From NCBI GenBank assembly GCA_041658605.1, contig JBAZZU010000011.1, positions 3,300-67,299 on the forward strand: DNA of 64,000 bases, in the 5' to 3' direction. This document shows, in pieces, positions 1 through 64,000 of this stretch. How positions within the stretch are numbered: position 1 is the stretch's first letter; every line of letters starts with the position of its first letter. This stretch comes from Thermoleophilia bacterium. GTDB lineage: Bacteria > Actinomycetota > Thermoleophilia > BMS3ABIN01. The translations under genes were made by a program, and so were the position numbers. The notes below the pieces were generated by a model that searched no databases, was not told the origin of the DNA, and was given only the letters and a program-made list of their open reading frames with translations.

Positions 1-145
1 ATTGAAACAGCGATAACCTCAATAAGGAGCAACCTGTCCTCCATGAATTGGTTTTCCCAATGTTACCCCAGCTGGCTGAAAAACAGAAATGGCACACGCT
101 GAAATATGGGGAATTCAAAGATTGGAAGGTTGTACGAAAAGCGGC

Positions 146-1267
146 CTAGCGAGTAATCGGGCCTCTGGGCATCAACGGGTAACGCCTGGCGCCCGCGTAA
201 TCATCATCGAATGAGAGCGTTGATATCTTAACCACTTCTCCGAAATTCGGCGCCTCAATGTACTTGCCCTTTCCAATATACATGGCAACATGGTGAGGTG
301 CACCTGGCCCCCAGAAGATCAAATCTCCCGGCTGGAGCAACTCCCTGGGTACGGGAACACCCAGGTTGAACTGCATGGCGGCATTATGGGGAAGTCTGAC
401 TCCATGCTGGGCATACACATACTTTGTCAGTCCTGAGCAGTCAAGGCCGGAGGGGCTTTCTCCTCCCCAGACGTAAGGAACACCAAGGTACAGGAAGGAT
501 GTTTGCACAACCTGAGCCTGGACTTCGTTAGAGATGCCCAGTTGTTGTAAAAGGGCCGCGGCATCAGCTGCGTTTCTTGCCTGCTCTGCCCGCTGCCTGG
601 CGATTTCCTGGTCGATGATCTGTCTTACCTGGCCGTCTACCTGCTCAAGCCGCGTCTTTCGCGCCTCAATATTGGATTCTATCTGAATCCTCTGACCACC
701 AAGCTCCTTCTCCAGACTCATCTGCCGTGATCTTTTCTGGTCGATTTCGTCAGTCAGATCACGTATGTTTTCCGCGCTGTTTTTAAACTGCTGCTGCAGC
801 TTCGCGTCCTGCTCGCTGATTTTGGCTATATAACGCGATTGTTCGAAGAAGTCACTCAGGCTATTACTGCTAAGGAGGACACTGACTATGTTGATGTCAC
901 CCGCTTTATAGACTGCAGTAAGACGGTCTGTCAGGATTTTCTTCTGCGCGCTGTGCTGTGCCGTCATATCGTCCAGGCGCTGGCGGCTGTCAGCAAGCTC
1001 AGTAGTCAATTGCTCAAGTTCAGCACGGGTCGCGTTGTGTTTTTCAACAATACCTTCGAGATCATGGTTGAGAAGGTCGAGTTCACCACGCAGTGCATTT
1101 GCCTGTGATTGAAGACTGTCAATCTGCGCGCCGGCATCACCTTCCTGCTCAGTGTAGGCGGTCTGGGCAAATACGGGAACTGCCAGGCACATTGCCAGCA
1201 ACAAGCCAATCAGGCAGGATGCGGCCAGCGCAATATGTCGTTTTCTATTTTCTGGTTTCGGTTTCAT
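146..1267 (-). CDS. Secreted coiled-coil NlpC/P60 peptidoglycan endopeptidase (PcsB/CwlO-like)
   Basis: Signal peptide, long heptad coiled coil, C-terminal YLGVPYVWGG..LDCSGL..HHVAMY catalytic Cys/His motifs. Confidence 0.9.
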   Translation of the reverse strand: MKPKPENRKRHIALAASCLIGLLLAMCLAVPVFAQTAYTEQEGDAGAQIDSLQSQANALRGELDLLNHDLEGIVEKHNATRAELEQLTTELADSRQRLDDMTAQHSAQKKILTDRLTAVYKAGDINIVSVLLSSNSLSDFFEQSRYIAKISEQDAKLQQQFKNSAENIRDLTDEIDQKRSRQMSLEKELGGQRIQIESNIEARKTRLEQVDGQVRQIIDQEIARQRAEQARNAADAAALLQQLGISNEVQAQVVQTSFLYLGVPYVWGGESPSGLDCSGLTKYVYAQHGVRLPHNAAMQFNLGVPVPRELLQPGDLIFWGPGAPHHVAMYIGKGKYIEAPNFGEVVKISTLSFDDDYAGARRYPLMPRGPITR

Positions 1268-1364
1268 GGGCTAAGTCCCTATCGGATTCTGTGCGAATCC
1301 CTAAAGAAATAAACTTTCATCAAATGAAAGCTTAAAGGGAAGGCTGGTATTATTCGTCAATTCC

Positions 1365-1391
1365 TTGCAGTAAAAATCTTTGTGTTATAAT
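1365..1391 (+). promoter_or_regulatory. Sigma70-type promoter of the tRNA (extended -10)
   Basis: TGnTATAAT at 1383-1391, 11 nt upstream of the tRNA; weak -35 TTGCAG at 1365. Confidence 0.55.
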
Positions 1392-1402
1392 AACGCCGGT
1401 GA

Positions 1403-1479
<77 letters not shown>

Positions 1480-1645
1480 CTTTAATACTCCGTGTCCGAA
1501 AGTCCTCCGAAGAACGCTTCCGCAGATCCAGCATGACTCTTCATACATATCGATATTGCTCCGAGACGTATCCCAAGTCAAATTAAGAAAGATTAATTCC
1601 TTCAGAATAGCGTATCCAGATTTCCAGTGACAGGCGCGTAGTGCA

Positions 1646-3700
1646 CTAATTAAGAACGGTCCCCAGTGCTTCGTTGAAATAGCCATTCCAAAGAACGCGT
1701 TGCGATGCCATTACCGGTGCCGGAGAGCGCGTACCACTGATCCAGGCCTCGACTTTTACCGGTCCACCCATGACTCCGCCAAAGCTGGGGGTCACTTTCG
1801 CTCCGGCGGCAATTGTTCCTGTCTGATATACAGTACCGGCGATTTCAATGGAGTAATCAACCGCGTAATTATTTGAGTTGGCCACCAGTATCCAGTTGAG
1901 ACTTCCGGGGCTCTTTTGATCGTACCATGACCAGTAATATGAGGAATTGAGGCGCTCAACCGGATATCCCGGGACTTCCTCGAAGGAGGGACCCCAAAGT
2001 ATACGCTGTGAAGCCAGGACCTGACGGCGGTCGTTGGCATTCTGCCAGCTACCGCTCTCTATATATGATCTAACTTCAACAGGACCGCCCCTCATTGAAC
2101 CGAAGCGAGGTGTTACCATTTGGCCGGGCGCGAGAACGAAATAGTTCCTGCCGGGATTATCAGGATCCTGCATCTGGCGTCCGCCAATCCATATTTCGGC
2201 CCTGATCGTATCTGTGGCAGTATACGGATTTGCCACGAGAACCCAGTTCATTCCATCAATGTTGTCGTACCAGGTCCAGAGATAGTTGCTGGAAAGTTCC
2301 GAAGCCGGGATTCCCGGTACTTCGTTAAACGCGGTACCATTGCCCATAAGAACACGTTGAGACGAGATTACGTTAGCAGCGGAACCGCCTTGCTGAGTCC
2401 ATGCCTGTACTTCGACCGGACCGCCCGAAATGCCATTGAAGCTTGGCGTGACTTTTTCGTTGGGATTGATCGTGCCGCTATCACGCAGAACTCCGGCAAT
2501 CTTTATCTCATAATAGATCGAATATGCGTTGGGGTTAGCCACCAGAACCCAGTTTAGCGTCCCCCGGGTTTTCTGGTCGTACCATGGCCAGTAATAATGG
2601 TTAGAAAGCCTTGCCTCGTCGGTGCCCAGTACTTCCTCAAGTGATTTACCGGCCCAGAGGATTCTCTGGCTTACGACTATTGGTTGCGTAGTGCTCACTG
2701 TGACGGGCCCGCCAACCACTCCTGGAAACATGGGGGTTTCCGCGGGCGCGCCTACAGCCAGATCTCGATCAGCATATGTCAGTTGTCCGATTTTGACTGA
2801 GGTTCGCGCCGACGCCTGTCGGCCCGCGGGATTTACCATGAGTACCCAGTCATATGTACCAGGAGAGTACTGGTCATACCACGTGAAGTAGTAGCGTTTG
2901 GTCGGAGTGAAATTATCTGCGGTTACAAGCGTGCTGGCCTCAGCAGTTAGTCCAGCAGAATCCCAGGCTACGGCTCTCAAAGTATGGGAGCCCTGCAGAC
3001 CCGTAGTGTCCCATATATAGGAATATGGTGCCGATGCGTCTGATGCTACCAGTGAGCCGTCTATATAGAGGTCGACTTTAGTAATTCCGATGTTGTCCCA
3101 GGCGTTTGCGGTAAAAGTTACCACGCCGCTTACTTTCGAGCTTCCTGTCGGTTGAGGTACGGAAACTGAGGGCGGAGTACTGTCTTCCGAAATGCCGCCA
3201 AAGTCGGTTGTCCAGTACCAGCCGTATGTGGAACCACCCACATAAACCCTTCCTATGCCAATAGCACGGAAGTTGGCGCCGAGCATATTGGCGTTATGGC
3301 CGGGCGAATTCAACCATGCATCATATACAGTTTGCGCTGTCCCGTAACCTGCCGCTATGTTTTCTCCCAGCCAGGTATTGTACGTATAGCCGGCGGCTCG
3401 AATCCGGTCCCAGGGCGTAACGCCTTCAGGGGTGTTGTGGGCAAAATAATTCCTCGCGCCCATGTCATAGCTATGACCCTCTGAAGCATTGTAAAGTGAA
3501 TTTGACAAGGTCAAAGGCGCCAGACCATTGGCTTGCCGGTGATTGTTGATTAATGTAAGGAATGCAAGTTCTTCGTCATCGTATGCATAAGCCGCAGGTG
3601 CTGAAATCAGTACTGTGGCGAGTATGGCTATAAACAGGACAGATATGAAAACCAACATCCTGTTTTTTGAATAACTGATGCTATTGAATGATTCACTCAT
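1646..3700 (-). CDS. Secreted CAP/SCP-domain protein with Ig-like domain and four C-terminal ~100-aa repeats
   Basis: Signal/TM segment; CAP motifs (HSYDMGARNYFAH, GENIAAG, WLNSPGHNANML); Ig-like segment (VDLYIDG..APYSYIWDT); repeated YxWxWYD..NWVLVANP..GGPV..SQRVLW units. Confidence 0.8.
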   Translation of the reverse strand: MSESFNSISYSKNRMLVFISVLFIAILATVLISAPAAYAYDDEELAFLTLINNHRQANGLAPLTLSNSLYNASEGHSYDMGARNYFAHNTPEGVTPWDRIRAAGYTYNTWLGENIAAGYGTAQTVYDAWLNSPGHNANMLGANFRAIGIGRVYVGGSTYGWYWTTDFGGISEDSTPPSVSVPQPTGSSKVSGVVTFTANAWDNIGITKVDLYIDGSLVASDASAPYSYIWDTTGLQGSHTLRAVAWDSAGLTAEASTLVTADNFTPTKRYYFTWYDQYSPGTYDWVLMVNPAGRQASARTSVKIGQLTYADRDLAVGAPAETPMFPGVVGGPVTVSTTQPIVVSQRILWAGKSLEEVLGTDEARLSNHYYWPWYDQKTRGTLNWVLVANPNAYSIYYEIKIAGVLRDSGTINPNEKVTPSFNGISGGPVEVQAWTQQGGSAANVISSQRVLMGNGTAFNEVPGIPASELSSNYLWTWYDNIDGMNWVLVANPYTATDTIRAEIWIGGRQMQDPDNPGRNYFVLAPGQMVTPRFGSMRGGPVEVRSYIESGSWQNANDRRQVLASQRILWGPSFEEVPGYPVERLNSSYYWSWYDQKSPGSLNWILVANSNNYAVDYSIEIAGTVYQTGTIAAGAKVTPSFGGVMGGPVKVEAWISGTRSPAPVMASQRVLWNGYFNEALGTVLN
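1649..2899 (-). repeat. Four tandem protein-level repeats (about 99-115 aa each)
   Basis: Units start near 2899, 2602, 2287 and 1942 and share Y[FW]xWYD, W[VI]L[MV]xN, TP.F.G..GGPV.V, SQR[IV]L and [EN]E[VA].G. Confidence 0.85.
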
Positions 3701-3949
3701 TGATACCAGGTACTCCCAGGGAAGATTTTTTCACAAGCCTTCTTTTTACAGGCAGCAACAATACCGCTTCTTAATAATTTCATCGGTACTGGGCCTGAAC
3801 GGCTTGAAGAATTGCCCTGAATAAGCTAATTATGAGGCTGCCGAATGGCCGGTCAAGCTTTGTTTTATACCGATTGCGCTGGGGAATGAGCTTAATTTGA
3901 TCCGGGGAGTCGGGATAGCCTGTCAGGCATCTTAGAGTCTGTCTGATAC

Positions 3950-4240
3950 GACTAATCAAACTTACATACAGGTTAGCATAATGAAGAAGTTAATTCGCAA
4001 AATCAAAAAATCGTTGGTCGGGAGCATTTGCAAAAAAAAGGGGGGGGGAGGCTTTATGGGCGGCACGAAACGAAAGTGAGACTGAAAAGATCTGGGATGC
4101 GAGAAGGTCCAAAGAGTCCGCGCTTGGAAACACGTTCCGCTTCCGGATAGTAGAGGATATAAGCGTTCCAAGGGGGAAAGTCCCGGAAATCCTGGAGCTC
4201 ATAAAGCCTATCGGAGAAAAGCATGAACTTAAGAACGCAG
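3950..4240 (+). pseudogene. Decayed fragment of a GlcD-like FAD-linked oxidase C-terminal domain
   Basis: Start-less frame reads GGEALWAARNESETEKIWDARRSKESALG..EDISVPRGKVPEILELIKPIGEKHEL; upstream pieces (HNEEVNSQNQKIV, ICKKKG) lie in other frames around an A8G9 run; the GHxGDGNxH motif is missing. Confidence 0.5.
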
Positions 4241-4258
4241 TCGACTGGTACTTATCGC

Positions 4259-6511
4259 CTAATCTTCTTCCATTCCCGGAGTCAGGCGGTATGCGTCGAA
4301 AACCGTGTCGATACCTTTGATGCTTTCCATGGCGGTATCCAGCAGCTTGGCATCGCCGATCTCCACAACGAATTTGTCCTTCACCATGTGGTCCGGGTTT
4401 GTGCTGCACTGGGCCGAGACAATGTTGATGCCTGATTCGCTCAGAGTGCGTGAAATATCTTCGAGCAGGTGGCTGCGATCCATCGCCTCTACCAGGAATT
4501 CAGCACGGAAGGCCTTCTCTGAGGTTCCCTTCCACGCAACCTGAATAAATCTCTCACTGGCGCGCTGGTCAAGTGCTTTTGCGTTTGGACAGTCCTTGCG
4601 ATGGATGCTTACCCCTTTGCCCAGGGATATATAGCCTACAATCTTGTCGCCCGGAAGTGGTTTGCAACATTTTGCCAGCCTTATGCCAACATCAGTAATT
4701 CCATCGACGCTGATTCCAAGTTTGCCCGGAGTAGCCGTTGCTGCCCGCTCGCGGGCTGGTATTGATGTTGACTTTGTGACTACTGATGGAATGTCGCCGG
4801 TGCCATCGAGCTGATGTGTAATCCTGGTCAATACCTGTTGTGGGGAGGTCTTGCCGGTCCCAAGACTTACATATAGGTCTTCAGCCTTGAGGAATCCCAT
4901 CGAACGGGTCATCTCGACGAAAGCGGTCGACGCTACGATTTTCTGGCTGGCCAGCCCTTTGCGCCTGAGTGCTTCCTGAAGAAGTTCGCGGCCTATATGT
5001 TCGGAATCCTGACGACGCTCCTTCTTGAACCATTGCCGTATCTTGTTTCTTGCCCGGGATGTCTTTACGAATGTGAGCCAGTCCCGGGACGGTCCCTGGC
5101 TTGATTTTGATGTCAGGACTTCGATGAAGTCACCGCTGTGAAGGGTATGCTGCAATGGGACGATGCGGCCGTCTACCTTGGCGCCAACACAGTGATGACC
5201 TACATCAGTATGGACTGCGTATGCAAAATCTACCGGGGTGGATCCAGCGGCCAGACTTATTACTTCTCCCTTGGGAGTGAAGACATAGACCTCTTCTTCG
5301 AACAGGTCGATACGAAGCGTCTTCATGAATTCCTTGGGATCCTCCGTCTCGCTTTGCCATTCCATCATCTGACGGAGCCATGCAAGTTTGTCGGCTGCCT
5401 GCTCCTTGGACTTATTTGACTTGGCCTGTTCCTTGTAAAGCCAGTGCGCGGCGATTCCATATTCCGCGGTCTGGTGCATTTTTTGAGTACGGATCTGGAT
5501 TTCCAGCGGTTTGCCCTGTGGTCCGATCACGGTCGTATGCAGCGACCGGTACATATTGAATTTGGGCATGGCTATGTAGTCCTTGAAGCGCCCGGGCATC
5601 GGCTTCCAGAGGGAGTGGATTATTCCCAGGGCGCCATAACAATCCTTGACTGTTTCCACCAGGACACGCATCGCGGTGAGATCATAGATCTCATTGAATT
5701 CCTTACCGCGCTTCACCATCTTTGTGTAAATGCTGTAGAAGTGTTTGGCGCGTCCTTCGATTTGCGCCTCGATGCCCACGTTCCCCAGCTCTACCTTGAG
5801 GTACTCAGCCACCTGGGCTACATAGGTTTCCCGATCGGCACGCCTTTGGGCCACCATCTGCTGTAGTTCTGAGTATTTACGCGGATGCAATGCTCCGAAC
5901 GCGAGGTCTTCAAGTTCCCACTTGATGCTGTAGATACCGAGGCGGTGGGCCAGTGGTGCATAGATCTCCAGGGTTTCTTTTGCCTTCTGTATCTGCTTCT
6001 GCTTGTCCATATAGCAGATTGTCCGCATGTTATGGGTGCGGTCCGCAAGCTTGATCAGGATCACCCTGATGTCCCTGGCCATGGCGATGATCATCTTGCG
6101 CAGGTTGTCTGCCTGTTCTTCTTCCTCGCTTTTTAGCGAAACCTTCTGCAGTTTGGTGAGGCCATCGACCAGCTCGGCCACCTCATCACCGAACATTTTG
6201 CGGATGGTGTCGACGGTTGCGGGGGTATCCTCGACGACATCATGGAGCAAGGCTGCGGCGATGGTGACACTGTCGAGCTTGAGGTCTGCGCATATTCGCG
6301 CCGTGCCCAGCGGATGGTAGATGAAATCCTCGCCGCTTTTGCGAAAACGCCCCTCGTGCTGGCTGCGTGAGTACTGGAACGCACGCGTGATCAGGTCCTG
6401 GTTAAAATCGGGATTATATTCGGAGATAGCTTTGAACAGGTCCTGAAGAGCCGCTTCTTCGGAGCCTAGATCACCTTCTCGTTTAGCGACTTGCTCAAGA
6501 ATTTTAAACAC
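4259..6511 (-). CDS. relA: Bifunctional (p)ppGpp synthetase/hydrolase Rel (HD-SYNTH-TGS-ACT)
   Basis: LLHDVVED hydrolase, RFKDY/YRSLHTTV synthetase, TGS (VYVFTPKG), AKCC zinc motif, ACT domain; exact start uncertain. Confidence 0.95.
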   Translation of the reverse strand: MFKILEQVAKREGDLGSEEAALQDLFKAISEYNPDFNQDLITRAFQYSRSQHEGRFRKSGEDFIYHPLGTARICADLKLDSVTIAAALLHDVVEDTPATVDTIRKMFGDEVAELVDGLTKLQKVSLKSEEEEQADNLRKMIIAMARDIRVILIKLADRTHNMRTICYMDKQKQIQKAKETLEIYAPLAHRLGIYSIKWELEDLAFGALHPRKYSELQQMVAQRRADRETYVAQVAEYLKVELGNVGIEAQIEGRAKHFYSIYTKMVKRGKEFNEIYDLTAMRVLVETVKDCYGALGIIHSLWKPMPGRFKDYIAMPKFNMYRSLHTTVIGPQGKPLEIQIRTQKMHQTAEYGIAAHWLYKEQAKSNKSKEQAADKLAWLRQMMEWQSETEDPKEFMKTLRIDLFEEEVYVFTPKGEVISLAAGSTPVDFAYAVHTDVGHHCVGAKVDGRIVPLQHTLHSGDFIEVLTSKSSQGPSRDWLTFVKTSRARNKIRQWFKKERRQDSEHIGRELLQEALRRKGLASQKIVASTAFVEMTRSMGFLKAEDLYVSLGTGKTSPQQVLTRITHQLDGTGDIPSVVTKSTSIPARERAATATPGKLGISVDGITDVGIRLAKCCKPLPGDKIVGYISLGKGVSIHRKDCPNAKALDQRASERFIQVAWKGTSEKAFRAEFLVEAMDRSHLLEDISRTLSESGINIVSAQCSTNPDHMVKDKFVVEIGDAKLLDTAMESIKGIDTVFDAYRLTPGMEED

Positions 6512-9153
6512 CCCTCATAAAAGGCCTGTACCTCGTTAAATGTGGATGACCGCTCAAGACTGGTCTTCCCTGATTCGAGTAAAGTCAACATCGGCTTTCC
6601 CGATTTATTCTCGATGGAAATCAAAGACAGCTCCTCGAGTACGCGCAAACATCTCGCGACCAGCATCGGTTGGCGGAGATACTTGCCGCCCGCCAGGAGA
6701 AGCCTTTCGGTGGTTTCATCAAGGGACCAAGTTTTTCCTGTATTCAGGTGCTTATATACCCTGGTCAGGGGAGCACGTAAATCGTACTCGTGTTCAAGCA
6801 CTTTACCAGTAAATTGTACCTCATCGGCACAGTAGAATAAATGAATCCATGCGTCCGGGGCATCTTCGATCATGGACACAAGCGATCCCATTCCGGGAGG
6901 AGGATCTATGAAGACCAGGTGATCATGTGTAGACAGAAGGCCTGGATTCGAGGATGCGGTAGCGAAGTCCATCATGGAAATGGTTTGACCCGACCCAGCC
7001 GTCAGAATCGATCTTTCATTTATTACTTTCGGGCTGCAACGGGAACTCATAAGCAACAAGTTATCGATAGAGTTGTTTGCCACCGGCAATTCCTGAGAAA
7101 GCAGGTGCCTTCTGCGGGCGACGTCTGATACCAGCAGAATGACGTTCTGGCCTCCTGATACTATTTTTGCCAACTGTCCCATTATGTCGCCCTGACCGCG
7201 CCGGTCAAACAGTCTGCCTCTCAGTTGTTTTCCCAGCGACTCAAGGCTGTCCTGGTCTATTCCATCGTCGTGATTCCAGCGCGCGGGAAGCACATTCGTT
7301 TCGTTGAGAAGGCTCCATAGGCCCGCACCAGCCAGGCGTTGCGGACACTCGTAATCACATAGGCAGTCACACATGCCCTTTGGTACATCACGGTGTCCGG
7401 ATTGTGGGAAAAATTCACGCAGGATCAGCTGCGGTGCGACGGAACCGTTGAATTCGTTACGCTCGAGCCTGAAGGCGACATCCCACTTGCCGGTGGCTTT
7501 CAGCTTTTCAAGAAGATAGGCCTGGCCGAAACCAATGGCGCTTGATCTGGCGCCACCCGCTTCGACCATGCACTGCAGGTGCCTGCCGTCCCTCGTTGCA
7601 CGGGCGGCGCTGATACCGGAGCCCGTCACCAGAAGCTCAACAGACGGATTGCCGAGCCCGAAGGGCTCCATGCGGGAAAGTTCGTCGGCCAGATCGAGTG
7701 TCATCTCCCGGCCGCAGACCAGAGCGTCGACGTTGCGGGTCCGGTGGAGCTCCGTATCCGACATGACAGAGTCGGCCTGTTCTGCAAAACCATCCTGGAA
7801 GTCCTTAATATTATCCAGGCTAATTGTGAGTCCGCATGCGGCGCTGTGGCCACCGTATTTTTCCAGCAGTGGTCGAAGATTTCTCAGCAACTGGTAGAGA
7901 TCGACGCCGGGTATGCTTCGCCCGGATCCCTTGCCGAACCCCTGACCTTCGTCTTCGGCAATTACTATGACCGGACGGTTGTGGAGGTCGACGAGCCGGG
8001 AGGCTACAATCCCGATCACGCCCTCATGCCAGCCTTTAGAGCTGACAACGTAGCCACGCTGCTCTTTCCTCGGATCGGGCCAGCCGTTGATCATCGCTTC
8101 AGCCTCAGCGACCATCCGGTTTTCAATCCGCTGGCGTTCGCGATTGAAAGCATCGAGATCTCCAGCAAGTCTTTCCGCATCCTGCTCATTATCTGAGAGA
8201 AGCAATTCCAGTGCCGGGACTGGATCTTCCAGGCGGCCGGCGGCATTGATCCTTGGAGCCAGCCGGAAGGCAACCATGCCGGCGTTGATGCGCGATGGTT
8301 CGACCTGCCCCACCCGCATCAAATGGATCAGACCCGGCCTGTGGGTCCGCGCAAGCTGGACGAGGCCGCGTTTGACGAGATTGCGGTTCTCATCAAGCAA
8401 TGGCACGCAGTCGGCTATTGTGCCGAGCGCTACCAGGTCCAGCAATTTCTGCAGGGACGGGTGCAGGCTCTCTTCCCGGCCAGTCGGACCAGGCCCGGCC
8501 AGGAGTCCCTGCGCCACCTTGAAAGCCAGACCGACTCCGGCAAGCTCCTTGAAAGGATAATCGCATAGCAGGGGAGATATGATCGGTGCGGCGGGAATAT
8601 TCTCTTCTGCGGGCAGATGATGGTCGATGACAATTGATTCCATGCCCAGCTCAGTGGCACGCGCGAGCTGTTCCCTGGCGCTGATGCCGCAGTCAACCGT
8701 GATAAGAAGTTCGCAGCCGTCTGCCGCGATCTTTTCCACAGTAGATTTCGCTATACCGTAACCTTCGCGGAAACGATTTGGAAGATGGAAGCTGACTGCG
8801 GCTCCCAGCTCCTCCAGTACGGTAACAAGCAATGCGGTCGAGGTAATGCCATCTACATCATAGTCTCCATGCACACATATTTTTTTGCCTGAAGCGGCGG
8901 CCGTCCTGATGAGTGTGCATACCCTGTCCATTTCAGGAAAGAGAAAAGGATCATATAGCTCGCCCATGGGAGAGAGAAAGCGGCTGGCGGTTTCAGGTTC
9001 AAAATAGCCGCGACGGACCAGCACGGTAGCCAGTATCTCGCTGACGCCAAGGCTTTGGGTAAGCTCTCTGACGGAGTCATAAGGTAGTGGGGCGGTATGC
9101 CATGTGGCAGAGTACATCAGCAGCATCCTAACAACCACGCCAGATGGAAACAA
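6466..9153 (-). CDS. recJ: ssDNA exonuclease RecJ with long C-terminal extension
   Basis: GDYDVDG, TVDCG, DHH, LGTIAD, PRINAAGR, GGHSAACG motifs; true start probably a few codons downstream of 9153. Confidence 0.92.
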   Translation of the reverse strand: MFPSGVVVRMLLMYSATWHTAPLPYDSVRELTQSLGVSEILATVLVRRGYFEPETASRFLSPMGELYDPFLFPEMDRVCTLIRTAAASGKKICVHGDYDVDGITSTALLVTVLEELGAAVSFHLPNRFREGYGIAKSTVEKIAADGCELLITVDCGISAREQLARATELGMESIVIDHHLPAEENIPAAPIISPLLCDYPFKELAGVGLAFKVAQGLLAGPGPTGREESLHPSLQKLLDLVALGTIADCVPLLDENRNLVKRGLVQLARTHRPGLIHLMRVGQVEPSRINAGMVAFRLAPRINAAGRLEDPVPALELLLSDNEQDAERLAGDLDAFNRERQRIENRMVAEAEAMINGWPDPRKEQRGYVVSSKGWHEGVIGIVASRLVDLHNRPVIVIAEDEGQGFGKGSGRSIPGVDLYQLLRNLRPLLEKYGGHSAACGLTISLDNIKDFQDGFAEQADSVMSDTELHRTRNVDALVCGREMTLDLADELSRMEPFGLGNPSVELLVTGSGISAARATRDGRHLQCMVEAGGARSSAIGFGQAYLLEKLKATGKWDVAFRLERNEFNGSVAPQLILREFFPQSGHRDVPKGMCDCLCDYECPQRLAGAGLWSLLNETNVLPARWNHDDGIDQDSLESLGKQLRGRLFDRRGQGDIMGQLAKIVSGGQNVILLVSDVARRRHLLSQELPVANNSIDNLLLMSSRCSPKVINERSILTAGSGQTISMMDFATASSNPGLLSTHDHLVFIDPPPGMGSLVSMIEDAPDAWIHLFYCADEVQFTGKVLEHEYDLRAPLTRVYKHLNTGKTWSLDETTERLLLAGGKYLRQPMLVARCLRVLEELSLISIENKSGKPMLTLLESGKTSLERSSTFNEVQAFYEGCLKFLSKSLNEKVI

Positions 9154-9288
9154 ACATGCCCGGCAGTTGCGCGTGCCGATGTTGTTAGCGCCGCCAGAAA
9201 ACGGGAAACATAATTATGGATGCTTCATTGGTTTCTGGCATAATGTTCCGGGACGCGATAAGAGCGTCCTTTTATAAGGAGGTGAACT

Positions 9289-9513
9289 ATGCTGCGAGAT
9301 AGAGTTGAACAGGCTTTGGAGAAGATCAGGCCCGCCCTGCAGGCAGACGGCGGCGACCTTGAACTTGTGGATGTAACCGACGAAGGCAAAGTGACCGTAC
9401 GACTTACGGGAGCTTGTGGTAGTTGCCCGATGTCCCAGATGACACTCAAGATGGGTGTTGAGCAGAGACTTCGTCAGGAGGTTCCAGAAGTGGAGACGGT
9501 TGAGGCTATTTAG
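9289..9513 (+). CDS. NifU/Nfu C-terminal domain Fe-S scaffold protein
   Basis: IRPALQADGGD..GACGSCPMS motif; AAGGAGGTGA RBS. Confidence 0.92.
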   Translation: MLRDRVEQALEKIRPALQADGGDLELVDVTDEGKVTVRLTGACGSCPMSQMTLKMGVEQRLRQEVPEVETVEAI

Positions 9514-9565
9514 AAACGCTATTACAGCGCTTCTTGTGGCAACTGTTTCACAATTCCTGATTAAT

Positions 9566-9598
9566 AAAAAAAGCGGCTGAGAAATCGGCCGCTTTTTT
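9566..9598. terminator. Bidirectional intrinsic terminator between the nfu gene and the small peptide gene
   Basis: A7-GCGGCTGA-GAAA-TCGGCCGC-T6. Confidence 0.85.
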
Positions 9599-9615
9599 GT
9601 TCAGCATATAATTTA

Positions 9616-9732
9616 TCAGGGCTGTGGTGGTGGCGGCACAGTTATACTGCACGAAAAATTCACACAATCAAAAGTTATGTTCCTGATGTTATCCTTCTTC
9701 GTAAGAACAGGCTTTTCGTAAGTTGTCTTCAT
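9616..9732 (-). CDS. 38-aa RiPP-like precursor peptide with lasso-type leader (MKTTYEKPVLTKKDNIRNITFDCVNFSCSITVPPPPQP)
   Basis: Translated by hand; AAGGAGGTGG RBS 8 nt before ATG, upstream TATAAT boxes, downstream terminator; YxxPxL followed by Thr at the usual leader spacing. Confidence 0.75.
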   Translation of the reverse strand: MKTTYEKPVLTKKDNIRNITFDCVNFSCSITVPPPPQP

Positions 9733-9868
9733 TTATCCGGCCACCTCCTTCAGTCTGGCTGATTTCTGATTATAAAGCATGAGTATTATACTACGCTTTA
9801 GTTGATTTGAATAGACCCCAGTGGGTCACTGGGCTTCCAGTCAGTGGTTTCCGATGCCCGATTCTTTA

Positions 9869-11944
9869 CTACTCTTCTCTTTCTGCCTGGACCTGATCGA
9901 TGATCTTTTGAGCCAGATGTGCAGGGACTTCCATGTAATGGAGAAAATCCATCGTGTAATCGCCGCGGCCTCCCGTCATGGAACGCAGGTCTGGCGCATA
10001 TGTGAGCATTTCTGCCAGAGGCACCTCCGAGTTGATCTGGCTCATCCTGCCCGTTGGTTCCATTCCCAATACCTTGCCCCGGCGTGAGTTCATATCACCG
10101 ATAACATCCCCGACACTATCCTCGGGTACGGTTATATGAACTGTCATTATCGGTTCAAGGATCACTGGGGTGGCGTTAGCGACCGCCTTTTTCAGGCCCA
10201 TGGATGCGGCTATTTTAAAGGCCATCTCGGATGAATCCACGGGATGATGAGATCCGTCATAGACCTTCACCCTGATATCGACCAGGGGACTTCCGGATAG
10301 CTCACCCTCCTTCATCGCTTCGATGACGCCTTTTTCAACCGCCGGAATAAAGCCACGCGGTATTACGCCGCCGACTACATTGTCGACGAATTCAAAGCCT
10401 TCACCGCTGGTAAGCGGTTCAACCTCAAGCCAGCAGTCACCGTACTGGCCGCGTCCGCCCGTCTGTTTCTTGTATTTGCCCTGCGCTTTTGCGCCGTTAC
10501 GTATGGTTTCAAGATAGGGCACACGGGGCGGCTTAAGCTCTACCTCGACTCCAAAACGGCGCTTCATACGCTCTACAACCACCTCGACATGTACCTGGCT
10601 CAAGCCCGAGATTATGAGCTCGTTGGTCTGCGAGTCGCGTCTGACCACCAGCGTGGGGTCCTCTTCCTGCAGGCGCTTGAGCGATGTGCCGATCTTTTCC
10701 TCATCACCTTTGTTCTTTGGCTCCACGGCAAACGACATGACTGGATTAGGAAAATCCATAGCTGCGAAGGTGACTGATCCGCCCTCGTTGCATAGTGAAT
10801 CTCCCGTGTTGGTCGCCTTGAGCTTTGCGATAGCACCGATGTCACCGGGGCCGATAACATCCAGAGTGCTATTGTCTTTTCCCTGTAACCTCAGCAGCTT
10901 GCCGATATGCTCCTTCGTCTTGCTCACTGGATTATAGACATTGCTGTCGCTTCTGATCTCGCCGGAATATACCCTGAAAATGTTAATTCTGCCGCTGAAC
11001 GGGTCGGCCATCGTCTTGGCGACAAAGGCGGCCAGTGGACCATCGGATTTGCACTCGAGCATAATCTCATCACCGGATGACCCGTCTATGGCCTTTTTCC
11101 CTCCATGCTTCACGGGTGAGGGGATAGCATCGACAATAAGGTTCATCAATAAATCGATGCCGATGGTCTTTGTAGCGCTTCCTGCGCCCACTGGAAAGAC
11201 AGTCCCTGCCGCGACGCCTGCCTTGAGTGCGGAAAAAAGTTCTTCGTTACTCATGTCCTGACCTTCAAGATACTTTTCCATGACGGCGTCATCGTTTTCG
11301 GCGACCACATCCATGAGTTTATCGCGGTATTCCTCAACCTGGTCGGCCATTTCGGCAGGTATTTCAATGTCGCTGACTTTGCCATCTTCATAGTGGTAAG
11401 CCTTCTGGGTCAAGAGATCGATAACACCGCTGAAGTTGTCTTCCGCACCGATGGGAAGCTGTGCGGCGACAGCACCCTGTCCAAAGCTTTCCTGCAACTG
11501 CTCTACAGCCGCGAAGAAATCCGCACGTTCGCGGTCCATCATATTCACGAAAATCAGTCTGCTGACATCGTTGTCCTCACAGTTTTTCCAGAGCCGCTCG
11601 TGCTGTACCTCGACGCCATGGGTTGCGTTTACCGTGAGGATGGCACCTTCCACAACATGGAGAGCAGCGATTGTGTCAGCATGAAAACTTGGGTCTCCCG
11701 GGGTGTCGAAAATGCTAATGCTGCGGTCTCTCCAGGAGAAGTGACAAAGCGTGCCTGATATGGAGTGCTGGCGTTTCTTCTCATCATCATCCCAGTCGGC
11801 CACCGTGGTACCCTGATCGATAGAACCCAGGCGATTCACTGCGCCGGATTTGAAAAGGATGGCTTCGGTGAGGCAGGTCTTGCCGGTTCCACGGTGGCCG
11901 ACTACAGCTACGTTTCTTATTTTTGCGGGATCAACAGCGGGCAT
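9869..11944 (-). CDS. Elongation factor G-like protein (EF-G2 type)
   Basis: GHRGTGKT P-loop, DTPG, EEDPT, KKQTGGRGQYG, DSSEMAF, ILEPIM; divergent G motifs typical of EF-G2; start placed at ATG after AAGGAG. Confidence 0.9.
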   Translation of the reverse strand: MPAVDPAKIRNVAVVGHRGTGKTCLTEAILFKSGAVNRLGSIDQGTTVADWDDDEKKRQHSISGTLCHFSWRDRSISIFDTPGDPSFHADTIAALHVVEGAILTVNATHGVEVQHERLWKNCEDNDVSRLIFVNMMDRERADFFAAVEQLQESFGQGAVAAQLPIGAEDNFSGVIDLLTQKAYHYEDGKVSDIEIPAEMADQVEEYRDKLMDVVAENDDAVMEKYLEGQDMSNEELFSALKAGVAAGTVFPVGAGSATKTIGIDLLMNLIVDAIPSPVKHGGKKAIDGSSGDEIMLECKSDGPLAAFVAKTMADPFSGRINIFRVYSGEIRSDSNVYNPVSKTKEHIGKLLRLQGKDNSTLDVIGPGDIGAIAKLKATNTGDSLCNEGGSVTFAAMDFPNPVMSFAVEPKNKGDEEKIGTSLKRLQEEDPTLVVRRDSQTNELIISGLSQVHVEVVVERMKRRFGVEVELKPPRVPYLETIRNGAKAQGKYKKQTGGRGQYGDCWLEVEPLTSGEGFEFVDNVVGGVIPRGFIPAVEKGVIEAMKEGELSGSPLVDIRVKVYDGSHHPVDSSEMAFKIAASMGLKKAVANATPVILEPIMTVHITVPEDSVGDVIGDMNSRRGKVLGMEPTGRMSQINSEVPLAEMLTYAPDLRSMTGGRGDYTMDFLHYMEVPAHLAQKIIDQVQAEREE

Positions 11945-12115
11945 AAGAAACAACTCCTTTGGTTGAAAAATATTATTGGCCGGGGGCTATGTCCACAAAT
12001 ATGGAAAAAGCCCGCCAGGAAAGGAATTTTATCCCTTTAAAATTTGGATTGCCATAGGGAAATGAAAATGAAGTTGAAAGATGGCGGATGCGGGACTAGC
12101 TTTCAATGGTTATCT

Positions 12116-13090
12116 TTAATCCTTTCTTTGAATCCCAGCAGCCTTTACGGCGATATGCTTGACTGAATGAACCACGGTCTTCGTGGATAGATCGACAACA
12201 TACAGGGTTCCATCCTTTCCTGGCATGAAGCCGGTCACAAACATGTACTTTCCATCTTCACTGAAGTCGGCATCATAAAAAACGTCATCCGGTTCCGCTG
12301 TCAGCCGGTAAATGCCCGCAATGGAGAGATCGGCCGCGCTTACCTCGATGATATTTCCCCTGGCAAGGACATAAACCAGTCTTCCGTCGGGAGACATGAC
12401 TGCTTCATGAATCTCCTGCACCGGAAGCGAAACCGTTTTCTCATTCAGGTTTGCAGGCCATCTGGTCTTAAGGAGCTGCAAAGTGCCGCTTCCATCTCCC
12501 GATATATATGCAGACAATCCGTCCGGTGACCAGGCGATACCGGTCACATGGGCAAGTTCGGGGATTGTTATTACTGCATCCAGCAGCTTGTCATTTGCAG
12601 GGTCTAATATAAACAGCGTGCCGAAACCGCTGGCGGGCGCCTTGTCTGCGGCATAGAGCCTGCCATCTGGTCCGGATGCCAGCATCGACAGGCTTGAAGC
12701 CGGCGTCTCGATAGTCACGCCGCTGTCTATCCAGTTATTGCCATCCCAGCGGAACTTATCTATGACGCCGTTCGCGCCGCTGGCCACATACATGGATCCG
12801 CCGTCTTGTGTGACGAACATGTCGCTGGGAGCCGCCGCGCTTGTCTGCTCCACGGTCTTCTCAACATAGCCGCTGATGTTGTCATAAATGCGGATACTGC
12901 CCCAGCCCTCAACGGGTCCATTCTCATCAGCTATATAGAGGAGTGCTTTCTGCCAGCCTCCACTGCGGTCCACTTCGACCCGCTCGGGGGCCGACGTATC
13001 GGGCGGCTGGTCCGTGCAGCCAGTCATCAACAGAAAACATGAGAGGATAAAAGTGGTTAGCACGTACCCTGCGGATTTGCGCTGAATCAT
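12116..13090 (-). CDS. Lipoprotein with probable beta-propeller (YncE/YVTN-like)
   Basis: Lipobox LMTG-C; repeated blade motifs (SPDGxxxY, TQDGGSMY, SEDGKYMF). Confidence 0.7.
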   Translation of the reverse strand: MIQRKSAGYVLTTFILSCFLLMTGCTDQPPDTSAPERVEVDRSGGWQKALLYIADENGPVEGWGSIRIYDNISGYVEKTVEQTSAAAPSDMFVTQDGGSMYVASGANGVIDKFRWDGNNWIDSGVTIETPASSLSMLASGPDGRLYAADKAPASGFGTLFILDPANDKLLDAVITIPELAHVTGIAWSPDGLSAYISGDGSGTLQLLKTRWPANLNEKTVSLPVQEIHEAVMSPDGRLVYVLARGNIIEVSAADLSIAGIYRLTAEPDDVFYDADFSEDGKYMFVTGFMPGKDGTLYVVDLSTKTVVHSVKHIAVKAAGIQRKD

Positions 13091-13234
13091 GAAACCTGAG
13101 CCTCCATTTTATGATTTGCATCACTTTATACCACTAAAGTCATGGTATCGCGGTTTGGGTGTTGCTAAACAGGGAATATTTCTTATGTATGAAGTGCTGT
13201 CTATTTATTCATTTCAGGCGGTAGAGGAGTAGCG

Positions 13235-13471
13235 ATGCCAACCAATTGTCCAGGAAGCGATGTAACCATAACCACAATAAACTGCCCGAAATGCGGGGAA
13301 GAGGTGGAGCTGTTTACGGGAGATTCAAAGGCAAAATGTCCCGGTTGCGGTATATCGGTGCGCCGGGAAGTGGCGTCCTGCATTGAATGGTGTCCGGGCG
13401 CGAGTGAATGTTTCCGGCATGTGTTTGAAGAAGACAGAGCCCGCGAAGAGAAGGAAGCGTCTGAAGACTGA
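13235..13471 (+). CDS. Small Cys-rich metal-binding protein (double zinc-ribbon-like)
   Basis: CPG, CPKC, CPGC and CIEWCPGASEC (8 Cys in 78 aa); GAGGAG RBS; followed by terminator. Confidence 0.75.
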   Translation: MPTNCPGSDVTITTINCPKCGEEVELFTGDSKAKCPGCGISVRREVASCIEWCPGASECFRHVFEEDRAREEKEASED

Positions 13472-13522
13472 AAGAAGCAAGATAGCCTGCTCTTAATACC
13501 TGCAAACAAATACTTTTTCAAT

Positions 13523-13552
13523 AAAACCTGCAAGTGTGCTTTTGCAGGTTTT
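13523..13552 (+). terminator. Hairpin terminator after Cys-rich gene
   Basis: AAAACCTGCAA-n8-TTGCAGGTTTT. Confidence 0.6.
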
Positions 13553-13590
13553 CCCTAATCCAGGTTCCAGGTGGCATCAAAAAGCCATGT

Positions 13591-13619
13591 TTGACAAAGC
13601 CACGTCACGTAACTAGTAT
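13591..13619 (+). promoter_or_regulatory. Sigma70 promoter of groESL
   Basis: TTGACA-17 nt-TAGTAT. Confidence 0.8.
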
Positions 13620-13630
13620 ATGTCTCGCTC

Positions 13631-13657
13631 TTGGCACTCTATAGTCGAGAGTGCCAG
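13631..13657 (+). promoter_or_regulatory. CIRCE operator (HrcA site)
   Basis: TTGGCACTC-N9-GAGTGCCAG versus consensus TTAGCACTC-N9-GAGTGCTAA, between promoter and groES. Confidence 0.92.
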
Positions 13658-13701
13658 ATAATTGGCTATTTTATAAACCAGGAAATTAAGGAGGGTTGAT
13701 T

Positions 13702-13995
13702 ATGAACTTGAAACCTCTGGAAGACAGGGTGATCGTCGAGGCAGTTGAATCTGAAGAAGTGACCGCCAGTGGCATCTACCTTCCCGATTCAGCACAGGAA
13801 AAGCCCCAGCGTGGCAAAGTTATCGCCGTCGGTGATGGCCGGCTCGACAAGGAAGGCAAGCGGATTCCGTTAGACGTCAAAAAAGGCGACGTTGTTATCT
13901 ACAGCAAGTATGGTGGAACCGAGGTTAAAATCGAAGGCAATGAAGTGCTGATTCTGAAGGCCAGCGACATCCTTGCCAAAGTAGTTAAAAAATAA
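13702..13995 (+). CDS. groES: Co-chaperonin GroES
   Basis: [27 protein letters not shown]; AAGGAGG RBS before ATG 13702. Confidence 0.97.
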
Positions 13996-14007
13996 TGAAG
14001 GGAGTGA

Positions 14008-15627
<1,620 letters not shown>

Positions 15628-15658
15628 GCACAGACAATCTGTTGTTCAGATTGTTAAT

Positions 15659-15687
15659 GGGCGGGCCCGAAAGGGCCCGCCTTTTTT
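15659..15687 (+). terminator. groESL intrinsic terminator
   Basis: GGCGGGCCC-GAAA-GGGCCCGCC-T6. Confidence 0.9.
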
Positions 15688-15697
15688 ATTCAGGAAA

Positions 15698-15728
15698 GCG
15701 AAAGACCCTCGAAATGAGGGTCTTTCGC
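15698..15728 (-). terminator. 13-bp hairpin, likely terminator for the minus-strand lysA-ybdK-draG-like unit
   Basis: GCGAAAGACCCTC-GAAAT-GAGGGTCTTTCGC; short U tract on the minus strand. Confidence 0.5.
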
Positions 15729-15850
15729 CGGGTATAAGGGATGAAGGGGGTGAAACAGGCACACGCCCTTCGGCCAATAGTTCAACACCTGTTGGCAAAC
15801 CCCTTTTTCCAGGATATTGAAATAAATAAACATAACTATCGAAAAATGTT

Positions 15851-16786
15851 TCAGGTTCGGGAACTAATGACCAGAGCTTCGGCCAATTCGCCCAATCGTT
15901 GTGCGTTTTGTATGTGAACAAGCCACCTGTCAGGAATTGAAACAGCCCCATAGGTGCATCCGGCAAGCGCTCCAGTGACAGCTCCAATCGTGTCCGCGTC
16001 ACCACCCAGATTGACCGCCGCAATCAGCGTCTCTTCAAAGGAGGAGTGGTGCAGCCACAACCAGATGGAGCATTCCAGCGTATCGAGAACATATGCCGTA
16101 GGGGAGGGTTTACCGGCAGTCTTTTCTGAAAAAGCGTTCTGAGATCGGCGCAGGATCTCCGGCGAGGCTTCATTGATTTCATTGTATCTGTCAGTTGCGA
16201 GCTTTAATGCATCAAACCGTTCATTGCCTTTCAAAAGCTCGGCAATCAAAAGGTTCAGGAAGACACACGACCATTGGCAATCTGGGTGTGGGTGAGTAAT
16301 CCGCGAACTCAGGCGGCTGTTCCTGATCAATCGTGCAGAATCTTTATACTCCGACAACGCAACCGGAGCGCATCGCATCAGGGATCCATTCCCGGAACTG
16401 TCAGGATTCCGTGCCTGGGTTTCCAGGGCAGCCTTTTCCCAGTCTTCGCCGCCTGCGATCAGGCTTAGTACACTGGAAGTATGTCTGCCGACGCCCCTGC
16501 CATCCATTCTGAACCATTCGGTGAAACGGAATGCGATGTCGTCGGCGTCAAAACCACCACAGCTTGCGATACTTTCAGCCATAGCCATGGTTTGGGCGGT
16601 GTCATCGGTGGTTTCGCCCGGCCGCAGGTTCAACCTGCCGCTGCCTGTCATCTCGGTAAGCAGGCCAAAGCGGTTCCTGATTTCCATGCCGGTGCTGCCT
16701 TCAACTGGTGCGCCCAGCCCATCTCCCACGGCAAGTCCCAGCAGGCAGCCTGTCGCCCGATTAAGTAGCTCATCATTTTCGCGCAA
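15851..16786 (-). CDS. ADP-ribosylglycohydrolase family protein (DraG-like)
   Basis: GLAVGDGLG, TTDDT, GNGSLMR, THPHP, GGDADTIGA motifs. Confidence 0.9.
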   Translation of the reverse strand: MRENDELLNRATGCLLGLAVGDGLGAPVEGSTGMEIRNRFGLLTEMTGSGRLNLRPGETTDDTAQTMAMAESIASCGGFDADDIAFRFTEWFRMDGRGVGRHTSSVLSLIAGGEDWEKAALETQARNPDSSGNGSLMRCAPVALSEYKDSARLIRNSRLSSRITHPHPDCQWSCVFLNLLIAELLKGNERFDALKLATDRYNEINEASPEILRRSQNAFSEKTAGKPSPTAYVLDTLECSIWLWLHHSSFEETLIAAVNLGGDADTIGAVTGALAGCTYGAVSIPDRWLVHIQNAQRLGELAEALVISSRT

Positions 16787-16863
16787 GAGAACACTCCCGG
16801 TTCTGATTCCCCAGGTTAAATCACTGAAGACCCAGGATCAGGCCTTATTTTAGAAGCGCATTA

Positions 16864-18012
16864 TCAAATAATAGGGCTGCCATCCAAAAGGTCTGAAAAT
16901 ACAGCGGCTACATCCCCTTTTTCTTCAAACAGACGTATCTGTTTCTGCGCGCCGTTGCCTTCATCAAGGATTTCAGCAATTCTGCTAACATAGCTTTCAA
17001 TTCCGAGCTTCTCTTGCATATCACCGGTAAATTCGACCAGTGCCCTGATGATATCGGTGACCGGTATTTCTTTGCGTTTATTGAAATCCGCCAGGTTTCC
17101 GGCCAGTCCATAGCGCGCCGCGCGCCAGATATTCTCATCCACTTCACGCGTGTTCAATACTACCAGCGCCCTACCCTCGTCAAAGTCAGCCGAAAGTCTT
17201 GCTACCAGAGATACCACCAATGCGGATATCGCTAACGTGTCCCTGATATCACTCTGGCTGTCACAGATGCGTATCTCCAGCGTTCCGAACAGCGGATGGG
17301 GCCTCAAGCTCCACCAGACCTGGGTTGGCTCGGAGATGGAATTGGTCACGAACAGCGTGTCGATAAAAGTTGCATAGTCATCCCAGTCTCTGAAGGGACC
17401 GGGAATATTGCCCCGCGGAAACGACCTTGTAAAGATCTGTGCCCGTGTGGAATGAAGATAGGTATAGCGTCCTTCTGAAAAAGGGGAATTGGCTGACAGG
17501 GCAAGGATTGCCGGCATATAGCCGCGCAATGAGTTAAAAACGGCAATCATGCGTTCTCTTCCCCTGACCCCCACATGCGTGTGCATGCCATAAGTCAGGT
17601 TATGCCAGGCGCAGTAACGCACCCGTTCTTCAACTTCGCGGTAATGGTGGGTATCGAGGATGCGCTGCTTTTTCCAGTCAGAAAAGGGATGTGTTCCCGT
17701 CGTGCCAAGTTTTAAGCCCAGCTCCGAAGCGGATTCAGCCAGAAGGCGACGTTTTTGGGTTAGGTCCGCTTCCGCCGCCGCGATGCTTTCGCATTTGGCC
17801 GTGCTTATCTCAATTTCCGACGCAATCAGCTCGCCCTTAACAAATGTGCCCAGTTTTTTATGGGCGACAGCACTTAGATCTTCAAACCGGTTGGTCAATT
17901 CCAGGGTGTCGGCATCAAGAATCTGGAATTCTTCCTCAATCCCGATTGTAAGATCCAGGGAATTATCAAAGCTGGCGGCGGCTCTCTCCAGGCTGTAATG
18001 TTTCCAGGTCAC
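16864..18012 (-). CDS. YbdK-family carboxylate-amine ligase (GCS2, glutamate-cysteine ligase-like)
   Basis: IGIEEEFQI, GMHTHVG, SANSPF, WWSLRPHP, TLEIRICD. Confidence 0.9.
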   Translation of the reverse strand: MTWKHYSLERAAASFDNSLDLTIGIEEEFQILDADTLELTNRFEDLSAVAHKKLGTFVKGELIASEIEISTAKCESIAAAEADLTQKRRLLAESASELGLKLGTTGTHPFSDWKKQRILDTHHYREVEERVRYCAWHNLTYGMHTHVGVRGRERMIAVFNSLRGYMPAILALSANSPFSEGRYTYLHSTRAQIFTRSFPRGNIPGPFRDWDDYATFIDTLFVTNSISEPTQVWWSLRPHPLFGTLEIRICDSQSDIRDTLAISALVVSLVARLSADFDEGRALVVLNTREVDENIWRAARYGLAGNLADFNKRKEIPVTDIIRALVEFTGDMQEKLGIESYVSRIAEILDEGNGAQKQIRLFEEKGDVAAVFSDLLDGSPII

Positions 18013-18016
18013 GCGA

Positions 18017-19336
18017 TTATTCCATACGTTCCTGCAAATGCACCAGATCTTCGTAGGTTTCCCGTTTTATGATTACGCGTGCCGTGCCATCCTTGACGAA
18101 CAGTACTGCCGGCCGTGTTTGTCCGTTGTAATTATTGGACATCGAATAACCATAAGCACCTGTCGCGGGTGTGACCAGGACATCGCCCGGGCGAGGGTCT
18201 GGAAGGTTCGCCTCTTTGACGAGGATATCGCCCGACTCACAATGTTTGCCCGCCACGTCGACAGTCATGGTCGGAACGGCCTCGGGGCGGTTGGCAATCA
18301 AGGCTTCGTAGCTGGCCTGATAGAGCATGGGCCTTAAGTTGTCGGACATTCCACCATCAACCGCCACATATGTTTTTACCGACGGTATTGTCTTGATGGC
18401 CTGGATTGTATAGGCGGTCAATCCCGCGTTGGCAACTATAGATCGCCCGGGCTCGACGACAATGCGTGGAACCGGCAAACCCACGCGTGACATTTCCGCC
18501 TCAATACCGCCGACGATGGCCTCGGCCAGCTCATCAACGCTGGCGGGTGAGTCTTCGGCAGTATATGTCGCCCCAAGGCCACCCCCCACATCGAGAATAC
18601 TGCATATAAAATCATGTTTCCTGCTGCAGATGTCCATGAAATCCGCAAGAAGGCCTATAGCCTTGCGGTATGGGTCCATGGAAAATATCTGAGAGCCGAT
18701 GTGGCAATGAAATCCGACCAGTTCGAGGTTGGAACAGTCCAGCGCGAAGCTTACCGCCTCGTCAGCCTTGCCATCTGCCAGGCAGAATCCAAATTTTGAA
18801 TCCTGTTTGCCGGTCTGGATAAAATCATGCGTATGGGCTTCGATGCCCGGAGTGATCCGCAAAAGGACGGGCTGTTTTATGTCCTGCTCGCCGGCCAGCT
18901 CGTTCACGACTGAAAGCTCATCCAGGGAGTCAGCAACGATATACCCGACCTGGGAGCGAATTGCCCTTTTTAGCTCATCGCGGTTATTGGCGTTACCGTG
19001 CAAATATATATGCTCGGGCGGGAACCAGGTCTTTAGGGCAATGTAAAGCTCACCACCGGAGGCCACGTCCAGAGACATGTTTTCCTGTGCCAGAAGCTGG
19101 CACATGGCCAGGCATGTGAATGCCTTGCTCGCATAGACGACTTCGAAATCATCCGTTCGAGACGAAAACGCATGTATGTATTCGCGGCAACGATCACGTA
19201 CGTGCTGCTCGTCATAAATAAAGAGAGGGGTGCCATACTCGCGGACCAGCTCGACCACGTCGCAACCCGCAACCTCGATGTGGCCGGCTGCGTTGACCCT
19301 GCTGGACTTTGGGAGTGGTGGTACTGGAATCGCCAT
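18017..19336 (-). CDS. lysA: Diaminopimelate decarboxylase
   Basis: YASKA PLP lysine, HCHIGSQ, DVGGG, EPGRS, CESGD, GAY; start trimmed from 19453 to ATG 19336 (uncertain). Confidence 0.95.
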   Translation of the reverse strand: MAIPVPPLPKSSRVNAAGHIEVAGCDVVELVREYGTPLFIYDEQHVRDRCREYIHAFSSRTDDFEVVYASKAFTCLAMCQLLAQENMSLDVASGGELYIALKTWFPPEHIYLHGNANNRDELKRAIRSQVGYIVADSLDELSVVNELAGEQDIKQPVLLRITPGIEAHTHDFIQTGKQDSKFGFCLADGKADEAVSFALDCSNLELVGFHCHIGSQIFSMDPYRKAIGLLADFMDICSRKHDFICSILDVGGGLGATYTAEDSPASVDELAEAIVGGIEAEMSRVGLPVPRIVVEPGRSIVANAGLTAYTIQAIKTIPSVKTYVAVDGGMSDNLRPMLYQASYEALIANRPEAVPTMTVDVAGKHCESGDILVKEANLPDPRPGDVLVTPATGAYGYSMSNNYNGQTRPAVLFVKDGTARVIIKRETYEDLVHLQERME

Positions 19337-19427
19337 AGGAACTGAAGTTAGCACAGCCCGGCGTTGTCGGTCAAACACGCAACTGCGTCTTGAGCGCTGG
19401 ACGCCCCCTCTGATATAGTTTGAATGC

Positions 19428-19805
19428 ATGAGCGAATCCAAAGTCAAGTTCACATACTACATGGGGGACACCCCTCCTCAGTTTGCCAACCGCAGCGAAG
19501 AGGAATGTGCGAAGATCCTGGACTATTATTCAATCCCCTGGATGTATGAACCCCGCACTTTTGTACTGGAACGGGACCAGGAGGGAAATGTCATCGAAGC
19601 GTTCACGCCCGACTTCTTCCTGCCGGAACAAAATCTTTTCGTAGAATTAACCACCATGAAGCAGGCCCATGTAACCAAGAAAAACATGAAGATTCGCAAG
19701 GTTAAGGAAAGGTTTCCAGAGGTCAACATAAAACTTTTTTACAAGAGGGATTTTCTCAAACTGGCCCAGAAGTATGATCTGTCCGTCGAAAGCGATCAAA
19801 AGTAA
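19428..19805 (+). CDS. Small PD-(D/E)XK-like (T7 endonuclease I-like) protein
   Basis: W.YEP..F..FTPDFFLPEQNLFVELTT motif; directly upstream of hpt. Confidence 0.55.
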   Translation: MSESKVKFTYYMGDTPPQFANRSEEECAKILDYYSIPWMYEPRTFVLERDQEGNVIEAFTPDFFLPEQNLFVELTTMKQAHVTKKNMKIRKVKERFPEVNIKLFYKRDFLKLAQKYDLSVESDQK

Positions 19806-19852
19806 TAAATATGCGGCCACTGGCTTGAGTTGGCTTACTTTCAGGGGGGAAT

Positions 19853-20407
19853 TTGTTCCAGGATTCAGATATCCAGAGCCTGATTGGCAAGACGTATCTG
19901 GACGAATACGCGATAGCGGAGCGAGTAAAGCAGCTGGCGCGCCAGATTTCCGATGACTACAGCGGCCGCGAGCTGCTCTTATTATCGATTCTCAAGGGTG
20001 GGATATTCTTTCTGGCGGATCTTGCCCGCGAGATATCGATGTCTGTCACTATCGATTTCATAGCTATCTCCAGCTATCGCCGCGACAAGCGTGAAGACGG
20101 TGAAGAGATACGCAGGGTCAGGTTTCTCAAGGATCTGGACCAGGACATCGAAGGGCTGGATGTCCTTATAGTCGAGGACGTCATAGACACCGGCCTTACT
20201 CTTAACTACATACTCCAGAACCTCTGGCTTCGAAAGCCGGCCTCACTTGAGATTGCCACACTGCTGGACAGGCCTTACAGGCGCCTGGTCGATCTCGAGG
20301 TCAAATACCAGGGATTCCAGGTACCGGACGAGTTTTTCGTGGGATACGGTTTTGACTACAAACAGAAGCTCCGCAATCTTCCCCGTATAACCAGGCTGCA
20401 TATTTAA
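19853..20407 (+). CDS. hpt: Hypoxanthine phosphoribosyltransferase
   Basis: ILKGG, ISSY, VEDVIDTGLTL PRPP loop, VGYGFDY. Confidence 0.88.
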   Translation: MFQDSDIQSLIGKTYLDEYAIAERVKQLARQISDDYSGRELLLLSILKGGIFFLADLAREISMSVTIDFIAISSYRRDKREDGEEIRRVRFLKDLDQDIEGLDVLIVEDVIDTGLTLNYILQNLWLRKPASLEIATLLDRPYRRLVDLEVKYQGFQVPDEFFVGYGFDYKQKLRNLPRITRLHI

Positions 20408-20472
20408 TCGCGAAGCTACTTTCCACAGGTGCTGGAGACGTGTTTTCTGTGAAGAATGTGGTGAAGCCAGCG

Positions 20473-21081
20473 CTACGGATTGACAGGTGTTGTCCGGGTG
20501 GTTGTGCCTGTTACAGTCTTTGAGGTATCAGCCTCGGCGGGTAATATCGAAGCCACTTTCTGCTCGAAGGTCTTTTCCATCAACGGGCCGATGAAGAAAT
20601 CCTTGATATTTCCCTCTGCATCGATGAAAAAAGTTGTAGGAATTCCAGAGAAGGAAACCTTGCCGGCTTTTTGATATGAATAAACGATATCTCCGTTTGG
20701 ATCCATGCCAATGGGAAACTCAAGGCCGTGTTTTTCAGCAAATGCCCTCTGGCTGTCTGTATCGTCTTTTACCGCAAGCCCGAAAAAGACAACCTTGTCT
20801 TTATATTTCTCATACATTTTCGCGAGAACGGGGGCTTCCTGCTCGCACGGTCCGCACCAGGAAGCGGCGAAGTTCAATACAACGGGTTTGCCTTTGAGGT
20901 TTGCATTATAGGAGACCCTGTCTCCGGAAAGAGTCGTCACCGTGAAGTCCGGCGCGTATTTGGCGGGCGCCGCGTTGCCTGAAGTGGAGCTACCGGAGTT
21001 ATTGCCGCCGCAGCCAGCGATCAATACCGCGATGAGAGTAATCGCCGCCGCAGATAGCAGGATTTTCTTGTTCATAAACAT
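20473..21081 (-). CDS. TlpA/ResA-family thioredoxin-like lipoprotein
   Basis: Lipobox [24 protein letters not shown]. Confidence 0.9.
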
Positions 21082-21113
21082 GATGAGATCAAAAGGCTTT
21101 TATAAAGAAACTT

Positions 21114-21131
21114 GCCCGGCGCCTGCCGGAC
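21114..21131 (-). promoter_or_regulatory. Candidate bacterial SECIS hairpin
   Basis: GTCCGGC-AGGC-GCCGGGC starting 11 nt after the UGA; apical loop 18 nt from UGA with G in loop position 2. Confidence 0.65.
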
Positions 21132-21133
21132 CA

Positions 21134-21355
21134 TTAGATTCCTCAGCTTCCGCCGAAGCCTACCGAAACATCGCCATCCCGCACGATAACCGGTACTGCC
21201 GCGACACCAGCCTTACTTACCGCCTCTTCCTTTATCGCAGGATCAGAAGTAACATCCCGTTCTTCGAATGCTACTCCCTTCTGGTTGAGATCATCTTTGG
21301 CCGCCGCGCAGTACGGGCAACCGGGTTTTGTGTAAATAACCACATCTTCCGTCAT
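21134..21355 (-). CDS. Glutaredoxin-like Uxx-star (seleno)protein ending GFGGS-U-G-I-stop
   Basis: CPYC active site; in-frame TGA (21143-45) followed by GGA ATC TAA; GAAGGAGG RBS. Confidence 0.78.
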
Positions 21356-21536
21356 GGAAATACCTCCTTCAGGTCAATGAAAATATTCTAGCACAGTACC
21401 AGCGGCAGGTTGCTTTTTATGCAGCCCTTATAAATAATGAAATACCGTCTGGCTTGCATCAGCTGGTGGGTTGATATGTACCTCCTGGCAGTCACCTTGG
21501 AAATATTCAACCAAACCACGAAATCTTGGAGGATAA

Positions 21537-22295
21537 ATGAGCGACAGGACGCCGATCATCGCTGGCAACTGGAAGATGTACAAAACAAGCTCTGAAGCTC
21601 AAGCGTATGTCTCGGAATTCCTGGCGCTGGTGGATGGGGTGTCTGATGTTGAGATCGTTATCTGTCCGCCCTTCACATCGCTTGCCGATGTCGTCCGCAT
21701 GACACAGGGCAGCAACGTCCTGGTATCGGCCCAGAATATGCATTACGAAGACGAAGGCGCATTCACTGGGGAGATATCGGCATCGATGCTCACTGACTTG
21801 GGAATCACGGATGTAGTGCTCGGGCATTCGGAGCGGCGTGAATACTTTTGTGAAAATGACGCGGACCTGGCAAAAAAGATAACAAAGGCGCTGAGCGCCA
21901 ACCTGAGGCCGATATTGTGCGTCGGGGAAAGTGACGAGGATCGGGAAGCCGGCAGGACAGAAGAGAAGCTTAAGGGACAGCTGGTCAAAGGACTTGCCGA
22001 CGTCAGCGCAGACCAGCTTGCGGGAATGGTGGTTGCATACGAGCCCATCTGGGCCATCGGAACAGGAAAGACCGCGACTCCCCAGATAGCTCAGGATACG
22101 ATCCACTTCATCCGGGAGACCCTGGCGGCCGAATTTGACGCCGAGGCAGCCGCTCAGGTCAGGATTCTCTATGGCGGAAGTGTCAAGCCGGATAATATCG
22201 CTGAACTCATGAGCGAGGATGATATCGATGGCGCTCTTGTCGGAGGGGCCAGCCTCAAAGCATCAGATTTTGCGCAGCTAGTCAATTATAAGTAA
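21537..22295 (+). CDS. tpiA: Triosephosphate isomerase
   Basis: AGNWKM, GHSERR, YEPIWAIGTG, YGGSV, LVGGASL. Confidence 0.98.
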   Translation: MSDRTPIIAGNWKMYKTSSEAQAYVSEFLALVDGVSDVEIVICPPFTSLADVVRMTQGSNVLVSAQNMHYEDEGAFTGEISASMLTDLGITDVVLGHSERREYFCENDADLAKKITKALSANLRPILCVGESDEDREAGRTEEKLKGQLVKGLADVSADQLAGMVVAYEPIWAIGTGKTATPQIAQDTIHFIRETLAAEFDAEAAAQVRILYGGSVKPDNIAELMSEDDIDGALVGGASLKASDFAQLVNYK

Positions 22296-22302
22296 GGCGA
22301 TA

Positions 22303-23838
22303 ATGCCATCCGAAGAACCGACCTTTGTTTGCCTGCTTGTGCTTGACGGCTGGGGTATAGCCCCGCCCGGCCCGGCAAACGCGGTCACGCTTGCAGACAC
22401 ACCCAACCTCGACCGCCTGGCGGCGGATTATCCCCGAACAACCCTTAAAGCCTCCGGAGAGGCGGTCGGACTACCTCCGGGGCAGATGGGCAACTCTGAG
22501 GTCGGGCACCTCAATCTGGGGGCGGGCCGTGTCGTCTACCAGGATCTGACGAGGATCAACCTTGCCATCAAGGACGGATCTTTTTTCCGTAACACTGAGT
22601 TGCTTAAAGCTTTCGAGGTCGCCCGGGAAAAAGGCGGCTCCGTACACCTTCTGGGCCTTCTGTCAGACGGCGGAGTTCACAGTGATATAGCTCATATTGA
22701 AGCGCTCTTAGAAATGGCAAGGCAGCATAAGCAGCAGAGCCTGTACCTGCACCTTTTTCTTGACGGGCGCGATGTCTCTCCAAAAAGTGGTCTTGCATAT
22801 GTAGCGGAAGTGGAGAAATTTCTCGCAAAGGCCGGCCTTGGTGAGATCGCAACCATATCCGGAAGGTTTTATGCAATGGATCGCGACAATCGCTGGGAGC
22901 GCATAAAACTCGCGTACGACGCAATGGCGCACGGCGCCGGCCCGCATAACAGCAATCCCATCAATGCCGTTGATGAGTCCTACAGGATTGATATCACTGA
23001 TGAGTTTGTCATTCCCACGGTCATAAGCGATAAGTCTGAAGCAAGGTTGCGCGACGAGGACAGCGTTATCTTCTTTAACTTCAGGCCTGATCGGGCGCGT
23101 GAGCTTACCAGGTCACTGTTAAGCCCTGATTTCTCCGATTTTGATCGGGGAGAGGATCCTCCACATCCATACTTGGTCACAATGACCGAATACGACATAA
23201 TGTTTGATGCGCCCATGGCGTTTCCGCCTGAGACGCTGAATAATGTCCTCGCGGCCGTCCTTTCCAGGGAAAACAAAACCCAGCTTCACATAGCCGAGAC
23301 AGAAAAGTATGCCCATGTGACATTTTTTTTCAACGGCGGCGTGGAGCAGGCTTTCCCCGGCGAGACGAGAAAGCTGATTCCTTCACCGACTGAAGTTCCC
23401 ACCTACGACAAGAAACCTGAAATGAGCGCAAGGAAGGTAACGGATGAGCTCCTGGATCTTCTGGATCACCAGCATTTTGACTTCGTTGTAGTAAATCTTG
23501 CCAATTGTGACATGGTAGGTCATACGGGAATAATCAAAGCCGCCGTCGAGGCCGTAGAGGTTGTAGACGAGTGCGTGGGAAGTATAGTCGCCAAAGTTCA
23601 GAATAGGGGCGGCATATGTCTGATCACATCAGATCACGGCAATGCCGAGCGCATGCTGGATTCCAGCAATGGACCCGATACCGCGCATACATCAGAACTG
23701 GTTCCTCTTATCGTAACGGCTCCTGTCCGGCTGGCGTCGGGACGTGCCCTTGGTGATGTCGCGCCCACCGTATTAGATTTCCTCAATATCCCGGTTCCTG
23801 ATGACATGACCGGCCACTCCATAATTACGGGTCTATAG
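22303..23838 (+). CDS. gpmI: 2,3-bisphosphoglycerate-independent phosphoglycerate mutase
   Basis: LDGWG, GNSEVGH, GRFYAMDRD, AETEKYAHVT, DMVGHTG, SDHGNAE. Confidence 0.96.
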   Translation: MPSEEPTFVCLLVLDGWGIAPPGPANAVTLADTPNLDRLAADYPRTTLKASGEAVGLPPGQMGNSEVGHLNLGAGRVVYQDLTRINLAIKDGSFFRNTELLKAFEVAREKGGSVHLLGLLSDGGVHSDIAHIEALLEMARQHKQQSLYLHLFLDGRDVSPKSGLAYVAEVEKFLAKAGLGEIATISGRFYAMDRDNRWERIKLAYDAMAHGAGPHNSNPINAVDESYRIDITDEFVIPTVISDKSEARLRDEDSVIFFNFRPDRARELTRSLLSPDFSDFDRGEDPPHPYLVTMTEYDIMFDAPMAFPPETLNNVLAAVLSRENKTQLHIAETEKYAHVTFFFNGGVEQAFPGETRKLIPSPTEVPTYDKKPEMSARKVTDELLDLLDHQHFDFVVVNLANCDMVGHTGIIKAAVEAVEVVDECVGSIVAKVQNRGGICLITSDHGNAERMLDSSNGPDTAHTSELVPLIVTAPVRLASGRALGDVAPTVLDFLNIPVPDDMTGHSIITGL

Positions 23839-23934
23839 CCTTCGATCGTTTATGGCGGCTTGCGATGGGACCGCTGGACCGCTATCATCTTGAATGGTCA
23901 TCAACAATTTCCAATGAGGTAGAATCCTGTAATC

Positions 23935-24162
23935 ATGATAGTTGTAACTCTCGGCATACATTCAATACTGGCAGTCCTTCTCGTAGTGCTGATTCTTCTG
24001 CACTCGGGCAAAGGTGGGGTATCCGGTATCTTCGGTGGCGGCATGAGCGAGACATTCAGCGGCACGAGCGTGATTGAAAAGAACCTCACTCGCGTGACCA
24101 TCGCAGTAGCAACCCTCTTTTTTATCACCACGGGGATTCTGGTTTTTGTTCTAAAAGCCTGA
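23935..24162 (+). CDS. secG: Preprotein translocase subunit SecG
   Basis: Two TM helices, LLHSGKGG, EKNLTRVT; follows tpi-gpm as usual. Confidence 0.93.
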   Translation: MIVVTLGIHSILAVLLVVLILLHSGKGGVSGIFGGGMSETFSGTSVIEKNLTRVTIAVATLFFITTGILVFVLKA

Positions 24163-24416
24163 CTATCTGGCAGGTCCAGGCAGGTCTTTCACAAACAGTT
24201 TCTTCTTAACACGTACGTCCTTCTGCTGAAATTCAGCATTAACCAGATTCTCCTGTCCGATAGCCCCACGCTTATCATTTCATCCCAAAATCCACAAAGA
24301 GCGCATATAATGGCGCCTAGAGCAGCTGTTCAAGGCAAGGCTTATCACTACCGATGACGGAGCGAAGAACGAGTCGGGGCCTTGCTTTCATCGTCCCCGA
24401 AATCAACGGAGGCCAA

Positions 24417-25268
24417 GTGAAAATAACAGGCACAACAAAGTTGCTGGGCATTCTGGGTGACCCTGTATCCCACAGCCTGTCTCCACTGATGCATAATCGT
24501 GCGTGTGAGGAGTTGGGTCTGGATATCTGTTATGTGCCATTGAACGTCAAGGCAGATCAGCTTGCTATGGCCATCGACGGCCTCAGGGCGATGCGGTTTC
24601 TGGGCGCCAATATAACAATTCCACACAAGGTATCGGCGCTGGCCCTAATGGACAGACTGGCGGATAGCGCTAGAAACGTCGGAGCGGTAAATACAGTAGT
24701 TAACAAGAACGGATTGCTCACAGGCCATAACACCGATGGCGCCGGCTTCATCCGGTCTCTGGAGGATGCGACATCGATCGATTATGCTGCTACATCCGTT
24801 GTCCTGCTGGGAGCCGGCGGTGCTGCCAGGTCGATAGCCTTTGCGTTGGCAGAAAAAAAAGTATCCAGAATTGTGATCATCAACCGTACGCAGGAGCGCG
24901 CTGTTGAACTCAAAAGGTTGCTCGAACATGATTTTTCGTCATTGGAGATAGTTGTAAAGGGGACAGATGATGAATACGGAGATGATATTTCTGCTGGAAA
25001 ACTAGTGATAAACGCGACTTCAACGGGTCTGGAGGCCGACCTAAAGAGTGCACCGGTGTGGGTCGATAGATTAACGAAAGATCACGTTGTCTGCGACATA
25101 ATTTATAGGGCACAGGAAAAAAATCCACTCCTGGTCGCAGCGCGAGCCAAAGGGGCAACTACATTGGGCGGACTCGGCATGCTTCTTCATCAAGGAGTTA
25201 TTGCGTTCCATTTATGGACCGGAATAGAGCCGCCAGTCGATGTTATGAGGAATTCGATTGAATCCTAG
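24417..25268 (+). CDS. aroE: Shikimate dehydrogenase
   Basis: HSLSP, NITIPHK, GAVNT, NTDG, GAGGAA, ML.HQG; start placed at GTG after GGAGG. Confidence 0.95.
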   Translation: MKITGTTKLLGILGDPVSHSLSPLMHNRACEELGLDICYVPLNVKADQLAMAIDGLRAMRFLGANITIPHKVSALALMDRLADSARNVGAVNTVVNKNGLLTGHNTDGAGFIRSLEDATSIDYAATSVVLLGAGGAARSIAFALAEKKVSRIVIINRTQERAVELKRLLEHDFSSLEIVVKGTDDEYGDDISAGKLVINATSTGLEADLKSAPVWVDRLTKDHVVCDIIYRAQEKNPLLVAARAKGATTLGGLGMLLHQGVIAFHLWTGIEPPVDVMRNSIES

Positions 25269-26973
25269 CGAACTTACATCCCGTACACCCCGCAAGAAAT
25301 TACAGCCTATCGGCGAGATACTCGTCGCCAAGGAACTAATTTCTCGCGAACAGCTTGACGAAGTCCTGGAAAAGCAGAAGGACTCGCCGAAGCGACTCGG
25401 TGAGATCCTCGTCGATGACGGCATCCTGACGCAGGAGCAGCTGAATATCGCCCTGGCGGAAAGACTTGGTGTCGAGAGCCTTGGTCTGGATGAATACAAC
25501 ATCGATTCTCTGGCCGCGACAATGATACCGGAGAAGCTGGCCAGGCGTTATGGCGCCATACCGGTAAAGTTCGTGGATGAAAATACCCTGCTGGTTGCGA
25601 TGGTCGATCCCACAAACGTGTTTGCAATCGATGACCTGCGCATGATGACCGGCTATGACATCAAGCCGGCAATCGCATCGACGGAAGATGTTTTCAATCA
25701 GATTTCAAAAATTCATCGGATGGGCGATTCTGCCAGTAGCCAGGTCGAAGAAGATGATGAGGACTTGCTTGGCGAAACCTCAGTAGACGCTGATATACGC
25801 GAGGTGGCCTCTGAAGCTCCGATCGTCAAACTGGTCAATGGCGTCATCAGCCAGGGCGTGGACGATGGGGCGAGTGACCTTCATTTCGAGCCTCAGGAGA
25901 AAGAACTGGCAATCCGTTTCAGGATTGACGGCGTGCTCCATGCTGTTATGTCGGTGCCAAAGCGCATGCAGTCGGCGGTGCTTTCGCGCCTCAAGGTCAT
26001 GGCTGATATCGACATAGCCGAGAGGCGCATACCCCAGGATGGCCGCATAGGATTAATAGTTGGAGGCAAGCCCATCGATATACGTGTTGCCTCTATGCCA
26101 ACGGTTTATGGTGAGAAGATAGTTCTGCGAATTCTTGACAAGAGCAGTGTCATGCTCAATCTCTCCGATCTTGGTTTCGCCGAGAAGGCGTTGAAGCGTT
26201 ACGAACGATCGTACACGAAACCTTATGGAGCCATGCTGGTCACGGGCCCGACCGGTAGCGGCAAATCCACGACTCTTTATGCGACCCTGAACGTTCTCAA
26301 TTGCAAGGAGAAGAACATCATCACTGTTGAGGACCCTGTTGAATACAGGCTTGCGGGCATCAACCAGACACAGATCAATCCCAAGGCAGGCCTGACGTTT
26401 GCTTCCGGGCTCAGGGCGATCCTGCGCTCAGATCCGGATATCGTGATGGTTGGTGAGATCCGTGACAAAGAAACCGCACAGATAGCTATCGAGTCAGCGT
26501 TAACCGGGCATCTTGTATTGAGCACTTTGCACACAAATGACGCGCCGGGTGCTTTGACGCGTCTTACTGAGATGGGGATCGAGCCATTCCTGTCAGCATC
26601 AGCCATCGAGTGTGTTTTAGCGCAGAGACTGGCAAGGCGCCTCTGCTCAAACTGCAAGGAACCATATCATCCTACGGATGAAGCCCTGGCTCAGAACGGT
26701 TTCCCCCAGGAAGTCATAGGCAAAGACATCACACTGTATCGTTCCGCTGGTTGTCCCCGCTGTAACAACACGGGATATAAGGGAAGATTTGGAATTTATG
26801 AAGTCATGCTTGTGAGCGAAGCTATCGAGCGGTTAACGGTGGAGAGAAAAAGTGCCGATGAGATTTCGAGAGTAGCTCAGGCTGAAGGAATGGTTACTCT
26901 GCGTGAAGATGGCATAGATAAAGTCATTCAGGGCATAACATCGATAGAAGAGATAGCCAGGGTCATCATTTGA
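25258..26973 (+). CDS. pilB: Type IV pilus assembly ATPase PilB with N-terminal MshEN-like domain
   Basis: IGEILVAKELIS..LGEILVDDGIL repeats, ASDLH, PQDG, GPTGSGKST, EDPVEY, GEIRD, two CxxC zinc motifs. Confidence 0.95.
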   Translation: MNPSELTSRTPRKKLQPIGEILVAKELISREQLDEVLEKQKDSPKRLGEILVDDGILTQEQLNIALAERLGVESLGLDEYNIDSLAATMIPEKLARRYGAIPVKFVDENTLLVAMVDPTNVFAIDDLRMMTGYDIKPAIASTEDVFNQISKIHRMGDSASSQVEEDDEDLLGETSVDADIREVASEAPIVKLVNGVISQGVDDGASDLHFEPQEKELAIRFRIDGVLHAVMSVPKRMQSAVLSRLKVMADIDIAERRIPQDGRIGLIVGGKPIDIRVASMPTVYGEKIVLRILDKSSVMLNLSDLGFAEKALKRYERSYTKPYGAMLVTGPTGSGKSTTLYATLNVLNCKEKNIITVEDPVEYRLAGINQTQINPKAGLTFASGLRAILRSDPDIVMVGEIRDKETAQIAIESALTGHLVLSTLHTNDAPGALTRLTEMGIEPFLSASAIECVLAQRLARRLCSNCKEPYHPTDEALAQNGFPQEVIGKDITLYRSAGCPRCNNTGYKGRFGIYEVMLVSEAIERLTVERKSADEISRVAQAEGMVTLREDGIDKVIQGITSIEEIARVII

Positions 26974-27006
26974 TCCTTTAGGGCAATAGAAAGAGGGGGA
27001 AGCAGA

Positions 27007-28074
27007 ATGGACCTTGTCGATATACTTGTCGAAGTCCTCGAACGAAACGCCTCGGATCTTCATCTGGCGGTAGGTTCTCCGCCAGTAATCAGGATTTCAG
27101 GGAAACTTATCAGGCTGGATTATCCCCGCCTTACCAGCAATGACACCAGAGACCTGATTTACAGCATTCTCTCTCAGGATCAGCGGCAGAGGATAGAGAA
27201 TGAGTGGGAGATCGATTTTTCATATTCTGTTCCAGGCAGGGCGCGTTTTCGTGTTAATGCCTATTTTCAGCGGAACAGTCTAGGGGCCGCCTTCAGATTG
27301 ATACCGGCTCAGATAAAGAGTGTCAAAGAGCTAATGCTGCCCGAAGTAATCCACAAGATGGCTAACAAGCCAAGAGGTTTTGTTATTGTCACGGGTCCTA
27401 CGGGCAGCGGTAAGTCAACGACGCTTGCGGCGCTGATCCAGGAAATAAATGAAACCCGCGAAGAGCACATCATGACGATTGAAGATCCCATCGAGTTTCT
27501 GCATCGCCATATAAAGTCGGTAGTAAACCAGCGTGAAGTTGGAACAGATACAAAATCATTCAATCGGGCATTGAAATCAGTTTTACGCCAGGATCCGGAT
27601 GTGATTCTGGTTGGTGAGATGAGAGACACCGAGACCATGCAAACTGCCTTGACGGCGGCTGAGACTGGTCACCTGGTGTTTGCCACCCTGCACACGCAGG
27701 ATGCTCCCCAGACCATCGACCGCATCATCGACGTCTTTCCGCCCCACCAGCAAAGCCAGATCCGGGTACAGCTGGCATCTACGCTGATGGGAGTCTGTAC
27801 GCAGCAGCTTTTACCCACGATTGATGGTACCTCACGCGTGCCTGCCTGCGAGGTTCTTATACCGACGCCGGCTGTAAGGAATCTTATTAGAGAGGCCAAG
27901 ACGCATCAGATCTATTCGGTGATGCAGACTGGAGCCCAATTCGGGATGCAGACCATGGACAGTTCTCTCGCGGAACTGTTCAGGAGAAACAAGATCACCA
28001 AGGAAATGGCGATTCGCAGATCGAGTAATCCAGAAGAGCTGGAACGTCTGATGATGGGAAGACAGGTAGCATAA
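27007..28074 (+). CDS. pilT: Type IV pilus retraction ATPase PilT
   Basis: ASDLHL, GPTGSGKSTT, EDPIEF, DPDVILVGEMRD, TLHT, AVRNLIRE. Confidence 0.96.
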   Translation: MDLVDILVEVLERNASDLHLAVGSPPVIRISGKLIRLDYPRLTSNDTRDLIYSILSQDQRQRIENEWEIDFSYSVPGRARFRVNAYFQRNSLGAAFRLIPAQIKSVKELMLPEVIHKMANKPRGFVIVTGPTGSGKSTTLAALIQEINETREEHIMTIEDPIEFLHRHIKSVVNQREVGTDTKSFNRALKSVLRQDPDVILVGEMRDTETMQTALTAAETGHLVFATLHTQDAPQTIDRIIDVFPPHQQSQIRVQLASTLMGVCTQQLLPTIDGTSRVPACEVLIPTPAVRNLIREAKTHQIYSVMQTGAQFGMQTMDSSLAELFRRNKITKEMAIRRSSNPEELERLMMGRQVA

Positions 28075-28113
28075 GGCCCCAATCAGGGAAGGGAAGAAGG
28101 CAGGTGTGGATCT

Positions 28114-29331
28114 ATGAATACTTTTGTATATAAAGTTCGCGATATTCGCGGTATAGCCAGCAAGGGAGAGCTTGAGGCAGACAGCAGGGCTGCGGTTGCC
28201 GCAGAGCTTCGCGGCAAGGGTTACACGGTAGTTGATATTAATGAAAAGAGCGCCGGCACCTCTTTCAGTTCGTTATTGAGCAGCTCACAGCGGATCAAGT
28301 CAAAGCATATAACAGTGTTTTCGCGCCAGTTTGCGACGATGATCAACTCCGGCCTCGCGCTTCTCCGCGCCCTGTATATCCTGGAAAACCAGACTCAGAA
28401 CACCAAATTCAAAGCCGTTATATCAGAGGTTCGCAGTGATGTTGAGGGCGGCTCAGCACTTTCGGATTCGATGGAGAAGCACCCGAGAGTATTTAACCGT
28501 CTCTATGTAAGCATGGTGAGGGCGGGAGAGGTGGGCGGTATCCTGGACGAAACGCTCGAAAGAGTTGCAAATCAGCTGGAAGCCGAGGACAGTCTCAAGC
28601 GCATGGTTAAGTCGGCAATGGTTTATCCGCTGCTGATCGCCGTATTTGCCCTGCTTGTGATGATGGCGATGATGCTGTTTATCATTCCGATCTTTTCCAA
28701 GATGTACGCCGACCTTGGAAGCCAGCTGCCGATGCTTACTCGTATTATGGTTAATATCAGTGACACCCTGAAAAGCGTCTGGGGCATCTTTATCTTTGCG
28801 GCTATTGTTGGTGCCATATACGGTTTGGGAAGGCTTAAAAGGACACCTCAGGGAACCGCTGCGTGGGATCGCGCCAAGTTGCATATCCCGATGGGTATTG
28901 GAGAAATCATTCGCAAGCTGGCAATGGCCAGATTCTCCAGAACTCTGAGCACACTTGTATCCAGTGGTGTTCCTATCCTGCAGGCTATTGAAATAACCGG
29001 TGATACGGCAGGCAACGTTGTCGTATCTGACGCGATGGTCTCTGTTAAGGCGGGTGTGAAGGAAGGCCGCCCGATGTCCGAATCCCTCGTAAAAGTCAAC
29101 GTCTTTCCTCCGATGGTCACGCAGATGATCTCTGTTGGAGAAGAAACGGGAGCTGTAGATGTAATGCTCACAAAAATCGCTGATTTCTATGAGGACGAGG
29201 TTAACGCCTCCGTGAAGTCACTGACATCCATACTTGAGCCGATAATGATGATGGGTGTAGGCGGCCTGGTCGGCGTTATTGTAATTGCTCTCTATCTGCC
29301 GATTTTCAACCTCATGTCCGTTGTCAAATAG
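28114..29331 (+). CDS. pilC: Type IV pilus platform protein PilC (GspF family)
   Basis: FSRQFATMINSGL, GEVGG, SAMVYP, VGEETG. Confidence 0.95.
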   Translation: MNTFVYKVRDIRGIASKGELEADSRAAVAAELRGKGYTVVDINEKSAGTSFSSLLSSSQRIKSKHITVFSRQFATMINSGLALLRALYILENQTQNTKFKAVISEVRSDVEGGSALSDSMEKHPRVFNRLYVSMVRAGEVGGILDETLERVANQLEAEDSLKRMVKSAMVYPLLIAVFALLVMMAMMLFIIPIFSKMYADLGSQLPMLTRIMVNISDTLKSVWGIFIFAAIVGAIYGLGRLKRTPQGTAAWDRAKLHIPMGIGEIIRKLAMARFSRTLSTLVSSGVPILQAIEITGDTAGNVVVSDAMVSVKAGVKEGRPMSESLVKVNVFPPMVTQMISVGEETGAVDVMLTKIADFYEDEVNASVKSLTSILEPIMMMGVGGLVGVIVIALYLPIFNLMSVVK

Positions 29332-29401
29332 TCGTGAGGAAGAAAAATAGTCGGCAGGATGTAGCTGACATTACAAATGCGCCGTGAGATTGGCAGATTA
29401 A

Positions 29402-30238
29402 ATGTCTGGCAAAATTGAGATTCAAACCGATGTTTGCGAAGGGAATGGCGTCATAACCGGCGCTGTCCTGGATTTTCCGCGCAATGAAAAGGCAGAGCGG
29501 AAAAACGAGTCGCTTACCGCGGAATATCAGGTCTCCCGAGACCAAGCAGTCCTGGAGAAGATAATTACTCGCAACCAGGGGCTTCTGCACGCTGTTCTGA
29601 GACGCTTCAAATACTTCCCTGATCCATATGAGGATCTTCTGCAGGTTGCAAATCTTGGATTGATCAAGGCTGTGCAAAGATTTGACTGTAATCGTGGTGT
29701 CGGATTCTCCAGTTACGCAACTGCGCTTGTTGACGGCGAGGTTCGCCATTACCTCAGGGACAATGTTCTTATGCGTCAGCCGAGGTGGCTCAGGGCGGCA
29801 GAGAAACGTATCGAAGACGCCTCAATAGAGCTTAATCGTAAACTGAAGCGTCCCCCGACACTTAAGGAGCTTGCACTCGAGGTCAACATTTCCGAAGAGG
29901 GCATTCTGGAGATACTGAGAGTGGTAGCTTCGGTAGGACTCCATCCCGTTGATGATATGGACTCGCATGAGGGTGTTAATGCTCAACCGGACGCAAACGT
30001 GGTTCGTTCACTCCATTATGAGTCCTTTGTGCTGCCTATCGAAGACAAGATTGCGCTACAGGAAGCCCTGGATGCGCTGAGCTCACTTCATAAGAAGATC
30101 GTCTACCTCCTTTTTTACAAGGATCTGACACAAACGCAGGTCGCCAGGGAGCTGGGTCTCTCCCAGCGAAAGGTGTCCCGGGAATCAGCAAAGGCACTCG
30201 GGCGGCTCAAGACTGTCATGAACACGAAGATCTTTTAG
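29402..30238 (+). CDS. SigB/SigF/SigG-family RNA polymerase sigma factor
   Basis: Region 2 EDLLQVANLGLIKAVQRFD..FSSYA..GEVRHYLRD, region 4 TQTQVARELGLSQRKVSR. Confidence 0.9.
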   Translation: MSGKIEIQTDVCEGNGVITGAVLDFPRNEKAERKNESLTAEYQVSRDQAVLEKIITRNQGLLHAVLRRFKYFPDPYEDLLQVANLGLIKAVQRFDCNRGVGFSSYATALVDGEVRHYLRDNVLMRQPRWLRAAEKRIEDASIELNRKLKRPPTLKELALEVNISEEGILEILRVVASVGLHPVDDMDSHEGVNAQPDANVVRSLHYESFVLPIEDKIALQEALDALSSLHKKIVYLLFYKDLTQTQVARELGLSQRKVSRESAKALGRLKTVMNTKIF

Positions 30239-30250
30239 AAAATGCTAAAG

Positions 30251-30276
30251 CTTTATTCGGCAGACGCCGAATAAAG
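30251..30276 (+). terminator. Hairpin after the sigma gene
   Basis: CTTTATTCGGC-AGAC-GCCGAATAAAG; no U tract. Confidence 0.45.
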
Positions 30277-30346
30277 GCCCGTGTTCACGGCTTTACCCCG
30301 GCGGGAAGTGTCTAGGAAAAAAGCAGTTGGGTAGTATAGGGGTGAA

Positions 30347-30425
30347 GGTGAAAAAGGCAAACCACTCGTAAGGGTGGGGCGCAAAGCTACAGGACCAGGA
30401 ATACTTGGTCGGCTGGGCTGCCACC
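30347..30425 (+). ncRNA. c-di-GMP-I (GEMM) riboswitch aptamer
   Basis: P1 GGTG/CACC; GGCAAAC-CACTC-GTAA-GGGTG P2; GCGCAAAGC junction; P3 ending GGGCTGCC; G20 and C92 equivalents present. Confidence 0.92.
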
Positions 30426-30444
30426 AGAGGTTCAGGAAGATATG

Positions 30445-30482
30445 GATCTGTGGTTTGCCATCAGGCCGCAGATCTTTTTTTT
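30445..30482 (+). terminator. Riboswitch expression-platform terminator
   Basis: GATCTGTGGTTTG-CCAT-CAGGCCGCAGATC followed by T8, upstream of the pilin RBS. Confidence 0.88.
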
Positions 30483-30528
30483 GTGGTCTGGCGAAAATAA
30501 TAAACAAAATTGAAAAGGAGGTGACAAC

Positions 30529-30921
30529 ATGATTTCGAAACTTGGAAAAAGAATGCAGGTTAAGGGTGAAGGTGGTTTTACTCTGATCGAACTGTTGGTG
30601 GTTATCATCATCATTGCTATCCTGGCAGCGATCGCCATTCCGATGTACTTAAGCCAGCGTCAGAAGGGCTGGAACGCCAACATGCAGAGTGATCTACGTA
30701 ACGCCGCTGTCGCGGAGGAGAGTTACTTCACGGACAATGCAGCTTATACGAACGTGATTGCGAATCTGGAGCTTCAGGGATTCAATCCTTCAGCTAACGT
30801 GACGCTCGCAGTGGCCTCTGCAGATGCTGCCGGATATTGCATTAATGCAACATATACCGGTTACGCGACCAGATATCATCTTAATAGTACAGATGGTGAT
30901 CCCCGGACAGGTACTTGCTAG
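30529..30921 (+). CDS. pilA: Type IVa major pilin
   Basis: GG|FTLIELLVVIIIIAILAAIAIP class III signal, C-terminal Cys pair, AAGGAGGTG RBS. Confidence 0.93.
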   Translation: MISKLGKRMQVKGEGGFTLIELLVVIIIIAILAAIAIPMYLSQRQKGWNANMQSDLRNAAVAEESYFTDNAAYTNVIANLELQGFNPSANVTLAVASADAAGYCINATYTGYATRYHLNSTDGDPRTGTC

Positions 30922-30969
30922 CGAGCCTGACTGAGGTAATTCGAAGCTAGTGTGAGAACAAAATAATAT

Positions 30970-31001
30970 GATGATGGCGGGCCATTCGGCCCGCCATCAT
31001 C
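30970..31001 (+). other. Perfect 14-bp stem-loop between the two pilin genes
   Basis: GATGATGGCGGGCC-ATTC-GGCCCGCCATCATC; no U tract. Confidence 0.8.
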
Positions 31002-31073
31002 TGTAAGAGGCTGATTAACTATCACCCGTTCAGATGCCGATTCAATAGTCGATATCCAGCGGGGGGAGAAAAA

Positions 31074-31472
31074 ATGAAAATGCGCGCTTTCCGGGAAAGC
31101 CTGTCCAGTCGGGACGGCTTTACTCTTATCGAGTTACTGGTCGTAATCATCATCATTGCCATTCTTGCCGCGATAGCCATTCCTGTTTATCTTACCCAGC
31201 GCCAGAAAGCCTGGGATGCCAACAGTAAAAGTGATCTGAATACCGCCGCTGTTGCCCAGGCGACTTATAACGCGGATTTCGGTGTTTATACCGGCGACGA
31301 GGCCGATCTTAAAGCCCGGGGTTATAACAGGTCCGCGAATATTACACTCTCAATTCCCACGAGCGGCGCCACGTTCTGTATGGAGACCTTCCATAGCGGT
31401 GATCCATCAAGGGTCTGGTTCGTGGATAGTGGTTCGGGCAGTCCGAACCCAACGCTTGGTAATTGTCCCTGA
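31074..31472 (+). CDS. Second major-type pilin paralogue
   Basis: DG|FTLIELLVVIIIIAILAAIAIP; C-terminal Cys pair. Confidence 0.92.
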   Translation: MKMRAFRESLSSRDGFTLIELLVVIIIIAILAAIAIPVYLTQRQKAWDANSKSDLNTAAVAQATYNADFGVYTGDEADLKARGYNRSANITLSIPTSGATFCMETFHSGDPSRVWFVDSGSGSPNPTLGNCP

Positions 31473-31808
31473 TATCCAGATCTTAATCCGGTCCGGCAAT
31501 TTCGGATACACTGCTGATACACCGATTCACCAGCGTATTTCCTTAAGCTCAGGTTTCATCTGCCAGGTTATTTTGCGCAGGCTCCGGGACCGTCAGCAGC
31601 CTTTCTGATGAGGGTGAGATTCTAAGTAATCAGCTTCCCCTCTTCCCGCCTGGACCGCCGCATGTACCTTCTTCCAGTCCTTTTCTAATAGAACCCATCA
31701 ATGATTATTTCAAGGCGCCTGGGAATGTGCCCAGGGAAACTGGACCTGATCAGACCATATAGGAATCAACCCGGCTGTCGATGCAACTATAGAAGGGATT
31801 GTTGCACC

Positions 31809-32390
31809 ATGTCTGTTTGCGTTCGACATAGCGTTTGTTTGTTGCCATGTGGAGTCCAGTATTCCTCGTGGGCATTTAGAAGTACCCAGAAGGCCTCTTC
31901 AGCAATAAATCGTTCATCAATCTCCATACGCTCGCATGATGCGCGTGGCTTCACAATGATCGAGGTAATGATCACCGTTGCGCTGATGAGCATCCTCATG
32001 GTTATGACGGCGGGTGCGCTCACCTACTATTTTTCGGGTAAGGCGCTGGACACATCGACGAGGGAGCTGACTTCCCAGATAAGAGAGGCACAGACACTTG
32101 CGGTGTCTACCGGAAACACATACAGGATAGATTTCAGCAATCCGGACAGGAAGAGCTATCAGATGCAATACAGGCAGGGTGGCAACTGGGTAAATGTCAG
32201 GGCAGCTCAGCGGCTTCCAGGTGACACTGAGTTCAGCTCCGGTTCACTGCCATCTTTTGGCGGAGATACATATATGGATTTCTATCCCAGGGGAACAACT
32301 GAAAGCGGCCAGATAGTGGTTCACGACCGTTTTGGCAGAAGCAAAACCGTAAGCGTGAACGGTGAGACCGCCAACGTCAACGTTAACTAG
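31809..32390 (+). CDS. FimT/GspH-like minor pilin
   Basis: RG|FTMIEVMITVALM at about 31947-31990, F.P.GT motif near C-terminus; start uncertain (ORF open from 31701). Confidence 0.8.
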   Translation: MSVCVRHSVCLLPCGVQYSSWAFRSTQKASSAINRSSISIRSHDARGFTMIEVMITVALMSILMVMTAGALTYYFSGKALDTSTRELTSQIREAQTLAVSTGNTYRIDFSNPDRKSYQMQYRQGGNWVNVRAAQRLPGDTEFSSGSLPSFGGDTYMDFYPRGTTESGQIVVHDRFGRSKTVSVNGETANVNVN

Positions 32391-32404
32391 AAAAGGGTAG
32401 GAGA

Positions 32405-34144
32405 GTGAGATCAATTTTTAAAAAAATAATAAATCACCGGGTGGGCCACGAGGGCATTGCTACGGAAGAAGGATTGACGCTAATAGAGATAATGGTGTCG
32501 ATGATGATCTTCCTCGTGATCTCTGTGGGTGTCGCCGGATCTCTGATCACCGGTTTGCGCACGACGGTTAGCACGCGACTGTCTACTATGGGCAAGGATG
32601 TCGCCCAGCATAGAATCGAGGAGATGCGCGCTCGCGTCTTCTATGTTCCCTATAGTTCCGACCCTAACGTGGGGACGACAAACGACATCGACCTGCTTGA
32701 TATTTATTATCCGAACCTGAACACATATTCGCAGACAGATGCTCAGGGGTGGAGCGGCCGCTATTATTCCGGCAGCAACGCGCATTATACGAAAGTGTCG
32801 CCTGCGGACAGCCAGGGTATCGTGACCACTGTGGAGATGTGGTTTGTCGACAGCAACCGTTACGTGGTTGTTCCTCCGAGTTCATATGATTCCAACATCG
32901 CTGATTCAGATAAACCTCCTACTGAGCTTGTCCAGGTCAAGGTCACAACTGCCTGGGCTGATCGCGCGGGCGAAAACACTTATGTTCTGGATTCCCTGAT
33001 CTCCTCTACCGGCCAGTCTCCGAGCGAGGTAGCTGGTTGTGTCAACGCCTCAAACAGCCGGGTCGACGCGATTGGCCTGATATTGACGGCTTCCAGTGGA
33101 ACGGCTGATCCTTACACAGCCCTGGTGAATGGCAAAATGGGTGAAGCACATGTAGAGGCAAATTATGGCTGCGTACCTGATATAAGGGTCAACGCTACCG
33201 GGGGTCAGATGACTACCGCTGCCGGAAGCGTTTATACGGGCGCAACTGTATCCGTCTCCGGACCGCCTGCCGTAGATCAGACAGTAGGTCCCACAAGTGT
33301 GGGCCCACCGGCAGGATATCCCAAACCGACGATCAGTAATACCCGAGCCCGAGGCCAAATCGAGGATGAAAATGGGTTGATGGAAATCGAGGCTGAGGGT
33401 GAAGCGATAGTCGGGACCCAGTCACTTCAGTTAAACGAGGTCAGTGGAACACCGACTGACTCTCTGTCCGGATTTAAACGATGGGATTTTCTCAATCCGA
33501 CGATTACGGCGGTCGGTAGTAACGGCGGGGATGATGGTGAGGACATCGAGGCCGAAATCGAGCAGGAGAACGGACATACAACGGGCAAGGCTGAGGTACG
33601 TTACCAGACGATAAATATCCTGCCGTTGCAGAAGTGGCCGACATCGACCACGACAAACCCATCCGCCGCGCAGGGTATCGTCTTTATCCGGGATTTTGTA
33701 GCGAATGCTCAATCAAGCGTTGAGGGAACGCCAGGCAGTGCATACAACACCTTGACGTATGCATTTACTTTAGGGATGTTCAACCCCAACAAGTCAGGGT
33801 GTACATATTCGAGTACGGGTGACGCGTGCTATGACCTTTATAGCATCAGCCCGTCAAATCCCATCCAGACCGCCGCACCCCTCAGCAGTTCGAACTACAG
33901 GTTGCAGAATGCTTTGATGACGGAATGGTACAGCTATACGGCTGAAGATATCAGCAATGCGATGTATGCGACTGCTGATGGAAAAAACGCAGCGATAACC
34001 GTGGATGCCCTCGTAAAGATTTCAGCCAAGTTCGGTACTGAGATCAGATGGAAGACAAGCAATAACGCTATAACCCTTGTCAGCCAGGGCGGCCTTCAGC
34101 AAGCCTGGATCGGGGCTTTCGATATCTCGCTAGAGAAACAATAG
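32405..34144 (+). CDS. PilV-like minor pilin with large C-terminal extension
   Basis: EG|LTLIEIMVSMMIF, VQVKVTTAW motif, then about 380 aa Ser/Thr/Gly-rich beta-type region. Confidence 0.8.
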   Translation: MRSIFKKIINHRVGHEGIATEEGLTLIEIMVSMMIFLVISVGVAGSLITGLRTTVSTRLSTMGKDVAQHRIEEMRARVFYVPYSSDPNVGTTNDIDLLDIYYPNLNTYSQTDAQGWSGRYYSGSNAHYTKVSPADSQGIVTTVEMWFVDSNRYVVVPPSSYDSNIADSDKPPTELVQVKVTTAWADRAGENTYVLDSLISSTGQSPSEVAGCVNASNSRVDAIGLILTASSGTADPYTALVNGKMGEAHVEANYGCVPDIRVNATGGQMTTAAGSVYTGATVSVSGPPAVDQTVGPTSVGPPAGYPKPTISNTRARGQIEDENGLMEIEAEGEAIVGTQSLQLNEVSGTPTDSLSGFKRWDFLNPTITAVGSNGGDDGEDIEAEIEQENGHTTGKAEVRYQTINILPLQKWPTSTTTNPSAAQGIVFIRDFVANAQSSVEGTPGSAYNTLTYAFTLGMFNPNKSGCTYSSTGDACYDLYSISPSNPIQTAAPLSSSNYRLQNALMTEWYSYTAEDISNAMYATADGKNAAITVDALVKISAKFGTEIRWKTSNNAITLVSQGGLQQAWIGAFDISLEKQ

Positions 34145-34158
34145 ACAAGAGGACAGGC

Positions 34159-34764
34159 ATGAGCAGATTATTGAAAAGGGTTGAATTTGAGCGCAGCGGA
34201 CGTGAGCAGGGATTCACTCTGATCGAGATGCTGGTTTCGATCTCGATCCTGACCGTAATCATGGCGGGCATGTTCACTTTCCTGTTCGGCGCGAGCAGGC
34301 ACTGGAACACAGGCCAGAACAGCGCGGACATGACCGAGAACGCGAGGTTGGGATTAAACCGCATGACGCGCGAGATAAAGCAGTCAACCCAGGTTACGGA
34401 TGCCCAGACGGCGCAGGTCACATTCACGGTCAATTTTGGCAGCGGTAGCGAGACGATCACATATGGCTTTTCACCCGGCTCTAATGGTGAGCCTGGAGAA
34501 GTCTGGCGAAATACCTCAGCATCACCAGGAAATATAACTCTTATAAGCAATGTAGAGAGCGTCCAGTTTGTCTATTACGGGAATGATTACAAATGCGACA
34601 TCAATAATGACGGCATCATCAGGGATTTAGAGCTCCAGGGTTGCGGCGGCAGCGCGGTATCCAAGATTGCAAGGGTGGATTTCATTCTTAACATGAGAGC
34701 CGGCAATGAATCGGTCCAGACTTTTGCGGATCAGGCGTGGCTGAGAAATCGAACGGCAGACTAA
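34159..34764 (+). CDS. PilW/GspJ-like minor pilin
   Basis: QG|FTLIEMLVSISIL, LNRMTREIK helix. Confidence 0.85.
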   Translation: MSRLLKRVEFERSGREQGFTLIEMLVSISILTVIMAGMFTFLFGASRHWNTGQNSADMTENARLGLNRMTREIKQSTQVTDAQTAQVTFTVNFGSGSETITYGFSPGSNGEPGEVWRNTSASPGNITLISNVESVQFVYYGNDYKCDINNDGIIRDLELQGCGGSAVSKIARVDFILNMRAGNESVQTFADQAWLRNRTAD

Positions 34765-34775
34765 TGAGGGGTGAA

Positions 34776-36104
34776 ATGAAATCCATACCAAAAACTCACG
34801 CCCGTTTTATTTATGAGGAACAAGGTGTCGCCCTGATGACGGTGATAATTCTGACCGCGGTATTGATGATTATAGCGGCAGGCATGTATGTGGTCGCAAG
34901 CCGAGAGTCAAAAATGACTCAGGCGGACTTCGCCGGTGGCCAGGCATTCAATTACGCTGAGGGCGGGATTGAGAATGCCCTGGACATTTTGAATTACGCC
35001 GCGACAGAGTCACAATTGACGCAGCAACGCGCCGACCAGAGCGCAAATAATTATGGTTACCTGATGGATCCGAACGCCTCAAGCCGTCAGAACCCGACCG
35101 ACCCGGTTGAAATGAGAATAGGGAACGATTCTTACACGGTATATATGGATACGGTTGATGAGAATGGAAACCATTGTACAAACTGTGGCCTTAACCTGAC
35201 GACACATAATCCATCCTATATATTAATCACGGCTGAAGGGCAGTCTGGAACCGGTTACCGTAAACTGCAACAGCGGGTTCAGGTCGCGGCCAGCGGTTAC
35301 CCTCTGACTTTCTATATAACCGGGGATGCATATCTGAACGGCGGGCCCACGATAGCCAACGAAAGTATATATGTGCGGGGCAGTTTCTACGGGCGTGAAA
35401 AGCTCACTATCAGCGGAACTGACCAGATGTATGGGGGTCCCGCTGGGGTGCGCGCTACCGGTTCCATCTATGCCAAGGCTAATGGAGGCAGCAGCCAGAT
35501 TTATACCAGCTCAGGCGGGCATAGCAGTTACTGGGCCGCAAATTACATAAACGACCGCGACAGCAGGGGACCGACCGGGAACAGGTTCACCCTGACCGAG
35601 CTGGAAAGTGTTTTTGGCACCACCGGACTGTCGGCGAGCCAGCTGGCCTCTCTCAAAGCGATGGCAAAAACCTCAGGTTACTATAACGACAATCCCGGTA
35701 ATGGCGTGATAATACAGCAGGGTGATATTCCCAGTCATTCGGGTGACATTGTTATCTATGTTGATTTTCCATCGGGAATCCCGAATGACAACGAGGTGAA
35801 CATCAAGTTTGAGTGGCCTCACACTCCGTATACTTCCGGAAAGGCATACATAATCGTACTGAACGGCAGCGTCAAGTTGACTGGCAGTGCGATCGGCGCT
35901 TCGCAGGGAATAATCTACAGCCCGGATGGAGAGGTAAGGTCTGATGGTAGCGGAGGTGGCACCTTTACCGGTTTTGTTTATGGCAAGGGGATGACAAATA
36001 TCGGCAATTTCAATTTCACCATGACATCGGCATTCCTGAATGACCCGCCTTTCTTTGCATGGATCGTTTACCGGGAAACCGCGTGGATGGAAGTCGACAG
36101 ATAA
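34776..36104 (+). CDS. PilX/GspK-like minor pilin
   Basis: QG|VALMTVIIL lacking Glu5, AFNYAEGG, ILITAEG; start placed after GAGGGGTG. Confidence 0.82.
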   Translation: MKSIPKTHARFIYEEQGVALMTVIILTAVLMIIAAGMYVVASRESKMTQADFAGGQAFNYAEGGIENALDILNYAATESQLTQQRADQSANNYGYLMDPNASSRQNPTDPVEMRIGNDSYTVYMDTVDENGNHCTNCGLNLTTHNPSYILITAEGQSGTGYRKLQQRVQVAASGYPLTFYITGDAYLNGGPTIANESIYVRGSFYGREKLTISGTDQMYGGPAGVRATGSIYAKANGGSSQIYTSSGGHSSYWAANYINDRDSRGPTGNRFTLTELESVFGTTGLSASQLASLKAMAKTSGYYNDNPGNGVIIQQGDIPSHSGDIVIYVDFPSGIPNDNEVNIKFEWPHTPYTSGKAYIIVLNGSVKLTGSAIGASQGIIYSPDGEVRSDGSGGGTFTGFVYGKGMTNIGNFNFTMTSAFLNDPPFFAWIVYRETAWMEVDR

Positions 36105-36153
36105 GAGGTATTGCGACTTGAACTTGTGGGATCCTGATCTCAGGACATGGTGC

Positions 36154-36189
36154 AATGCGGCCCGCTTTCAGCGGGCCGCATTAATTTAT
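36154..36189 (+). terminator. Terminator of the pilus operon
   Basis: AATGCGGCCCGC-TTTCA-GCGGGCCGCATT then AT-rich tail. Confidence 0.7.
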
Positions 36190-36328
36190 GGCAAAGCCTG
36201 GAAGTTAGACGCGGAGGTTTTCAGGGAAGATATGCGAACAGTAATGGTGTCTATCCTGCCGGGTTTAGCCGCGGCAGGCTTCTTGCTGCCAGTTGGTTTG
36301 GCGACAGAATTCATAAATGGAGCTGTGG

Positions 36329-39139
36329 ATGCATCTGAGTCAATTGTCTCCTGAGGAACTGTTCAGCGAACTGGGGTCCCGGCCAGCCGGACTGTCACAG
36401 GAAGAAGTCGCCTCAAAGCTCGCGCAGTATGGCCCCAACGAGATCGTCGAGGCCAGAAAGACACCGCTCATCTTCCGGTTCCTGGCAAATTTCTATCATA
36501 CCTTCGCATTGCTTTTGTGGGCTGCCGGCGCCCTTGCTTTTGTGGCCGCCATGCCAGAGCTTGGCTGGGCGATAATCGCCGTCATCTTCATCAATGCCCT
36601 TTTCAGCTTCTGGCAGGAATTCCAGGCTGAGAAAGCCGTTGAGGCGCTCAAGAAAATACTCCCGGTGCGCGCACGCGTGATCAGGGGCGGTGACCTGGTG
36701 GAGATTCTCGCCGTCGACCTGGTGCCCGGTGACATTATCGCGCTGCAGGAGGGCGACAATATTTCGGCCGATGCCCGCCTTATCGAGGAGAGCGAGCTCA
36801 GGGTAAACGCGGCTACGCTTACCGGCGAATCGGAACCGGTAAGGAAAATGGCTGGGCCTGTTTCGGGTGAAGGGCTTACAGCGAGCGAGATTCCCAACCT
36901 GGTGCTGACCGGGACCAGCGTCGCTCTGGGTTCCGGAAAAGCGATTGTTTTTTCGACCGGCATGAAGACGGAGTTCGGCAAGATCGCGTCGATGACTCAG
37001 AAGGTCGAAGTCGAACTCAGTCCGCTGCAGAAGGAAGTCAACCGTGTGGCGCTGATCATAGCAGCAGTCGCCCTGGTCATGGGGGCGGGGCTGTTCGGCG
37101 TGGCCGCGCTTTTTACGCCTCTGAGTTTTTCCGCGGCCGCGATTTTTGCGATAGGCATGCTTGTGGCCAACGTGCCGGAGGGTTTGTTGCCGACGGTCAC
37201 ATTATCGCTGGCGATGGCCGTCAAGAGGATGGCGCGCAAGAATGCCCTGGTCAAGAAGCTGTCGGGCGTGGAAACGCTTGGCAGCACTACGGTTATCTGC
37301 ACTGATAAGACCGGAACGTTGACCCAGAATGAGATGACGGTGCGGAACCTCTGGGCCAATGGGAAACTCGTCGAGGTGACGGGTGCGGGTTATGAACCCG
37401 TGGGTGAGTTTCTGGCTGACGGTGGTGTGCTGGGGGAGCATGACCGGAAGAGCATCGATCTGCTGATGAAGATCTCGGCGCTTTGCAACAACGCGAGGCT
37501 GGCGGATCCGGAAAGTCCCGGTGAGCGGTGGACGATAGTCGGTGATCCTACCGAGGCATCACTCCTTGTTGCCGCGAAAAAGTGGGGTTTTGACATCAAG
37601 GCCGAGGGAAGCAGGAACCCGCGGCTGTACGAGCTTCCTTTCGAGTCGCGCCGCAAGAGGATGAGCGTGATATTCGGAGACGGTCTGGTTTCGGAACAAT
37701 CGGCCGCGGGACATGAAGGTCCCGGGCAGGCAAAAGGAAATAGTATGGCGGCTTATGTGAAGGGTGCCCCGAAAGAGGTGCTGTCACTCTGCTCGCATGT
37801 TCTGCTCGACGGCGAGGTCCGGTCGCTGGATGATGAGCAAAAAGCTGGCATTATCTCGCGCAACGATGAACTCGCCCGCGCGGGCCTGCGGGTGCTGGCC
37901 ATGTCTTATCGGCTGGTCGCGCGGGATATCGAAATCAAGCCGGAGCAGGTCGAGCAGGATATGGTATTCGTCGGTCTGATGGCGATGATGGATCCGCCGC
38001 GTCCAGAGGTTCAGGAAGCAATCGCGTACTGCGGGGATGCGGGCATCAGGGTCATCATGATAACCGGTGACTATGGGCTCACGGCTGAATCGATTGCCCG
38101 GCGTATCGGTCTGCTGGGACCGTCCCCGGCCCTGATCGTAAACGGCGGCGATCTCGAAAACATGCCGGATGAGAAGCTGGCCGAGATCGTGGAGGACAGA
38201 CAGATACTGTTTGCCAGGGTATCCCCGGAGCACAAGATGAGGATCGCCGGCGCGCTTCAGGAAAAGGGCGAGATAGTGGCGATGACAGGGGACGGGGTCA
38301 ACGACGCGCCCGCGTTGAAGAAGGCAAACATCGGCGTCGCCATGGGAATATCCGGCACCGATGTGGCCAAGGAGGCGGCGACGATCATTCTAACCGACGA
38401 TAATTTCGCCACGATCGTCGGGGCGGTTGAGGAGGGCCGGGTCGTCTATGACAACATGCGCAAGTTTCTCGCCTACATCTTTGCGCACGCTACTCCGGAG
38501 GTTGTGCCGTTCGCAGCTTTCGTGCTGTTCGGGATTCCGCTTCCGTTGGTGGTCATGCAGATTCTCGCCATCGACCTGGGAACCGAGACGCTGCCCGCAC
38601 TGGCGCTGGGGGTGGAGCGGGCTGAACCCGATATCATGAAACGTCCTCCGCGTTCACGCAAGGACCGGCTGGTCGACAGGCACATGCTGTTCCGCGCCTG
38701 GGTATTCCTGGGCCTGATCGAGGCGGTACTGGTGATGGGCGGCTATTTCTGGGTACTGTATTCAGGAGGATGGCATTGGGGGGATGAGCTTGGTTCTTCT
38801 GAACACCTTTATCTTCAGGCGACGACCATGACATGGGCCGGGATTGTGGCCACCCAGGTAGGTACGGCTTTTGCCTGCCGGACCAACAGGGTCTCGGTGT
38901 TTCGCGTCGGGTTCTGGACGAACAAGTGGCTACTCTGGGGTATCGTGTTTGAGGTCGTGCTCACCGTATTGATAGTGTATGTACCGTTCCTGCAAAGAGT
39001 ATTTCAAACGACCGGGCTCGGTTGGGAGCATTGGGTGGTGCTGGGATTTTTCGCGCCGATTATGTTCCTCAGTGACGAGCTCCGAAAACTTGTCAACAGA
39101 AAAGTGCTTACCAGTCCAGCCGTGGGAGGAGTGCGATGA
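36329..39139 (+). CDS. P-type cation ATPase, Na,K/H,K-ATPase-like (P2C-like)
   Basis: TGES, VANVPEGLL, DKTGT, KGAP, MDPPR, TGDGVND, IDLGTE; start placed at ATG after GGAG. Confidence 0.92.
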   Translation: MHLSQLSPEELFSELGSRPAGLSQEEVASKLAQYGPNEIVEARKTPLIFRFLANFYHTFALLLWAAGALAFVAAMPELGWAIIAVIFINALFSFWQEFQAEKAVEALKKILPVRARVIRGGDLVEILAVDLVPGDIIALQEGDNISADARLIEESELRVNAATLTGESEPVRKMAGPVSGEGLTASEIPNLVLTGTSVALGSGKAIVFSTGMKTEFGKIASMTQKVEVELSPLQKEVNRVALIIAAVALVMGAGLFGVAALFTPLSFSAAAIFAIGMLVANVPEGLLPTVTLSLAMAVKRMARKNALVKKLSGVETLGSTTVICTDKTGTLTQNEMTVRNLWANGKLVEVTGAGYEPVGEFLADGGVLGEHDRKSIDLLMKISALCNNARLADPESPGERWTIVGDPTEASLLVAAKKWGFDIKAEGSRNPRLYELPFESRRKRMSVIFGDGLVSEQSAAGHEGPGQAKGNSMAAYVKGAPKEVLSLCSHVLLDGEVRSLDDEQKAGIISRNDELARAGLRVLAMSYRLVARDIEIKPEQVEQDMVFVGLMAMMDPPRPEVQEAIAYCGDAGIRVIMITGDYGLTAESIARRIGLLGPSPALIVNGGDLENMPDEKLAEIVEDRQILFARVSPEHKMRIAGALQEKGEIVAMTGDGVNDAPALKKANIGVAMGISGTDVAKEAATIILTDDNFATIVGAVEEGRVVYDNMRKFLAYIFAHATPEVVPFAAFVLFGIPLPLVVMQILAIDLGTETLPALALGVERAEPDIMKRPPRSRKDRLVDRHMLFRAWVFLGLIEAVLVMGGYFWVLYSGGWHWGDELGSSEHLYLQATTMTWAGIVATQVGTAFACRTNRVSVFRVGFWTNKWLLWGIVFEVVLTVLIVYVPFLQRVFQTTGLGWEHWVVLGFFAPIMFLSDELRKLVNRKVLTSPAVGGVR

Positions 39140-39783
39140 AATTCGTAGTTCTGGGGTGTGGACGCGTCGGAGCCCAGTTGGCCGGCGCCCTCAATGTTGA
39201 AGGCCATGATGTTTCGATAATCGACAAGGATCCCAGGTCGTTTCGAAGGCTGGGGAGTTTCTTCAAGGGCGAGAAGATCGAGGGGATAGGCTTTGACCGC
39301 GACGTCCTGATCAAGGCCGGCATAGAACGGGCGGACGGATTCGCCTCGGTGACAAACGGGGATAACAGCAACATCATCTCCGCTTTGATAGCCAGGCGGG
39401 TTTTCCAGGTGCCGCGCGTGATCACCCGGATATATGATCCGCAACGCGCAAATATCTACAAGCAGTTCGGCATCCCCACGATTTCATCGACCATATGGGG
39501 AGCCAATGAGTTGCGCGAACATCTGCTGTATGCCGAGCTGAAGAGCGAGATGTCATTCGGCAGTGGTGAGGCGGAGCTGCTTGAATTCGAGGCTCCGGCG
39601 CAAATGGTGGGAAGATCCGTTGGCGATCTCTCTATTGCCGGACAGGTAGTGGTCACCTGCGTTGTAAGGCTGGGCCGGGCGATGGTCCCGACGACGGCGA
39701 CAGTATTTGAGGACGGCGACCTGGTCTACGCGTGTGTCGCCAATGAAGCGCTGGGGAAATTCAAAGACCTGATCGGCTATTAG
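39136..39783 (+). CDS. trkA: TrkA-family RCK protein
   Basis: GCGRVG Rossmann motif, DNSN, TrkA-C domain; ATGA overlap with the ATPase. Confidence 0.9.
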   Translation: MKFVVLGCGRVGAQLAGALNVEGHDVSIIDKDPRSFRRLGSFFKGEKIEGIGFDRDVLIKAGIERADGFASVTNGDNSNIISALIARRVFQVPRVITRIYDPQRANIYKQFGIPTISSTIWGANELREHLLYAELKSEMSFGSGEAELLEFEAPAQMVGRSVGDLSIAGQVVVTCVVRLGRAMVPTTATVFEDGDLVYACVANEALGKFKDLIGY

Positions 39784-39792
39784 GAGGCCGCC

Positions 39793-40446
39793 ATGAATGT
39801 TTTGATCGTTGGTATGGGCAGGACCGGCTCCTATCTCGCCGAGGCCCTGAAGGAAACCGGGACACACAGGGTTGTTGTCATCGAATCGGATGAGAAGAGG
39901 GCCGGAAGCGCGCCTGACGGGATCAAGGTCATCTGGGCTGATGGCTGCGAGCCCTCGGTGCTTGAGGAGGCAGGCGCACGCAACAGCGATCTGCTCGTTG
40001 CCACGACCGGTGATGACGAGGATAATCTGGTCATCTCCCAGCTCGCCAAGGTGCACTTCGGCGTTCCCAGGGTGATCGCCAGGGTCAATAACCCCCGGAA
40101 TCACTGGCTTTATACCAAGGAGTGGGGAGTAGACGTGGCTGTTTCGCCGACTGACATCATCACCAAGATAATAGAGGAGGAGATGTCTCTGGGAGACCTG
40201 GTGACGCTGCTTAAGCTCAAGGGTGGAGAGGTGGCCCTGACCGAGATCAAGCTGGGACCTGAATCGAAGGCAACCGGCAAGCTGGTCAGCGAGCTTGCCC
40301 TTCCACCGGATTCGGTGCTGGTCGTGATAATGAGGGACGGCGAGGTCATAGTCCCGGGCGGGCCTACCAGGCTGAAGGCGCAGGATGAGGTGCTGGCTGT
40401 GACTTCCGTGGACAGGGAACATGTGTTGCTGGAGGTTCTCCAGTAG
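39793..40446 (+). CDS. trkA: TrkA-family RCK protein (second)
   Basis: GMGRTG, TGDDEDNLV, RVNNPRN, TrkA-C domain. Confidence 0.9.
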   Translation: MNVLIVGMGRTGSYLAEALKETGTHRVVVIESDEKRAGSAPDGIKVIWADGCEPSVLEEAGARNSDLLVATTGDDEDNLVISQLAKVHFGVPRVIARVNNPRNHWLYTKEWGVDVAVSPTDIITKIIEEEMSLGDLVTLLKLKGGEVALTEIKLGPESKATGKLVSELALPPDSVLVVIMRDGEVIVPGGPTRLKAQDEVLAVTSVDREHVLLEVLQ

Positions 40447-40449
40447 GAT

Positions 40450-41085
40450 ATGCCGCGGACGATAATCGACATTTCAGTTCCCGTTTATTCGGGGATGGTC
40501 TTTTATCCGGGTGACCCCGGGGCCGAGATCACGGTCAGCCGCAGTATCGCTGAAGGCGACGTCGCCAACATCACCAGGCTCTGCCTCGGTTCGCATACAG
40601 GTACTCATGTCGACGCGCCTCATCATTTCAAGGACGGGAGTGAAACAGTCGACAGGCTGTCGCTGGAGACGCTGATGGGGCCGGCGCTCGTGATGGATCT
40701 GGAAGATGTGGAAAGCTCGATTTCGTGTGAAGACCTCGACGTCGTGGGTCTGGAAGGCGTAAGCAGGCTGCTGCTCAAGACGAGGAACTCGAAGCTCTGG
40801 GAGCATCCCGGGTTTGATAAAGACTATGTTTCCCTGGCGGATGAAGCCGCGGATTACCTGGTTGAAGCGGGAGTCGGCCTTGTGGGGATCGACTATCTCT
40901 CAGTCGAGCGTTTCAGGTCGGATACTTATCACGTGCATCACGAGCTGCTGGGGGCGGGCGTAGTCCTGCTGGAGGGAATAAACCTGGCGGCGGTCATGCC
41001 CGGAAAATATGAGTTAATATGCCTTCCTCTCAATGTCAGGGGCGGAGACGGAGCTCCTGCGCGCGCAGTGTTGATAAAGGACTGA
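40450..41085 (+). CDS. Cyclase family metallohydrolase (kynurenine formamidase-like)
   Basis: HTGTHVDAPHHF, GIDYLS, EG.NL, DGAPARAV. Confidence 0.9.
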   Translation: MPRTIIDISVPVYSGMVFYPGDPGAEITVSRSIAEGDVANITRLCLGSHTGTHVDAPHHFKDGSETVDRLSLETLMGPALVMDLEDVESSISCEDLDVVGLEGVSRLLLKTRNSKLWEHPGFDKDYVSLADEAADYLVEAGVGLVGIDYLSVERFRSDTYHVHHELLGAGVVLLEGINLAAVMPGKYELICLPLNVRGGDGAPARAVLIKD

Positions 41086-41158
41086 CGACCTGCGCGAATG
41101 TGAAGGATTGCATCGATGCGGGACAAGTGGCCGGCGGAGGACAAGCGGGTGGAGCGAG

Positions 41159-43381
41159 TTACTCAGTGACGATAGTCCGGACCGTCCCCATCTTCTCTGT
41201 GACAACAAATGAGGTAACATCGCCGTCGCGCCTGAATTTGAGAGATATCGCCGCTTTCCCAACCCTGAGGCCCTGGACATCTACTTCATTGAGCCATCTC
41301 GGCAATACCGGGTTATTCACGTAGAGAGTGTTCGTGGGAGCGTCGGCTTCGATTCCCAGCAGCGCCTGCAGGACCATGAAGATTGTACCTGAGGCCCAGG
41401 CCTGAGGGCTGCAGGCCACGGGATAGCTGACCGGCCTGCTGATCGAGCGCTTGGTAAAGCCGCAGAAAAGTTCGGGCAGGCGATAGTAATCGTAATGCAG
41501 TGCCGCGTCGAAGAGACCTGACGCCGCCCTTTCCGCCGCCTTGTTGAATCCATACTTCTTGAGACCGCGGATGATGAGGGCGTTATCGTGCGGCCAGACG
41601 CTGCCGTTGTGGTAGCTCATGGGGTTGTAATTGATCGAAGATTTGCTCATCGTGCGTATTCCCCAGCCGGAAAACATGTCGGGCTGCATGAGGCGGTCCG
41701 CTACCTGCTCGGCCTTGTCATCATCCATTATCCTGGCCCAGAGACCGTGGGCCGGATTGGAGGTGATGGTTTTTACCTGCTTTTTGTCTCCGTCCAGGGC
41801 CATGGCGTAAAAGCCTTCGCGCGGCATCCAAAATTCCTCATTGAATTTTTGTTTCAGGTTCTCCGCCTGCCTGGCCAGTTCGTCGGAGCGGTCGCGGTCA
41901 CCCAGAAGGGCAAAAAGTTCAGCCATGCGACGTTTGGCGTAATACACATAGGCCTGCACTTCTGAAAGAGCGATAGGCGTTTCGGCGAGCCTGCCGTCGG
42001 TGTGTACCACGGAGTTACCGGAATCCTTCCATCCCTGGTTCACGAGGCCGCGCTTGGACTTGGTTTCATACTCGACAAATCCGTCGCCGTCAGCGTCGCC
42101 ATAATCGTCTATCCAGTGAAGGGAGTTGTTTATGGCCTCCTTCATCGATTGCGCGAATTCTAGATTGCCAGACCACTTGACGATGTCCGAAAGAAGTATC
42201 AGGTACAGGGCCGTGGCGTCAGCGGTGCCGAAATACGGCGTGTGCGGGATGGCCCGGATGTTGGCCAGCTCGCCGCGCCTGACCTCATGAAAGATCTTCC
42301 CGGGTTCCTCGTCCCGCCAGGGATCGACGACCTTGCCCTGAAGCTGAGTGAAGACCTTGGCGGTCTCAAAAGCCGGATGCGTGTCGAGCATCATGATCTG
42401 GAGGCAGGTGATTATGGTGTCCCGTCCAAAAGGCGTGACAAACCAGGGCACGCCGGCGCTCAGGAAGTAGCCCATCTCGGTTTCCGTGAGCAGCATTCGG
42501 ATATCGCGCTGGCTGCTCCTCAACACCTCGGTAAACAGCTCATTGTCCGTGTGAATCTGGCTGGAGTTCTTGAACCAGGATTCGTAGCTCTTCCTGACGT
42601 CGCCGATAGCCTTGTTGAAATCGGTGGCCGCGGGCGGGGTCGTGGTCGGCAGGATGGGCTCGACGTTGTACTTGATTACCCGCCTCTCCCTTGGTTTGAG
42701 CTGGAAGCGATATATGGCAGTGGTTCCCTCGATGCTTGTGGGCGGTGTTTCCAGCCGGATATCCGTCTTTCGCAGGATGGCATCAAGCCCGTGATACGCC
42801 AGAAGCATCGAATCTTCGGCTATTTTCGGCGCGAGCCTGGTGCCATACTTGGTGCGTTTGGTGCCGCGGACCTCGAACATATCGGCAAAATCGGAATCGA
42901 ATTCGAATTCCAGCGAGATGTCTACCGGAAAATGGTTGTAGTTCTTGATACGGATAAGCTCATACATCTTGCCGTTGATGACCCGGATACGTCTGATGTT
43001 GATGGTTTCCTGGGGGACGACGGTGCCGTCGGCGCACATGAAATCCGCGTTTGTCAGCTCGATCTGGCTCATAAAGCCGCGATCGGCAGTTGAAGAAAGC
43101 AGCACCGGCGTGGAGCCGAAAAGGGTCATGTTGTATGTGCTCAGGAAGCGCGTGTCCTGAAAATAGAGGCCCAGGCCGGAGGTGTCCTCGCGTGCGACAT
43201 TACCCTCTATATCGCTGTAGAGGAATAGCTCGCCTTCCTTGACGACCAGTTTCTCCTTTTTTACATCGACTATGACAAAAGGCTCGCCCTGGGTGAGTAC
43301 GCGGCTGGAGTCTTCGGCGAGTACCTGAAAATACTCGCTACCGATTTTTATCTTCCGGCTGTTTGTCAGGTCAGGAGACAT
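41159..43381 (-). CDS. Amylo-alpha-1,6-glucosidase / glycogen debranching enzyme family
   Basis: AGVPWFVTPFGRD, EEPGKIFHE, NQGWKDS, SYHNGSVWPHDN, RLPELFCG, PQAWA. Confidence 0.92.
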   Translation of the reverse strand: MSPDLTNSRKIKIGSEYFQVLAEDSSRVLTQGEPFVIVDVKKEKLVVKEGELFLYSDIEGNVAREDTSGLGLYFQDTRFLSTYNMTLFGSTPVLLSSTADRGFMSQIELTNADFMCADGTVVPQETINIRRIRVINGKMYELIRIKNYNHFPVDISLEFEFDSDFADMFEVRGTKRTKYGTRLAPKIAEDSMLLAYHGLDAILRKTDIRLETPPTSIEGTTAIYRFQLKPRERRVIKYNVEPILPTTTPPAATDFNKAIGDVRKSYESWFKNSSQIHTDNELFTEVLRSSQRDIRMLLTETEMGYFLSAGVPWFVTPFGRDTIITCLQIMMLDTHPAFETAKVFTQLQGKVVDPWRDEEPGKIFHEVRRGELANIRAIPHTPYFGTADATALYLILLSDIVKWSGNLEFAQSMKEAINNSLHWIDDYGDADGDGFVEYETKSKRGLVNQGWKDSGNSVVHTDGRLAETPIALSEVQAYVYYAKRRMAELFALLGDRDRSDELARQAENLKQKFNEEFWMPREGFYAMALDGDKKQVKTITSNPAHGLWARIMDDDKAEQVADRLMQPDMFSGWGIRTMSKSSINYNPMSYHNGSVWPHDNALIIRGLKKYGFNKAAERAASGLFDAALHYDYYRLPELFCGFTKRSISRPVSYPVACSPQAWASGTIFMVLQALLGIEADAPTNTLYVNNPVLPRWLNEVDVQGLRVGKAAISLKFRRDGDVTSFVVTEKMGTVRTIVTE

Positions 43382-43634
43382 GGCGCCCTATTCCCTGGAA
43401 TTTGGCTAAAGAAATCTGAAACATTGTGTCTTTGGTGCTGTGATAACTCAATGCCGTATAGCTGTGAATTGATTGGCGTATTCTAGCATACAGAAATGGA
43501 TTTCAGGCTAATTGAAGGGCATGGAAGGCCTGATTATTCTCACACTGGATAAATAGTTCTTTGGCGCCGTGCCTGTCGGGTCTATACTTTGGGCTGGAGC
43601 GTATGTCTCCCCGGTGATTTTGTAAATCAAAGTA

Positions 43635-45377
43635 ATGGTGATCCTTATGAATTCACGCAAGCTTCATAGCCAGCGGATGCGATGGGGTCCGGAGGTCGAT
43701 CCGTTAAGGATAGGCTGTGGCTGGGAGCCGGAAGATCTGGATAAACCCTGGCTCCTGGTCGAAAGCTCCGGCGGTGACTCGCACCCAGGCAGCGTGCATC
43801 TGCCGGCGCTGGCGGAGGTGGTCAGCAAGGGCGCCAGGGCGACTGGACTGGCGGTGGGCCGCTATTATTGCACGGACATGTGTGACGGAATAGCTCAGGG
43901 GACGGAGGCCATGAGTTATTCGCTCGCGTCACGAGAGCTTCTGGCCATGGCGGCGGAGATGCATTTTCGCACCGGCCACTTCGACGGCTGGGTAGCGGTG
44001 TCGGGTTGCGACAAGGCGATCCCGGCGCACCTGATAGCGGCCGCCCGTTTGAACGAACCTGTCATCTTTATGCCCGGCGGCGTGATGCATACCGGTCCGG
44101 GAGATATCTCTGTTGACCGCATGGGTGAACTATACGCTAAGTTGAGGCGCGGGGAGGTCAGCGAGGAAGAATATCGTTTTCACAGCCTTACGGCGGCGCC
44201 CTGCGCGGGCGCGTGCAATTTTGTCGGCACCGCCGTGACGATGCAGATCATGACCGAGGCCCTTGGGCTGGCATTGCCCGGTGCAGCCTGCTGTCCGACA
44301 GCCGGACCTGAACATGAAGGGCTGGCGCAGGAGACTGGAAAGCGCGCAGCCGGGCTCATCGCGGATGGAATCCTTCCCGAGCGGATAATAACGCCGAAGG
44401 CGATCGAAAATGCCCTGGTCGTGCACGCGGCGCTGGGAGGCTCCACTAACGCCATGCTTCATCTTGCGGCGCTGGCCGACGAGGTGGGATTCGGGTTCTC
44501 ATGGCAAAAGGTCAACGAGATCAACTCGCGGGTGCCATGGATATCGAATCTTCACCCCTCCGGCACACACACGGCCGATATTTTCTGGCACGCCGGGGGG
44601 GTGCCGCGGCTCATGCTGGAGATTGAGGAGTTCCTTGATAAAGAAGTGATGACGGTGACCGGGATGAGCGTGGGTGAGAATCTGGAAAAACTGAAGAGTG
44701 ATGGTTTTTTTGAAGAACATCCCAGGCGGCTTGAAAACTTCAGCCTTGAATTGCGTGATGTTATCCGGCCTGTTTCAGATCCCATTCATGAACGGGGCAG
44801 CATTGCTGTGCTATCGGGCAATATCGCTCCGCGCGGGGCCGTCTGCAAGCGCTCAGCGGTGGTCCCGGGCTTGATGTCGTTCACAGGCAGCGCCAGGGTC
44901 TTCAATGGCCAGATGGCGGCGTTGGATGCCGTCTTTTCAGGCGAAATCAGGGCGGGTGACGCCGTCATCGTACGCTATGAGGGGCCGAGGGCGACGGGCA
45001 TGCCCGAGATGTTCTATCTGACCGCGGCTCTGGCCTCGGACCCCGAGTTGAATAAAAGCGTGGTTTTGTTGACGGACGGGCGTTTTTCGGGAGCCACCAG
45101 GGGTCCATGTATTGGGCACATATGTCCCGAGGCGGCCGCGGGCGGACCGATTGCGGCAATCGAGGATGGTGATCTTATCCGGGTGAACCTCGAAACAGGC
45201 GAGCTGGAACTCGTGGGAACCAGGGATGGGCATAAGACCGTTGATGAGGTTGAAGACATGCTCAACCAGCGACTGGCCCGTTTGCAGACCTGGGCTCCTC
45301 CCGGGCGTAAAGGACTGCTTGATCTTTATACTAGGCTTGCCGGTCCGGCTGATCGGGGTGCGGGTATCCGCTTCTGA
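43635..45377 (+). CDS. ilvD: Dihydroxy-acid dehydratase (IlvD/Edd family)
   Basis: CDGIAQG, GCDK, GACNFVGTA, GGSTN, GMPEM, TDGRFSG; substrate within the family not certain. Confidence 0.8.
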   Translation: MVILMNSRKLHSQRMRWGPEVDPLRIGCGWEPEDLDKPWLLVESSGGDSHPGSVHLPALAEVVSKGARATGLAVGRYYCTDMCDGIAQGTEAMSYSLASRELLAMAAEMHFRTGHFDGWVAVSGCDKAIPAHLIAAARLNEPVIFMPGGVMHTGPGDISVDRMGELYAKLRRGEVSEEEYRFHSLTAAPCAGACNFVGTAVTMQIMTEALGLALPGAACCPTAGPEHEGLAQETGKRAAGLIADGILPERIITPKAIENALVVHAALGGSTNAMLHLAALADEVGFGFSWQKVNEINSRVPWISNLHPSGTHTADIFWHAGGVPRLMLEIEEFLDKEVMTVTGMSVGENLEKLKSDGFFEEHPRRLENFSLELRDVIRPVSDPIHERGSIAVLSGNIAPRGAVCKRSAVVPGLMSFTGSARVFNGQMAALDAVFSGEIRAGDAVIVRYEGPRATGMPEMFYLTAALASDPELNKSVVLLTDGRFSGATRGPCIGHICPEAAAGGPIAAIEDGDLIRVNLETGELELVGTRDGHKTVDEVEDMLNQRLARLQTWAPPGRKGLLDLYTRLAGPADRGAGIRF

Positions 45378-45459
45378 TTTCTCCCGTTTATACCGATAAA
45401 CCGGCATTACTCATGATGCATTCGGTTTGAAGTGAAGCCTGGATAGGGAAATTATACTT

Positions 45460-47916
45460 ATGGACCGGTCTGAAAATAGACGGAAGAGATTTCTTGCCGC
45501 ATTAGGCGGCAGACAACTGGTATCAGGTAAGCATCGTACGCGGCAGGCCATAGACAGCAGGAATCTGGACAATATATCGCTTCCCGAACGCACCCAGCAA
45601 AAAAGCTTCAGGGTACTCCGTGACCTGGTTGTGGTCTTTTTCTTCTTCGCACTCGCGTTTGTCCTGACCTCGGTCTTCGACCTTCATAACTCGTTCGAGG
45701 CTGCTTCGATCGAGCTCAAGGACAGCCCTTTCCAGTATGACGAACTTATTGTCGCTCTCGCCATCCTTGCAGCCGCCTTAAGCGTTTTTGCCATGCGTCG
45801 CTGGCGCGAACTCGAAGTTGAGATTGTAGAGCGAGTCGAGATTGAAGAGGCGCTGGTCGAAAGCGAGGAGCGTTACCGGACCTTGGCGGAAGCCGCACAG
45901 GATTTCATCTTCATCCTCGATCGCGACGGGAAGATAAAATATCTGAACAGCTACGCAGCGGAGAAGCTCGGCAGCCTGCCGCGGGAGATTATCGGCAAGA
46001 GGCAGGATGACGTATTTCCCCAGGATATGGCAGACCAGCAGCAGCTTGTTTTGAGCGAAGTGTTCAGCACTGGAAAACCGCTAAATTTTGAGAGCCAGGC
46101 ATTGTTTGATGGACAGTCATCATGGCAGAGCACATCCATGGTACCTATAAAAGACAAGGTTACGGGAAAGTTCGGAGCCGTCCTCGGCATATCTCGTGAC
46201 ATCACGGGACGCAAGCGGGCGGAGGACGCCCTCCAGCAGACTTCAGACGGGCTTGAGGCCGTCGTCGCCAGACGGACTGGAGAGCTTGAGAAACTCAATG
46301 AGCGGCTGCGTCTCGAGCTTGATGAGAAGAAACTTGCGGAAGAGCGGCTTCAGGCGGTAAACAGAGCCCTCAGGACTTCGATGGCAGCCGATCACGCGCT
46401 TATCGGGGCGTCCGGAGAGCCGGAATTGCTGCGCGACATCTGCAAGGCTGTGGTCGAGGTCGGGGGTTATCGTTTCGCGTGGGTAGGTTTTGTGGAAAAA
46501 GGAGCCGAAAAGCTGGTCCGTCCTGTGGCATCAGCAGGATACGAAAAGGGATATCTCGAGTCGGCAAAGGTTTCTTGGGACGAAGCGACCGAACTTGGAC
46601 GTGGTCCCACCGGCAATGCCATCCGCAGTGGAAAGCCGAGTGTCGTCAGGGACCTGCAGACAGATGTTGGCTATCTTCCCTGGCGTGCTGAGGCCCTTAC
46701 GCGGGGCTATGCGTCAACTGTGGCCCTGCCATTGAGCGCCAGCGGCGTTTCGTTCGGCTCCCTGAATATTTATGCTTCAGACCCCGATGCTTTCGACGCG
46801 GAAGAAGTTGAGCTTCTTATGGGGCTTGCCGGCGACCTTTCATATGGAATAAACGCGCTTCGTACCAGGGGCGAGCGTGACGAGCAGGCAGTGGCCCTCA
46901 GGCGAACCGGTGAGCAGTTGTCCCTGCTGCTCGAGTCACTGCCGATCGTCTTTTATACGAGCAGGGCTGAAGATGATTTCGGCGTCACTTATGTCAGCAG
47001 CAACGTCGAGATGGTTACCGGCCACAAGCCGGCGGATCTGGTCTCCGACCCCTCATTCTGGATAGATCATATCCATCCTGAGGACGCGCCGCGGGTTTTT
47101 GAAGAGCTGCCTAAAGTATTTCAGAAAGGCTATCACGAGTACGAATACCGGTGGCGGTCAGCGGATGGTTCTTACAAGTGGTTTCTCGATATCCTGCGTC
47201 TGGTGCAGCCTGATGGCGCTGAGGTTGGATACATCGTCGGGATGTGGCTGGATATCACCGCCCGCAAGCATGGTGAAGAATCCCTGATGAAGGTCAAGGA
47301 CCAGCTGGAGGATGACGTGGAGGAGAGGCTGGTTGAGCTGAAGCAGACCGCGGCCAGGTTACAGGAAAAGACTGATGAGCTCGAGCGCCTCAGGAGGGGC
47401 GAACGGCTTACCGGCGAACTTGATGAGCTATTACAGAGCTGTCTTACTGTGGAAGAAGCCTGCGCGGCATTCGCCCTGTCGGCCGCTGATATCTTCTCTG
47501 ATTCTTCGGGAGCCCTCTATATTTTTGACGACTTAAGCCAGCTTTATAAGGTCTCTGGTTCGTGGGGTGAATATCCGCCGGCCAGGATGGAGTTCACGGC
47601 TGACGAATGCTGGTCTCTCCGGCAGGGGCAACCCCATATTTTCACTCAGGGCGGCCATGGGATGCCTTGTCCGCACGTCGGGAAGGAGGCGTCCTCGGAA
47701 TATATGAACCATAACAAGGATGAAGAAGACGGCCCTGCTTATGTCTGTATGCCGGTCAAGGCAGCCGGATCCACATTGGGTGTTCTGCACATCCTCATTA
47801 AGACGGGCAGTCAGACAGACGAAAAGCAGCTCGAAGAGGTACAGCGGCTGGCGCAGGCCATAGCGGGAGACATGGGCATGACATTATTCAATCTCAGATT
47901 GCGGGAGGCCGGGTAG
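45460..47916 (+). CDS. Membrane-anchored PAS-GAF-PAS-GAF sensor lacking an output domain
   Basis: Two TM, PAS (ISRDIT), GAF (RGPTG..A), PAS (IHPED, WLDIT), GAF ending LFNLRLREAG-stop. Confidence 0.8.
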   Translation: MDRSENRRKRFLAALGGRQLVSGKHRTRQAIDSRNLDNISLPERTQQKSFRVLRDLVVVFFFFALAFVLTSVFDLHNSFEAASIELKDSPFQYDELIVALAILAAALSVFAMRRWRELEVEIVERVEIEEALVESEERYRTLAEAAQDFIFILDRDGKIKYLNSYAAEKLGSLPREIIGKRQDDVFPQDMADQQQLVLSEVFSTGKPLNFESQALFDGQSSWQSTSMVPIKDKVTGKFGAVLGISRDITGRKRAEDALQQTSDGLEAVVARRTGELEKLNERLRLELDEKKLAEERLQAVNRALRTSMAADHALIGASGEPELLRDICKAVVEVGGYRFAWVGFVEKGAEKLVRPVASAGYEKGYLESAKVSWDEATELGRGPTGNAIRSGKPSVVRDLQTDVGYLPWRAEALTRGYASTVALPLSASGVSFGSLNIYASDPDAFDAEEVELLMGLAGDLSYGINALRTRGERDEQAVALRRTGEQLSLLLESLPIVFYTSRAEDDFGVTYVSSNVEMVTGHKPADLVSDPSFWIDHIHPEDAPRVFEELPKVFQKGYHEYEYRWRSADGSYKWFLDILRLVQPDGAEVGYIVGMWLDITARKHGEESLMKVKDQLEDDVEERLVELKQTAARLQEKTDELERLRRGERLTGELDELLQSCLTVEEACAAFALSAADIFSDSSGALYIFDDLSQLYKVSGSWGEYPPARMEFTADECWSLRQGQPHIFTQGGHGMPCPHVGKEASSEYMNHNKDEEDGPAYVCMPVKAAGSTLGVLHILIKTGSQTDEKQLEEVQRLAQAIAGDMGMTLFNLRLREAG

Positions 47917-48099
47917 ATGTATTCAGGCCTTTGCCGGCCCTGGCCTGAGGTACTATTTGTCCAGGATTGGAAAAAGGGAAAATGAGGAATAAGTAGAAAT
48001 GTAGTTCACATTGATTACAAAGCTCACAACTGCGGCGCGAGGGCGGTTTTTTCCGCCCGGAAGGGCGGGGTCGCAGTAGTGGGGAGGCACGGCGGGGAC

Positions 48100-49311
48100 T
48101 TAACGTAGGGCTTGAGTCCCCGCTGATTTATTCCCAAGAAACCATTCCATCAGCTGCCAGCCCTGCTCAAATACACGCTCGCCGCCGGCGGCAGATTCTT
48201 CATCAAAAGTATATCCGCTGTCACCCGTCCGTCCTGGTTCATAGACAAGGAACGGTACCGGCTCATCATTATGCGTTTTTATTGAAATCGGTGTGGCGTG
48301 GTCGGGCACTATGAGTATCCTGTGCTCAGGCCATTCGGACAACCCTTCCAGGATCGTTCCCACCAGTTCGGCGTCGAAGCGCTCGATGGCCGTTACTTTC
48401 GCCGCGGTGTCGCCTGAATGAGAAGCCTCGTCGGGAGCCTCGACATGGACGTAGACGAAGTCCACGCTATCCAGCTCTTTAAGCGCATAGCGTCCTTTGG
48501 CGGCGTAATCCGTATCCAGCCATCCGGTCGCGCCCGGGACATCCACGACTTTCAGTCCGGCGTATTTGCCAAGGCCCTTCACCAGGTCGACCGCCGATAT
48601 GACTGAACCGGTCAGGCCGAAGCGTTCGGTCATGGTTGGCATGCTGGGAGCTTTGCCCTGGCCCCAGAGCCAGATCATGTTAGCCGGCGATTTGCCCTCG
48701 CTTACACGCTTCAGGTTAACGGGATGTTCTGGCAGCAGTGCTGCTGATGCCTCCATAAGGTTTTTGATCCAGTCAGACCCTTCTTCCCGGGGCATGAAGC
48801 CGGCTATCTGTTTTCCGCTGATGTCATGCGGAGGCGTACACTTCGCCCCGAGAGCCTTACCCTTTGATACCAGGATATGCCGGTAGCTCAAACCGGTATG
48901 AAAAGCCGCATCAGCGCCGCCGAGGTTTTCCTCGAGGAATAAGATCAGTTCGCCGGCTTCGGCAGTGGTGATATGGCCGGCCGAAAAGTCGCGCATGACG
49001 CCGTCCTCGATATAGACGAGATTGCAGCGGAAGGCGATGCTGTCGCCCGGAAGGTTGATATCGAGGCTTGCGGCCTCAAGCGGGGCCCTTCCCGTGTAAT
49101 ACAGGTGAGGATCATAGCCAAGCACGCACATGTTGGCGACGTCGCTTCCCGGAGGAAAGCCGGCAGGTATGGTGTGGGCCAGCCCCACCGTGCCCTTGCT
49201 GGCCAGGCGGTCCATATTTGGAGTGGCCGCCGCCTGCAGTGGAGTCTTCCCGCCAAGTTCATCGCGGGGCTCATCGGCGGATCCGTCGGGAATAAGTACG
49301 ATGTATTTCAT
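48100..49311 (-). CDS. apgM: ApgM-type cofactor-independent phosphoglycerate mutase family protein
   Basis: PDGSAD, PGSDVAN, FRCN, EAPDEASH, PDHATP, THNDEPVP; last gene of hom-thrC unit. Confidence 0.88.
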   Translation of the reverse strand: MKYIVLIPDGSADEPRDELGGKTPLQAAATPNMDRLASKGTVGLAHTIPAGFPPGSDVANMCVLGYDPHLYYTGRAPLEAASLDINLPGDSIAFRCNLVYIEDGVMRDFSAGHITTAEAGELILFLEENLGGADAAFHTGLSYRHILVSKGKALGAKCTPPHDISGKQIAGFMPREEGSDWIKNLMEASAALLPEHPVNLKRVSEGKSPANMIWLWGQGKAPSMPTMTERFGLTGSVISAVDLVKGLGKYAGLKVVDVPGATGWLDTDYAAKGRYALKELDSVDFVYVHVEAPDEASHSGDTAAKVTAIERFDAELVGTILEGLSEWPEHRILIVPDHATPISIKTHNDEPVPFLVYEPGRTGDSGYTFDEESAAGGERVFEQGWQLMEWFLGNKSAGTQALR

Positions 49312-49317
49312 CGAATA

Positions 49318-50379
49318 TTATAAATTGAGGATTTTGACAACCTGATCGAAATCGGCAGCCACGCTGTTCACTTGCGGGCCGGTGCTGATGGCGGTGTCCG
49401 GATCCTTGAGGCCGTGGCCGGTAAGCACGCAGACGACGCTGGCGTCGTCGGGCAGCACGCCTTCAGCCTTCTTTTTGATCACGCCGGCTATACTGGCGGC
49501 CGATGCCGGTTCACAAAATGTGCCCTCCGTCGAAGCCACAAGGCGGTAAGCACTCAGTATCTCATCGTCAGTCACTGAGTCTATGAGTCCATCCGAGTCA
49601 TTCGCCGCGGTAAGGGCCTGGTCTCCCCGGGCCGGGTTGCCGATCCGGATCGCCGTGGCAACGGTCTCGGGATTATCTACAGGATGACCGAGTACCAGCG
49701 GCGCCGCTCCGGCGGCCTGGAAACCGATCATGCGGGGCAGCAACTTATTCCTGCCGGCGTCCCTGTATTCGTTGAAGCCCTTCCAGTATGCGGTTATATT
49801 GCCGGCATTGCCCACCGGTATCGCCAGATAATCGGGGGCGTCACCGAGCGCGTCGATAATCTCAAAAGCCCCGGTTTTCTGCCCTTCCAGGCGGAACGGG
49901 TTGATTGAATTCACCAGCTGGACCGGATACTTCTCTACGATCTCCCTGACCAGGTCCAGCGCCTGGTCGAAGTTGCCGGCGACCGACAGCACCTTGGCGC
50001 CGTGTGTTATCGCCTGCGCAAGTTTACCGGCGGCGATCTTGCCCTCAGGTATGATGACTATGCAACTGATGCTGGCTCTGGCGGCATAGGCTGCGGCTGC
50101 CGCGGATGTGTTGCCGGTGGAAGCGCAAATCACGGCGCTGGCCCCTTCCTCAATACCCTTTGAGACTGCCAGTGTCATGCCGCGGTCCTTGAAACTGCCG
50201 GTCGGGTTCAGCCCTTCAAGCTTGAGATAAATATTCAGTCCAAGCTGTTTGCTCAGATTTGGTGCGTGAAGAAGCGGTGTGCTGCCTTCCGCGAGTGAGA
50301 TGACGGGTGTTTTTTCGGTGACCGGAAGAAAATCCCGGTACCTCTCGATCAGGGCTTCTCCCCTAAACCTGTTGCTCAT
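49318..50379 (-). CDS. thrC: Threonine synthase
   Basis: [42 protein letters not shown]. Confidence 0.96.
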
Positions 50380-51685
50380 CGCCGCCCTCCACCCTGATAG
50401 GCCGCGGAGCCGATTTCACCATATTCTGCTCGGTGATTTTATCCAGCGCCGCCCTGAATCTTTTTTCCTTGACCGGATGGAAGACCATGACGAGTTCCGC
50501 GTGCGCCCCCCGGCCCTTCTGGATGACGCTCTCGACGCTGACCTTCTGGTCGGCGAAGACCCTGGCGATCGAGGCCAGCACACCGGGTTCGTCCTCGACC
50601 TCCAGCCTCAGGTAAAACTTCGAGACCACCTCTTCGTCCGAGAAAAACTCGAGGTCACGGTGGGCGACGAGATACTCCAGGGGCCCGGGAGTCTTGCGGG
50701 AGATTATCGTGACGATATCGCCCACGACAGCCGATGCGGTTTCCATACCGCCGGCGCCGGGGCCGGAGAGCATGATCTCATCGATTGCTTTTCCCTGGAG
50801 GAATACCGCGTTGTAGGCGCCGCTGACGGTGGCCAGGGGATGATCCTGTTCAAGCAGGGCCGGATATACCCTGACGTTTATCTTGTCATCGTATAGCCTG
50901 GCGACACCGAGTAACTTGATAGTGAGCCCCAGCTCCCGCGCGTATGCGATATCGAGCGAGCTTATGCTCTCGATTCCCACGCAGCCGACGTCATCGAGGC
51001 CCACCGGAGTATGGAAAGCAATGGACGCGAGGATAGCCATCTTGGCGGCGGCATCCTGGCCGCTGATGTCTTCGGTTGGATCGGCTTCCGCGAAACCCCA
51101 TTCCTGGGCGCGGGCGAGTGCGTCCTCATATCTGGCGTTGGTGCGGCTCATTTCGGTGAGGATGAAATTGGTGGTACCGTTGACAATTCCGTAGACGCTT
51201 GTCAGGTCGGCCGCCACCATCGATTCCCTCAGGACCTTGATCACCGGGATCGCTCCGGCCACGCTTGCCTCGAACCTTATCTGTGTCTTCTTCTCCTGGG
51301 CAAGCCTGAACAGGTAGAAACCCTGCTTGGCGAGGAGTTGCTTGTTGGCGGTGACGACGGACTTTCCCTGTTCGAGCGCGGCGGTGATGTAGTCAAACGC
51401 CGGATCGACTCCGCCCATCAGTTCGACGATCATGGAGATCTGCGGGTCATTGATAATATCATCGAAATTGTCCGTCAGTAGTTCACCCGGAGCATCCGTG
51501 CGCGGAATGGTGACATCTCGAACAAGTATTTTTTTAACCTCGATGGATGCACCTGTAGCCTGTGCGATCTCATCGGCCTGGTTCTCGAGCAGGCTGTAGA
51601 CGTTCGAGCCGACGGTGCCATAGCCCAGCAGGCCGATGTATATCTTCTTCGGGCCGGATTTACTGGAAACCAATTTGCTCCTCAC
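50363..51685 (-). CDS. hom: Homoserine dehydrogenase with ACT domain
   Basis: [34 protein letters not shown]-terminal ACT. Confidence 0.96.
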
Positions 51686-51808
51686 ATGAAAAAGTTTCAG
51701 AGTTCGGCTGATTCAGAACAGCCAACGATAAATGTTATCAGGAGAGGGGGAGAGAAAAAAGCGCCTGTTTTCCGGCGGCGGTTGACACAAAGGGTCGCTA
51801 AGCCCTTT

Positions 51809-52924
51809 TTAGAGCCTGCAGGCCCCTGAGTAGCTGCCCCCGCCGCCGACGCCCGTGATGGAGACTACAGCACCTTCAAACGGCGCATGGATCATGCTGC
51901 CGCCGCCGATATAGATGCCCACGTGGCTTATCGGGCGTCCGAAGAATACCAGGTCACCGGGCATCAGCTCAGAGTAGCTGATTGGTGTTCCGGAGTAGTA
52001 TTGGGCGGCAGCCGAGTGCGGCAGGTAGATGCCGGCCTGGGCATAGACATACAGCACGAGACCGGAGCAGTCGAATCCGGATGGTGAAGCTCCTCCCCAG
52101 ACGTAGGGAACTCCAAGGTACTGCATGGCAATGCCGGAAATTCCACTTGGCGGGGGTTCCGGAGCGGGGCCCGGATCAGAATCCGGTGCCGGACCCGGAT
52201 CGGGCGCTGGAGTCTGGCCCGGCGTGTCCTCTCCGGCGTTACCTGTCTGCCCGTTTGCCTGGCTTTGAGCCGCCGAGGCCTGCTGCTGGGCGAGGATTTG
52301 CGCCACTTCTCCCTGGACGCCGGACAAAACAGCCTGTCTGGCGGAAAGCTGCGATTCGACCGCCGACTTTTCAGCGGCCAGGGTGTTTAAGAGTTCCTCC
52401 TGCTTCTGCTGAGCCTGATCAAGTGCGGTGCGAGCCGTTTCGACTTCGTCCTTGTAACCCTGGACTTCCTGTACATCGGCCCGGTCCATTTCCCCTATTC
52501 TGCCAAGCAGGTCGAAACGGGACATGAAATCATGGAACGTCGTCGTATTTACCACGACATCAATAAGGTTCATCGGACCCTGGCGGTAGATATTCTCGAC
52601 CCGTCTGTCCAGCCGTTTCTGGGCTTCAATCAGTTTGGCGGAAGCGTCCGCCAGTGCTTTTTCGTTCTCGGTTATCTGCCGTTTTGTGTTTTCAAGTTCA
52701 GTGTTCGCCTGGTTGAAACGTTCGACTGCCTGCTCGGCTGACTGGTTGATGGAGGCGACTTCAGCGCTTATCCGGTCGGCTTCAGCCTGCATTGAAGACA
52801 AGTCGGGGCTCGCGAGGGCGGGAACGGCAATCAGAAAGAGGGGGATACAGATTAAACAGATGGTTACAGCAGATGTGATTCCGCTGAAATGGCGCGTACC
52901 TTTCAACCAGGTGATCTTCTTCAT
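51809..52924 (-). CDS. Secreted coiled-coil NlpC/P60 endopeptidase (second paralogue)
   Basis: Signal peptide, coiled coil, Pro-rich linker (PAPDPGPAPDSDPGPAPEPP), GVPYVWGG..FDCSGL..SHVGIY; start trimmed to ATG 52924. Confidence 0.9.
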   Translation of the reverse strand: MKKITWLKGTRHFSGITSAVTICLICIPLFLIAVPALASPDLSSMQAEADRISAEVASINQSAEQAVERFNQANTELENTKRQITENEKALADASAKLIEAQKRLDRRVENIYRQGPMNLIDVVVNTTTFHDFMSRFDLLGRIGEMDRADVQEVQGYKDEVETARTALDQAQQKQEELLNTLAAEKSAVESQLSARQAVLSGVQGEVAQILAQQQASAAQSQANGQTGNAGEDTPGQTPAPDPGPAPDSDPGPAPEPPPSGISGIAMQYLGVPYVWGGASPSGFDCSGLVLYVYAQAGIYLPHSAAAQYYSGTPISYSELMPGDLVFFGRPISHVGIYIGGGSMIHAPFEGAVVSITGVGGGGSYSGACRL

Positions 52925-53193
52925 CTCAGATGCTCCGTTTCTGTCATGCCTGGTTTCAAACCGAGTAATATCAAACACGCACATGGCGTGACTTTTCCGT
53001 ATTCTCCAGCCATCACTCATACCCTTCCCGGAAGGAAGTGGCCAGGATGGTCATAACTCATCGTTTAAATGCTTGCCACATGTTGTTGTTTCAACCCTCG
53101 GGCGTTAACCCCTGCATAAAGTCGAATCTTTCTTAAAGGTTTTTTTTGCCTGTACCGATGGGGTTTGAGCAGGATTTCCAATTTAGGGCGGTC

Positions 53194-54951
53194 ATGAAAA
53201 CTCAGGTTTTCAAAACCAGGGCATTTAAATTCAGCATAGCCGCAGCATTCGCCGGGCTTCTTTATGCAACCTTTGCATATCTCGTCGAAGAGAACTACGG
53301 TGCTGATTATGAGGCGATGCATATCATGCTGGCGCCCGTCATCGCGGGTGCTGCCGCCTATTTTATTGGCAAGGCATCCGACCGTATCCACCAGCAGACA
53401 GAAATGCTGGCCGACGCGAAAAAGCAGTTCTCCGATCTCACTCACTCGGCAATCACACAGAGGGACTGGAACGTCAGCTTTGAGGATCCCGCCATTCCTA
53501 CGTGCTGGGAAGTCAAAGGCTGCAAGGCAGAGGATTGTCCGTCCTACGGCAGGCACCATGTTCGCTGCTGGCTTGTTGCCGGAACATACTGCCGCGGCGA
53601 GGTTCAGGGACATTTCGCCCAGAAACTGGGCGATTGCGCCAAATGTGAAATATACAGCGCGGCAATAGATCGTGATCCGATCGACGAGATTGGTGAGAAT
53701 TTCAACAGCCTCATGTGGGTCCTGAAGGAAAAAGAGGAGATGCTCACTCAAACGAACGGGCAGCTTCATGAACAGTACGAGGAACTTGAAGTCATGCATC
53801 AGCAGGCTCGGGAGATGGCGGAAACCGATATGCTGACCGGTCTTAAGAACCATGCCCACTTCCAGGAGCAGCTGCTCGGCGAAGTCGAGAAAGCAAGGCG
53901 GCTCGCGCAGCCACTATCACTGATCATGCTCGACCTTGACCATTTCAAGAACGTCAACGACGAGTTCGGCCACCAGAAGGGCGACGAGGTATTGCAGCAT
54001 GTAGGCAGGCTGATACGACTTGAAACCGATGAAGATGCGTATTCTGCCCGATATGGCGGCGAGGAGTTCGTCATAATTCTGCAGGGAATGATCGCTGACG
54101 ATGCGATGAATGTAGCCGACGACCTGAGACGCAGCCTGAAGCTCGTTGAGAATGACGTAGATCTTCCCGAAGGCTTTGTGGGCGGCAGTTTCGGGGTTGC
54201 CGATATGCCTTCATGCGCCAGCGACGCCGACAGCCTGATATCGGCAGCCGATGCGGCGCTGCTTTTTGCCAAACGCAAGGGCCGCAACCGGGTCGCTTAC
54301 TTCCGTGATCTTGCCGACACCGAGCTTCGTGACGGTGATCTCGACAAACTTCACAGCAGGCTTGAAGGGGCTAGCCTTCAGACGATCAGAGCCCTGGCTG
54401 AAGCAGTTGACGCAAATGATCAATATTCCGCTGTCGACACTTCGAAGATGACCGAAGTCGCCGCTGCCATGGCTGAAAGACTGAATATGCGCCAGGAACA
54501 GGCGGACGCACTTGCCCTAGCGACGAGACTGCACGACATCGGCAAAGTCGGGGTACCCGGTTCTGTTCTGAGAAAGAAAGAAAAACTGTCACCTGAGGAG
54601 CTTTCCATGGTGCAGCGGCATCCACAGATAGGCAAGCGCCTCTTAAAGGAAGCGGAACAGATTCAGGATCTGATTTCGGCGATCCTATATCACCATGAGC
54701 GATGGGACGGTAATGGCTACCCCGAACGGCTCAAGGGTGAAGAGATACCTCTGATGGCGCGTATCGTCGGCATCATGGATGCATATCGAGCGATGCGCAG
54801 CGACCGCCCGTACCGCAAGGCTCTGAGTATCAGGCAATCGTTGGCTGAACTGAGCAAGGGCGCCGGCACGCAGTTCGATCCTGAGCTGGTTTCAATGTTT
54901 GTCGAGCTTCTGGATGAAGGCGAGGAACAAAGTTGGAAACAAGCAGGTTAA
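53194..54951 (+). CDS. TM / Cys-rich two-CW-type domain / GGDEF / HD-GYP protein
   Basis: CWE..C...CP...CW..AGT.C..C..C domain; DLDHFK, GHQKGD, RYGGEEF; HDIGK, HHERWDG.GYP. Confidence 0.88.
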   Translation: MKTQVFKTRAFKFSIAAAFAGLLYATFAYLVEENYGADYEAMHIMLAPVIAGAAAYFIGKASDRIHQQTEMLADAKKQFSDLTHSAITQRDWNVSFEDPAIPTCWEVKGCKAEDCPSYGRHHVRCWLVAGTYCRGEVQGHFAQKLGDCAKCEIYSAAIDRDPIDEIGENFNSLMWVLKEKEEMLTQTNGQLHEQYEELEVMHQQAREMAETDMLTGLKNHAHFQEQLLGEVEKARRLAQPLSLIMLDLDHFKNVNDEFGHQKGDEVLQHVGRLIRLETDEDAYSARYGGEEFVIILQGMIADDAMNVADDLRRSLKLVENDVDLPEGFVGGSFGVADMPSCASDADSLISAADAALLFAKRKGRNRVAYFRDLADTELRDGDLDKLHSRLEGASLQTIRALAEAVDANDQYSAVDTSKMTEVAAAMAERLNMRQEQADALALATRLHDIGKVGVPGSVLRKKEKLSPEELSMVQRHPQIGKRLLKEAEQIQDLISAILYHHERWDGNGYPERLKGEEIPLMARIVGIMDAYRAMRSDRPYRKALSIRQSLAELSKGAGTQFDPELVSMFVELLDEGEEQSWKQAG

Positions 54952-54982
54952 TAAAAGTTCCAGCAGTCAGCCAGGTGACATC

Positions 54983-56779
54983 GTGTTGAATTCTATTGCC
55001 ATGCGTCTGACTTCGATGAGACGCATTTTTTTTGTGATGATCGCCTTCGGTCTGGCCATGGGTATCGCTTTCCCATATATTGTCAATCCCTTCGTCACGT
55101 GGGATTCCGGGCGCAAGTTCTTCTTCCAGCTTGCCTGCCTGGTAGCCGGATTGGCCGTCGGCTCGTTTTGTTTTCTGCTGGCCAAGGTCACTCTTTATGA
55201 CAGGAACCAGCGGCTTGCCAGCCAGAAAGCCGGGCTGGAACTGGCCATGGAACGGTTTTCAACTCTTACGCACACGGCAATAGAAACCCAGAACTGGGAA
55301 GTGAGCTTTGAGGATCCCTCCATACCCTCATGCTGGGAAATGAAAAACTGCACCGCCGGCGAATGTCCTGTTCACGGGCGGGAACACATCCGATGCTGGC
55401 TGGTAGCCGGGACTTTTTGTGGCGGAGAAGTCCAGGGTCGGTTCGCCAAGAAAATTGGAAACTGTTCTCACTGTGAGGTTTACCATGAAGCCGTGGAGCA
55501 CAACCCCATCAACGAGATCGGCGAGAATTTCAACAGCATCATGCTGGTGGTCAAGCAGAAGCAGGATCTGCTGGAATCTGTCAGCTCCGAGTTGAAGGAC
55601 AAATATGCCGAACTGGAGATGATGCACAGGCAGGCACGTGAGATGGCCGACACCGACCTGTTGACCGGCCTTCGCAATCACGCGCATTTCCAGCATCACC
55701 TGCGATGGGAGGTCAGCCAGGCCGTACAGAAGCACAAGCCACTGTCGCTGCTTATGCTCGACCTCGATTATTTCAAGTCGATCAATGACCGGTATGGCCA
55801 CCAGAAGGGCGATGAGGTTCTCAAGGGTGTCGGCAGACTGCTGCGCAATGAAATTAAGAACGGCTATACGGCCAGGTACGGCGGTGAGGAATTCGTTGTT
55901 GTTCTTCCAGAGCTGAAATACAGTGGGGTGATGGAGATAGCCGACAGGCTCAGGGTCGGCATGAAAACGGTGGCCCATGATGCCGATCTGCCCGAGGGGG
56001 TCGTGGCTGCGAGCTTCGGCGTTGCCGACATGCCGGCCTGCGCGAACGATCCGGACAGCCTGATCTCCGCGGCTGATTCAGCCCTGCTGTTCGCCAAGCG
56101 CAAGGGTCGTGACAGGGTTACTTATTTTCGTGACCTGTCGGGCAGCGAACTCGAGGAGGGCGATATAGACCGGCTGCACAGCCGTCTTGAAGGCGCCAGC
56201 CTTCAGACGATCCGGGCTCTGGCGGAAGCCGTCGATGCGAACGACAGCTATCCGCTGGCTGGGGTGTCATCTCTCACGAGGCTGGCCACGGATATGGCGC
56301 AGACGCTGGACCTTAATGATGAGCAGGCAGACGCACTCGTGTTGGCGACCAGGCTGCATGACATCGGCAAGATCGGCGTGCCTGGTTCCATCCTGAGAAA
56401 ATCGGAGAAGCTTACCCCGGAAGAGCTGCTTGTAGTTCAGCAGCATCCCGCCATAGGGCAGCGAATCCTCTGGGAGGCCAGGCAGCTGTCAGACCTTATT
56501 ACGGCGATCCTGTACCATCACGAGCGCTGGGATGGAAAAGGATATCCTGAGAAGCTGCAGGGCAAGCAGATTCCGCTGATGGCGCGTATCGTCGGCATAA
56601 TAGACGCATATCGGGCCATGCGCTGTGATCGTCCATACAGGAAGGCGCTGACGGAAAAGCAGGCGATCGCTGAGTTGCGAAAGGGCGCGGGCAGCCAGTT
56701 CGATCCCAGACTGGTTGACCTCTTTGTCGGGCTTGTGGAATCCGGGCGCGAAGATTCAGGCATCCTGCAAGCCGGCTAG
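54983..56779 (+). CDS. Paralogous TM / two-CW-type / GGDEF / HD-GYP protein
   Basis: Same architecture and motifs as the upstream gene; start uncertain (54983 or 55001). Confidence 0.87.
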   Translation: MLNSIAMRLTSMRRIFFVMIAFGLAMGIAFPYIVNPFVTWDSGRKFFFQLACLVAGLAVGSFCFLLAKVTLYDRNQRLASQKAGLELAMERFSTLTHTAIETQNWEVSFEDPSIPSCWEMKNCTAGECPVHGREHIRCWLVAGTFCGGEVQGRFAKKIGNCSHCEVYHEAVEHNPINEIGENFNSIMLVVKQKQDLLESVSSELKDKYAELEMMHRQAREMADTDLLTGLRNHAHFQHHLRWEVSQAVQKHKPLSLLMLDLDYFKSINDRYGHQKGDEVLKGVGRLLRNEIKNGYTARYGGEEFVVVLPELKYSGVMEIADRLRVGMKTVAHDADLPEGVVAASFGVADMPACANDPDSLISAADSALLFAKRKGRDRVTYFRDLSGSELEEGDIDRLHSRLEGASLQTIRALAEAVDANDSYPLAGVSSLTRLATDMAQTLDLNDEQADALVLATRLHDIGKIGVPGSILRKSEKLTPEELLVVQQHPAIGQRILWEARQLSDLITAILYHHERWDGKGYPEKLQGKQIPLMARIVGIIDAYRAMRCDRPYRKALTEKQAIAELRKGAGSQFDPRLVDLFVGLVESGREDSGILQAG

Positions 56780-56865
56780 AATAAGGGCGCAACAGCGGCC
56801 CCGCGAAACAATTTCCACCGGTATTAGTTGAAATCCCCGTTCAATTTCAATAACATATTCGTTTG

Positions 56866-57071
56866 ATGGCCTGTGAATTCTCACATTCCGGATTTACGCG
56901 CGTAACGGCCTCCCCCGCGGGAGGCGGCATAACGCTGCCTGCCGCCGCATTCCTCCTCGACTTGCTTCTCCTCCCCCAGGTGGGGGAGATTATCTAACAG
57001 TTTGCCCGTGCGGCAAACCCGTTATCCTTACCTTTCTGCAATTTAAACCTTTGAGGTTTTAGGAGAAGCAA
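56866..57071 (+). promoter_or_regulatory. LEU-element-like translational attenuator of leuA with Leu-rich leader ORF
   Basis: Leader frame ..FLLDLLLLPQVGEII-stop (TAA 56995-97); Leu codons TTGCTTCTCCT (56962-72) are the exact complement of AGGAGAAGCAA (57061-71), the leuA RBS. Confidence 0.72.
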
Positions 57072-58591
57072 TGGATCCTCATCGCATAAACATATTCGAT
57101 ACAACGCTGAGGGATGGAGAGCAATCCCCCGGTATCAGCCTTAATTCATTCGAGAAGCTGGAGATTGCCGAACAGCTGGCGAGACTGGGCGTCGACGTCA
57201 TAGAGGCTGGTTTTCCGATCTCTTCGCCTGGTGATTTCGAGGGCGTACAGAACATAGCCCGCAAGGTATCCGGTGTGACGGTTTGCGCGCTGGCACGCGC
57301 CATCGAAAAGGACATCACAACCGCCTGGGACGCCATCAGGGAAGCCGAACGGCCGCGCATCCATACATTCATATCAACGAGCGACGTTCATTTGAAGCAC
57401 CAGCTGCGCAAGACGCGCGAGGAAGTGCTGGAGGCGGCGAAGCGCATGGTCGCGCTGTCAGTGAGCCTGTGCGACGACGTGGAGTTCTCCGCCATGGACG
57501 CCACCCGGAGTGATCCGGACTACCTGGCGTCTGTGCTGCAGGCGGCTATCGACGAAGGCGCACGCACGATAAATATCCCTGACACGGTGGGTTACGCGAT
57601 ACCATCGGAATTTGGTGACTTCATCTGGGAGCAGTTCAAAAAGGCTCCGGGGCTGAAGGATGTCGTCGTCAGCGTCCACTGCCATAACGACCTGGGCCTG
57701 GCTGTCGCCAACTCGCTGGCGGCAATCGAGAACGGCGCTACGCAGGTGGAGTGCGCCATCAATGGCCTGGGCGAGCGTGCCGGCAACGCGTCCCTGGAGG
57801 AGATAGTCATGATCCTGGAGACGCGCAAGCGCATGCTGGGCAGGGTGACTGGCGTCAGGACGAAAGAGATCACAAGGACCAGCCGCCTGGTAAGCCAGCT
57901 GACAGGTTATGATGTGCAGCCCAACAAGGCGATTGTTGGAAAGAACGCCTTTGCCCACGAATCGGGTATCCATCAGGACGGCGTGCTGAAAGAGCGGTCT
58001 ACTTACGAGATAATGAACGCTGCCAGCGTCGGCCGGGGGACCAGTGATATCGTCCTCGGCAAGCACTCCGGGCGCCACGCGCTCAAGGCGGCGATGGAAG
58101 AGCTGGGTATGACCCTCTCCGACGAGGAGCTGAACCAGGCCTTTGTCCACTTCAAGAAGGTGGCTGACAAGAAGAAGCAGATCACCGCGGCGGACCTGGA
58201 GGCGCTGGTCGGCGAAGAGGTGCGCGAACAGACCGACATCTATGAGCTGAAGTCGTACGAGGTAAGCTCGAGCTCCGACTCGATGCCCGAGTGTCAGGTA
58301 GTAATCGAGAAGGAAGGGGAGCAGTTGCTCGGAAGGAGTTTCTCCGGTGGCTCGATGGAGTCGATCTTCAAGGCCATCGATGACGCAGTGGGCACCAAGG
58401 GCAAGCTGATGGACTACCAGGTGCATTCCGTGACCGAGGGCAAGGACTCTCTTGGCGAGGTGCGTGTCGTGGTTGAAGTTAACGGCAAGACGTATGCGGG
58501 CACGGCGCTCTCCATCGACGTTGTGGAGGCCAGCGCCAAGGCTTATGTCCGCGCGCTCAACAATGCATACAGAGCCGGGGCGGTGACTTGA
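57071..58591 (+). CDS. leuA: 2-isopropylmalate synthase
   Basis: [36 protein letters not shown], regulatory domain. Confidence 0.96.
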
Positions 58592-58592
58592 G

Positions 58593-59864
58593 ATGGGAAA
58601 AGCGATGACTATCACGGAAAAGATACTGGCGCGCGCCTGCGGACAGGAAGAAGTGCAGGCGGGCGATTTCGTCAATGCAAGGCTGGACCTGGCGCTGGCG
58701 AACGATATCACGGCGCCGCTGGCCATCAAGGAGTTCGAGGCGGCGGGCATGACAAAGGTCTGGGACAAGGAAAAAGTCGTGCTTGTCTGCGACCACTTCG
58801 TCCCTAACAAGGACATAAAGTCGGCCGAGCAGACCAAGCTGGTGCGCGAGTTCGCGCGGCGGCAGGGGCTGACCAACTTCTTCGATGTGGGACGGATGGG
58901 CATCGAGCATGTCATCCTGCCGGAGAAGGGCTTGGTGGTCCCGGGTGACGTCGTCATCGGCGCCGATTCGCACACGTGTACTTATGGTGCGCTGGGAGCC
59001 TTCGCGACCGGGGTCGGAAGCACCGATCTGGCGGCGGGAATGGCCACCGGTGAGGTCTGGCTGCGCGTGCCGGAGACGATCAGGTTCAACTACGAGGGCG
59101 AGCCGGGGCGTTATGTGACCGGGAAGGATTACATCCTCTTTACGATCGGCATGATCGGTGTCGACGGCGCGCTGTACGAGGCGATGGAGTTCGGCGGCGG
59201 CGCCATCAGGTCGCTGTCGATGGATGGCCGGTTCACCATGTGCAACATGGCGATCGAGGCCGGCGGCAAGAACGGCATCGTGGAGCCTGACGCGGTCACA
59301 GAGGAATACTGCCGCGGACGGGCGCTGCGCGAACCGGTCATGATAATGAGCGATGAGGGCGCGCAGTACGCGCGCGTGATTGATATAGATGTCAGCACGA
59401 TCGAGCCTCAGGTGGCGAAGCCGCACCTGCCGTCGAACACGGTGCCGGCTTCGGAGCTGGCTGACTTAAAGATCGACCAGGTCGTGATCGGCTCGTGCAC
59501 CAACGGGCGCATCGAGGACCTGCGGATGGCGGCCGGTGTGCTGAAGGGCCGCAAGGTGCATCCGGACGTGCGCGCCCTGGTCTTCCCGGGGAGCCAGCTG
59601 GTATTCCAGCAGGCCATGAAGGAAGGGCTGATCGACATATTCATCGACGCCGAGGTTGCCGTAAGCACGCCTACCTGCGGTCCATGCCTGGGAGGGCATA
59701 TGGGCATCCTGGCCGAAGGTGAGCGTTGTGTCTCGACCACCAACCGTAATTTCGTCGGACGCATGGGCCATACCGGCAGCGAGGTCTACCTGGCGGGGCC
59801 ATATGTGGCGGCGGCTACGGCCATAGCCGGCACGGTTGCGGTTCCCGAGGAGGTGACGGCATGA
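58593..59864 (+). CDS. leuC: 3-isopropylmalate dehydratase large subunit (short LeuC type)
   Basis: [26 protein letters not shown]. Confidence 0.94.
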
Positions 59865-60361
59865 TCTTCGAAGGCACGGCGCATAAGTATGGGCGTGATG
59901 TCGATACCGACGTCATCATCCCGGCGCGCTATCTGAATACGCATGATCCGGATGAGCTGGCCGAGCATTGCATGGAGGACATCGACGCGGATTTCATCGG
60001 GCGCGTAAAGCCGGGCGATATAATCGTGGCCGAGGAGAACTTCGGCTGCGGGTCGTCGCGCGAACAGGCGCCGGTCGCGATCAAGGCGGCGGGTGTATCC
60101 TGTGTCGTTGCGGCGTCGTTCGCGCGTATTTTTTATCGTAACGCGATAAACATCGGCCTGCCGATACTGGTTTGTCCGGAGGCGGCGCGAGAGGTTAAAA
60201 GCGGCGACCGCCTGCGGGTCGACCTCGACCGGGGCGAAGTCGTGAATATAACAGGTGACAAGTCATACCAGGCGGACCGCTTTCCTGATTTTATGCAGGA
60301 GATCGTGGCGGCGGGAGGCCTGATGCAACATGTCAGGAAAAGAACCGCGGGGTCGAAATGA
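59861..60361 (+). CDS. leuD: 3-isopropylmalate dehydratase small subunit
   Basis: [24 protein letters not shown]; ATGA overlap. Confidence 0.94.
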
Positions 60362-60413
60362 TGTCCCGGGTTCACGGACCGCGGGCCGAGCGCCCGCGTT
60401 ACTGGAGGAGCGC

Positions 60414-61472
60414 ATGCATAACATAGCAGTCATGCCTGGTGACGGTACCGGGCCGGAAGTTGTGATGGAGGGGCTGAAAGTGCTGGAGGCCGCCGCGGCC
60501 CGGTTCGGCTTCAAGTATGAGACAACCGATTACGATTTCGGCGGTGACCGGTATTTAAGGACCGGTGAGACGCTGCCCGACTCGGCGCTGGACGAGCTGA
60601 AAGGGCACGACGCCATATTCCTGGGAGCAATCGGCCATCCCAAAGTGAAGCCTGGCATCCTCGAACAGGGAATCCTGCTCAAGGCGCGCTTCGAGCTGGA
60701 CCAGTACATAAACCTGCGTCCCGTGAAGCTTTTTCCGGGCGTTGAAACGCCGGTCAAGGACAAGGGGCCGGACGATATCGACTTCGTGGTGGTGCGTGAG
60801 AACACCGAGGGCCTCTACGTGGGCGCCGGCGGCTTTCTGAAGAAGGGAAAGCCGGACGAGGTGGCGATACAGGAAAGCATAAACACCCGCAAGGGGGTGG
60901 AGCGCTGCATCCGTTACGCCTTTGACTATTGTCAGAAGCGTGGTAAAGACAACAAGCTTACCATGTGCGGCAAGACCAACGTGCTGAATTATTCGCAGGA
61001 CCTGTGGATGCGGGCTTTCAACGAGGTCGCTGACGATTATCCGGGCATCACTACAGACTACGCCCACGTCGACGCGATCTGCATGTGGTTCATCAAGAAT
61101 CCGGAATGGTTCGATGTCATCGTCACCGACAACATCTTCGGCGACATCATCACCGACCTGGGCGCCATGATCCAGGGCGGCATGGGAATCGCGGCGGGCG
61201 GCAACATCAACCCGGACGGCGTTTCCATGTTCGAGCCGATCGGCGGCTCGGCGCCCAAATACACGGGCCAGAATGTCATCAACCCGCTGGCGGCGATAGC
61301 GGCGGTGCAGATGATGCTCGAGTTCCTGGGAGAAAATGAAGCCGGCGCCGCGGTTGAGAGAGCCATAGCCGATATAACCGCCAACAAACTGCAGAGCCTG
61401 GCCGTGGGCAAGACCGGCTATTCGACCACCCAGATAGGCGACATGGTGGCGCAGATTGTTCGTGAAAGCTAA
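60414..61472 (+). CDS. leuB: 3-isopropylmalate dehydrogenase
   Basis: PGDGTGPE, NLRP, RENTEG, NIFGDI.TD, EPIGGSAP; start placed after GGAGGAG. Confidence 0.9.
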   Translation: MHNIAVMPGDGTGPEVVMEGLKVLEAAAARFGFKYETTDYDFGGDRYLRTGETLPDSALDELKGHDAIFLGAIGHPKVKPGILEQGILLKARFELDQYINLRPVKLFPGVETPVKDKGPDDIDFVVVRENTEGLYVGAGGFLKKGKPDEVAIQESINTRKGVERCIRYAFDYCQKRGKDNKLTMCGKTNVLNYSQDLWMRAFNEVADDYPGITTDYAHVDAICMWFIKNPEWFDVIVTDNIFGDIITDLGAMIQGGMGIAAGGNINPDGVSMFEPIGGSAPKYTGQNVINPLAAIAAVQMMLEFLGENEAGAAVERAIADITANKLQSLAVGKTGYSTTQIGDMVAQIVRES

Positions 61473-61521
61473 ACCGGCCTGAACGGGAAGTCAGCGCCGG
61501 AAAGTATTTGAAAGGAGTCTC

Positions 61522-62436
61522 ATGCCGATACCGGAGGTCTCAAAAATCTGGATGAACGGTGAGATGGTGGACTGGAAGGAAGCAAAGGTCCACATACTCA
61601 CGCATGCCCTGCACTACGGCTCGGGCGTTTTTGAAGGCATACGGGCATATGACACCAAAAAAGGGACACATGTCTACCGCCTGACAGAACACATCGAGCG
61701 GCTGATGCGCTCGGCGAAGATCTACATGATGGACGTGCCGTTCAGCACCGAAGAGCTGGTGCAGGCGACCAAAGACGTCATCAAGGCCAACGAGCTGGAG
61801 AGCTGCTATATCCGGCCGATAATCTACCGCGGCTACGGCGAGATGGGGCTTTTCCCGCTTCATGCTCCGGTCGATGTTGCGATTGCGGTCTGGCCCTGGG
61901 GTACGTACCTGGGCGACGACGGCATCAAGCATGGTATACGTGCCAAGATCTCCTCATTCCGGCGCTTCGGACCCAACAGCATGCCACCCGCCGCCAAGGC
62001 TACCGGGCAATACATAAACTCCAGCTTGGCAAAGGTGGAAGCGGTCAAGGGCGGCTACGAGGAAGCCATCCTGCTCGACGACCAGGGAAACATCTCGGAG
62101 GGCTCGGGGGAGAATATTTTCGTGGTCAGGAATGGCGTCGTGGCGACTCCGCCCACGTCCTGCGACGTGCTCGAGGGCATAACCGCGGATACGGTTTTCA
62201 CCATATGCAGGGACGAGGGCATTCCGTTGCAGCAGAAGGTCATGGTCCGCTCCGACCTGTATGTCGCTGACGAGGCATTTCTTACGGGAACCGCGGCCGA
62301 AATAGTGCCGTTGCGCGAGGTGGACGACCGCGTTATCGGTGAGCCGGGTCCGATCACGAGGAAGATACAGGATATCTTCTACGGGATCATCAAGGGCGAG
62401 AATGAGAAGTATGGGGATTATCTGGAGTGGGTATAG
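61522..62436 (+). CDS. ilvE: Branched-chain amino acid aminotransferase
   Basis: HALHYGSGVFEG, YIRP, AKATGQY, EGSGEN, LEGIT, GTAAE. Confidence 0.96.
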   Translation: MPIPEVSKIWMNGEMVDWKEAKVHILTHALHYGSGVFEGIRAYDTKKGTHVYRLTEHIERLMRSAKIYMMDVPFSTEELVQATKDVIKANELESCYIRPIIYRGYGEMGLFPLHAPVDVAIAVWPWGTYLGDDGIKHGIRAKISSFRRFGPNSMPPAAKATGQYINSSLAKVEAVKGGYEEAILLDDQGNISEGSGENIFVVRNGVVATPPTSCDVLEGITADTVFTICRDEGIPLQQKVMVRSDLYVADEAFLTGTAAEIVPLREVDDRVIGEPGPITRKIQDIFYGIIKGENEKYGDYLEWV

Positions 62437-62531
62437 GCTGCTTGAAGTATGGATTGGTGTAAGCGGGAGCGGTTTGTCTTGATTCCATTTCTGTGTTTTT
62501 GATAGCAAAAACAAAGACTGCATATCGGTGG

Positions 62532-62606
62532 AAGCCGGGACAGGGTGCCTGGACTTCCACTCAGGTCTTCGACAACCGTTCCAGCCCAGACACCCTGTCC
62601 CGGCTT
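62532..62606. repeat. 16-bp perfect inverted repeat around a 43-nt spacer
   Basis: AAGCCGGGACAGGGTG (62532-47) and CACCCTGTCCCGGCTT (62591-606). Confidence 0.8.
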
Positions 62607-62668
62607 GGGGCCGTTTGATAAATTGACGGGAAGAACGTTTGTTATGAAACTCAATCAGGGGAATTGAT

Positions 62669-64000
62669 ATGACCCGCAGGATTGAAATATATGACACAAC
62701 TCTTCGTGACGGGATGCAGCGGGAGGGGATGAGCTGCTCTGTTGATGAGAAGGTCCAGATCGCGCTGCGGCTGGACCGCCTCGGCGTGCATTACATCGAG
62801 GGCGGATTTCCCGGCTCCAATCCCAAGGATGTGGAATTTTATAAAAGGGTGGCGACGCACAGGCTGCGCTCCGCTCGTCTGGCTGCTTTTGGCATGACCC
62901 ATAAAAAGGGCGTTCGTCCGCACCAGGATCCGCTGCTCAAGGGCCTGCTTAAAGTGGATACGCCCGTGGTCACCATCGTCGGCAAGAGCTGGAAGCTGCA
63001 TACCCAGAAAGTGCTGAGGGTCGGCCTGGAAGAAAATTTGAAGATGATAGAGGGCACGGTCAGCTACCTGGTGCGCAAGGGGCGCGAGGTTTTTTATGAC
63101 GCCGAGCATTTTTTCGATGGATTCCTGGATGACCAGGAGTACGCGCTGCGCACCCTGAAGGTTGCGGTTGAAGCGGGGGCGAGCCGTGTGGTGCTCTGCG
63201 ACACCAATGGCGCCACACTGCCATCGCAGGCGGCTGCGATTGTCGGGCGCGTGGTCTCCGAAGCCGGCGTTCCGGTCGGCATCCATGCCCATAATGACGC
63301 TGATTGCGCCGTGGCGGTTTCGCTGATGGCCGTAGAGGCTGGCGCCGGCCAGGTCCAGGGGACCATCAACGGTTACGGCGAGCGCTGCGGCAACGCCAAC
63401 CTGGTTTCCATCATACCGGCGCTGAAGCTGAAGATGGGATTCAATTGCGTGAGCGACCGGCGTCTGGCGGAGCTTGCCGAGACATCTCATTATGTGGCCG
63501 AAGTGGTCAATGTGAGCCCCGAGACACACCAGCCCTATGTAGGCGAGAACGCGTTCGCGCACAAGGGCGGACTGCATGTGAGCGCGGCGCTCAAGGACGC
63601 GAGGACTTTCGAGCATGTGGATCCGGCGCTGGTGGGGAACCGGCAGCGCATCCTGATCAGCGAACTCTCCGGTCGGGCGACTGTGCTTAAAAAATGCACC
63701 GAGATGGGCCTGGACTTAAACGAAGACAAGGATACGCTCAACCGGCTGCTAAAAAGATTGAAGGATAAGGAGCATGCCGGTTATCACTACGAGGTGGCGG
63801 ACGCTTCGCTCGAGCTTTTCCTGAGACGTGAGCTGGGCCTCCATACGCCGACGGTCGAACTGGATAACTTCCGGGTGATCGTCCAGAAGCGCAAGAGCGC
63901 CGTTATCAGCGAGGCCAAGATCGTCCTCAGGAGCGATGCCGGCGGTGAGCTGCCGATCGCCTTCGCCGAGGGAAACGGCCCGGTAAACGCGCTCGACAAC
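62669..64000 (+). CDS. cimA: Citramalate synthase (runs off the window end)
   Basis: Translated by hand: MTRRIEIYDTTLRDGMQREG, YIEGGFPGSNPKD, FYDAEHFFDG, CDTNG, HAHND, GERCGN, AHKGGLH, SELSG, YEVADAS, EGNGPVNALD. Confidence 0.92.
   Translation, partial: MTRRIEIYDTTLRDGMQREGMSCSVDEKVQIALRLDRLGVHYIEGGFPGSNPKDVEFYKRVATHRLRSARLAAFGMTHKKGVRPHQDPLLKGLLKVDTPVVTIVGKSWKLHTQKVLRVGLEENLKMIEGTVSYLVRKGREVFYDAEHFFDGFLDDQEYALRTLKVAVEAGASRVVLCDTNGATLPSQAAAIVGRVVSEAGVPVGIHAHNDADCAVAVSLMAVEAGAGQVQGTINGYGERCGNANLVSIIPALKLKMGFNCVSDRRLAELAETSHYVAEVVNVSPETHQPYVGENAFAHKGGLHVSAALKDARTFEHVDPALVGNRQRILISELSGRATVLKKCTEMGLDLNEDKDTLNRLLKRLKDKEHAGYHYEVADASLELFLRRELGLHTPTVELDNFRVIVQKRKSAVISEAKIVLRSDAGGELPIAFAEGNGPVNALDN

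Follow-up and report, generated by a model that had tools for sequence, protein, structure and literature searches.

A 38-codon open reading frame lying behind an EF-G gene raises the question of whether so small a frame is a gene at all and, if so, what its product does. An earlier note, made from the letters of this DNA, had read it as an orphan RiPP-like precursor: a leader of the lasso type, joined to a core that cannot become a lasso peptide. Here, we ask whether the ORF is real, to what family it belongs, with which genes that family travels and which kind of product fits these facts best. Throughout, the window is the whole stretch of DNA that was analysed, 64 kb in length.

A small gene behind EF-G

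The peptide ORF (9616..9732, minus strand) has 38 codons followed by a TGA stop, encodes MKTTYEKPVLTKKDNIRNITFDCVNFSCSITVPPPPQP and scores 82 bits against the family profile described below. An in-frame TAA lies immediately 5′ of its ATG. The Shine–Dalgarno sequence AAGGAGGTGG (9741..9750, minus strand) sets a GGAGG core 11 nt ahead of the ATG, and a AGGAGGTG box precedes the ATG or TTG start in six of seven orthologues, with a spacing of 10–12 nt as in the window. Two TATAAT −10-like hexamers (9790–9785 and 9774–9769, minus strand) may give the gene a promoter of its own; in the closest relative (L001) the first of these boxes reads TACAAT. A sigma-70 consensus scan called no promoter at the peptide gene because the −35 hexamers are poor.

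On the other side lies a bidirectional intrinsic terminator, A6-GCGGCCGA-UUUC-UCAGCCGC-U7 (9565..9598), common to the peptide gene and a convergent neighbour. With RNAfold, the hairpin with its U7 tract (9598–9565) has a folding energy of −17.6 kcal/mol and a z-score of −3.2; a consensus terminator scan did not call it because the stem contains a mismatch, and an equivalent GC hairpin terminator is found in all seven orthologues, each of which also has a ribosome binding site and a start codon. A known RNA at the locus was considered and rejected, as the Rfam matches are sub-threshold and fall solely on the terminator hairpin. Thus the 38-aa ORF, ribosome binding site, TATAAT boxes and terminator listed in the earlier note are all there, confirmed by direct reading and by the RNAfold hairpin.

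The gene directly upstream encodes EF-G (9869..11953, minus strand; NF009381, 931 bits) and is the synteny anchor of the subfamily to which the window peptide belongs. The convergent neighbour is a NifU C-terminal or Nfu-type gene (9289..9513, plus strand), which matches the C-terminal region of TIGR02000 with an E value of 1e-19, and beyond it lies recJ. We compared 80 loci of EF-G relatives, of which the seven closest (L001–L007), in MAGs labelled Thermoleophilia, Gaiellales or Actinomycetes, have EF-G proteins 75–93% identical to that of the window. A homologous small ORF lies just downstream of EF-G in all seven, and is missing from all 73 of the more distant loci. Across the eight EF-G-adjacent orthologues dN/dS is 0.07–0.35, values to be read with the synonymous sites mostly saturated. 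By its syntenic conservation, its translation signals and this low dN/dS the window ORF is a genuine protein-coding small gene under purifying selection, and not a chance ORF. The conserved homologues sought following the earlier note are therefore present, both in the syntenic relatives and in a wider family, and the purifying selection that it had raised is evident in the low dN/dS.

A multicopy family with a lasso-type leader

A profile built from the orthologues has 28 strong protein matches, each of about 40 aa. The alignment used for the profile search is headed by a 42-aa orthologue, the 38-aa window peptide being shorter, and one family member (P0023) is labelled by NCBI as a ‘lasso RiPP family leader peptide-containing protein’. 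A genome scan gave 62 family loci, nearly all of them in MAGs labelled as an uncultured actinobacterial group, with up to nine copies per MAG and several copies at contig ends. The family consensus is x(5-12)-YEKP[VE]LxKHxNLKDITFECPxWQCSVxVPPPPA. In an alignment of 33 sequences the Y, P, L, S and both Cys never vary, whilst K, N, T and F seldom do, and the conserved core follows the pattern [FL]-[DE]-C-x-x-[WF]-x-C-S-[VI]-x-[VI]-P-P-P-P. The window holds a single copy, a member of the most divergent, EF-G-adjacent subfamily, in which Phe stands in place of Trp.

Paralogues within one genome have unrelated flanks and their third codon positions have diverged, so that what is conserved is the protein. 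On the same grounds we rejected a mobile DNA repeat as the source of the many copies. When 1.84 billion representative proteins were searched exhaustively with HMMER, more distant members came to light. These retain the leader and ITFxxxx[W]xCS, [WF]-x-C-S being the sole core motif kept; the first Cys is lost and the Pro tail is swapped for tails rich in Asp, His or Ser. The contigs of two distant members were looked up, and both lie in the same MAGs as the family. Two further profile matches, the long repetitive proteins P0186 and P0205, we regard as spurious. The two Phe-x-Cys motifs to which the earlier note drew attention are present in the window copy, but they do not hold as a family trait since the first is not universal. 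We found no description of the peptide family in the literature; it is a lineage-restricted, multicopy and undescribed family of uncultured Actinomycetota.

The leader-like half comprises residues 1–21 (9670..9732, minus strand) and reads Y5-x-x-P8-x-L10-x9-T20-F21, with residues 1–20 matching NF033528. By direct reading, the spacing of Y5, P8, L10 and T20 is exactly that of Y-17, P-14, L-12 and T-2 in lasso leaders. Among 29 family members, 13 match NF033528, seven NF033521 and three NF033534, and none matches a curated model other than the lasso-leader ones. The window copy taken alone is sub-threshold against NF033528, at 14.6 bits for a cut-off of 33. Judged on motif and profile, the N-terminal half shares its origin with leaders of the lasso type. 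The YxxPxL...T leader seen in the earlier note is thus upheld, in the window by its exact spacing and at family level by the lasso-leader HMMs. The predicted B2 cleavage site would fall after F21 (Thr20-Phe21).

The core-like half, residues 22–38 (DCVNFSCSITVPPPPQP; 9619..9669, minus strand), ends in a Pro-rich stretch. Its chief residues, all on the minus strand, are Cys23 (9666–9664), Phe26 (9657–9655), Cys28 (9651–9649) and Ser29 (9648–9646). The window core, DCVNFSCSI..., has no Asp or Glu at positions 7–9; across the family these positions are C-S-[VI], and position 1 is Asp, Glu or Asn and not Gly, Ala, Ser or Cys. A core lacking Asp and Glu at positions 7–9 excludes the canonical macrolactam, so the earlier note was right that this core is unable to form a canonical lasso. 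The C-terminus reads ...PPPPQP in the window copy and PPPPA(P) in the family, and the only invariant Ser is internal. The core is conserved as strongly as the leader, which is unusual beside the hypervariable cores typical of RiPPs; it counts against maturation in that it also fits an unmodified small protein.

Exported partners and candidate processing genes

All ORFs flanking 71 peptide loci were clustered. At more than 40 of these loci a same-strand gene for an exported protein, 150–1060 aa long, is followed closely by the peptide gene. The N-terminal modules of the exported proteins vary (rhodanese, YVTN propeller, Big_13/fn3), and what they have in common is a C-terminal domain (CTD) of ∼110 aa, which has no match in Pfam or NCBIfam. 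In 44 of 46 occurrences the CTD is indeed C-terminal and the peptide gene comes directly after it; in the remaining two it is N-terminal and the peptide gene comes directly before. A minimal CTD protein of 153 aa is modelled by AF2 (pLDDT 82) as a TM helix and an Ig-like β-sandwich. The fold search returned generic β-sandwich matches only, the nearest of which include, weakly, the peptide-binding adaptin ear domains. A hydrophobic-x-hydrophobic-P-P-x-P tail is common to the peptide, the CTD proteins and a lipoprotein encoded beside the kinase described below. At one further locus (L154) the gene after a divergent peptide paralogue encodes a CTD-like domain.

The pairing does not extend to every copy: those located at SLOG/hemC and next to EF-G lack an adjoining CTD gene and are still under selection. 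The description of the peptide as an orphan is therefore apt for the window copy alone; it fails for the family, which is multicopy and for the most part coupled to exported proteins. The 38-residue peptide carries no signal peptide and no export route for it is evident, which counts against its acting with an exported CTD. In the window itself, the protein at 1646–3700 was considered as a CTD protein and rejected; it had clustered with them through its CAP and Ig-like domains only, and the CTD is absent.

In at least eight MAGs, a single locus holds two or three CTD–peptide cassettes flanking the lipoprotein and a 341-aa kinase (cluster 19, found between cassettes in L093, L097, L123, L131, L136, L137, L140 and L157). 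The kinase matches TIGR04352, TIGR04355 and Hpr_kinase_C, and its precomputed Pfam assignment is PF27840 (ScmC). Its scores of 56–60 bits, for an NCBIfam equivalog cut-off of 200 (TIGR04352), mark it as related to, and not an equivalog of, the named families. The P-loop GKST and a DD motif are invariant, and the AF2 model (pLDDT 85) matches PEPCK and HprK. Neither the N-domain of the kinase nor any other protein of the kinase-containing cassette loci contains an RRE-like domain by hhalign, the N-domain being modelled by AF2 as PEPCK-like and not as a winged helix. The distance from the equivalog cut-off and the lack of an RRE-like domain in these loci both count against maturation of the peptide.

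The fuller set of genes is found elsewhere. The MAG JAJRWQ01 (locus L156), which belongs to the clade of the window and also has an EF-G-adjacent peptide, carries an operon of kinase, PqqD (68 bits), Transglut_core3 (54 bits), DUF2079 and NTP_transf_5 (202 bits) at its hrcA/hemW locus; a convergent gene for a CTD protein adjoins the operon. Kinase, PqqD and Transglut_core3 with an adjoining CTD protein recur in L147, L159 and L160. Among the matches listed, the kinase–PqqD–B2 operon is thus present in at least one MAG of the immediate clade (L156) and in at least three related lineages; so small a number weighs against maturation of the peptide. Distant kinase relatives, at 30–40% identity, also lie in kinase–PqqD–Transglut_core3 cassettes, some with NTP_transf_5 and none with a cyclase. 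In two loci (L148 and L149), kinase relatives are accompanied by B1/B2 and by short precursors bearing the same leader, for example MIVKKIYVKPLLKDLGFIRDFTHSGLEDF. No lasso cyclase of the Asn_synthase type was found in the kinase–B1–B2 loci L147, L148, L149, L156 and L159, or among the annotated recurrent neighbour clusters of the 71 peptide loci. Most peptide copies have no maturase gene alongside. An 87-aa PqqD-like ORF beside the cassette in L138 and L142 was rejected as a core component because it is confined to two close genomes.

The earlier note had suggested an RRE-dependent, non-lasso peptide, processed in trans and perhaps crosslinked by a radical-SAM enzyme at Cys or aromatic residues. 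A PqqD-type RRE is indeed encoded in the clade (L156) and the core is not that of a lasso peptide, but the proposed chemistry is not supported. Among the recurrent neighbours of the 71 loci there is no rSAM maturase, SPASM protein, YcaO, LanB/C/M or P450, and the sole neighbour cluster with a CxxxCxxC motif represents the Zn-binding domain of a helicase. Such rSAM genes as were seen were of the HemN_C/HemW type (beside the kinase) and of the UPF0004 type (methylthiotransferase-like), both in the hrcA–dnaJ housekeeping block.

Within the window, neither the kinase nor the CTD profile has a match, no ORF of 80 aa or more contains CxxxCxxC, and no PqqD (RRE) or B2 was found. Annotation with Pfam and NCBIfam covered 34 window ORFs, with ∼15 others not annotated individually, and assigned those 34 to housekeeping, type IV pilus, signalling or transport. 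The absence of a maturase from the window, as the earlier note had it, is thus sustained by profiles, motif scan and annotation, and any processing of the window peptide must be in trans. That RRE, B2, kinase and CTD are all lacking from these 64 kb is also a point against a maturation model.

The source metagenome, a landfill run containing 99% of the 31-letter words sampled from the window, says something of the organism itself; no RNA run was found to contain the stretch. The window has a depth of 35–47, contigs 92–95% identical to the kinase gene of the closest relative have a depth of 31–45, and the peptide-core stretch piles up to a depth of 153. The matching depth of the kinase contigs and the pile-up suggest that the organism of the window has the kinase and further copies of the peptide. 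The kinase is the only part of the machinery traced, indirectly, to the window’s own organism.

Candidate roles of the peptide

Three associations recur in these genomes: peptide with CTD protein, CTD protein with the kinase–B1–B2 operon, and kinase with peptide cassettes. Together with what B1, B2, HPr-kinase homologues and the nucleotidyltransferase are known to do in lasso pathways (PMC8498205), they lead us to propose a processing route. The leader YEKPVL...T20 would dock on a PqqD-type RRE, and a B2-type Cys protease (Transglut_core3) would cut the leader off after Thr20-Phe21. The kinase would phosphorylate the invariant Ser29, a phosphate that the nucleotidyltransferase may extend, and a Cys23–Cys28 disulfide would close a six-residue loop in place of the macrolactam. 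The product, a small Pro-tailed (phospho)peptide, would work together with the CTD of exported proteins, whether as ligand, cap or tag. As for the window copy, it would be a paralogue that lost its CTD partner and now sits behind EF-G, and with no such partner at hand it would be processed in trans. We infer that the family derives from the lasso-peptide world but does without the cyclase. A precursor that is guided by its leader, cleaved and phosphorylated in trans by lasso-type machinery lacking the cyclase, and active together with CTD proteins is for us the best explanation of the data, held tentatively, as one that falls somewhat short of probable.

The main rival to maturation is that the peptide is a micro-protein which binds the CTD unmodified. 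The 38-mer would then work as translated, perhaps with a Cys23–Cys28 disulfide, as partner, chaperone or cap for the CTD or another target, and the leader-like segment would be a β-strand docking motif inherited from lasso precursors. Conservation over the whole length, in the core as much as in the leader, is what would be expected of such a protein, and the strict gene pairing with CTD proteins, the proline-rich tail common to peptide, CTD proteins and kinase-adjoining lipoprotein, and the many copies with no adjoining maturase all sit well with it, as does the β-sandwich of the CTD with its weak resemblance to peptide-binding ear domains. It accounts less readily for a family that matches lasso-leader models only and keeps their motif spacing exactly, for the recurrence of kinase, PqqD and B2 genes beside CTD proteins, the kinase even inside the cassettes, or for the selection on the copies behind EF-G and at SLOG/hemC despite the lack of a CTD neighbour. 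We consider the micro-protein possible but somewhat unlikely.

The other explanations fare worse. A RiPP precursor crosslinked by a radical-SAM or other enzyme (Cys–aromatic or thioether), its maturase unlinked, would make sense of the two aromatic-x-Cys motifs, F-D-C and F-S-C, of [WF]-x-C-S as the most conserved core motif and of the RRE in the clade; yet the recurrent neighbours of the 71 loci offer no enzyme for it, the rSAMs near the kinase operon belong to a housekeeping block and the distant paralogues lack the first Cys, so that we regard it as improbable. It is also conceivable, if very improbable, that the ORF is a cis-acting regulatory mini-ORF, in which the PPPP run stalls ribosomes in an EF-P-dependent manner and tunes the stability of the EF-G transcript or the expression of a neighbour, in which case the peptide product would not matter. 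In its favour, members within the clade keep the polyproline C-terminus, and the ORF follows EF-G or other genes immediately, across short gaps, but the low dN/dS covers the entire peptide beyond the Pro run, the gene is followed by a terminator with no same-strand gene downstream to regulate, and distant paralogues exchange the Pro tail for Asp/His/Ser-rich tails whilst keeping the leader and WxCS. A precursor of a canonical lasso peptide, for which the leader and the B1 and B2 homologues in the clade might speak, has next to no probability given Asp, Glu or Asn at core position 1, Cys-Ser-Ile/Val at positions 7–9 in all members and the want of an Asn_synthase-type cyclase both in the kinase–B1–B2 loci and among the annotated neighbour clusters of the 71 peptide loci.

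If the reading as a trans-processed, leader-guided precursor is correct, then lasso-type leader recognition (B1/B2) also works where no cyclase takes part, and on a substrate that is conserved and present in many copies, which would extend the known reach of this RiPP machinery. A RiPP-like peptide would also be tied genetically to exported proteins through an uncharacterised domain, with a function in the cell envelope and not as a secondary metabolite. A stronger version, which we think unlikely, is that cyclase-less lasso machinery, made up of RRE, B2 protease, HprK-like kinases and nucleotidyltransferase, has turned housekeeping in a class-level lineage of uncultured Actinomycetota, where it would mature one conserved, multicopy peptide as the dedicated partner of the Ig-like CTD found on many different exported proteins, for the tagging, capping or anchoring of surface proteins in place of an antibiotic-type product. 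The peptide, two kinases, PqqD, B2, nucleotidyltransferase and CTD are cloneable parts for biochemistry, and names and roles would be gained for a number of ‘hypothetical proteins’ sets from a little-studied lineage of subsurface, landfill and groundwater.

Of the known systems, the split B1/B2 lasso pathways are alike in the Y-x-x-P-x-L leader with Thr at −2, in the NF033528 and NF033521 matches and in the PqqD and Transglut_core3 genes of the clade. They differ in that here core positions 7–9 lack an acidic residue, position 1 lacks Gly, Ala, Ser or Cys and none of the loci examined has a cyclase gene, whilst the core is strongly conserved and the copies are many, dispersed and coupled to exported proteins. 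In lasso pathways HPr-kinase homologues act on the linear precursor, phosphorylating a Ser that is C-terminal in the characterised cases, and in pseudomycoidin a nucleotidyltransferase glycosylates the Ser phosphate (PMC8498205). The resemblance to paeninodin and pseudomycoidin lies in the relatives that encode an HprK-fold kinase with B1/B2 and an NTP_transf_5 nucleotidyltransferase. Unlike in those systems, the invariant Ser is internal here (C-S), the chain ends in Pro or Ala, a lasso fold is lacking and a second kinase paralogue is embedded among CTD–peptide cassettes; the position of the Ser, in particular, speaks against the proposed phosphorylation.

The best HMM matches of the kinase are to the cassettes of HprK-related kinase A/B (TIGR04352, TIGR04355) and ScmC (TIGR04249/PF27840), which are predicted PqqD-associated peptide-modification systems and whose products, to our knowledge, are not known. 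The two have in common their co-occurrence with PqqD and the leader carried by the short precursors; here, in contrast, the kinase reaches 56–60 against 200 bits and the precursor is longer, conserved, multicopy and CTD-linked. In the prochlorosins, many dispersed precursor genes with hypervariable cores are served by one trans-acting enzyme set. The present family is similar in having multiple unlinked precursor genes per genome, a conserved leader and few enzyme loci, but its cores hardly differ from one another and its chemistry is of an unrelated kind.

Neighbours of the operon and of the cassettes in relatives

In the loci fetched from related MAGs (L-numbers, with coordinates local to each locus), the operon of kinase, PqqD (the RRE protein, B1) and B2 (the Transglut_core3 protease) is continued by genes for a DUF2079 membrane protein and an NTP_transf_5 protein (L156:12030-13919, 17264-19051; L159:13974-21107). 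Its neighbours are a type I phosphodiesterase in L156, and a sulfotransferase, an APS kinase and several glycosyltransferases in L159. This continuation, together with these neighbours, suggests that the product may be glycosylated or sulfated and may be related to the cell envelope.

The HprK/PEPCK-fold kinase found among the cassettes has directly upstream of it a low-complexity lipoprotein of ~180 aa (L123:6442-6969; L137:12607-13170; L140:11576-12124), whose conserved C-terminal end, GGIEIVVPPAP, is similar to the peptide tail SVxVPPPPAP and to the tail YxYPGPxPxP of the CTD proteins, the exported proteins with the novel Ig-like C-terminal domain. These similar tails may be a C-terminal recognition motif that all three share.

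In one cassette type the CTD carrier is an exported rhodanese-domain protein (L081-L084, L100, L102). The gene order in L081-L084 is ArsR-type regulator, rhodanese-CTD protein, then thioredoxin reductase, thioredoxin and tautomerase, and these adjoining genes give a hint that this cassette has to do with thiols or sulfur. Just upstream of another CTD-peptide cassette, in L138 and L142, lie a MacB-type ABC transporter (FtsX permease and ATPase; L138:3103-6037) and a short PqqD-like ORF (87 aa, 29.5 bits), with a sigma-54 two-component pair farther upstream. The PqqD-like ORF and the 369-aa Zn-finger-like protein adjoining it are confined to these two close genomes.

Copy number of the peptide gene

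The contigs of many MAGs end within the peptide gene (L092, L103, L129, L141, L144, L146). In run X1, the landfill metagenome from which the window derives, depth is ~153 over the peptide-core stretch (L123:5392-5615), against a single-copy level of ~39. Assemblies collapse or break at this multicopy gene, and as a result the peptide copy numbers are underestimates.

The EF-G locus and chaperone genes

The EF-G gene of the window (9869-11953, minus strand; the locus also takes in 12116-15627) is outside any str operon and is flanked by the small peptide gene and a gene for a YVTN-like beta-propeller lipoprotein, with groES-groEL ~2 kb farther upstream. This setting means that the genome may have a further EF-G gene, with the window's being the second copy. 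In relatives, the kinase-PqqD-B2 operons adjoin hrcA-dnaJ, and one distant peptide gene lies between grpE and dnaJ (L150). The repeated occurrence of chaperone genes near peptide and operon loci may be a coincidence.

Other genes of the window

A 684-aa exported protein (1646-3700, minus strand) carries a CAP/SCP domain and a Big_7 domain, followed by about four internal repeats of ~100 aa each, which gave no family match. A type IV pilus cluster (25258-36104) encodes two ATPases, one of T2SSE type and one PilT-like, together with a T2SSF platform protein, several pilins with the N-methyl motif, and GspH-like and PilX-like minor pilins; it also contains a sigma-70 family gene. Two adjoining paralogous proteins, each of GGDEF plus HD-GYP type (HD_5), are encoded at 53146-56779; the kinase-containing cassette locus of relatives is likewise flanked by a GGDEF protein (L123:10248-11240).

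Follow-up and report, generated by a model that had tools for sequence, protein, structure and literature searches.

The Uxx-star family comprises small glutaredoxin-like proteins described by Zhang and Gladyshev (2008) and by Haft and Tolstoy (2025, mSystems); both are cited in the passages of the review PMC13188914 that treat the family, where it is presented as computationally predicted. In our literature searches, no experimental evidence for any Uxx-star member was found, and nothing relevant on selenocysteine (Sec) in Thermoleophilia. The features that the family shares with the protein described here are the small glutaredoxin fold, an N-terminal CxxC motif, Sec as the third residue from the end, and a SECIS element in the 3' UTR. 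A glutaredoxin-fold selenoprotein is also found in clostridia (UxxC; Kim et al. 2011, as cited in the same passages); there Sec replaces the first active-site Cys, whereas the protein described here has an intact CPYC motif and an extra, predicted Sec at the C-terminus. The YruB and NrdH redoxins are similar to it in size, fold, CxxC site and sequence (30-40% identity), but they have a C-terminal helix and lack Sec.

A parallel from outside this group is the Gly-Cys-Sec-Gly arm of animal thioredoxin reductase. In this arm, too, Sec is located near the end of a flexible tail, with the SECIS past the stop codon, and the presumed role of the tail is electron transfer to or from a dithiol centre that is buried. 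Animal thioredoxin reductase differs in being a flavoprotein of unrelated fold, with a Cys beside Sec and a eukaryotic SECIS, and is not homologous.

At the RNA level, the closest described element is the fdhF-type SECIS of Escherichia coli, generalized as bSECIS (Zhang and Gladyshev 2005, via PMC13188914), with a stem about 11 nt past the UGA and a small loop that has G followed by G or U. [quoted passage not shown]

In this study, the window is the whole analysed stretch of 64,000 nucleotides. We conclude, with a probability of about 0.9, that a minus-strand gene in the window that appears to encode a 70-residue "glutaredoxin" is a predicted 73-residue Uxx-star selenoprotein, the UGA codon of which has been misread as a stop.

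The window gene and its family

The candidate gene and its elements are the following.

21134..21355, minus strand: predicted coding sequence of the Uxx-star glutaredoxin-like selenoprotein, 73 residues, M1...S70-U71-G72-I73, then TAA
21363..21367, minus strand: Shine-Dalgarno sequence GGAGG, 7 nt 5' of the ATG, by direct reading of the sequence
21308..21319, minus strand: CPYC active-site motif, residues 13-16
21143..21145, minus strand: in-frame UGA, predicted Sec71, the third residue from the C-terminus
21137..21142, minus strand: post-UGA sense codons GGA (Gly) and ATC (Ile), followed by the predicted true stop TAA at 21134-21136

The uninterrupted open reading frame (21355..21146, minus strand) starts with the ATG at 21355 and encodes 70 residues up to the TGA at 21145-21143. 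Its product begins with MTEDVVIYTKPGCPYC and ends with VGFGGS; the complete translation ahead of the TGA is MTEDVVIYTKPGCPYCAAAKDDLNQKGVAFEERDVTSDPAIKEEAVSKAGVAAVPVIVRDGDVSVGFGGS. Gene callers of every source database stop the protein at this point. Residues K10, P11, G12, C13, P14, Y15 and C16 are invariant across 30 aligned homologues. The Pfam search assigned the protein to Glutaredoxin (PF00462, 5.7e-19), and the AlphaFold (AF2) model (pLDDT 87) has a beta-alpha-beta-alpha-beta-beta fold without the usual C-terminal helix. Foldseek comparisons align the model with glutaredoxins of archaea, clostridia and E. coli, and with NrdH, at TM scores of 0.8-0.86 (0.83-0.86 for glutaredoxins); the best structural matches include the solved Clostridium structures cGrx1 and cGrx2. 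The window corresponds to positions 704-64703 of a 68-kb contig from a landfill metagenome (assembly ENA ERZ27247322), and related sequence occurs in groundwater metagenomes. The locus sequence matches DNA metagenome runs only, and no RNA run. The related metagenome-assembled genome JBAZWE01 encodes a protein that is 90% identical.

For family scoring, Cys was used in place of Sec. The protein scores 100.9 bits with the NCBIfam model NF041212 (Uxx-star family glutaredoxin-like (seleno)protein; curated cut-off 66) and covers profile positions 1-70 of 70. The 70-residue form scores 94.1 bits, and thus the appended C-G-I adds 6.8 bits. The cut-offs of Uxx-star families 1-3 are missed (68.4 versus 72 bits for NF041114, 60.8 versus 100 for NF041211, and 50.5 versus 97 for NF047338), as are those of YruB (TIGR02196, 66.4 versus 88.55 bits) and NrdH (TIGR02194, 47.6 versus 85.75 bits). 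Since it stays below the cut-offs of the Uxx-star family 1-3 models, which are the narrower ones of "equivalog" or "exception" type, the protein belongs to the broad NF041212 subfamily, with no named sub-type. NCBI applies the Uxx-star name to homologues from Thermoleophilia bacterium that are 71-76% identical to it. An earlier note on this DNA had proposed both a TGA followed by two sense codons and TAA, and membership of the Uxx-star family: the sequence does read TGA GGA ATC TAA, and the family assignment stands on the NF041212 score over the full profile.

The truncated form prevails among the relatives. In a collection of 5.8 billion proteins, ...GFGG[S/G] is the shared endpoint of 120 of 120 homologues among the matches listed. 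When 1.84 billion cluster representatives were searched exhaustively, most of the matches were either truncated relatives of the Sec type or YruB-like proteins that possess a C-terminal helix; in this library, the closest relatives that are not truncated have YruB-like C-termini of the type ...VGFD...L..LL.

The C-terminal tail and its Cys forms

According to the mechanism that we propose, the protein would be a minimal thioredoxin/glutaredoxin fold with an N-terminal CPYC site, in which the short tail GFGGS-Sec-Gly-Ile takes the place of the C-terminal helix. The tail Sec would probably serve as a third redox centre by forming a selenenylsulfide with the N-terminal active-site Cys, like the GCUG tail of animal thioredoxin reductase. 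Reduction would probably proceed via an enzyme of the thioredoxin reductase type, as for NrdH and YruB-like redoxins. We infer this Cys-Sec relay by analogy and from one gene that encodes a Cys form.

Homologues with Cys at the UGA position, which the earlier note had suggested looking for, were found and are rare: about three among 268 proteins, and none among 157 genomic loci. The protein P0216 ends with VGFGGS-C-S-F and is aligned to the window protein through Cys71; P0242 and P0142 likewise end with G-C-x-x(-x). The P0216 locus is as follows.

2066-3225 of L167 (NCBI GCA_016209495.1, contig JACQVX010000098.1): locus of the Cys form P0216

The active site of P0216 is CSYS instead of CPYC; the second Cys has been lost and the tail Cys retained. 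The start of its gene overlaps the end of a gene for a 312-residue thioredoxin reductase with a CATC site. By-eye inspection revealed no hairpin 3' of the P0216 stop codon. As a single case, P0216 suggests redox pairing of the first active-site Cys with the tail Cys or Sec, and its gene context suggests a thioredoxin reductase-type enzyme as the reductant.

The tail could also have another role in a genuine selenoprotein, with Sec acting as a ligand for a metal, a metalloid or some other substrate and not as a partner of CPYC in a relay. This idea has appeared in the literature, and the lack of Cys in place of Sec in all 157 genomic relatives suggests chemistry beyond that of Cys. We consider it unlikely for this protein, as CPYC is invariant and the dithiol glutaredoxin fold is kept, no metal-handling genes flank the selenoprotein gene in the window, and the loss and retention of Cys residues in P0216, coupled to a thioredoxin reductase gene, fit a redox pair.

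Recoding, the SECIS hairpin and the Sec machinery

We compared the DNA of relatives retrieved from metagenomes and from species-representative genomes, 160 in all; 157 of them have a family-like length. The first stop codon is TGA in all 157, which belong to many phyla. The real (second) stop codons are TGA in 83, TAG in 39 and TAA in 35 relatives. The tail following the first TGA has two codons in 92, three in 41 and four in 23 relatives (156 of the 157), and encodes peptides such as G-[IVFM], A-I, T-V-H, T-V-H-D and similar. Glycine at codon +1 is encoded by all four of its codons (GGC 25, GGA 23, GGT 7, GGG 6), and codon +2 includes synonymous sets for Ile, Val and Phe. Such third-position variation at +1 and +2 under protein-level constraint indicates that the post-UGA codons are translated.

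The sole exception in tail length is the metagenome contig Ga0315287_10024325 (L093), which has 20 sense codons after the TGA (...GFPYT-TGA-GGARGRTRW...) and may be a decayed copy or have a different architecture. In another relative (L013, 9808-9820), the tail reads U-G-C-stop, which places a Cys two residues past Sec.

We calculate that chance alone would place another in-frame stop two to four codons past the first in about 12% of cases. On the window sequence alone, the recoding pattern is only mildly unusual; it is far beyond chance because 157 relatives repeat it. A search of the window for a second selenoprotein via in-frame TGA junctions yielded out-of-frame noise only.

The UGA is followed by a hairpin.

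21114..21131, minus strand: predicted bacterial SECIS hairpin GUCCGGC-AGGC-GCCGGGC, with a 7-bp stem and the loop AGGC, wholly in the 3' UTR

The stem consists of six G-C pairs and one G-U pair, and G occupies loop positions 2 and 3. The stem starts after a spacer of 11 nt from the UGA, and the loop is 18 nt from the UGA. The 35-nt segment from the UGA to the hairpin has a folding energy of -13.7 kcal/mol (z = -2.5), and 3 of 200 shuffled sequences fold equally well. With a loop of 4 nt (A-G-G-C), a stem of 7 bp, a distance of 18 nt and this energy, the hairpin falls within the bSECIS ranges as given in the review. Its difference from the fdhF-type element is twofold: it is entirely untranslated, because only two codons come after the UGA, and its loop has GG and no U.

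Similar hairpins are present throughout the family. In 143 of the 157 relatives (91%), a stem of 5 bp or longer bears a loop that starts 14-30 nt past the UGA and contains GG or GU. Among the 826 TGA-ended open reading frames from the same fetched loci that were used as controls, 82 (10%) have a comparable hairpin with a GG or GU loop, and 23% have any comparable hairpin. The most frequent UGA-to-loop distance is 18 nt (42 of 153), the window value, and the most frequent UGA-to-stem distance is 11-12 nt. The stems of individual lineages are unrelated in sequence and are still paired: GUCCGGC/GCCGGAC, UGCGGCA/UGCCGCA, GGGCGCG/CGCGCCC, UGACGGG/CCCGUCA, GAUGAC/GUCAUC and CGCAUU/AAUGCG. Loop types include CGUG[C/U/A] (52), GGUC (30), GUC (20) and AGGC (6, the window included). 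The AGGC loop is common to the window and its five closest relatives (L005, L006, L007, L011 and L087) and is devoid of the U that comes after G in most relatives. Slightly more distant Thermoleophilia (L008, L009, L012, L013 and L016) have the same stem with the loop GGUC.

A covariance model was built on 12 in-register sequences and run over 1.23 Mb. It gave 29 matches at E <=1, and 27 of these are exactly at Uxx-star UGAs. The other two (L080, 15875-15916, E 0.05; L052, 10862-10932, E 0.97) are not downstream of a coding UGA and were rejected as false positives. The sole match in the window is at 21111-21145 on the minus strand (47 bits, E 5e-8). The alignment based on this model has 97.4% of its cells paired, with compensatory changes on both sides in six of the seven stem pairs, but this alignment is fitted to the model, and the stems listed above, found independently, are the more honest display. 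None of 500 shuffles reached the observed values, and sliding the partner strand by 1-3 columns reduced pairing to 21-46%. When 52 downstream regions were aligned by MAFFT alone, RNAalifold predicted no structure, because the hairpin sequences are too divergent to align. The Rfam search, up to E 10, returned no SECIS-like match. The earlier note had described a SECIS with a 7-bp stem, a loop 18 nt from the UGA and G in its second position; each of these details is confirmed, and covariation is now added to them. We regard the window hairpin as a predicted SECIS and not a terminator.

According to this prediction, the UGA at 21145-21143 would be decoded as Sec during translation, as the comparative sequence evidence indicates. 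The hairpin in the 3' UTR would offer its G-rich apical loop to SelB-Sec-tRNA(Sec) while the UGA is in the ribosomal A site, and termination would follow two codons past the UGA, at TAA.

Genes of the Sec machinery were looked for on the 68-kb contig that includes the window. The search, which combined ARAGORN, Pfam tables of neighbouring genes, NCBIfam on the last eight open reading frames, and tblastn with E. coli SelA, SelB and SelD, found no selA, selB, selD or tRNA-Sec on this contig. No tRNA-Sec was detected by ARAGORN across the loci of all fetched relatives, and regular expressions for SelD and SelA motifs gave nothing real in the locus flanks. In 11 Chloroflexota-type loci, tblastn with E. 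coli SelB located a selB gene that immediately precedes the Uxx-star gene and has the same orientation. Nine of these selB genes are full-length (L020, L021, L023, L032, L059, L092, L099, L104 and L113), and two are cut at the contig end (L112 and L155); for instance, in L023 selB occupies 8033-9958 and the glutaredoxin-like gene about 9971-10207. Two of the 11 SelB proteins were confirmed by TIGR00475 (363 and 342 bits versus the cut-off of 242). The selB-adjacent members, of Chloroflexota or Anaerolineae type, have tails of the type ...GFHGY-U-G-V. For the organism of the window, we infer Sec decoding from the gene itself.

These observations bear on the simplest alternative, an ordinary 70-residue glutaredoxin that ends at the UGA, with the hairpin acting as a terminator or mRNA-stabilising stem-loop and the TAA as a chance back-up stop. 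The residue-70 ending is the one called in every source database, and a simple scan rates the window hairpin as terminator-like, with 7 pairs and the tail AAGTTTCTTT. Yet a T-rich tail follows only 7 of the 143 family hairpins, and hence the U tract is not a conserved feature of the element; it is missing in the close relatives L005, L006, L007, L008, L009 and L011. An ordinary stop would also have to be TGA in every one of the 157 relatives, although TGA makes up 53% of the real stops in the family and is the rarest stop in the window: the 40 other window genes with Pfam or NCBIfam support end with TAG (17), TAA (14) or TGA (9). The synonymous variation of the two to four post-UGA codons, the 6.8 bits that the tail adds to the family score, the 11 loci with an adjoining selB and the existence of a Cys form likewise argue against a true stop, and we consider it very improbable. 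The least credible possibility is that the UGA specifies one of the standard amino acids (Trp, Cys or Gly) through genome-wide reassignment or leaky read-through: a recent report describes the reassignment of UGA to Trp in the Eggerthellaceae, among the Actinomycetota (PMC13462651), but the nine TGA-ended window genes end at their expected lengths, so UGA is not reassigned genome-wide, the same UGA is present in relatives of many phyla, and a SelB-type hairpin at the canonical distance and the linkage to selB in Chloroflexota-type loci speak for Sec.

Genomic neighbourhood and implications

The predicted selenoprotein gene has two conserved neighbours.

20473..21081, minus strand: TlpA/ResA-like thiol-disulfide oxidoreductase, starting 52 nt past the TAA, with a LIAGC lipobox and a WCGPC site
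21537..22295, plus strand: triose-phosphate isomerase gene, divergent; a conserved synteny anchor outside the system

The TlpA-like protein matches AhpC-TSA and Redoxin, and scores under the cut-offs of the ResA, DsbE and TlpA models. Apart from the window, 14 related Actinomycetota loci have this arrangement of a divergent triose-phosphate isomerase gene, the selenoprotein gene and a same-strand TlpA/ResA-like gene. In these 14 loci, the TlpA-like gene is located 40-190 nt downstream, and its product is 40-88% identical to that of the window. This conserved adjacency supports a predicted operon of the selenoprotein and TlpA-like genes and is in line with the suggestion of the earlier note that the two genes are co-transcribed. 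The selenoprotein gene product is cytoplasmic, and its TlpA-like partner is exported. The AGGC loop and the pairing with a TlpA-like lipoprotein gene distinguish the window clade from the wider Uxx-star family.

Several other window loci were recorded. A YbdK/GCS2-type carboxylate-amine ligase gene, encoding a relative of glutamate-cysteine ligase (TIGR02050, 257 bits, above the cut-off), is located about 3 kb from the selenoprotein gene, beside an ADP-ribosylglycohydrolase gene (16864-18012 and 15851-16786, both on the minus strand); the ligase may be relevant to the low-molecular-weight thiol of the organism. A type IV pilus or type II secretion-like cluster (25258-36104, plus strand) contains two T2SSE ATPases, T2SSF, a sigma-70 family gene, several N-methyl prepilin-type proteins, PilX_N, and a 567-residue open reading frame without a family match. 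Two tandem paralogues of about 600 residues (53146-56779, plus strand) each combine an N-terminal "two-CW" domain with GGDEF and HD-type phosphodiesterase domains. Two open reading frames, at 19428-19805 (plus strand, 125 residues) and 62651-63616 (minus strand, 321 residues), have no NCBIfam match, and the 125-residue one has no Pfam match either.

A more far-reaching scenario would make the Sec tail obligate in landfill and groundwater Thermoleophilia, the locked pairing with the TlpA/ResA-like lipoprotein an undescribed selenium-dependent route of reducing power to the envelope, and the AGGC loop a shifted recognition rule for SelB. We speculate on it as a long shot that is quite improbable as a whole.

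The result for this locus is the re-annotation of a mis-terminated gene; the family has already been described and is included in the NCBI annotation rules, so this is not a discovery of a new family. The points that may be new are the apparent scarcity of Cys forms, the loop variant AGGC in this clade, the conserved TlpA pairing in Thermoleophilia, the selB adjacency in Chloroflexota, and the trxB-coupled CSYS/Cys form. Source databases store the window protein and its homologues (120 among the matches listed) cut at residue 70, and thus without the probable catalytic selenocysteine. The 109 distinct hairpins constitute a well-sampled set of bacterial SECIS elements located only in the 3' UTR, and could serve as training data for SECIS predictors. 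Leads on the role of the Uxx-star tail come from the Cys form linked to trxB and from the pairing with TlpA, and one gene makes the use of Sec inferable for an uncultured actinobacterial lineage.

Follow-up and report, generated by a model that had tools for sequence, protein, structure and literature searches.

We identified, in the mRNA leader of the presumed major type IV pilin gene of a Thermoleophilia bacterium, an element whose sequence features indicate that it is probably a class I c-di-GMP riboswitch, one that switches transcription OFF in the manner of Cd1. The leader contains a downstream terminator that can coexist with the folded aptamer, together with a strand able to pair with either the aptamer or the terminator 3′ arm, which are the features of Cd1-type switches. 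The kind of switch is known; the lineage and the pilin gene context are new. The experimental knowledge of c-di-GMP riboswitches comes mostly from a few Firmicutes and Vibrio, and, to our knowledge, c-di-GMP signalling in Actinomycetota has so far been described via proteins, such as BldD and RsiG-WhiG. A class I riboswitch on a Thermoleophilia pilin leader would show that RNA sensors are present in deep-branching actinobacteria too. Our literature search found no paper combining riboswitch, c-di-GMP and Thermoleophilia, and none that states in general terms how GEMM-I is distributed among Actinobacteria.

Genomic context and orthologous leaders

The stretch analysed, referred to here as the window, comprises 64,000 nucleotides, and a metagenome contig in ENA has the identical sequence. 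Among genomes, its nearest relatives are Thermoleophilia/Actinomycetota MAGs, whose PilC proteins are 70-92% identical, and the stretch is contained in DNA runs of landfill, groundwater and soil metagenomes. The genes are arranged in the order aroE, pilB, pilT, pilC, a sigma factor gene, the riboswitch, two prepilin genes and four minor-pilin or PilX-like genes; the coordinates of the relevant features are given in Table 1. A perfect GC-rich hairpin (30970-31001), with a T-run on the minus strand only, separates the first two pilin genes and probably ends, attenuates or stabilises the riboswitch-controlled pilin 1 transcript before pilin 2. With this hairpin after pilin 1, the riboswitch may mainly control that gene. 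Elsewhere in the window, a tRNA gene was detected at 1403-1476 (65.4 bits; anticodon loop CAU), which is probably a tRNA-Met.

Orthologous leaders were collected by two routes. A PilC-anchored search of reference genomes, blind to the riboswitch, returned nine loci, five of which have a GEMM-I aptamer at the equivalent place; two of the remaining four end at a contig edge before the aptamer position. A DNA pattern based on the aptamer only, blind to the expression platform, returned 12 metagenome loci. Including the window, this amounts to 17 distinct leaders from Thermoleophilia MAGs and metagenomes, each located upstream of a type IV prepilin gene, and 16 of them share the terminator platform of the window.

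Table 1. Features of the pilin leader and of related genes in the window (positions count from the first base of the window)
Feature	Position	Strand	Basis or remark
pilB, extension ATPase	25258-26973	+	residues 17-69, MshE-type c-di-GMP-binding motif pair
SigB/F/G-like sigma factor gene, between pilC and riboswitch	29402-30238	+	profile match
Sigma-28/WhiG-like element TAAA-N16-GCCGAATA	30246-30273	+	consensus from PMC8325347
Promoter-like element TGTCTA-N14-GGGTAGTAT	30309-30337	+	17/17 leaders, fixed distance from aptamer
GEMM-I (c-di-GMP-I) aptamer	30347-30426	+	Rfam match; RNAalifold; pair counts
P1	30347-50 with 30422-25	+	
Aptamer strand GGCAAACCAC, including G20 and the G21/C22 pairs	30356-30365	+	constrained folds
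Aptamer G-C/C-G pairs	30357-58 with 30381-82	+	
P1a, closed by GUAA tetraloop 30368-71	30362-67 with 30372-77	+	
P2	30385-95 with 30408-19	+	
Antiterminator hairpin, occupying the outer terminator 5′ arm	30428-34 with 30443-49 (30428-30449)	+	folding, covariation
Intrinsic terminator, 14-bp stem, 4-nt loop, 4 G-U pairs	30444-57 with 30462-75	+	terminator scan, folding, RNAalifold
Switching strand GUGGUUUGCC, inner terminator 5′ arm, exact complement of 30356-65	30450-30459	+	
T-run, eight T	30475-30482	+	
Conserved helix, terminator 3′ arm/loop with strand directly after T-run	30462-69 with 30483-90 (30462-30490)	+	
Shine-Dalgarno AAGGAGG	30515-21	+	upstream of prepilin ORF
Type IV prepilin, 130 aa, presumed major pilin	30529-30921	+	N_methyl domain, GFTLIE motif
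Hairpin, 14 bp, perfect, GC-rich, between pilin 1 and pilin 2	30970-31001	+	sequence
Pilin 2	31074-31472		
Two adjacent genes, GGDEF + HD_5 (HD-GYP-type), GGEEF motifs	53137-54948 and 54854-56776		stop-to-stop reading frames

The aptamer and its ligand pocket

The first-pass annotation, made from the sequence alone, had proposed a full GEMM-I aptamer at this place, and the Rfam scan bore this out with a complete match to the Rfam family RF03167 at 30347-30426 on the plus strand (63.4 bits against a gathering score of 59; E-value 1.3e-12). A second family of the clan CL00126 was likewise above its own threshold, which places the element in the c-di-GMP-I group (RF01051 / clan CL00126), and this aptamer is the sole riboswitch that Rfam found across the 64 kb. 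The two-hairpin architecture of GEMM-I is present, with a GNRA-closed P1a and a P2 that are closed by P1. In the alignment of the 16 leaders, 98.8% of the cells in the aptamer helices are paired, with compensatory changes in P1a and P2, and RNAalifold independently recovered P1, P1a and P2.

The five genomic orthologs were also above the Rfam thresholds. Two orthologs, L009 and L007, scored 60.5 and 58.9 bits, respectively, against the canonical model RF01051 (gathering score 35), which is their best model; the main difference is their longer P2 loop, and they carry the same three pocket residues. These residues are canonical in the window: G20 corresponds to 30356, an unpaired G immediately 5′ of the G-C/C-G pairs; A47 corresponds to 30383; and C92 corresponds to 30421, the C that separates P2 from the P1 3′ strand. 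All three are invariant in 16/16 leaders. The positions previously assigned to the G20 and C92 equivalents, 30356 and 30421, were exact in both the Rfam alignment and the canonical-model alignment of L009.

The identity of the ligand deserves attention, since the window and three orthologs score best with RF03167, named c-di-GMP-I-GGC, and the aptamer might sense 3′3′-cGAMP, or whichever ligand the GGC variants bind, instead of c-di-GMP. The name of this variant presumably refers to a G that replaces A at the A47-equivalent position. The consensus of RF03167 has a G at model position 37, where the window has an A (30383), as do 16/16 leaders, so that the element is not a true GGC variant. The cGAMP-selective GEMM-Ib riboswitches typically have an A at position 20, and position 30356 is a G in the window and in all orthologs. 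With L007 and L009 scoring best with canonical RF01051 and GGDEF enzymes encoded nearby, we consider a ligand other than c-di-GMP very unlikely. From the residues present, we assign the pocket to the standard c-di-GMP type and to neither the GGC variant nor the cGAMP type with A20. The two adjacent GGDEF and HD-GYP-type genes (53137-54948 and 54854-56776), located on the same contig as the riboswitch, likely encode enzymes of c-di-GMP synthesis and degradation, and their presence counts in favour of an OFF switch that responds to c-di-GMP.

Terminator, antiterminator and the sign of the switch

In the window, the stem of the intrinsic terminator starts 18 nt beyond P1, without any overlap with the aptamer; the two structures are therefore compatible. 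The terminator 5′ arm TGGTTTGCC (30451-59) had been described as the exact reverse complement of the aptamer segment GGCAAACCA (30356-64), which is correct; the exact complementarity even extends over 10 nt, one base more than first proposed (30450-59 against 30356-65). When the sequence between 30427 and 30461 was shuffled with its dinucleotide composition preserved, a 10-nt complement was reached in 8 of 5000 shuffles and one of at least 8 nt in 138 of 5000.

When the transcript was folded to position 30460, before the terminator 3′ arm exists, the minimum free energy (MFE) structure was an extended antiterminator composed of three parts: UUGCC (30455-59) paired with GGCAA (30356-60), UGGU (30451-54) paired with ACCA (30423-26), which shares bases with the P1 3′ strand, and 30443-49 paired with 30428-34. 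In this structure, the entire terminator 5′ arm is occupied, and both P1 and the pocket strand with G20, G21 and C22 are broken. The GGCAA:UUGCC pairing is part of the nascent-transcript MFE structure of 15/16 leaders, the sole exception being L022, which has a C>A change in that strand. Among the 15, the contiguous 9-bp form is the MFE structure in eight and the split form in seven. The 9-nt antiterminator of the first-pass annotation thus stands as the most stable pairing in eight leaders, although the complete antiterminator is larger than 9 bp and takes the split form in seven. The two forms are usually about 1-5 kcal/mol apart (about 9 kcal/mol in L012 and L017), and the A/G variation at 30364 and 30426, each opposite U30451, is compatible with both. 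On the basis of these folds, the antiterminator may use GGCAA (30356-60) and ACCA (30423-26) instead of, or besides, the contiguous 9-10 nt; in the folding model, both geometries give an OFF switch.

At the decision point, the antiterminator of the orthologs is favoured by 7.2-11.9 kcal/mol over a fold in which P1 and the pocket pairs are enforced, as computed with secondary-structure energies that leave out the tertiary contacts of the aptamer and the folding kinetics. Ligand binding in the nanomolar-to-picomolar range, together with tertiary contacts, could offset a gap of 7-12 kcal/mol.

Based on these folds, we propose a mechanism in which the binding of c-di-GMP would lock P1 (30347-50 with 30422-25) and the pocket strand GGCAAACC in the aptamer, and the switching strand (30443-59) would be left with 30462-75 as its sole partner. 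The 14-bp terminator with its U8 run would then form, and RNA polymerase would stop before the pilin gene. When no ligand is present, the newly made switching strand would invade the aptamer: UUGCC would pair with GGCAA, which includes G20; UGGU would pair with ACCA, either that of the P1 3′ strand or that at the start of P1a; and GGAUCU would pair with 30428-33. The terminator 5′ arm would be sequestered and the pilin gene transcribed, and high c-di-GMP would result in less pilin synthesis.

All the computational tests that were run agree with the ligand-OFF arrangement of terminator and antiterminator that had been deduced from the sequence. The terminator stem, 12-15 bp long and followed by a U-run of 5-8, begins 10-19 nt after P1 in 16/16 leaders; since it never overlaps P1, the bound aptamer cannot block it. 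In constrained folds, nothing conserved other than the aptamer competes for the terminator 5′ arm, and the pairing between the two destroys the ligand pocket. The opposite sign, in which ligand binding promotes read-through, has precedents in class I ON switches, such as Bc2 of B. thuringiensis and, for cGAMP, pilM of Geobacter (PMC6366702, PMC9262584), and a coherent positive circuit with the MshEN-type motif of PilB (see below) would be intuitively sensible. However, an ON design needs a terminator that shares a strand with the bound aptamer, which the gap after P1 in every ortholog speaks against, and the strand that competes with the terminator complements the pocket itself, so that it pairs only with an empty pocket. 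We therefore regard an ON switch as extremely improbable.

The conservation of the leaders points to a second role for the switching strand. The 13 columns from 30447 to 30459 are invariant or nearly invariant in the 16-leader alignment, against a mean column identity of 68%. Within this block, the switching strand (30450-59) is invariant in 15/16 leaders, with the single C>A change of L022, and the adjoining terminator loop varies, as does the terminator 3′ arm. An unchanged switching strand beside a drifting terminator loop is expected if this strand also pairs with the immutable pocket sequence GGCAAACC. In the terminator helix of the 16 leaders, 98.1% of the pairs are kept; both partners have changed in two pairs and one partner in seven. 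One pair of the competing hairpin is C-G in eight leaders, U-A in three and U-G in two. In L012 and L017, this hairpin is retained in a shifted register, with C-G replacing U-A, and position 30446 changes from A to G along with both its alternative partners. From the alignment alone, RNAalifold yielded the canonical aptamer and the terminator. The long-range antiterminator pairs are invariant on both strands and have no covariation of their own; their support comes from conservation and thermodynamics.

This lack of covariation would also be expected if the terminator were a constitutive attenuator or leader hairpin with an incidental complementarity, the aptamer being inactive or acting otherwise, on mRNA stability or translation. 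Two further observations are compatible with such an arrangement, namely the conserved helix after the T-run, which indicates leader structure beyond a simple two-state switch, and the different platform of L014 (see below). Nevertheless, the invariance of UUUGCC, in or beside a terminator loop that normally drifts, is hard to explain without a second partner; the probability of finding such a complement by chance is about 0.002; and the aptamer, the competing hairpin and the terminator are all retained, at fixed spacing, in 16/16 leaders. On this evidence, we think it very improbable that the terminator works independently of the aptamer, and we retain the OFF switch as the preferred reading.

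A search for RNA that might reveal a transcription start or terminated transcripts found one metatranscriptome contig, from a relative. This 221-nt soil contig (run X13), about 97% identical, spans 30450-30671; it starts at the first base of the switching strand, 3′ of the aptamer region, and crosses the T-run into the pilin ORF. Since it spans the terminator, a close relative does produce read-through RNA, as a conditional terminator would lead one to expect; this observation is not decisive.

The helix between 30462-69 and 30483-90, located directly after the T-run, is kept by compensatory changes in most orthologs. Its cognate duplexes have a stability of -14.6 kcal/mol, against -11.6 kcal/mol for non-cognate ones, with a mean z of -3.2, and it may hold the terminator 3′ arm in the read-through mRNA. 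The downstream strand of this helix, 30483-90, is a near-repeat of the switching strand (GUGGUCUGGC against GUGGUUUGCC). RNAalifold also proposed an additional helix between 30340-30343 and 30430-30433 (GGGU with GUUC, mostly with one-sided changes), which lengthens P1 outward. If the transcript started upstream of 30340, the ligand-bound state would have the 5′ strand of the antiterminator hairpin tied up in this predicted helix.

Two leaders depart from the common pattern. In L022 (1167-1358, plus strand, contig Ga0265292_1016297), which belongs to a very close relative of the window, the switching strand reads UUUGAC instead of UUUGCC; the change may be a sequencing error; otherwise, it is a natural variant, for which more termination is expected. 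In L014 (352-538, minus strand, contig Ga0334885_1000084), from a distant relative, the same aptamer precedes a pilin gene and P1 covaries from GGUG/CACC to AGCG/CGCU. Neither the GGUUUGCC strand nor a terminator is present in the L014 leader. Directly after P1, L014 has the sequence CCCUCUCC, complementary to the Shine-Dalgarno sequence GAGGGAGGG, which suggests a translational expression platform in this lineage. The mechanism is thus not universal in the clade. The leader of the window is compact, with clearly separable strands, and its 16 natural variants would make it a convenient model for OFF-switch folding.

Known c-di-GMP switches and other levels of pilus control

The closest known counterpart of the window element is Cd1 (Cdi-1-3), located before flgB of Clostridioides difficile. 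Both have the same aptamer class, and in both the ligand leads to termination (PMC9262584, PMC6366702); the aptamer and the terminator coexist, an antiterminator containing aptamer sequence competes with the latter (the P/A/T/H scheme of PMC9262584), and the gene controlled belongs to motility or to a surface appendage. They differ in that Cd1 controls flagella in a Firmicute, whereas the window element precedes a type IV pilin gene in an Actinomycetota. Additionally, the Cd1 antiterminator, as described, uses the 3′ aptamer strand (A+T), whereas the switching strand of the window also complements exactly the 5′ pocket strand, in which G20 lies.

The first-pass annotation had pointed out that the OFF sign is opposite to that of the ON riboswitch before C. 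difficile pilA1. This is factually right, but it mixed two classes: the pilA1 switch, Cdi-2-4, also lies in the leader of a major type IV pilin and acts on transcription termination in response to c-di-GMP, but its aptamer is of class II, not class I, and its sign is ON (PMC6366702, PMC6200980). All seven functional class I switches of C. difficile are OFF terminator switches (PMC6366702, PMC6200980); the OFF sign is therefore ordinary for the class and unusual only for a pilin gene. The GEMM-Ib element before pilM of Geobacter metallireducens shares with the window element the GEMM-I fold, the location before type IV pilus genes and the action on a terminator (PMC9262584). It differs in sensing cGAMP, in being an ON switch and in that its terminator and aptamer are mutually exclusive. 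Repression of the pilus by a riboswitch would be the opposite outcome to the textbook case of C. difficile pilA1 and would support the idea that the sign with which c-di-GMP controls type IV pili differs between lineages.

Low pilus expression at high c-di-GMP has been described in other bacteria. In Myxococcus, pilA transcription is lowered by high c-di-GMP (PMC12871210). In Rubrobacter, c-di-GMP arms RsiG to sequester the sigma factor WhiG, and WhiG promoters are present in the type IV pilus cluster (PMC8325347). Neither PMC8325347 nor PMC12871210 mentions a riboswitch. The (RsiG)2-(c-di-GMP)2-WhiG complex of Rubrobacter radiotolerans belongs to a sister lineage of Thermoleophilia that branches deeply within the actinobacteria, and its inferred outcome is the same, as high c-di-GMP shuts off the transcription of type IV pilus genes (PMC8325347); besides, a WhiG-type promoter-like motif is conserved upstream of the window riboswitch. 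The difference is that RsiG-WhiG is a protein switch at initiation and the window element an RNA switch at elongation. By this analogy, the predicted OFF sign agrees with the pilus repression through c-di-GMP, RsiG and WhiG inferred in Rubrobacteria.

The extension ATPase PilB was also proposed to respond to c-di-GMP through an MshEN-like domain. Residues 17-68 matched the NCBIfam model NF053729 with 63.9 bits (cut-off 38), and the general MshEN domain of Pfam was found at residues 70-154. The MshE-type layout consists of two 24-residue motifs with a 5-residue spacer (PMC5013675), which PilB matches. Motif 2 (residues 46-69) fits the published relaxed pattern (PMC5013675). Motif 1 (residues 17-40, PIGEILVAKELISREQLDEVLEKQ) has a P for the stacking Arg and an E for the turn Gly, which places it outside even the relaxed pattern. 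The motif model and the spacer fit, but the first half-site is degenerate. From the sequence, the binding of c-di-GMP by PilB, and hence a two-level control, is plausible but uncertain. If PilB binds it, the circuit would be incoherent, since c-di-GMP usually acts on such ATPases with a sign opposite to that of the riboswitch.

Upstream of the aptamer, we found two promoter-like elements. The proximal one, TGTCTA-N14-GGGTAGTAT, occurs once in the window against 0.07 expected occurrences. We take it to resemble SigB/F-type promoters, and it would place the transcription start at approximately the first aptamer base. It may form, together with the adjacent SigB/F/G-like sigma factor gene, a dedicated sigma/promoter pair for the pilin. 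This sigma factor was also considered as a WhiG candidate and rejected, its score being 170.8 bits for SigB/F/G against 90.7 for FliA/WhiG.

The distal element, TAAA-N16-GCCGAATA, resembles sigma-28/WhiG promoters, for which a -35 TAAA and a -10 GCCGATAA, with up to two mismatches and close to the start codon, have been used as criteria (PMC8325347). The window sequence GCCGAATA has two mismatches to the WhiG -10, and that of most orthologs, GCCGATTA, has one. The exact N16 spacing is kept in 14/17 leaders, with a variable spacer sequence, and the element lies about 256 nt from the pilin ATG. Over the whole window, the motif shows no enrichment (2 matches, with 1.75 expected), no WhiG was identified in the window, and no match to the RsiG motif E(X)3S(X)2R(X)3Q(X)3D was found there. 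If the element is real, c-di-GMP could repress the pilin at both initiation and elongation.

These observations allow a broader and more speculative reading, namely that c-di-GMP controls the pilus at three levels with mixed signs, through a WhiG-type promoter and RsiG, the riboswitch and the MshEN motif of PilB, which we consider rather unlikely. Under such control, RsiG armed by c-di-GMP could silence the WhiG-type promoter, the riboswitch would terminate whatever transcription escapes, and PilB would respond to c-di-GMP at the assembly step. The riboswitch would then back up, or replace at the RNA level, the RsiG-WhiG switch known from the sister class Rubrobacteria, and the circuit would be incoherent, as rising c-di-GMP would stop new pilin and still modulate the existing pilin pool. 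In the window and in some relatives, the TAAA-N16-GCCGAATA element overlaps an inverted repeat located just after the stop codon of the sigma factor gene.
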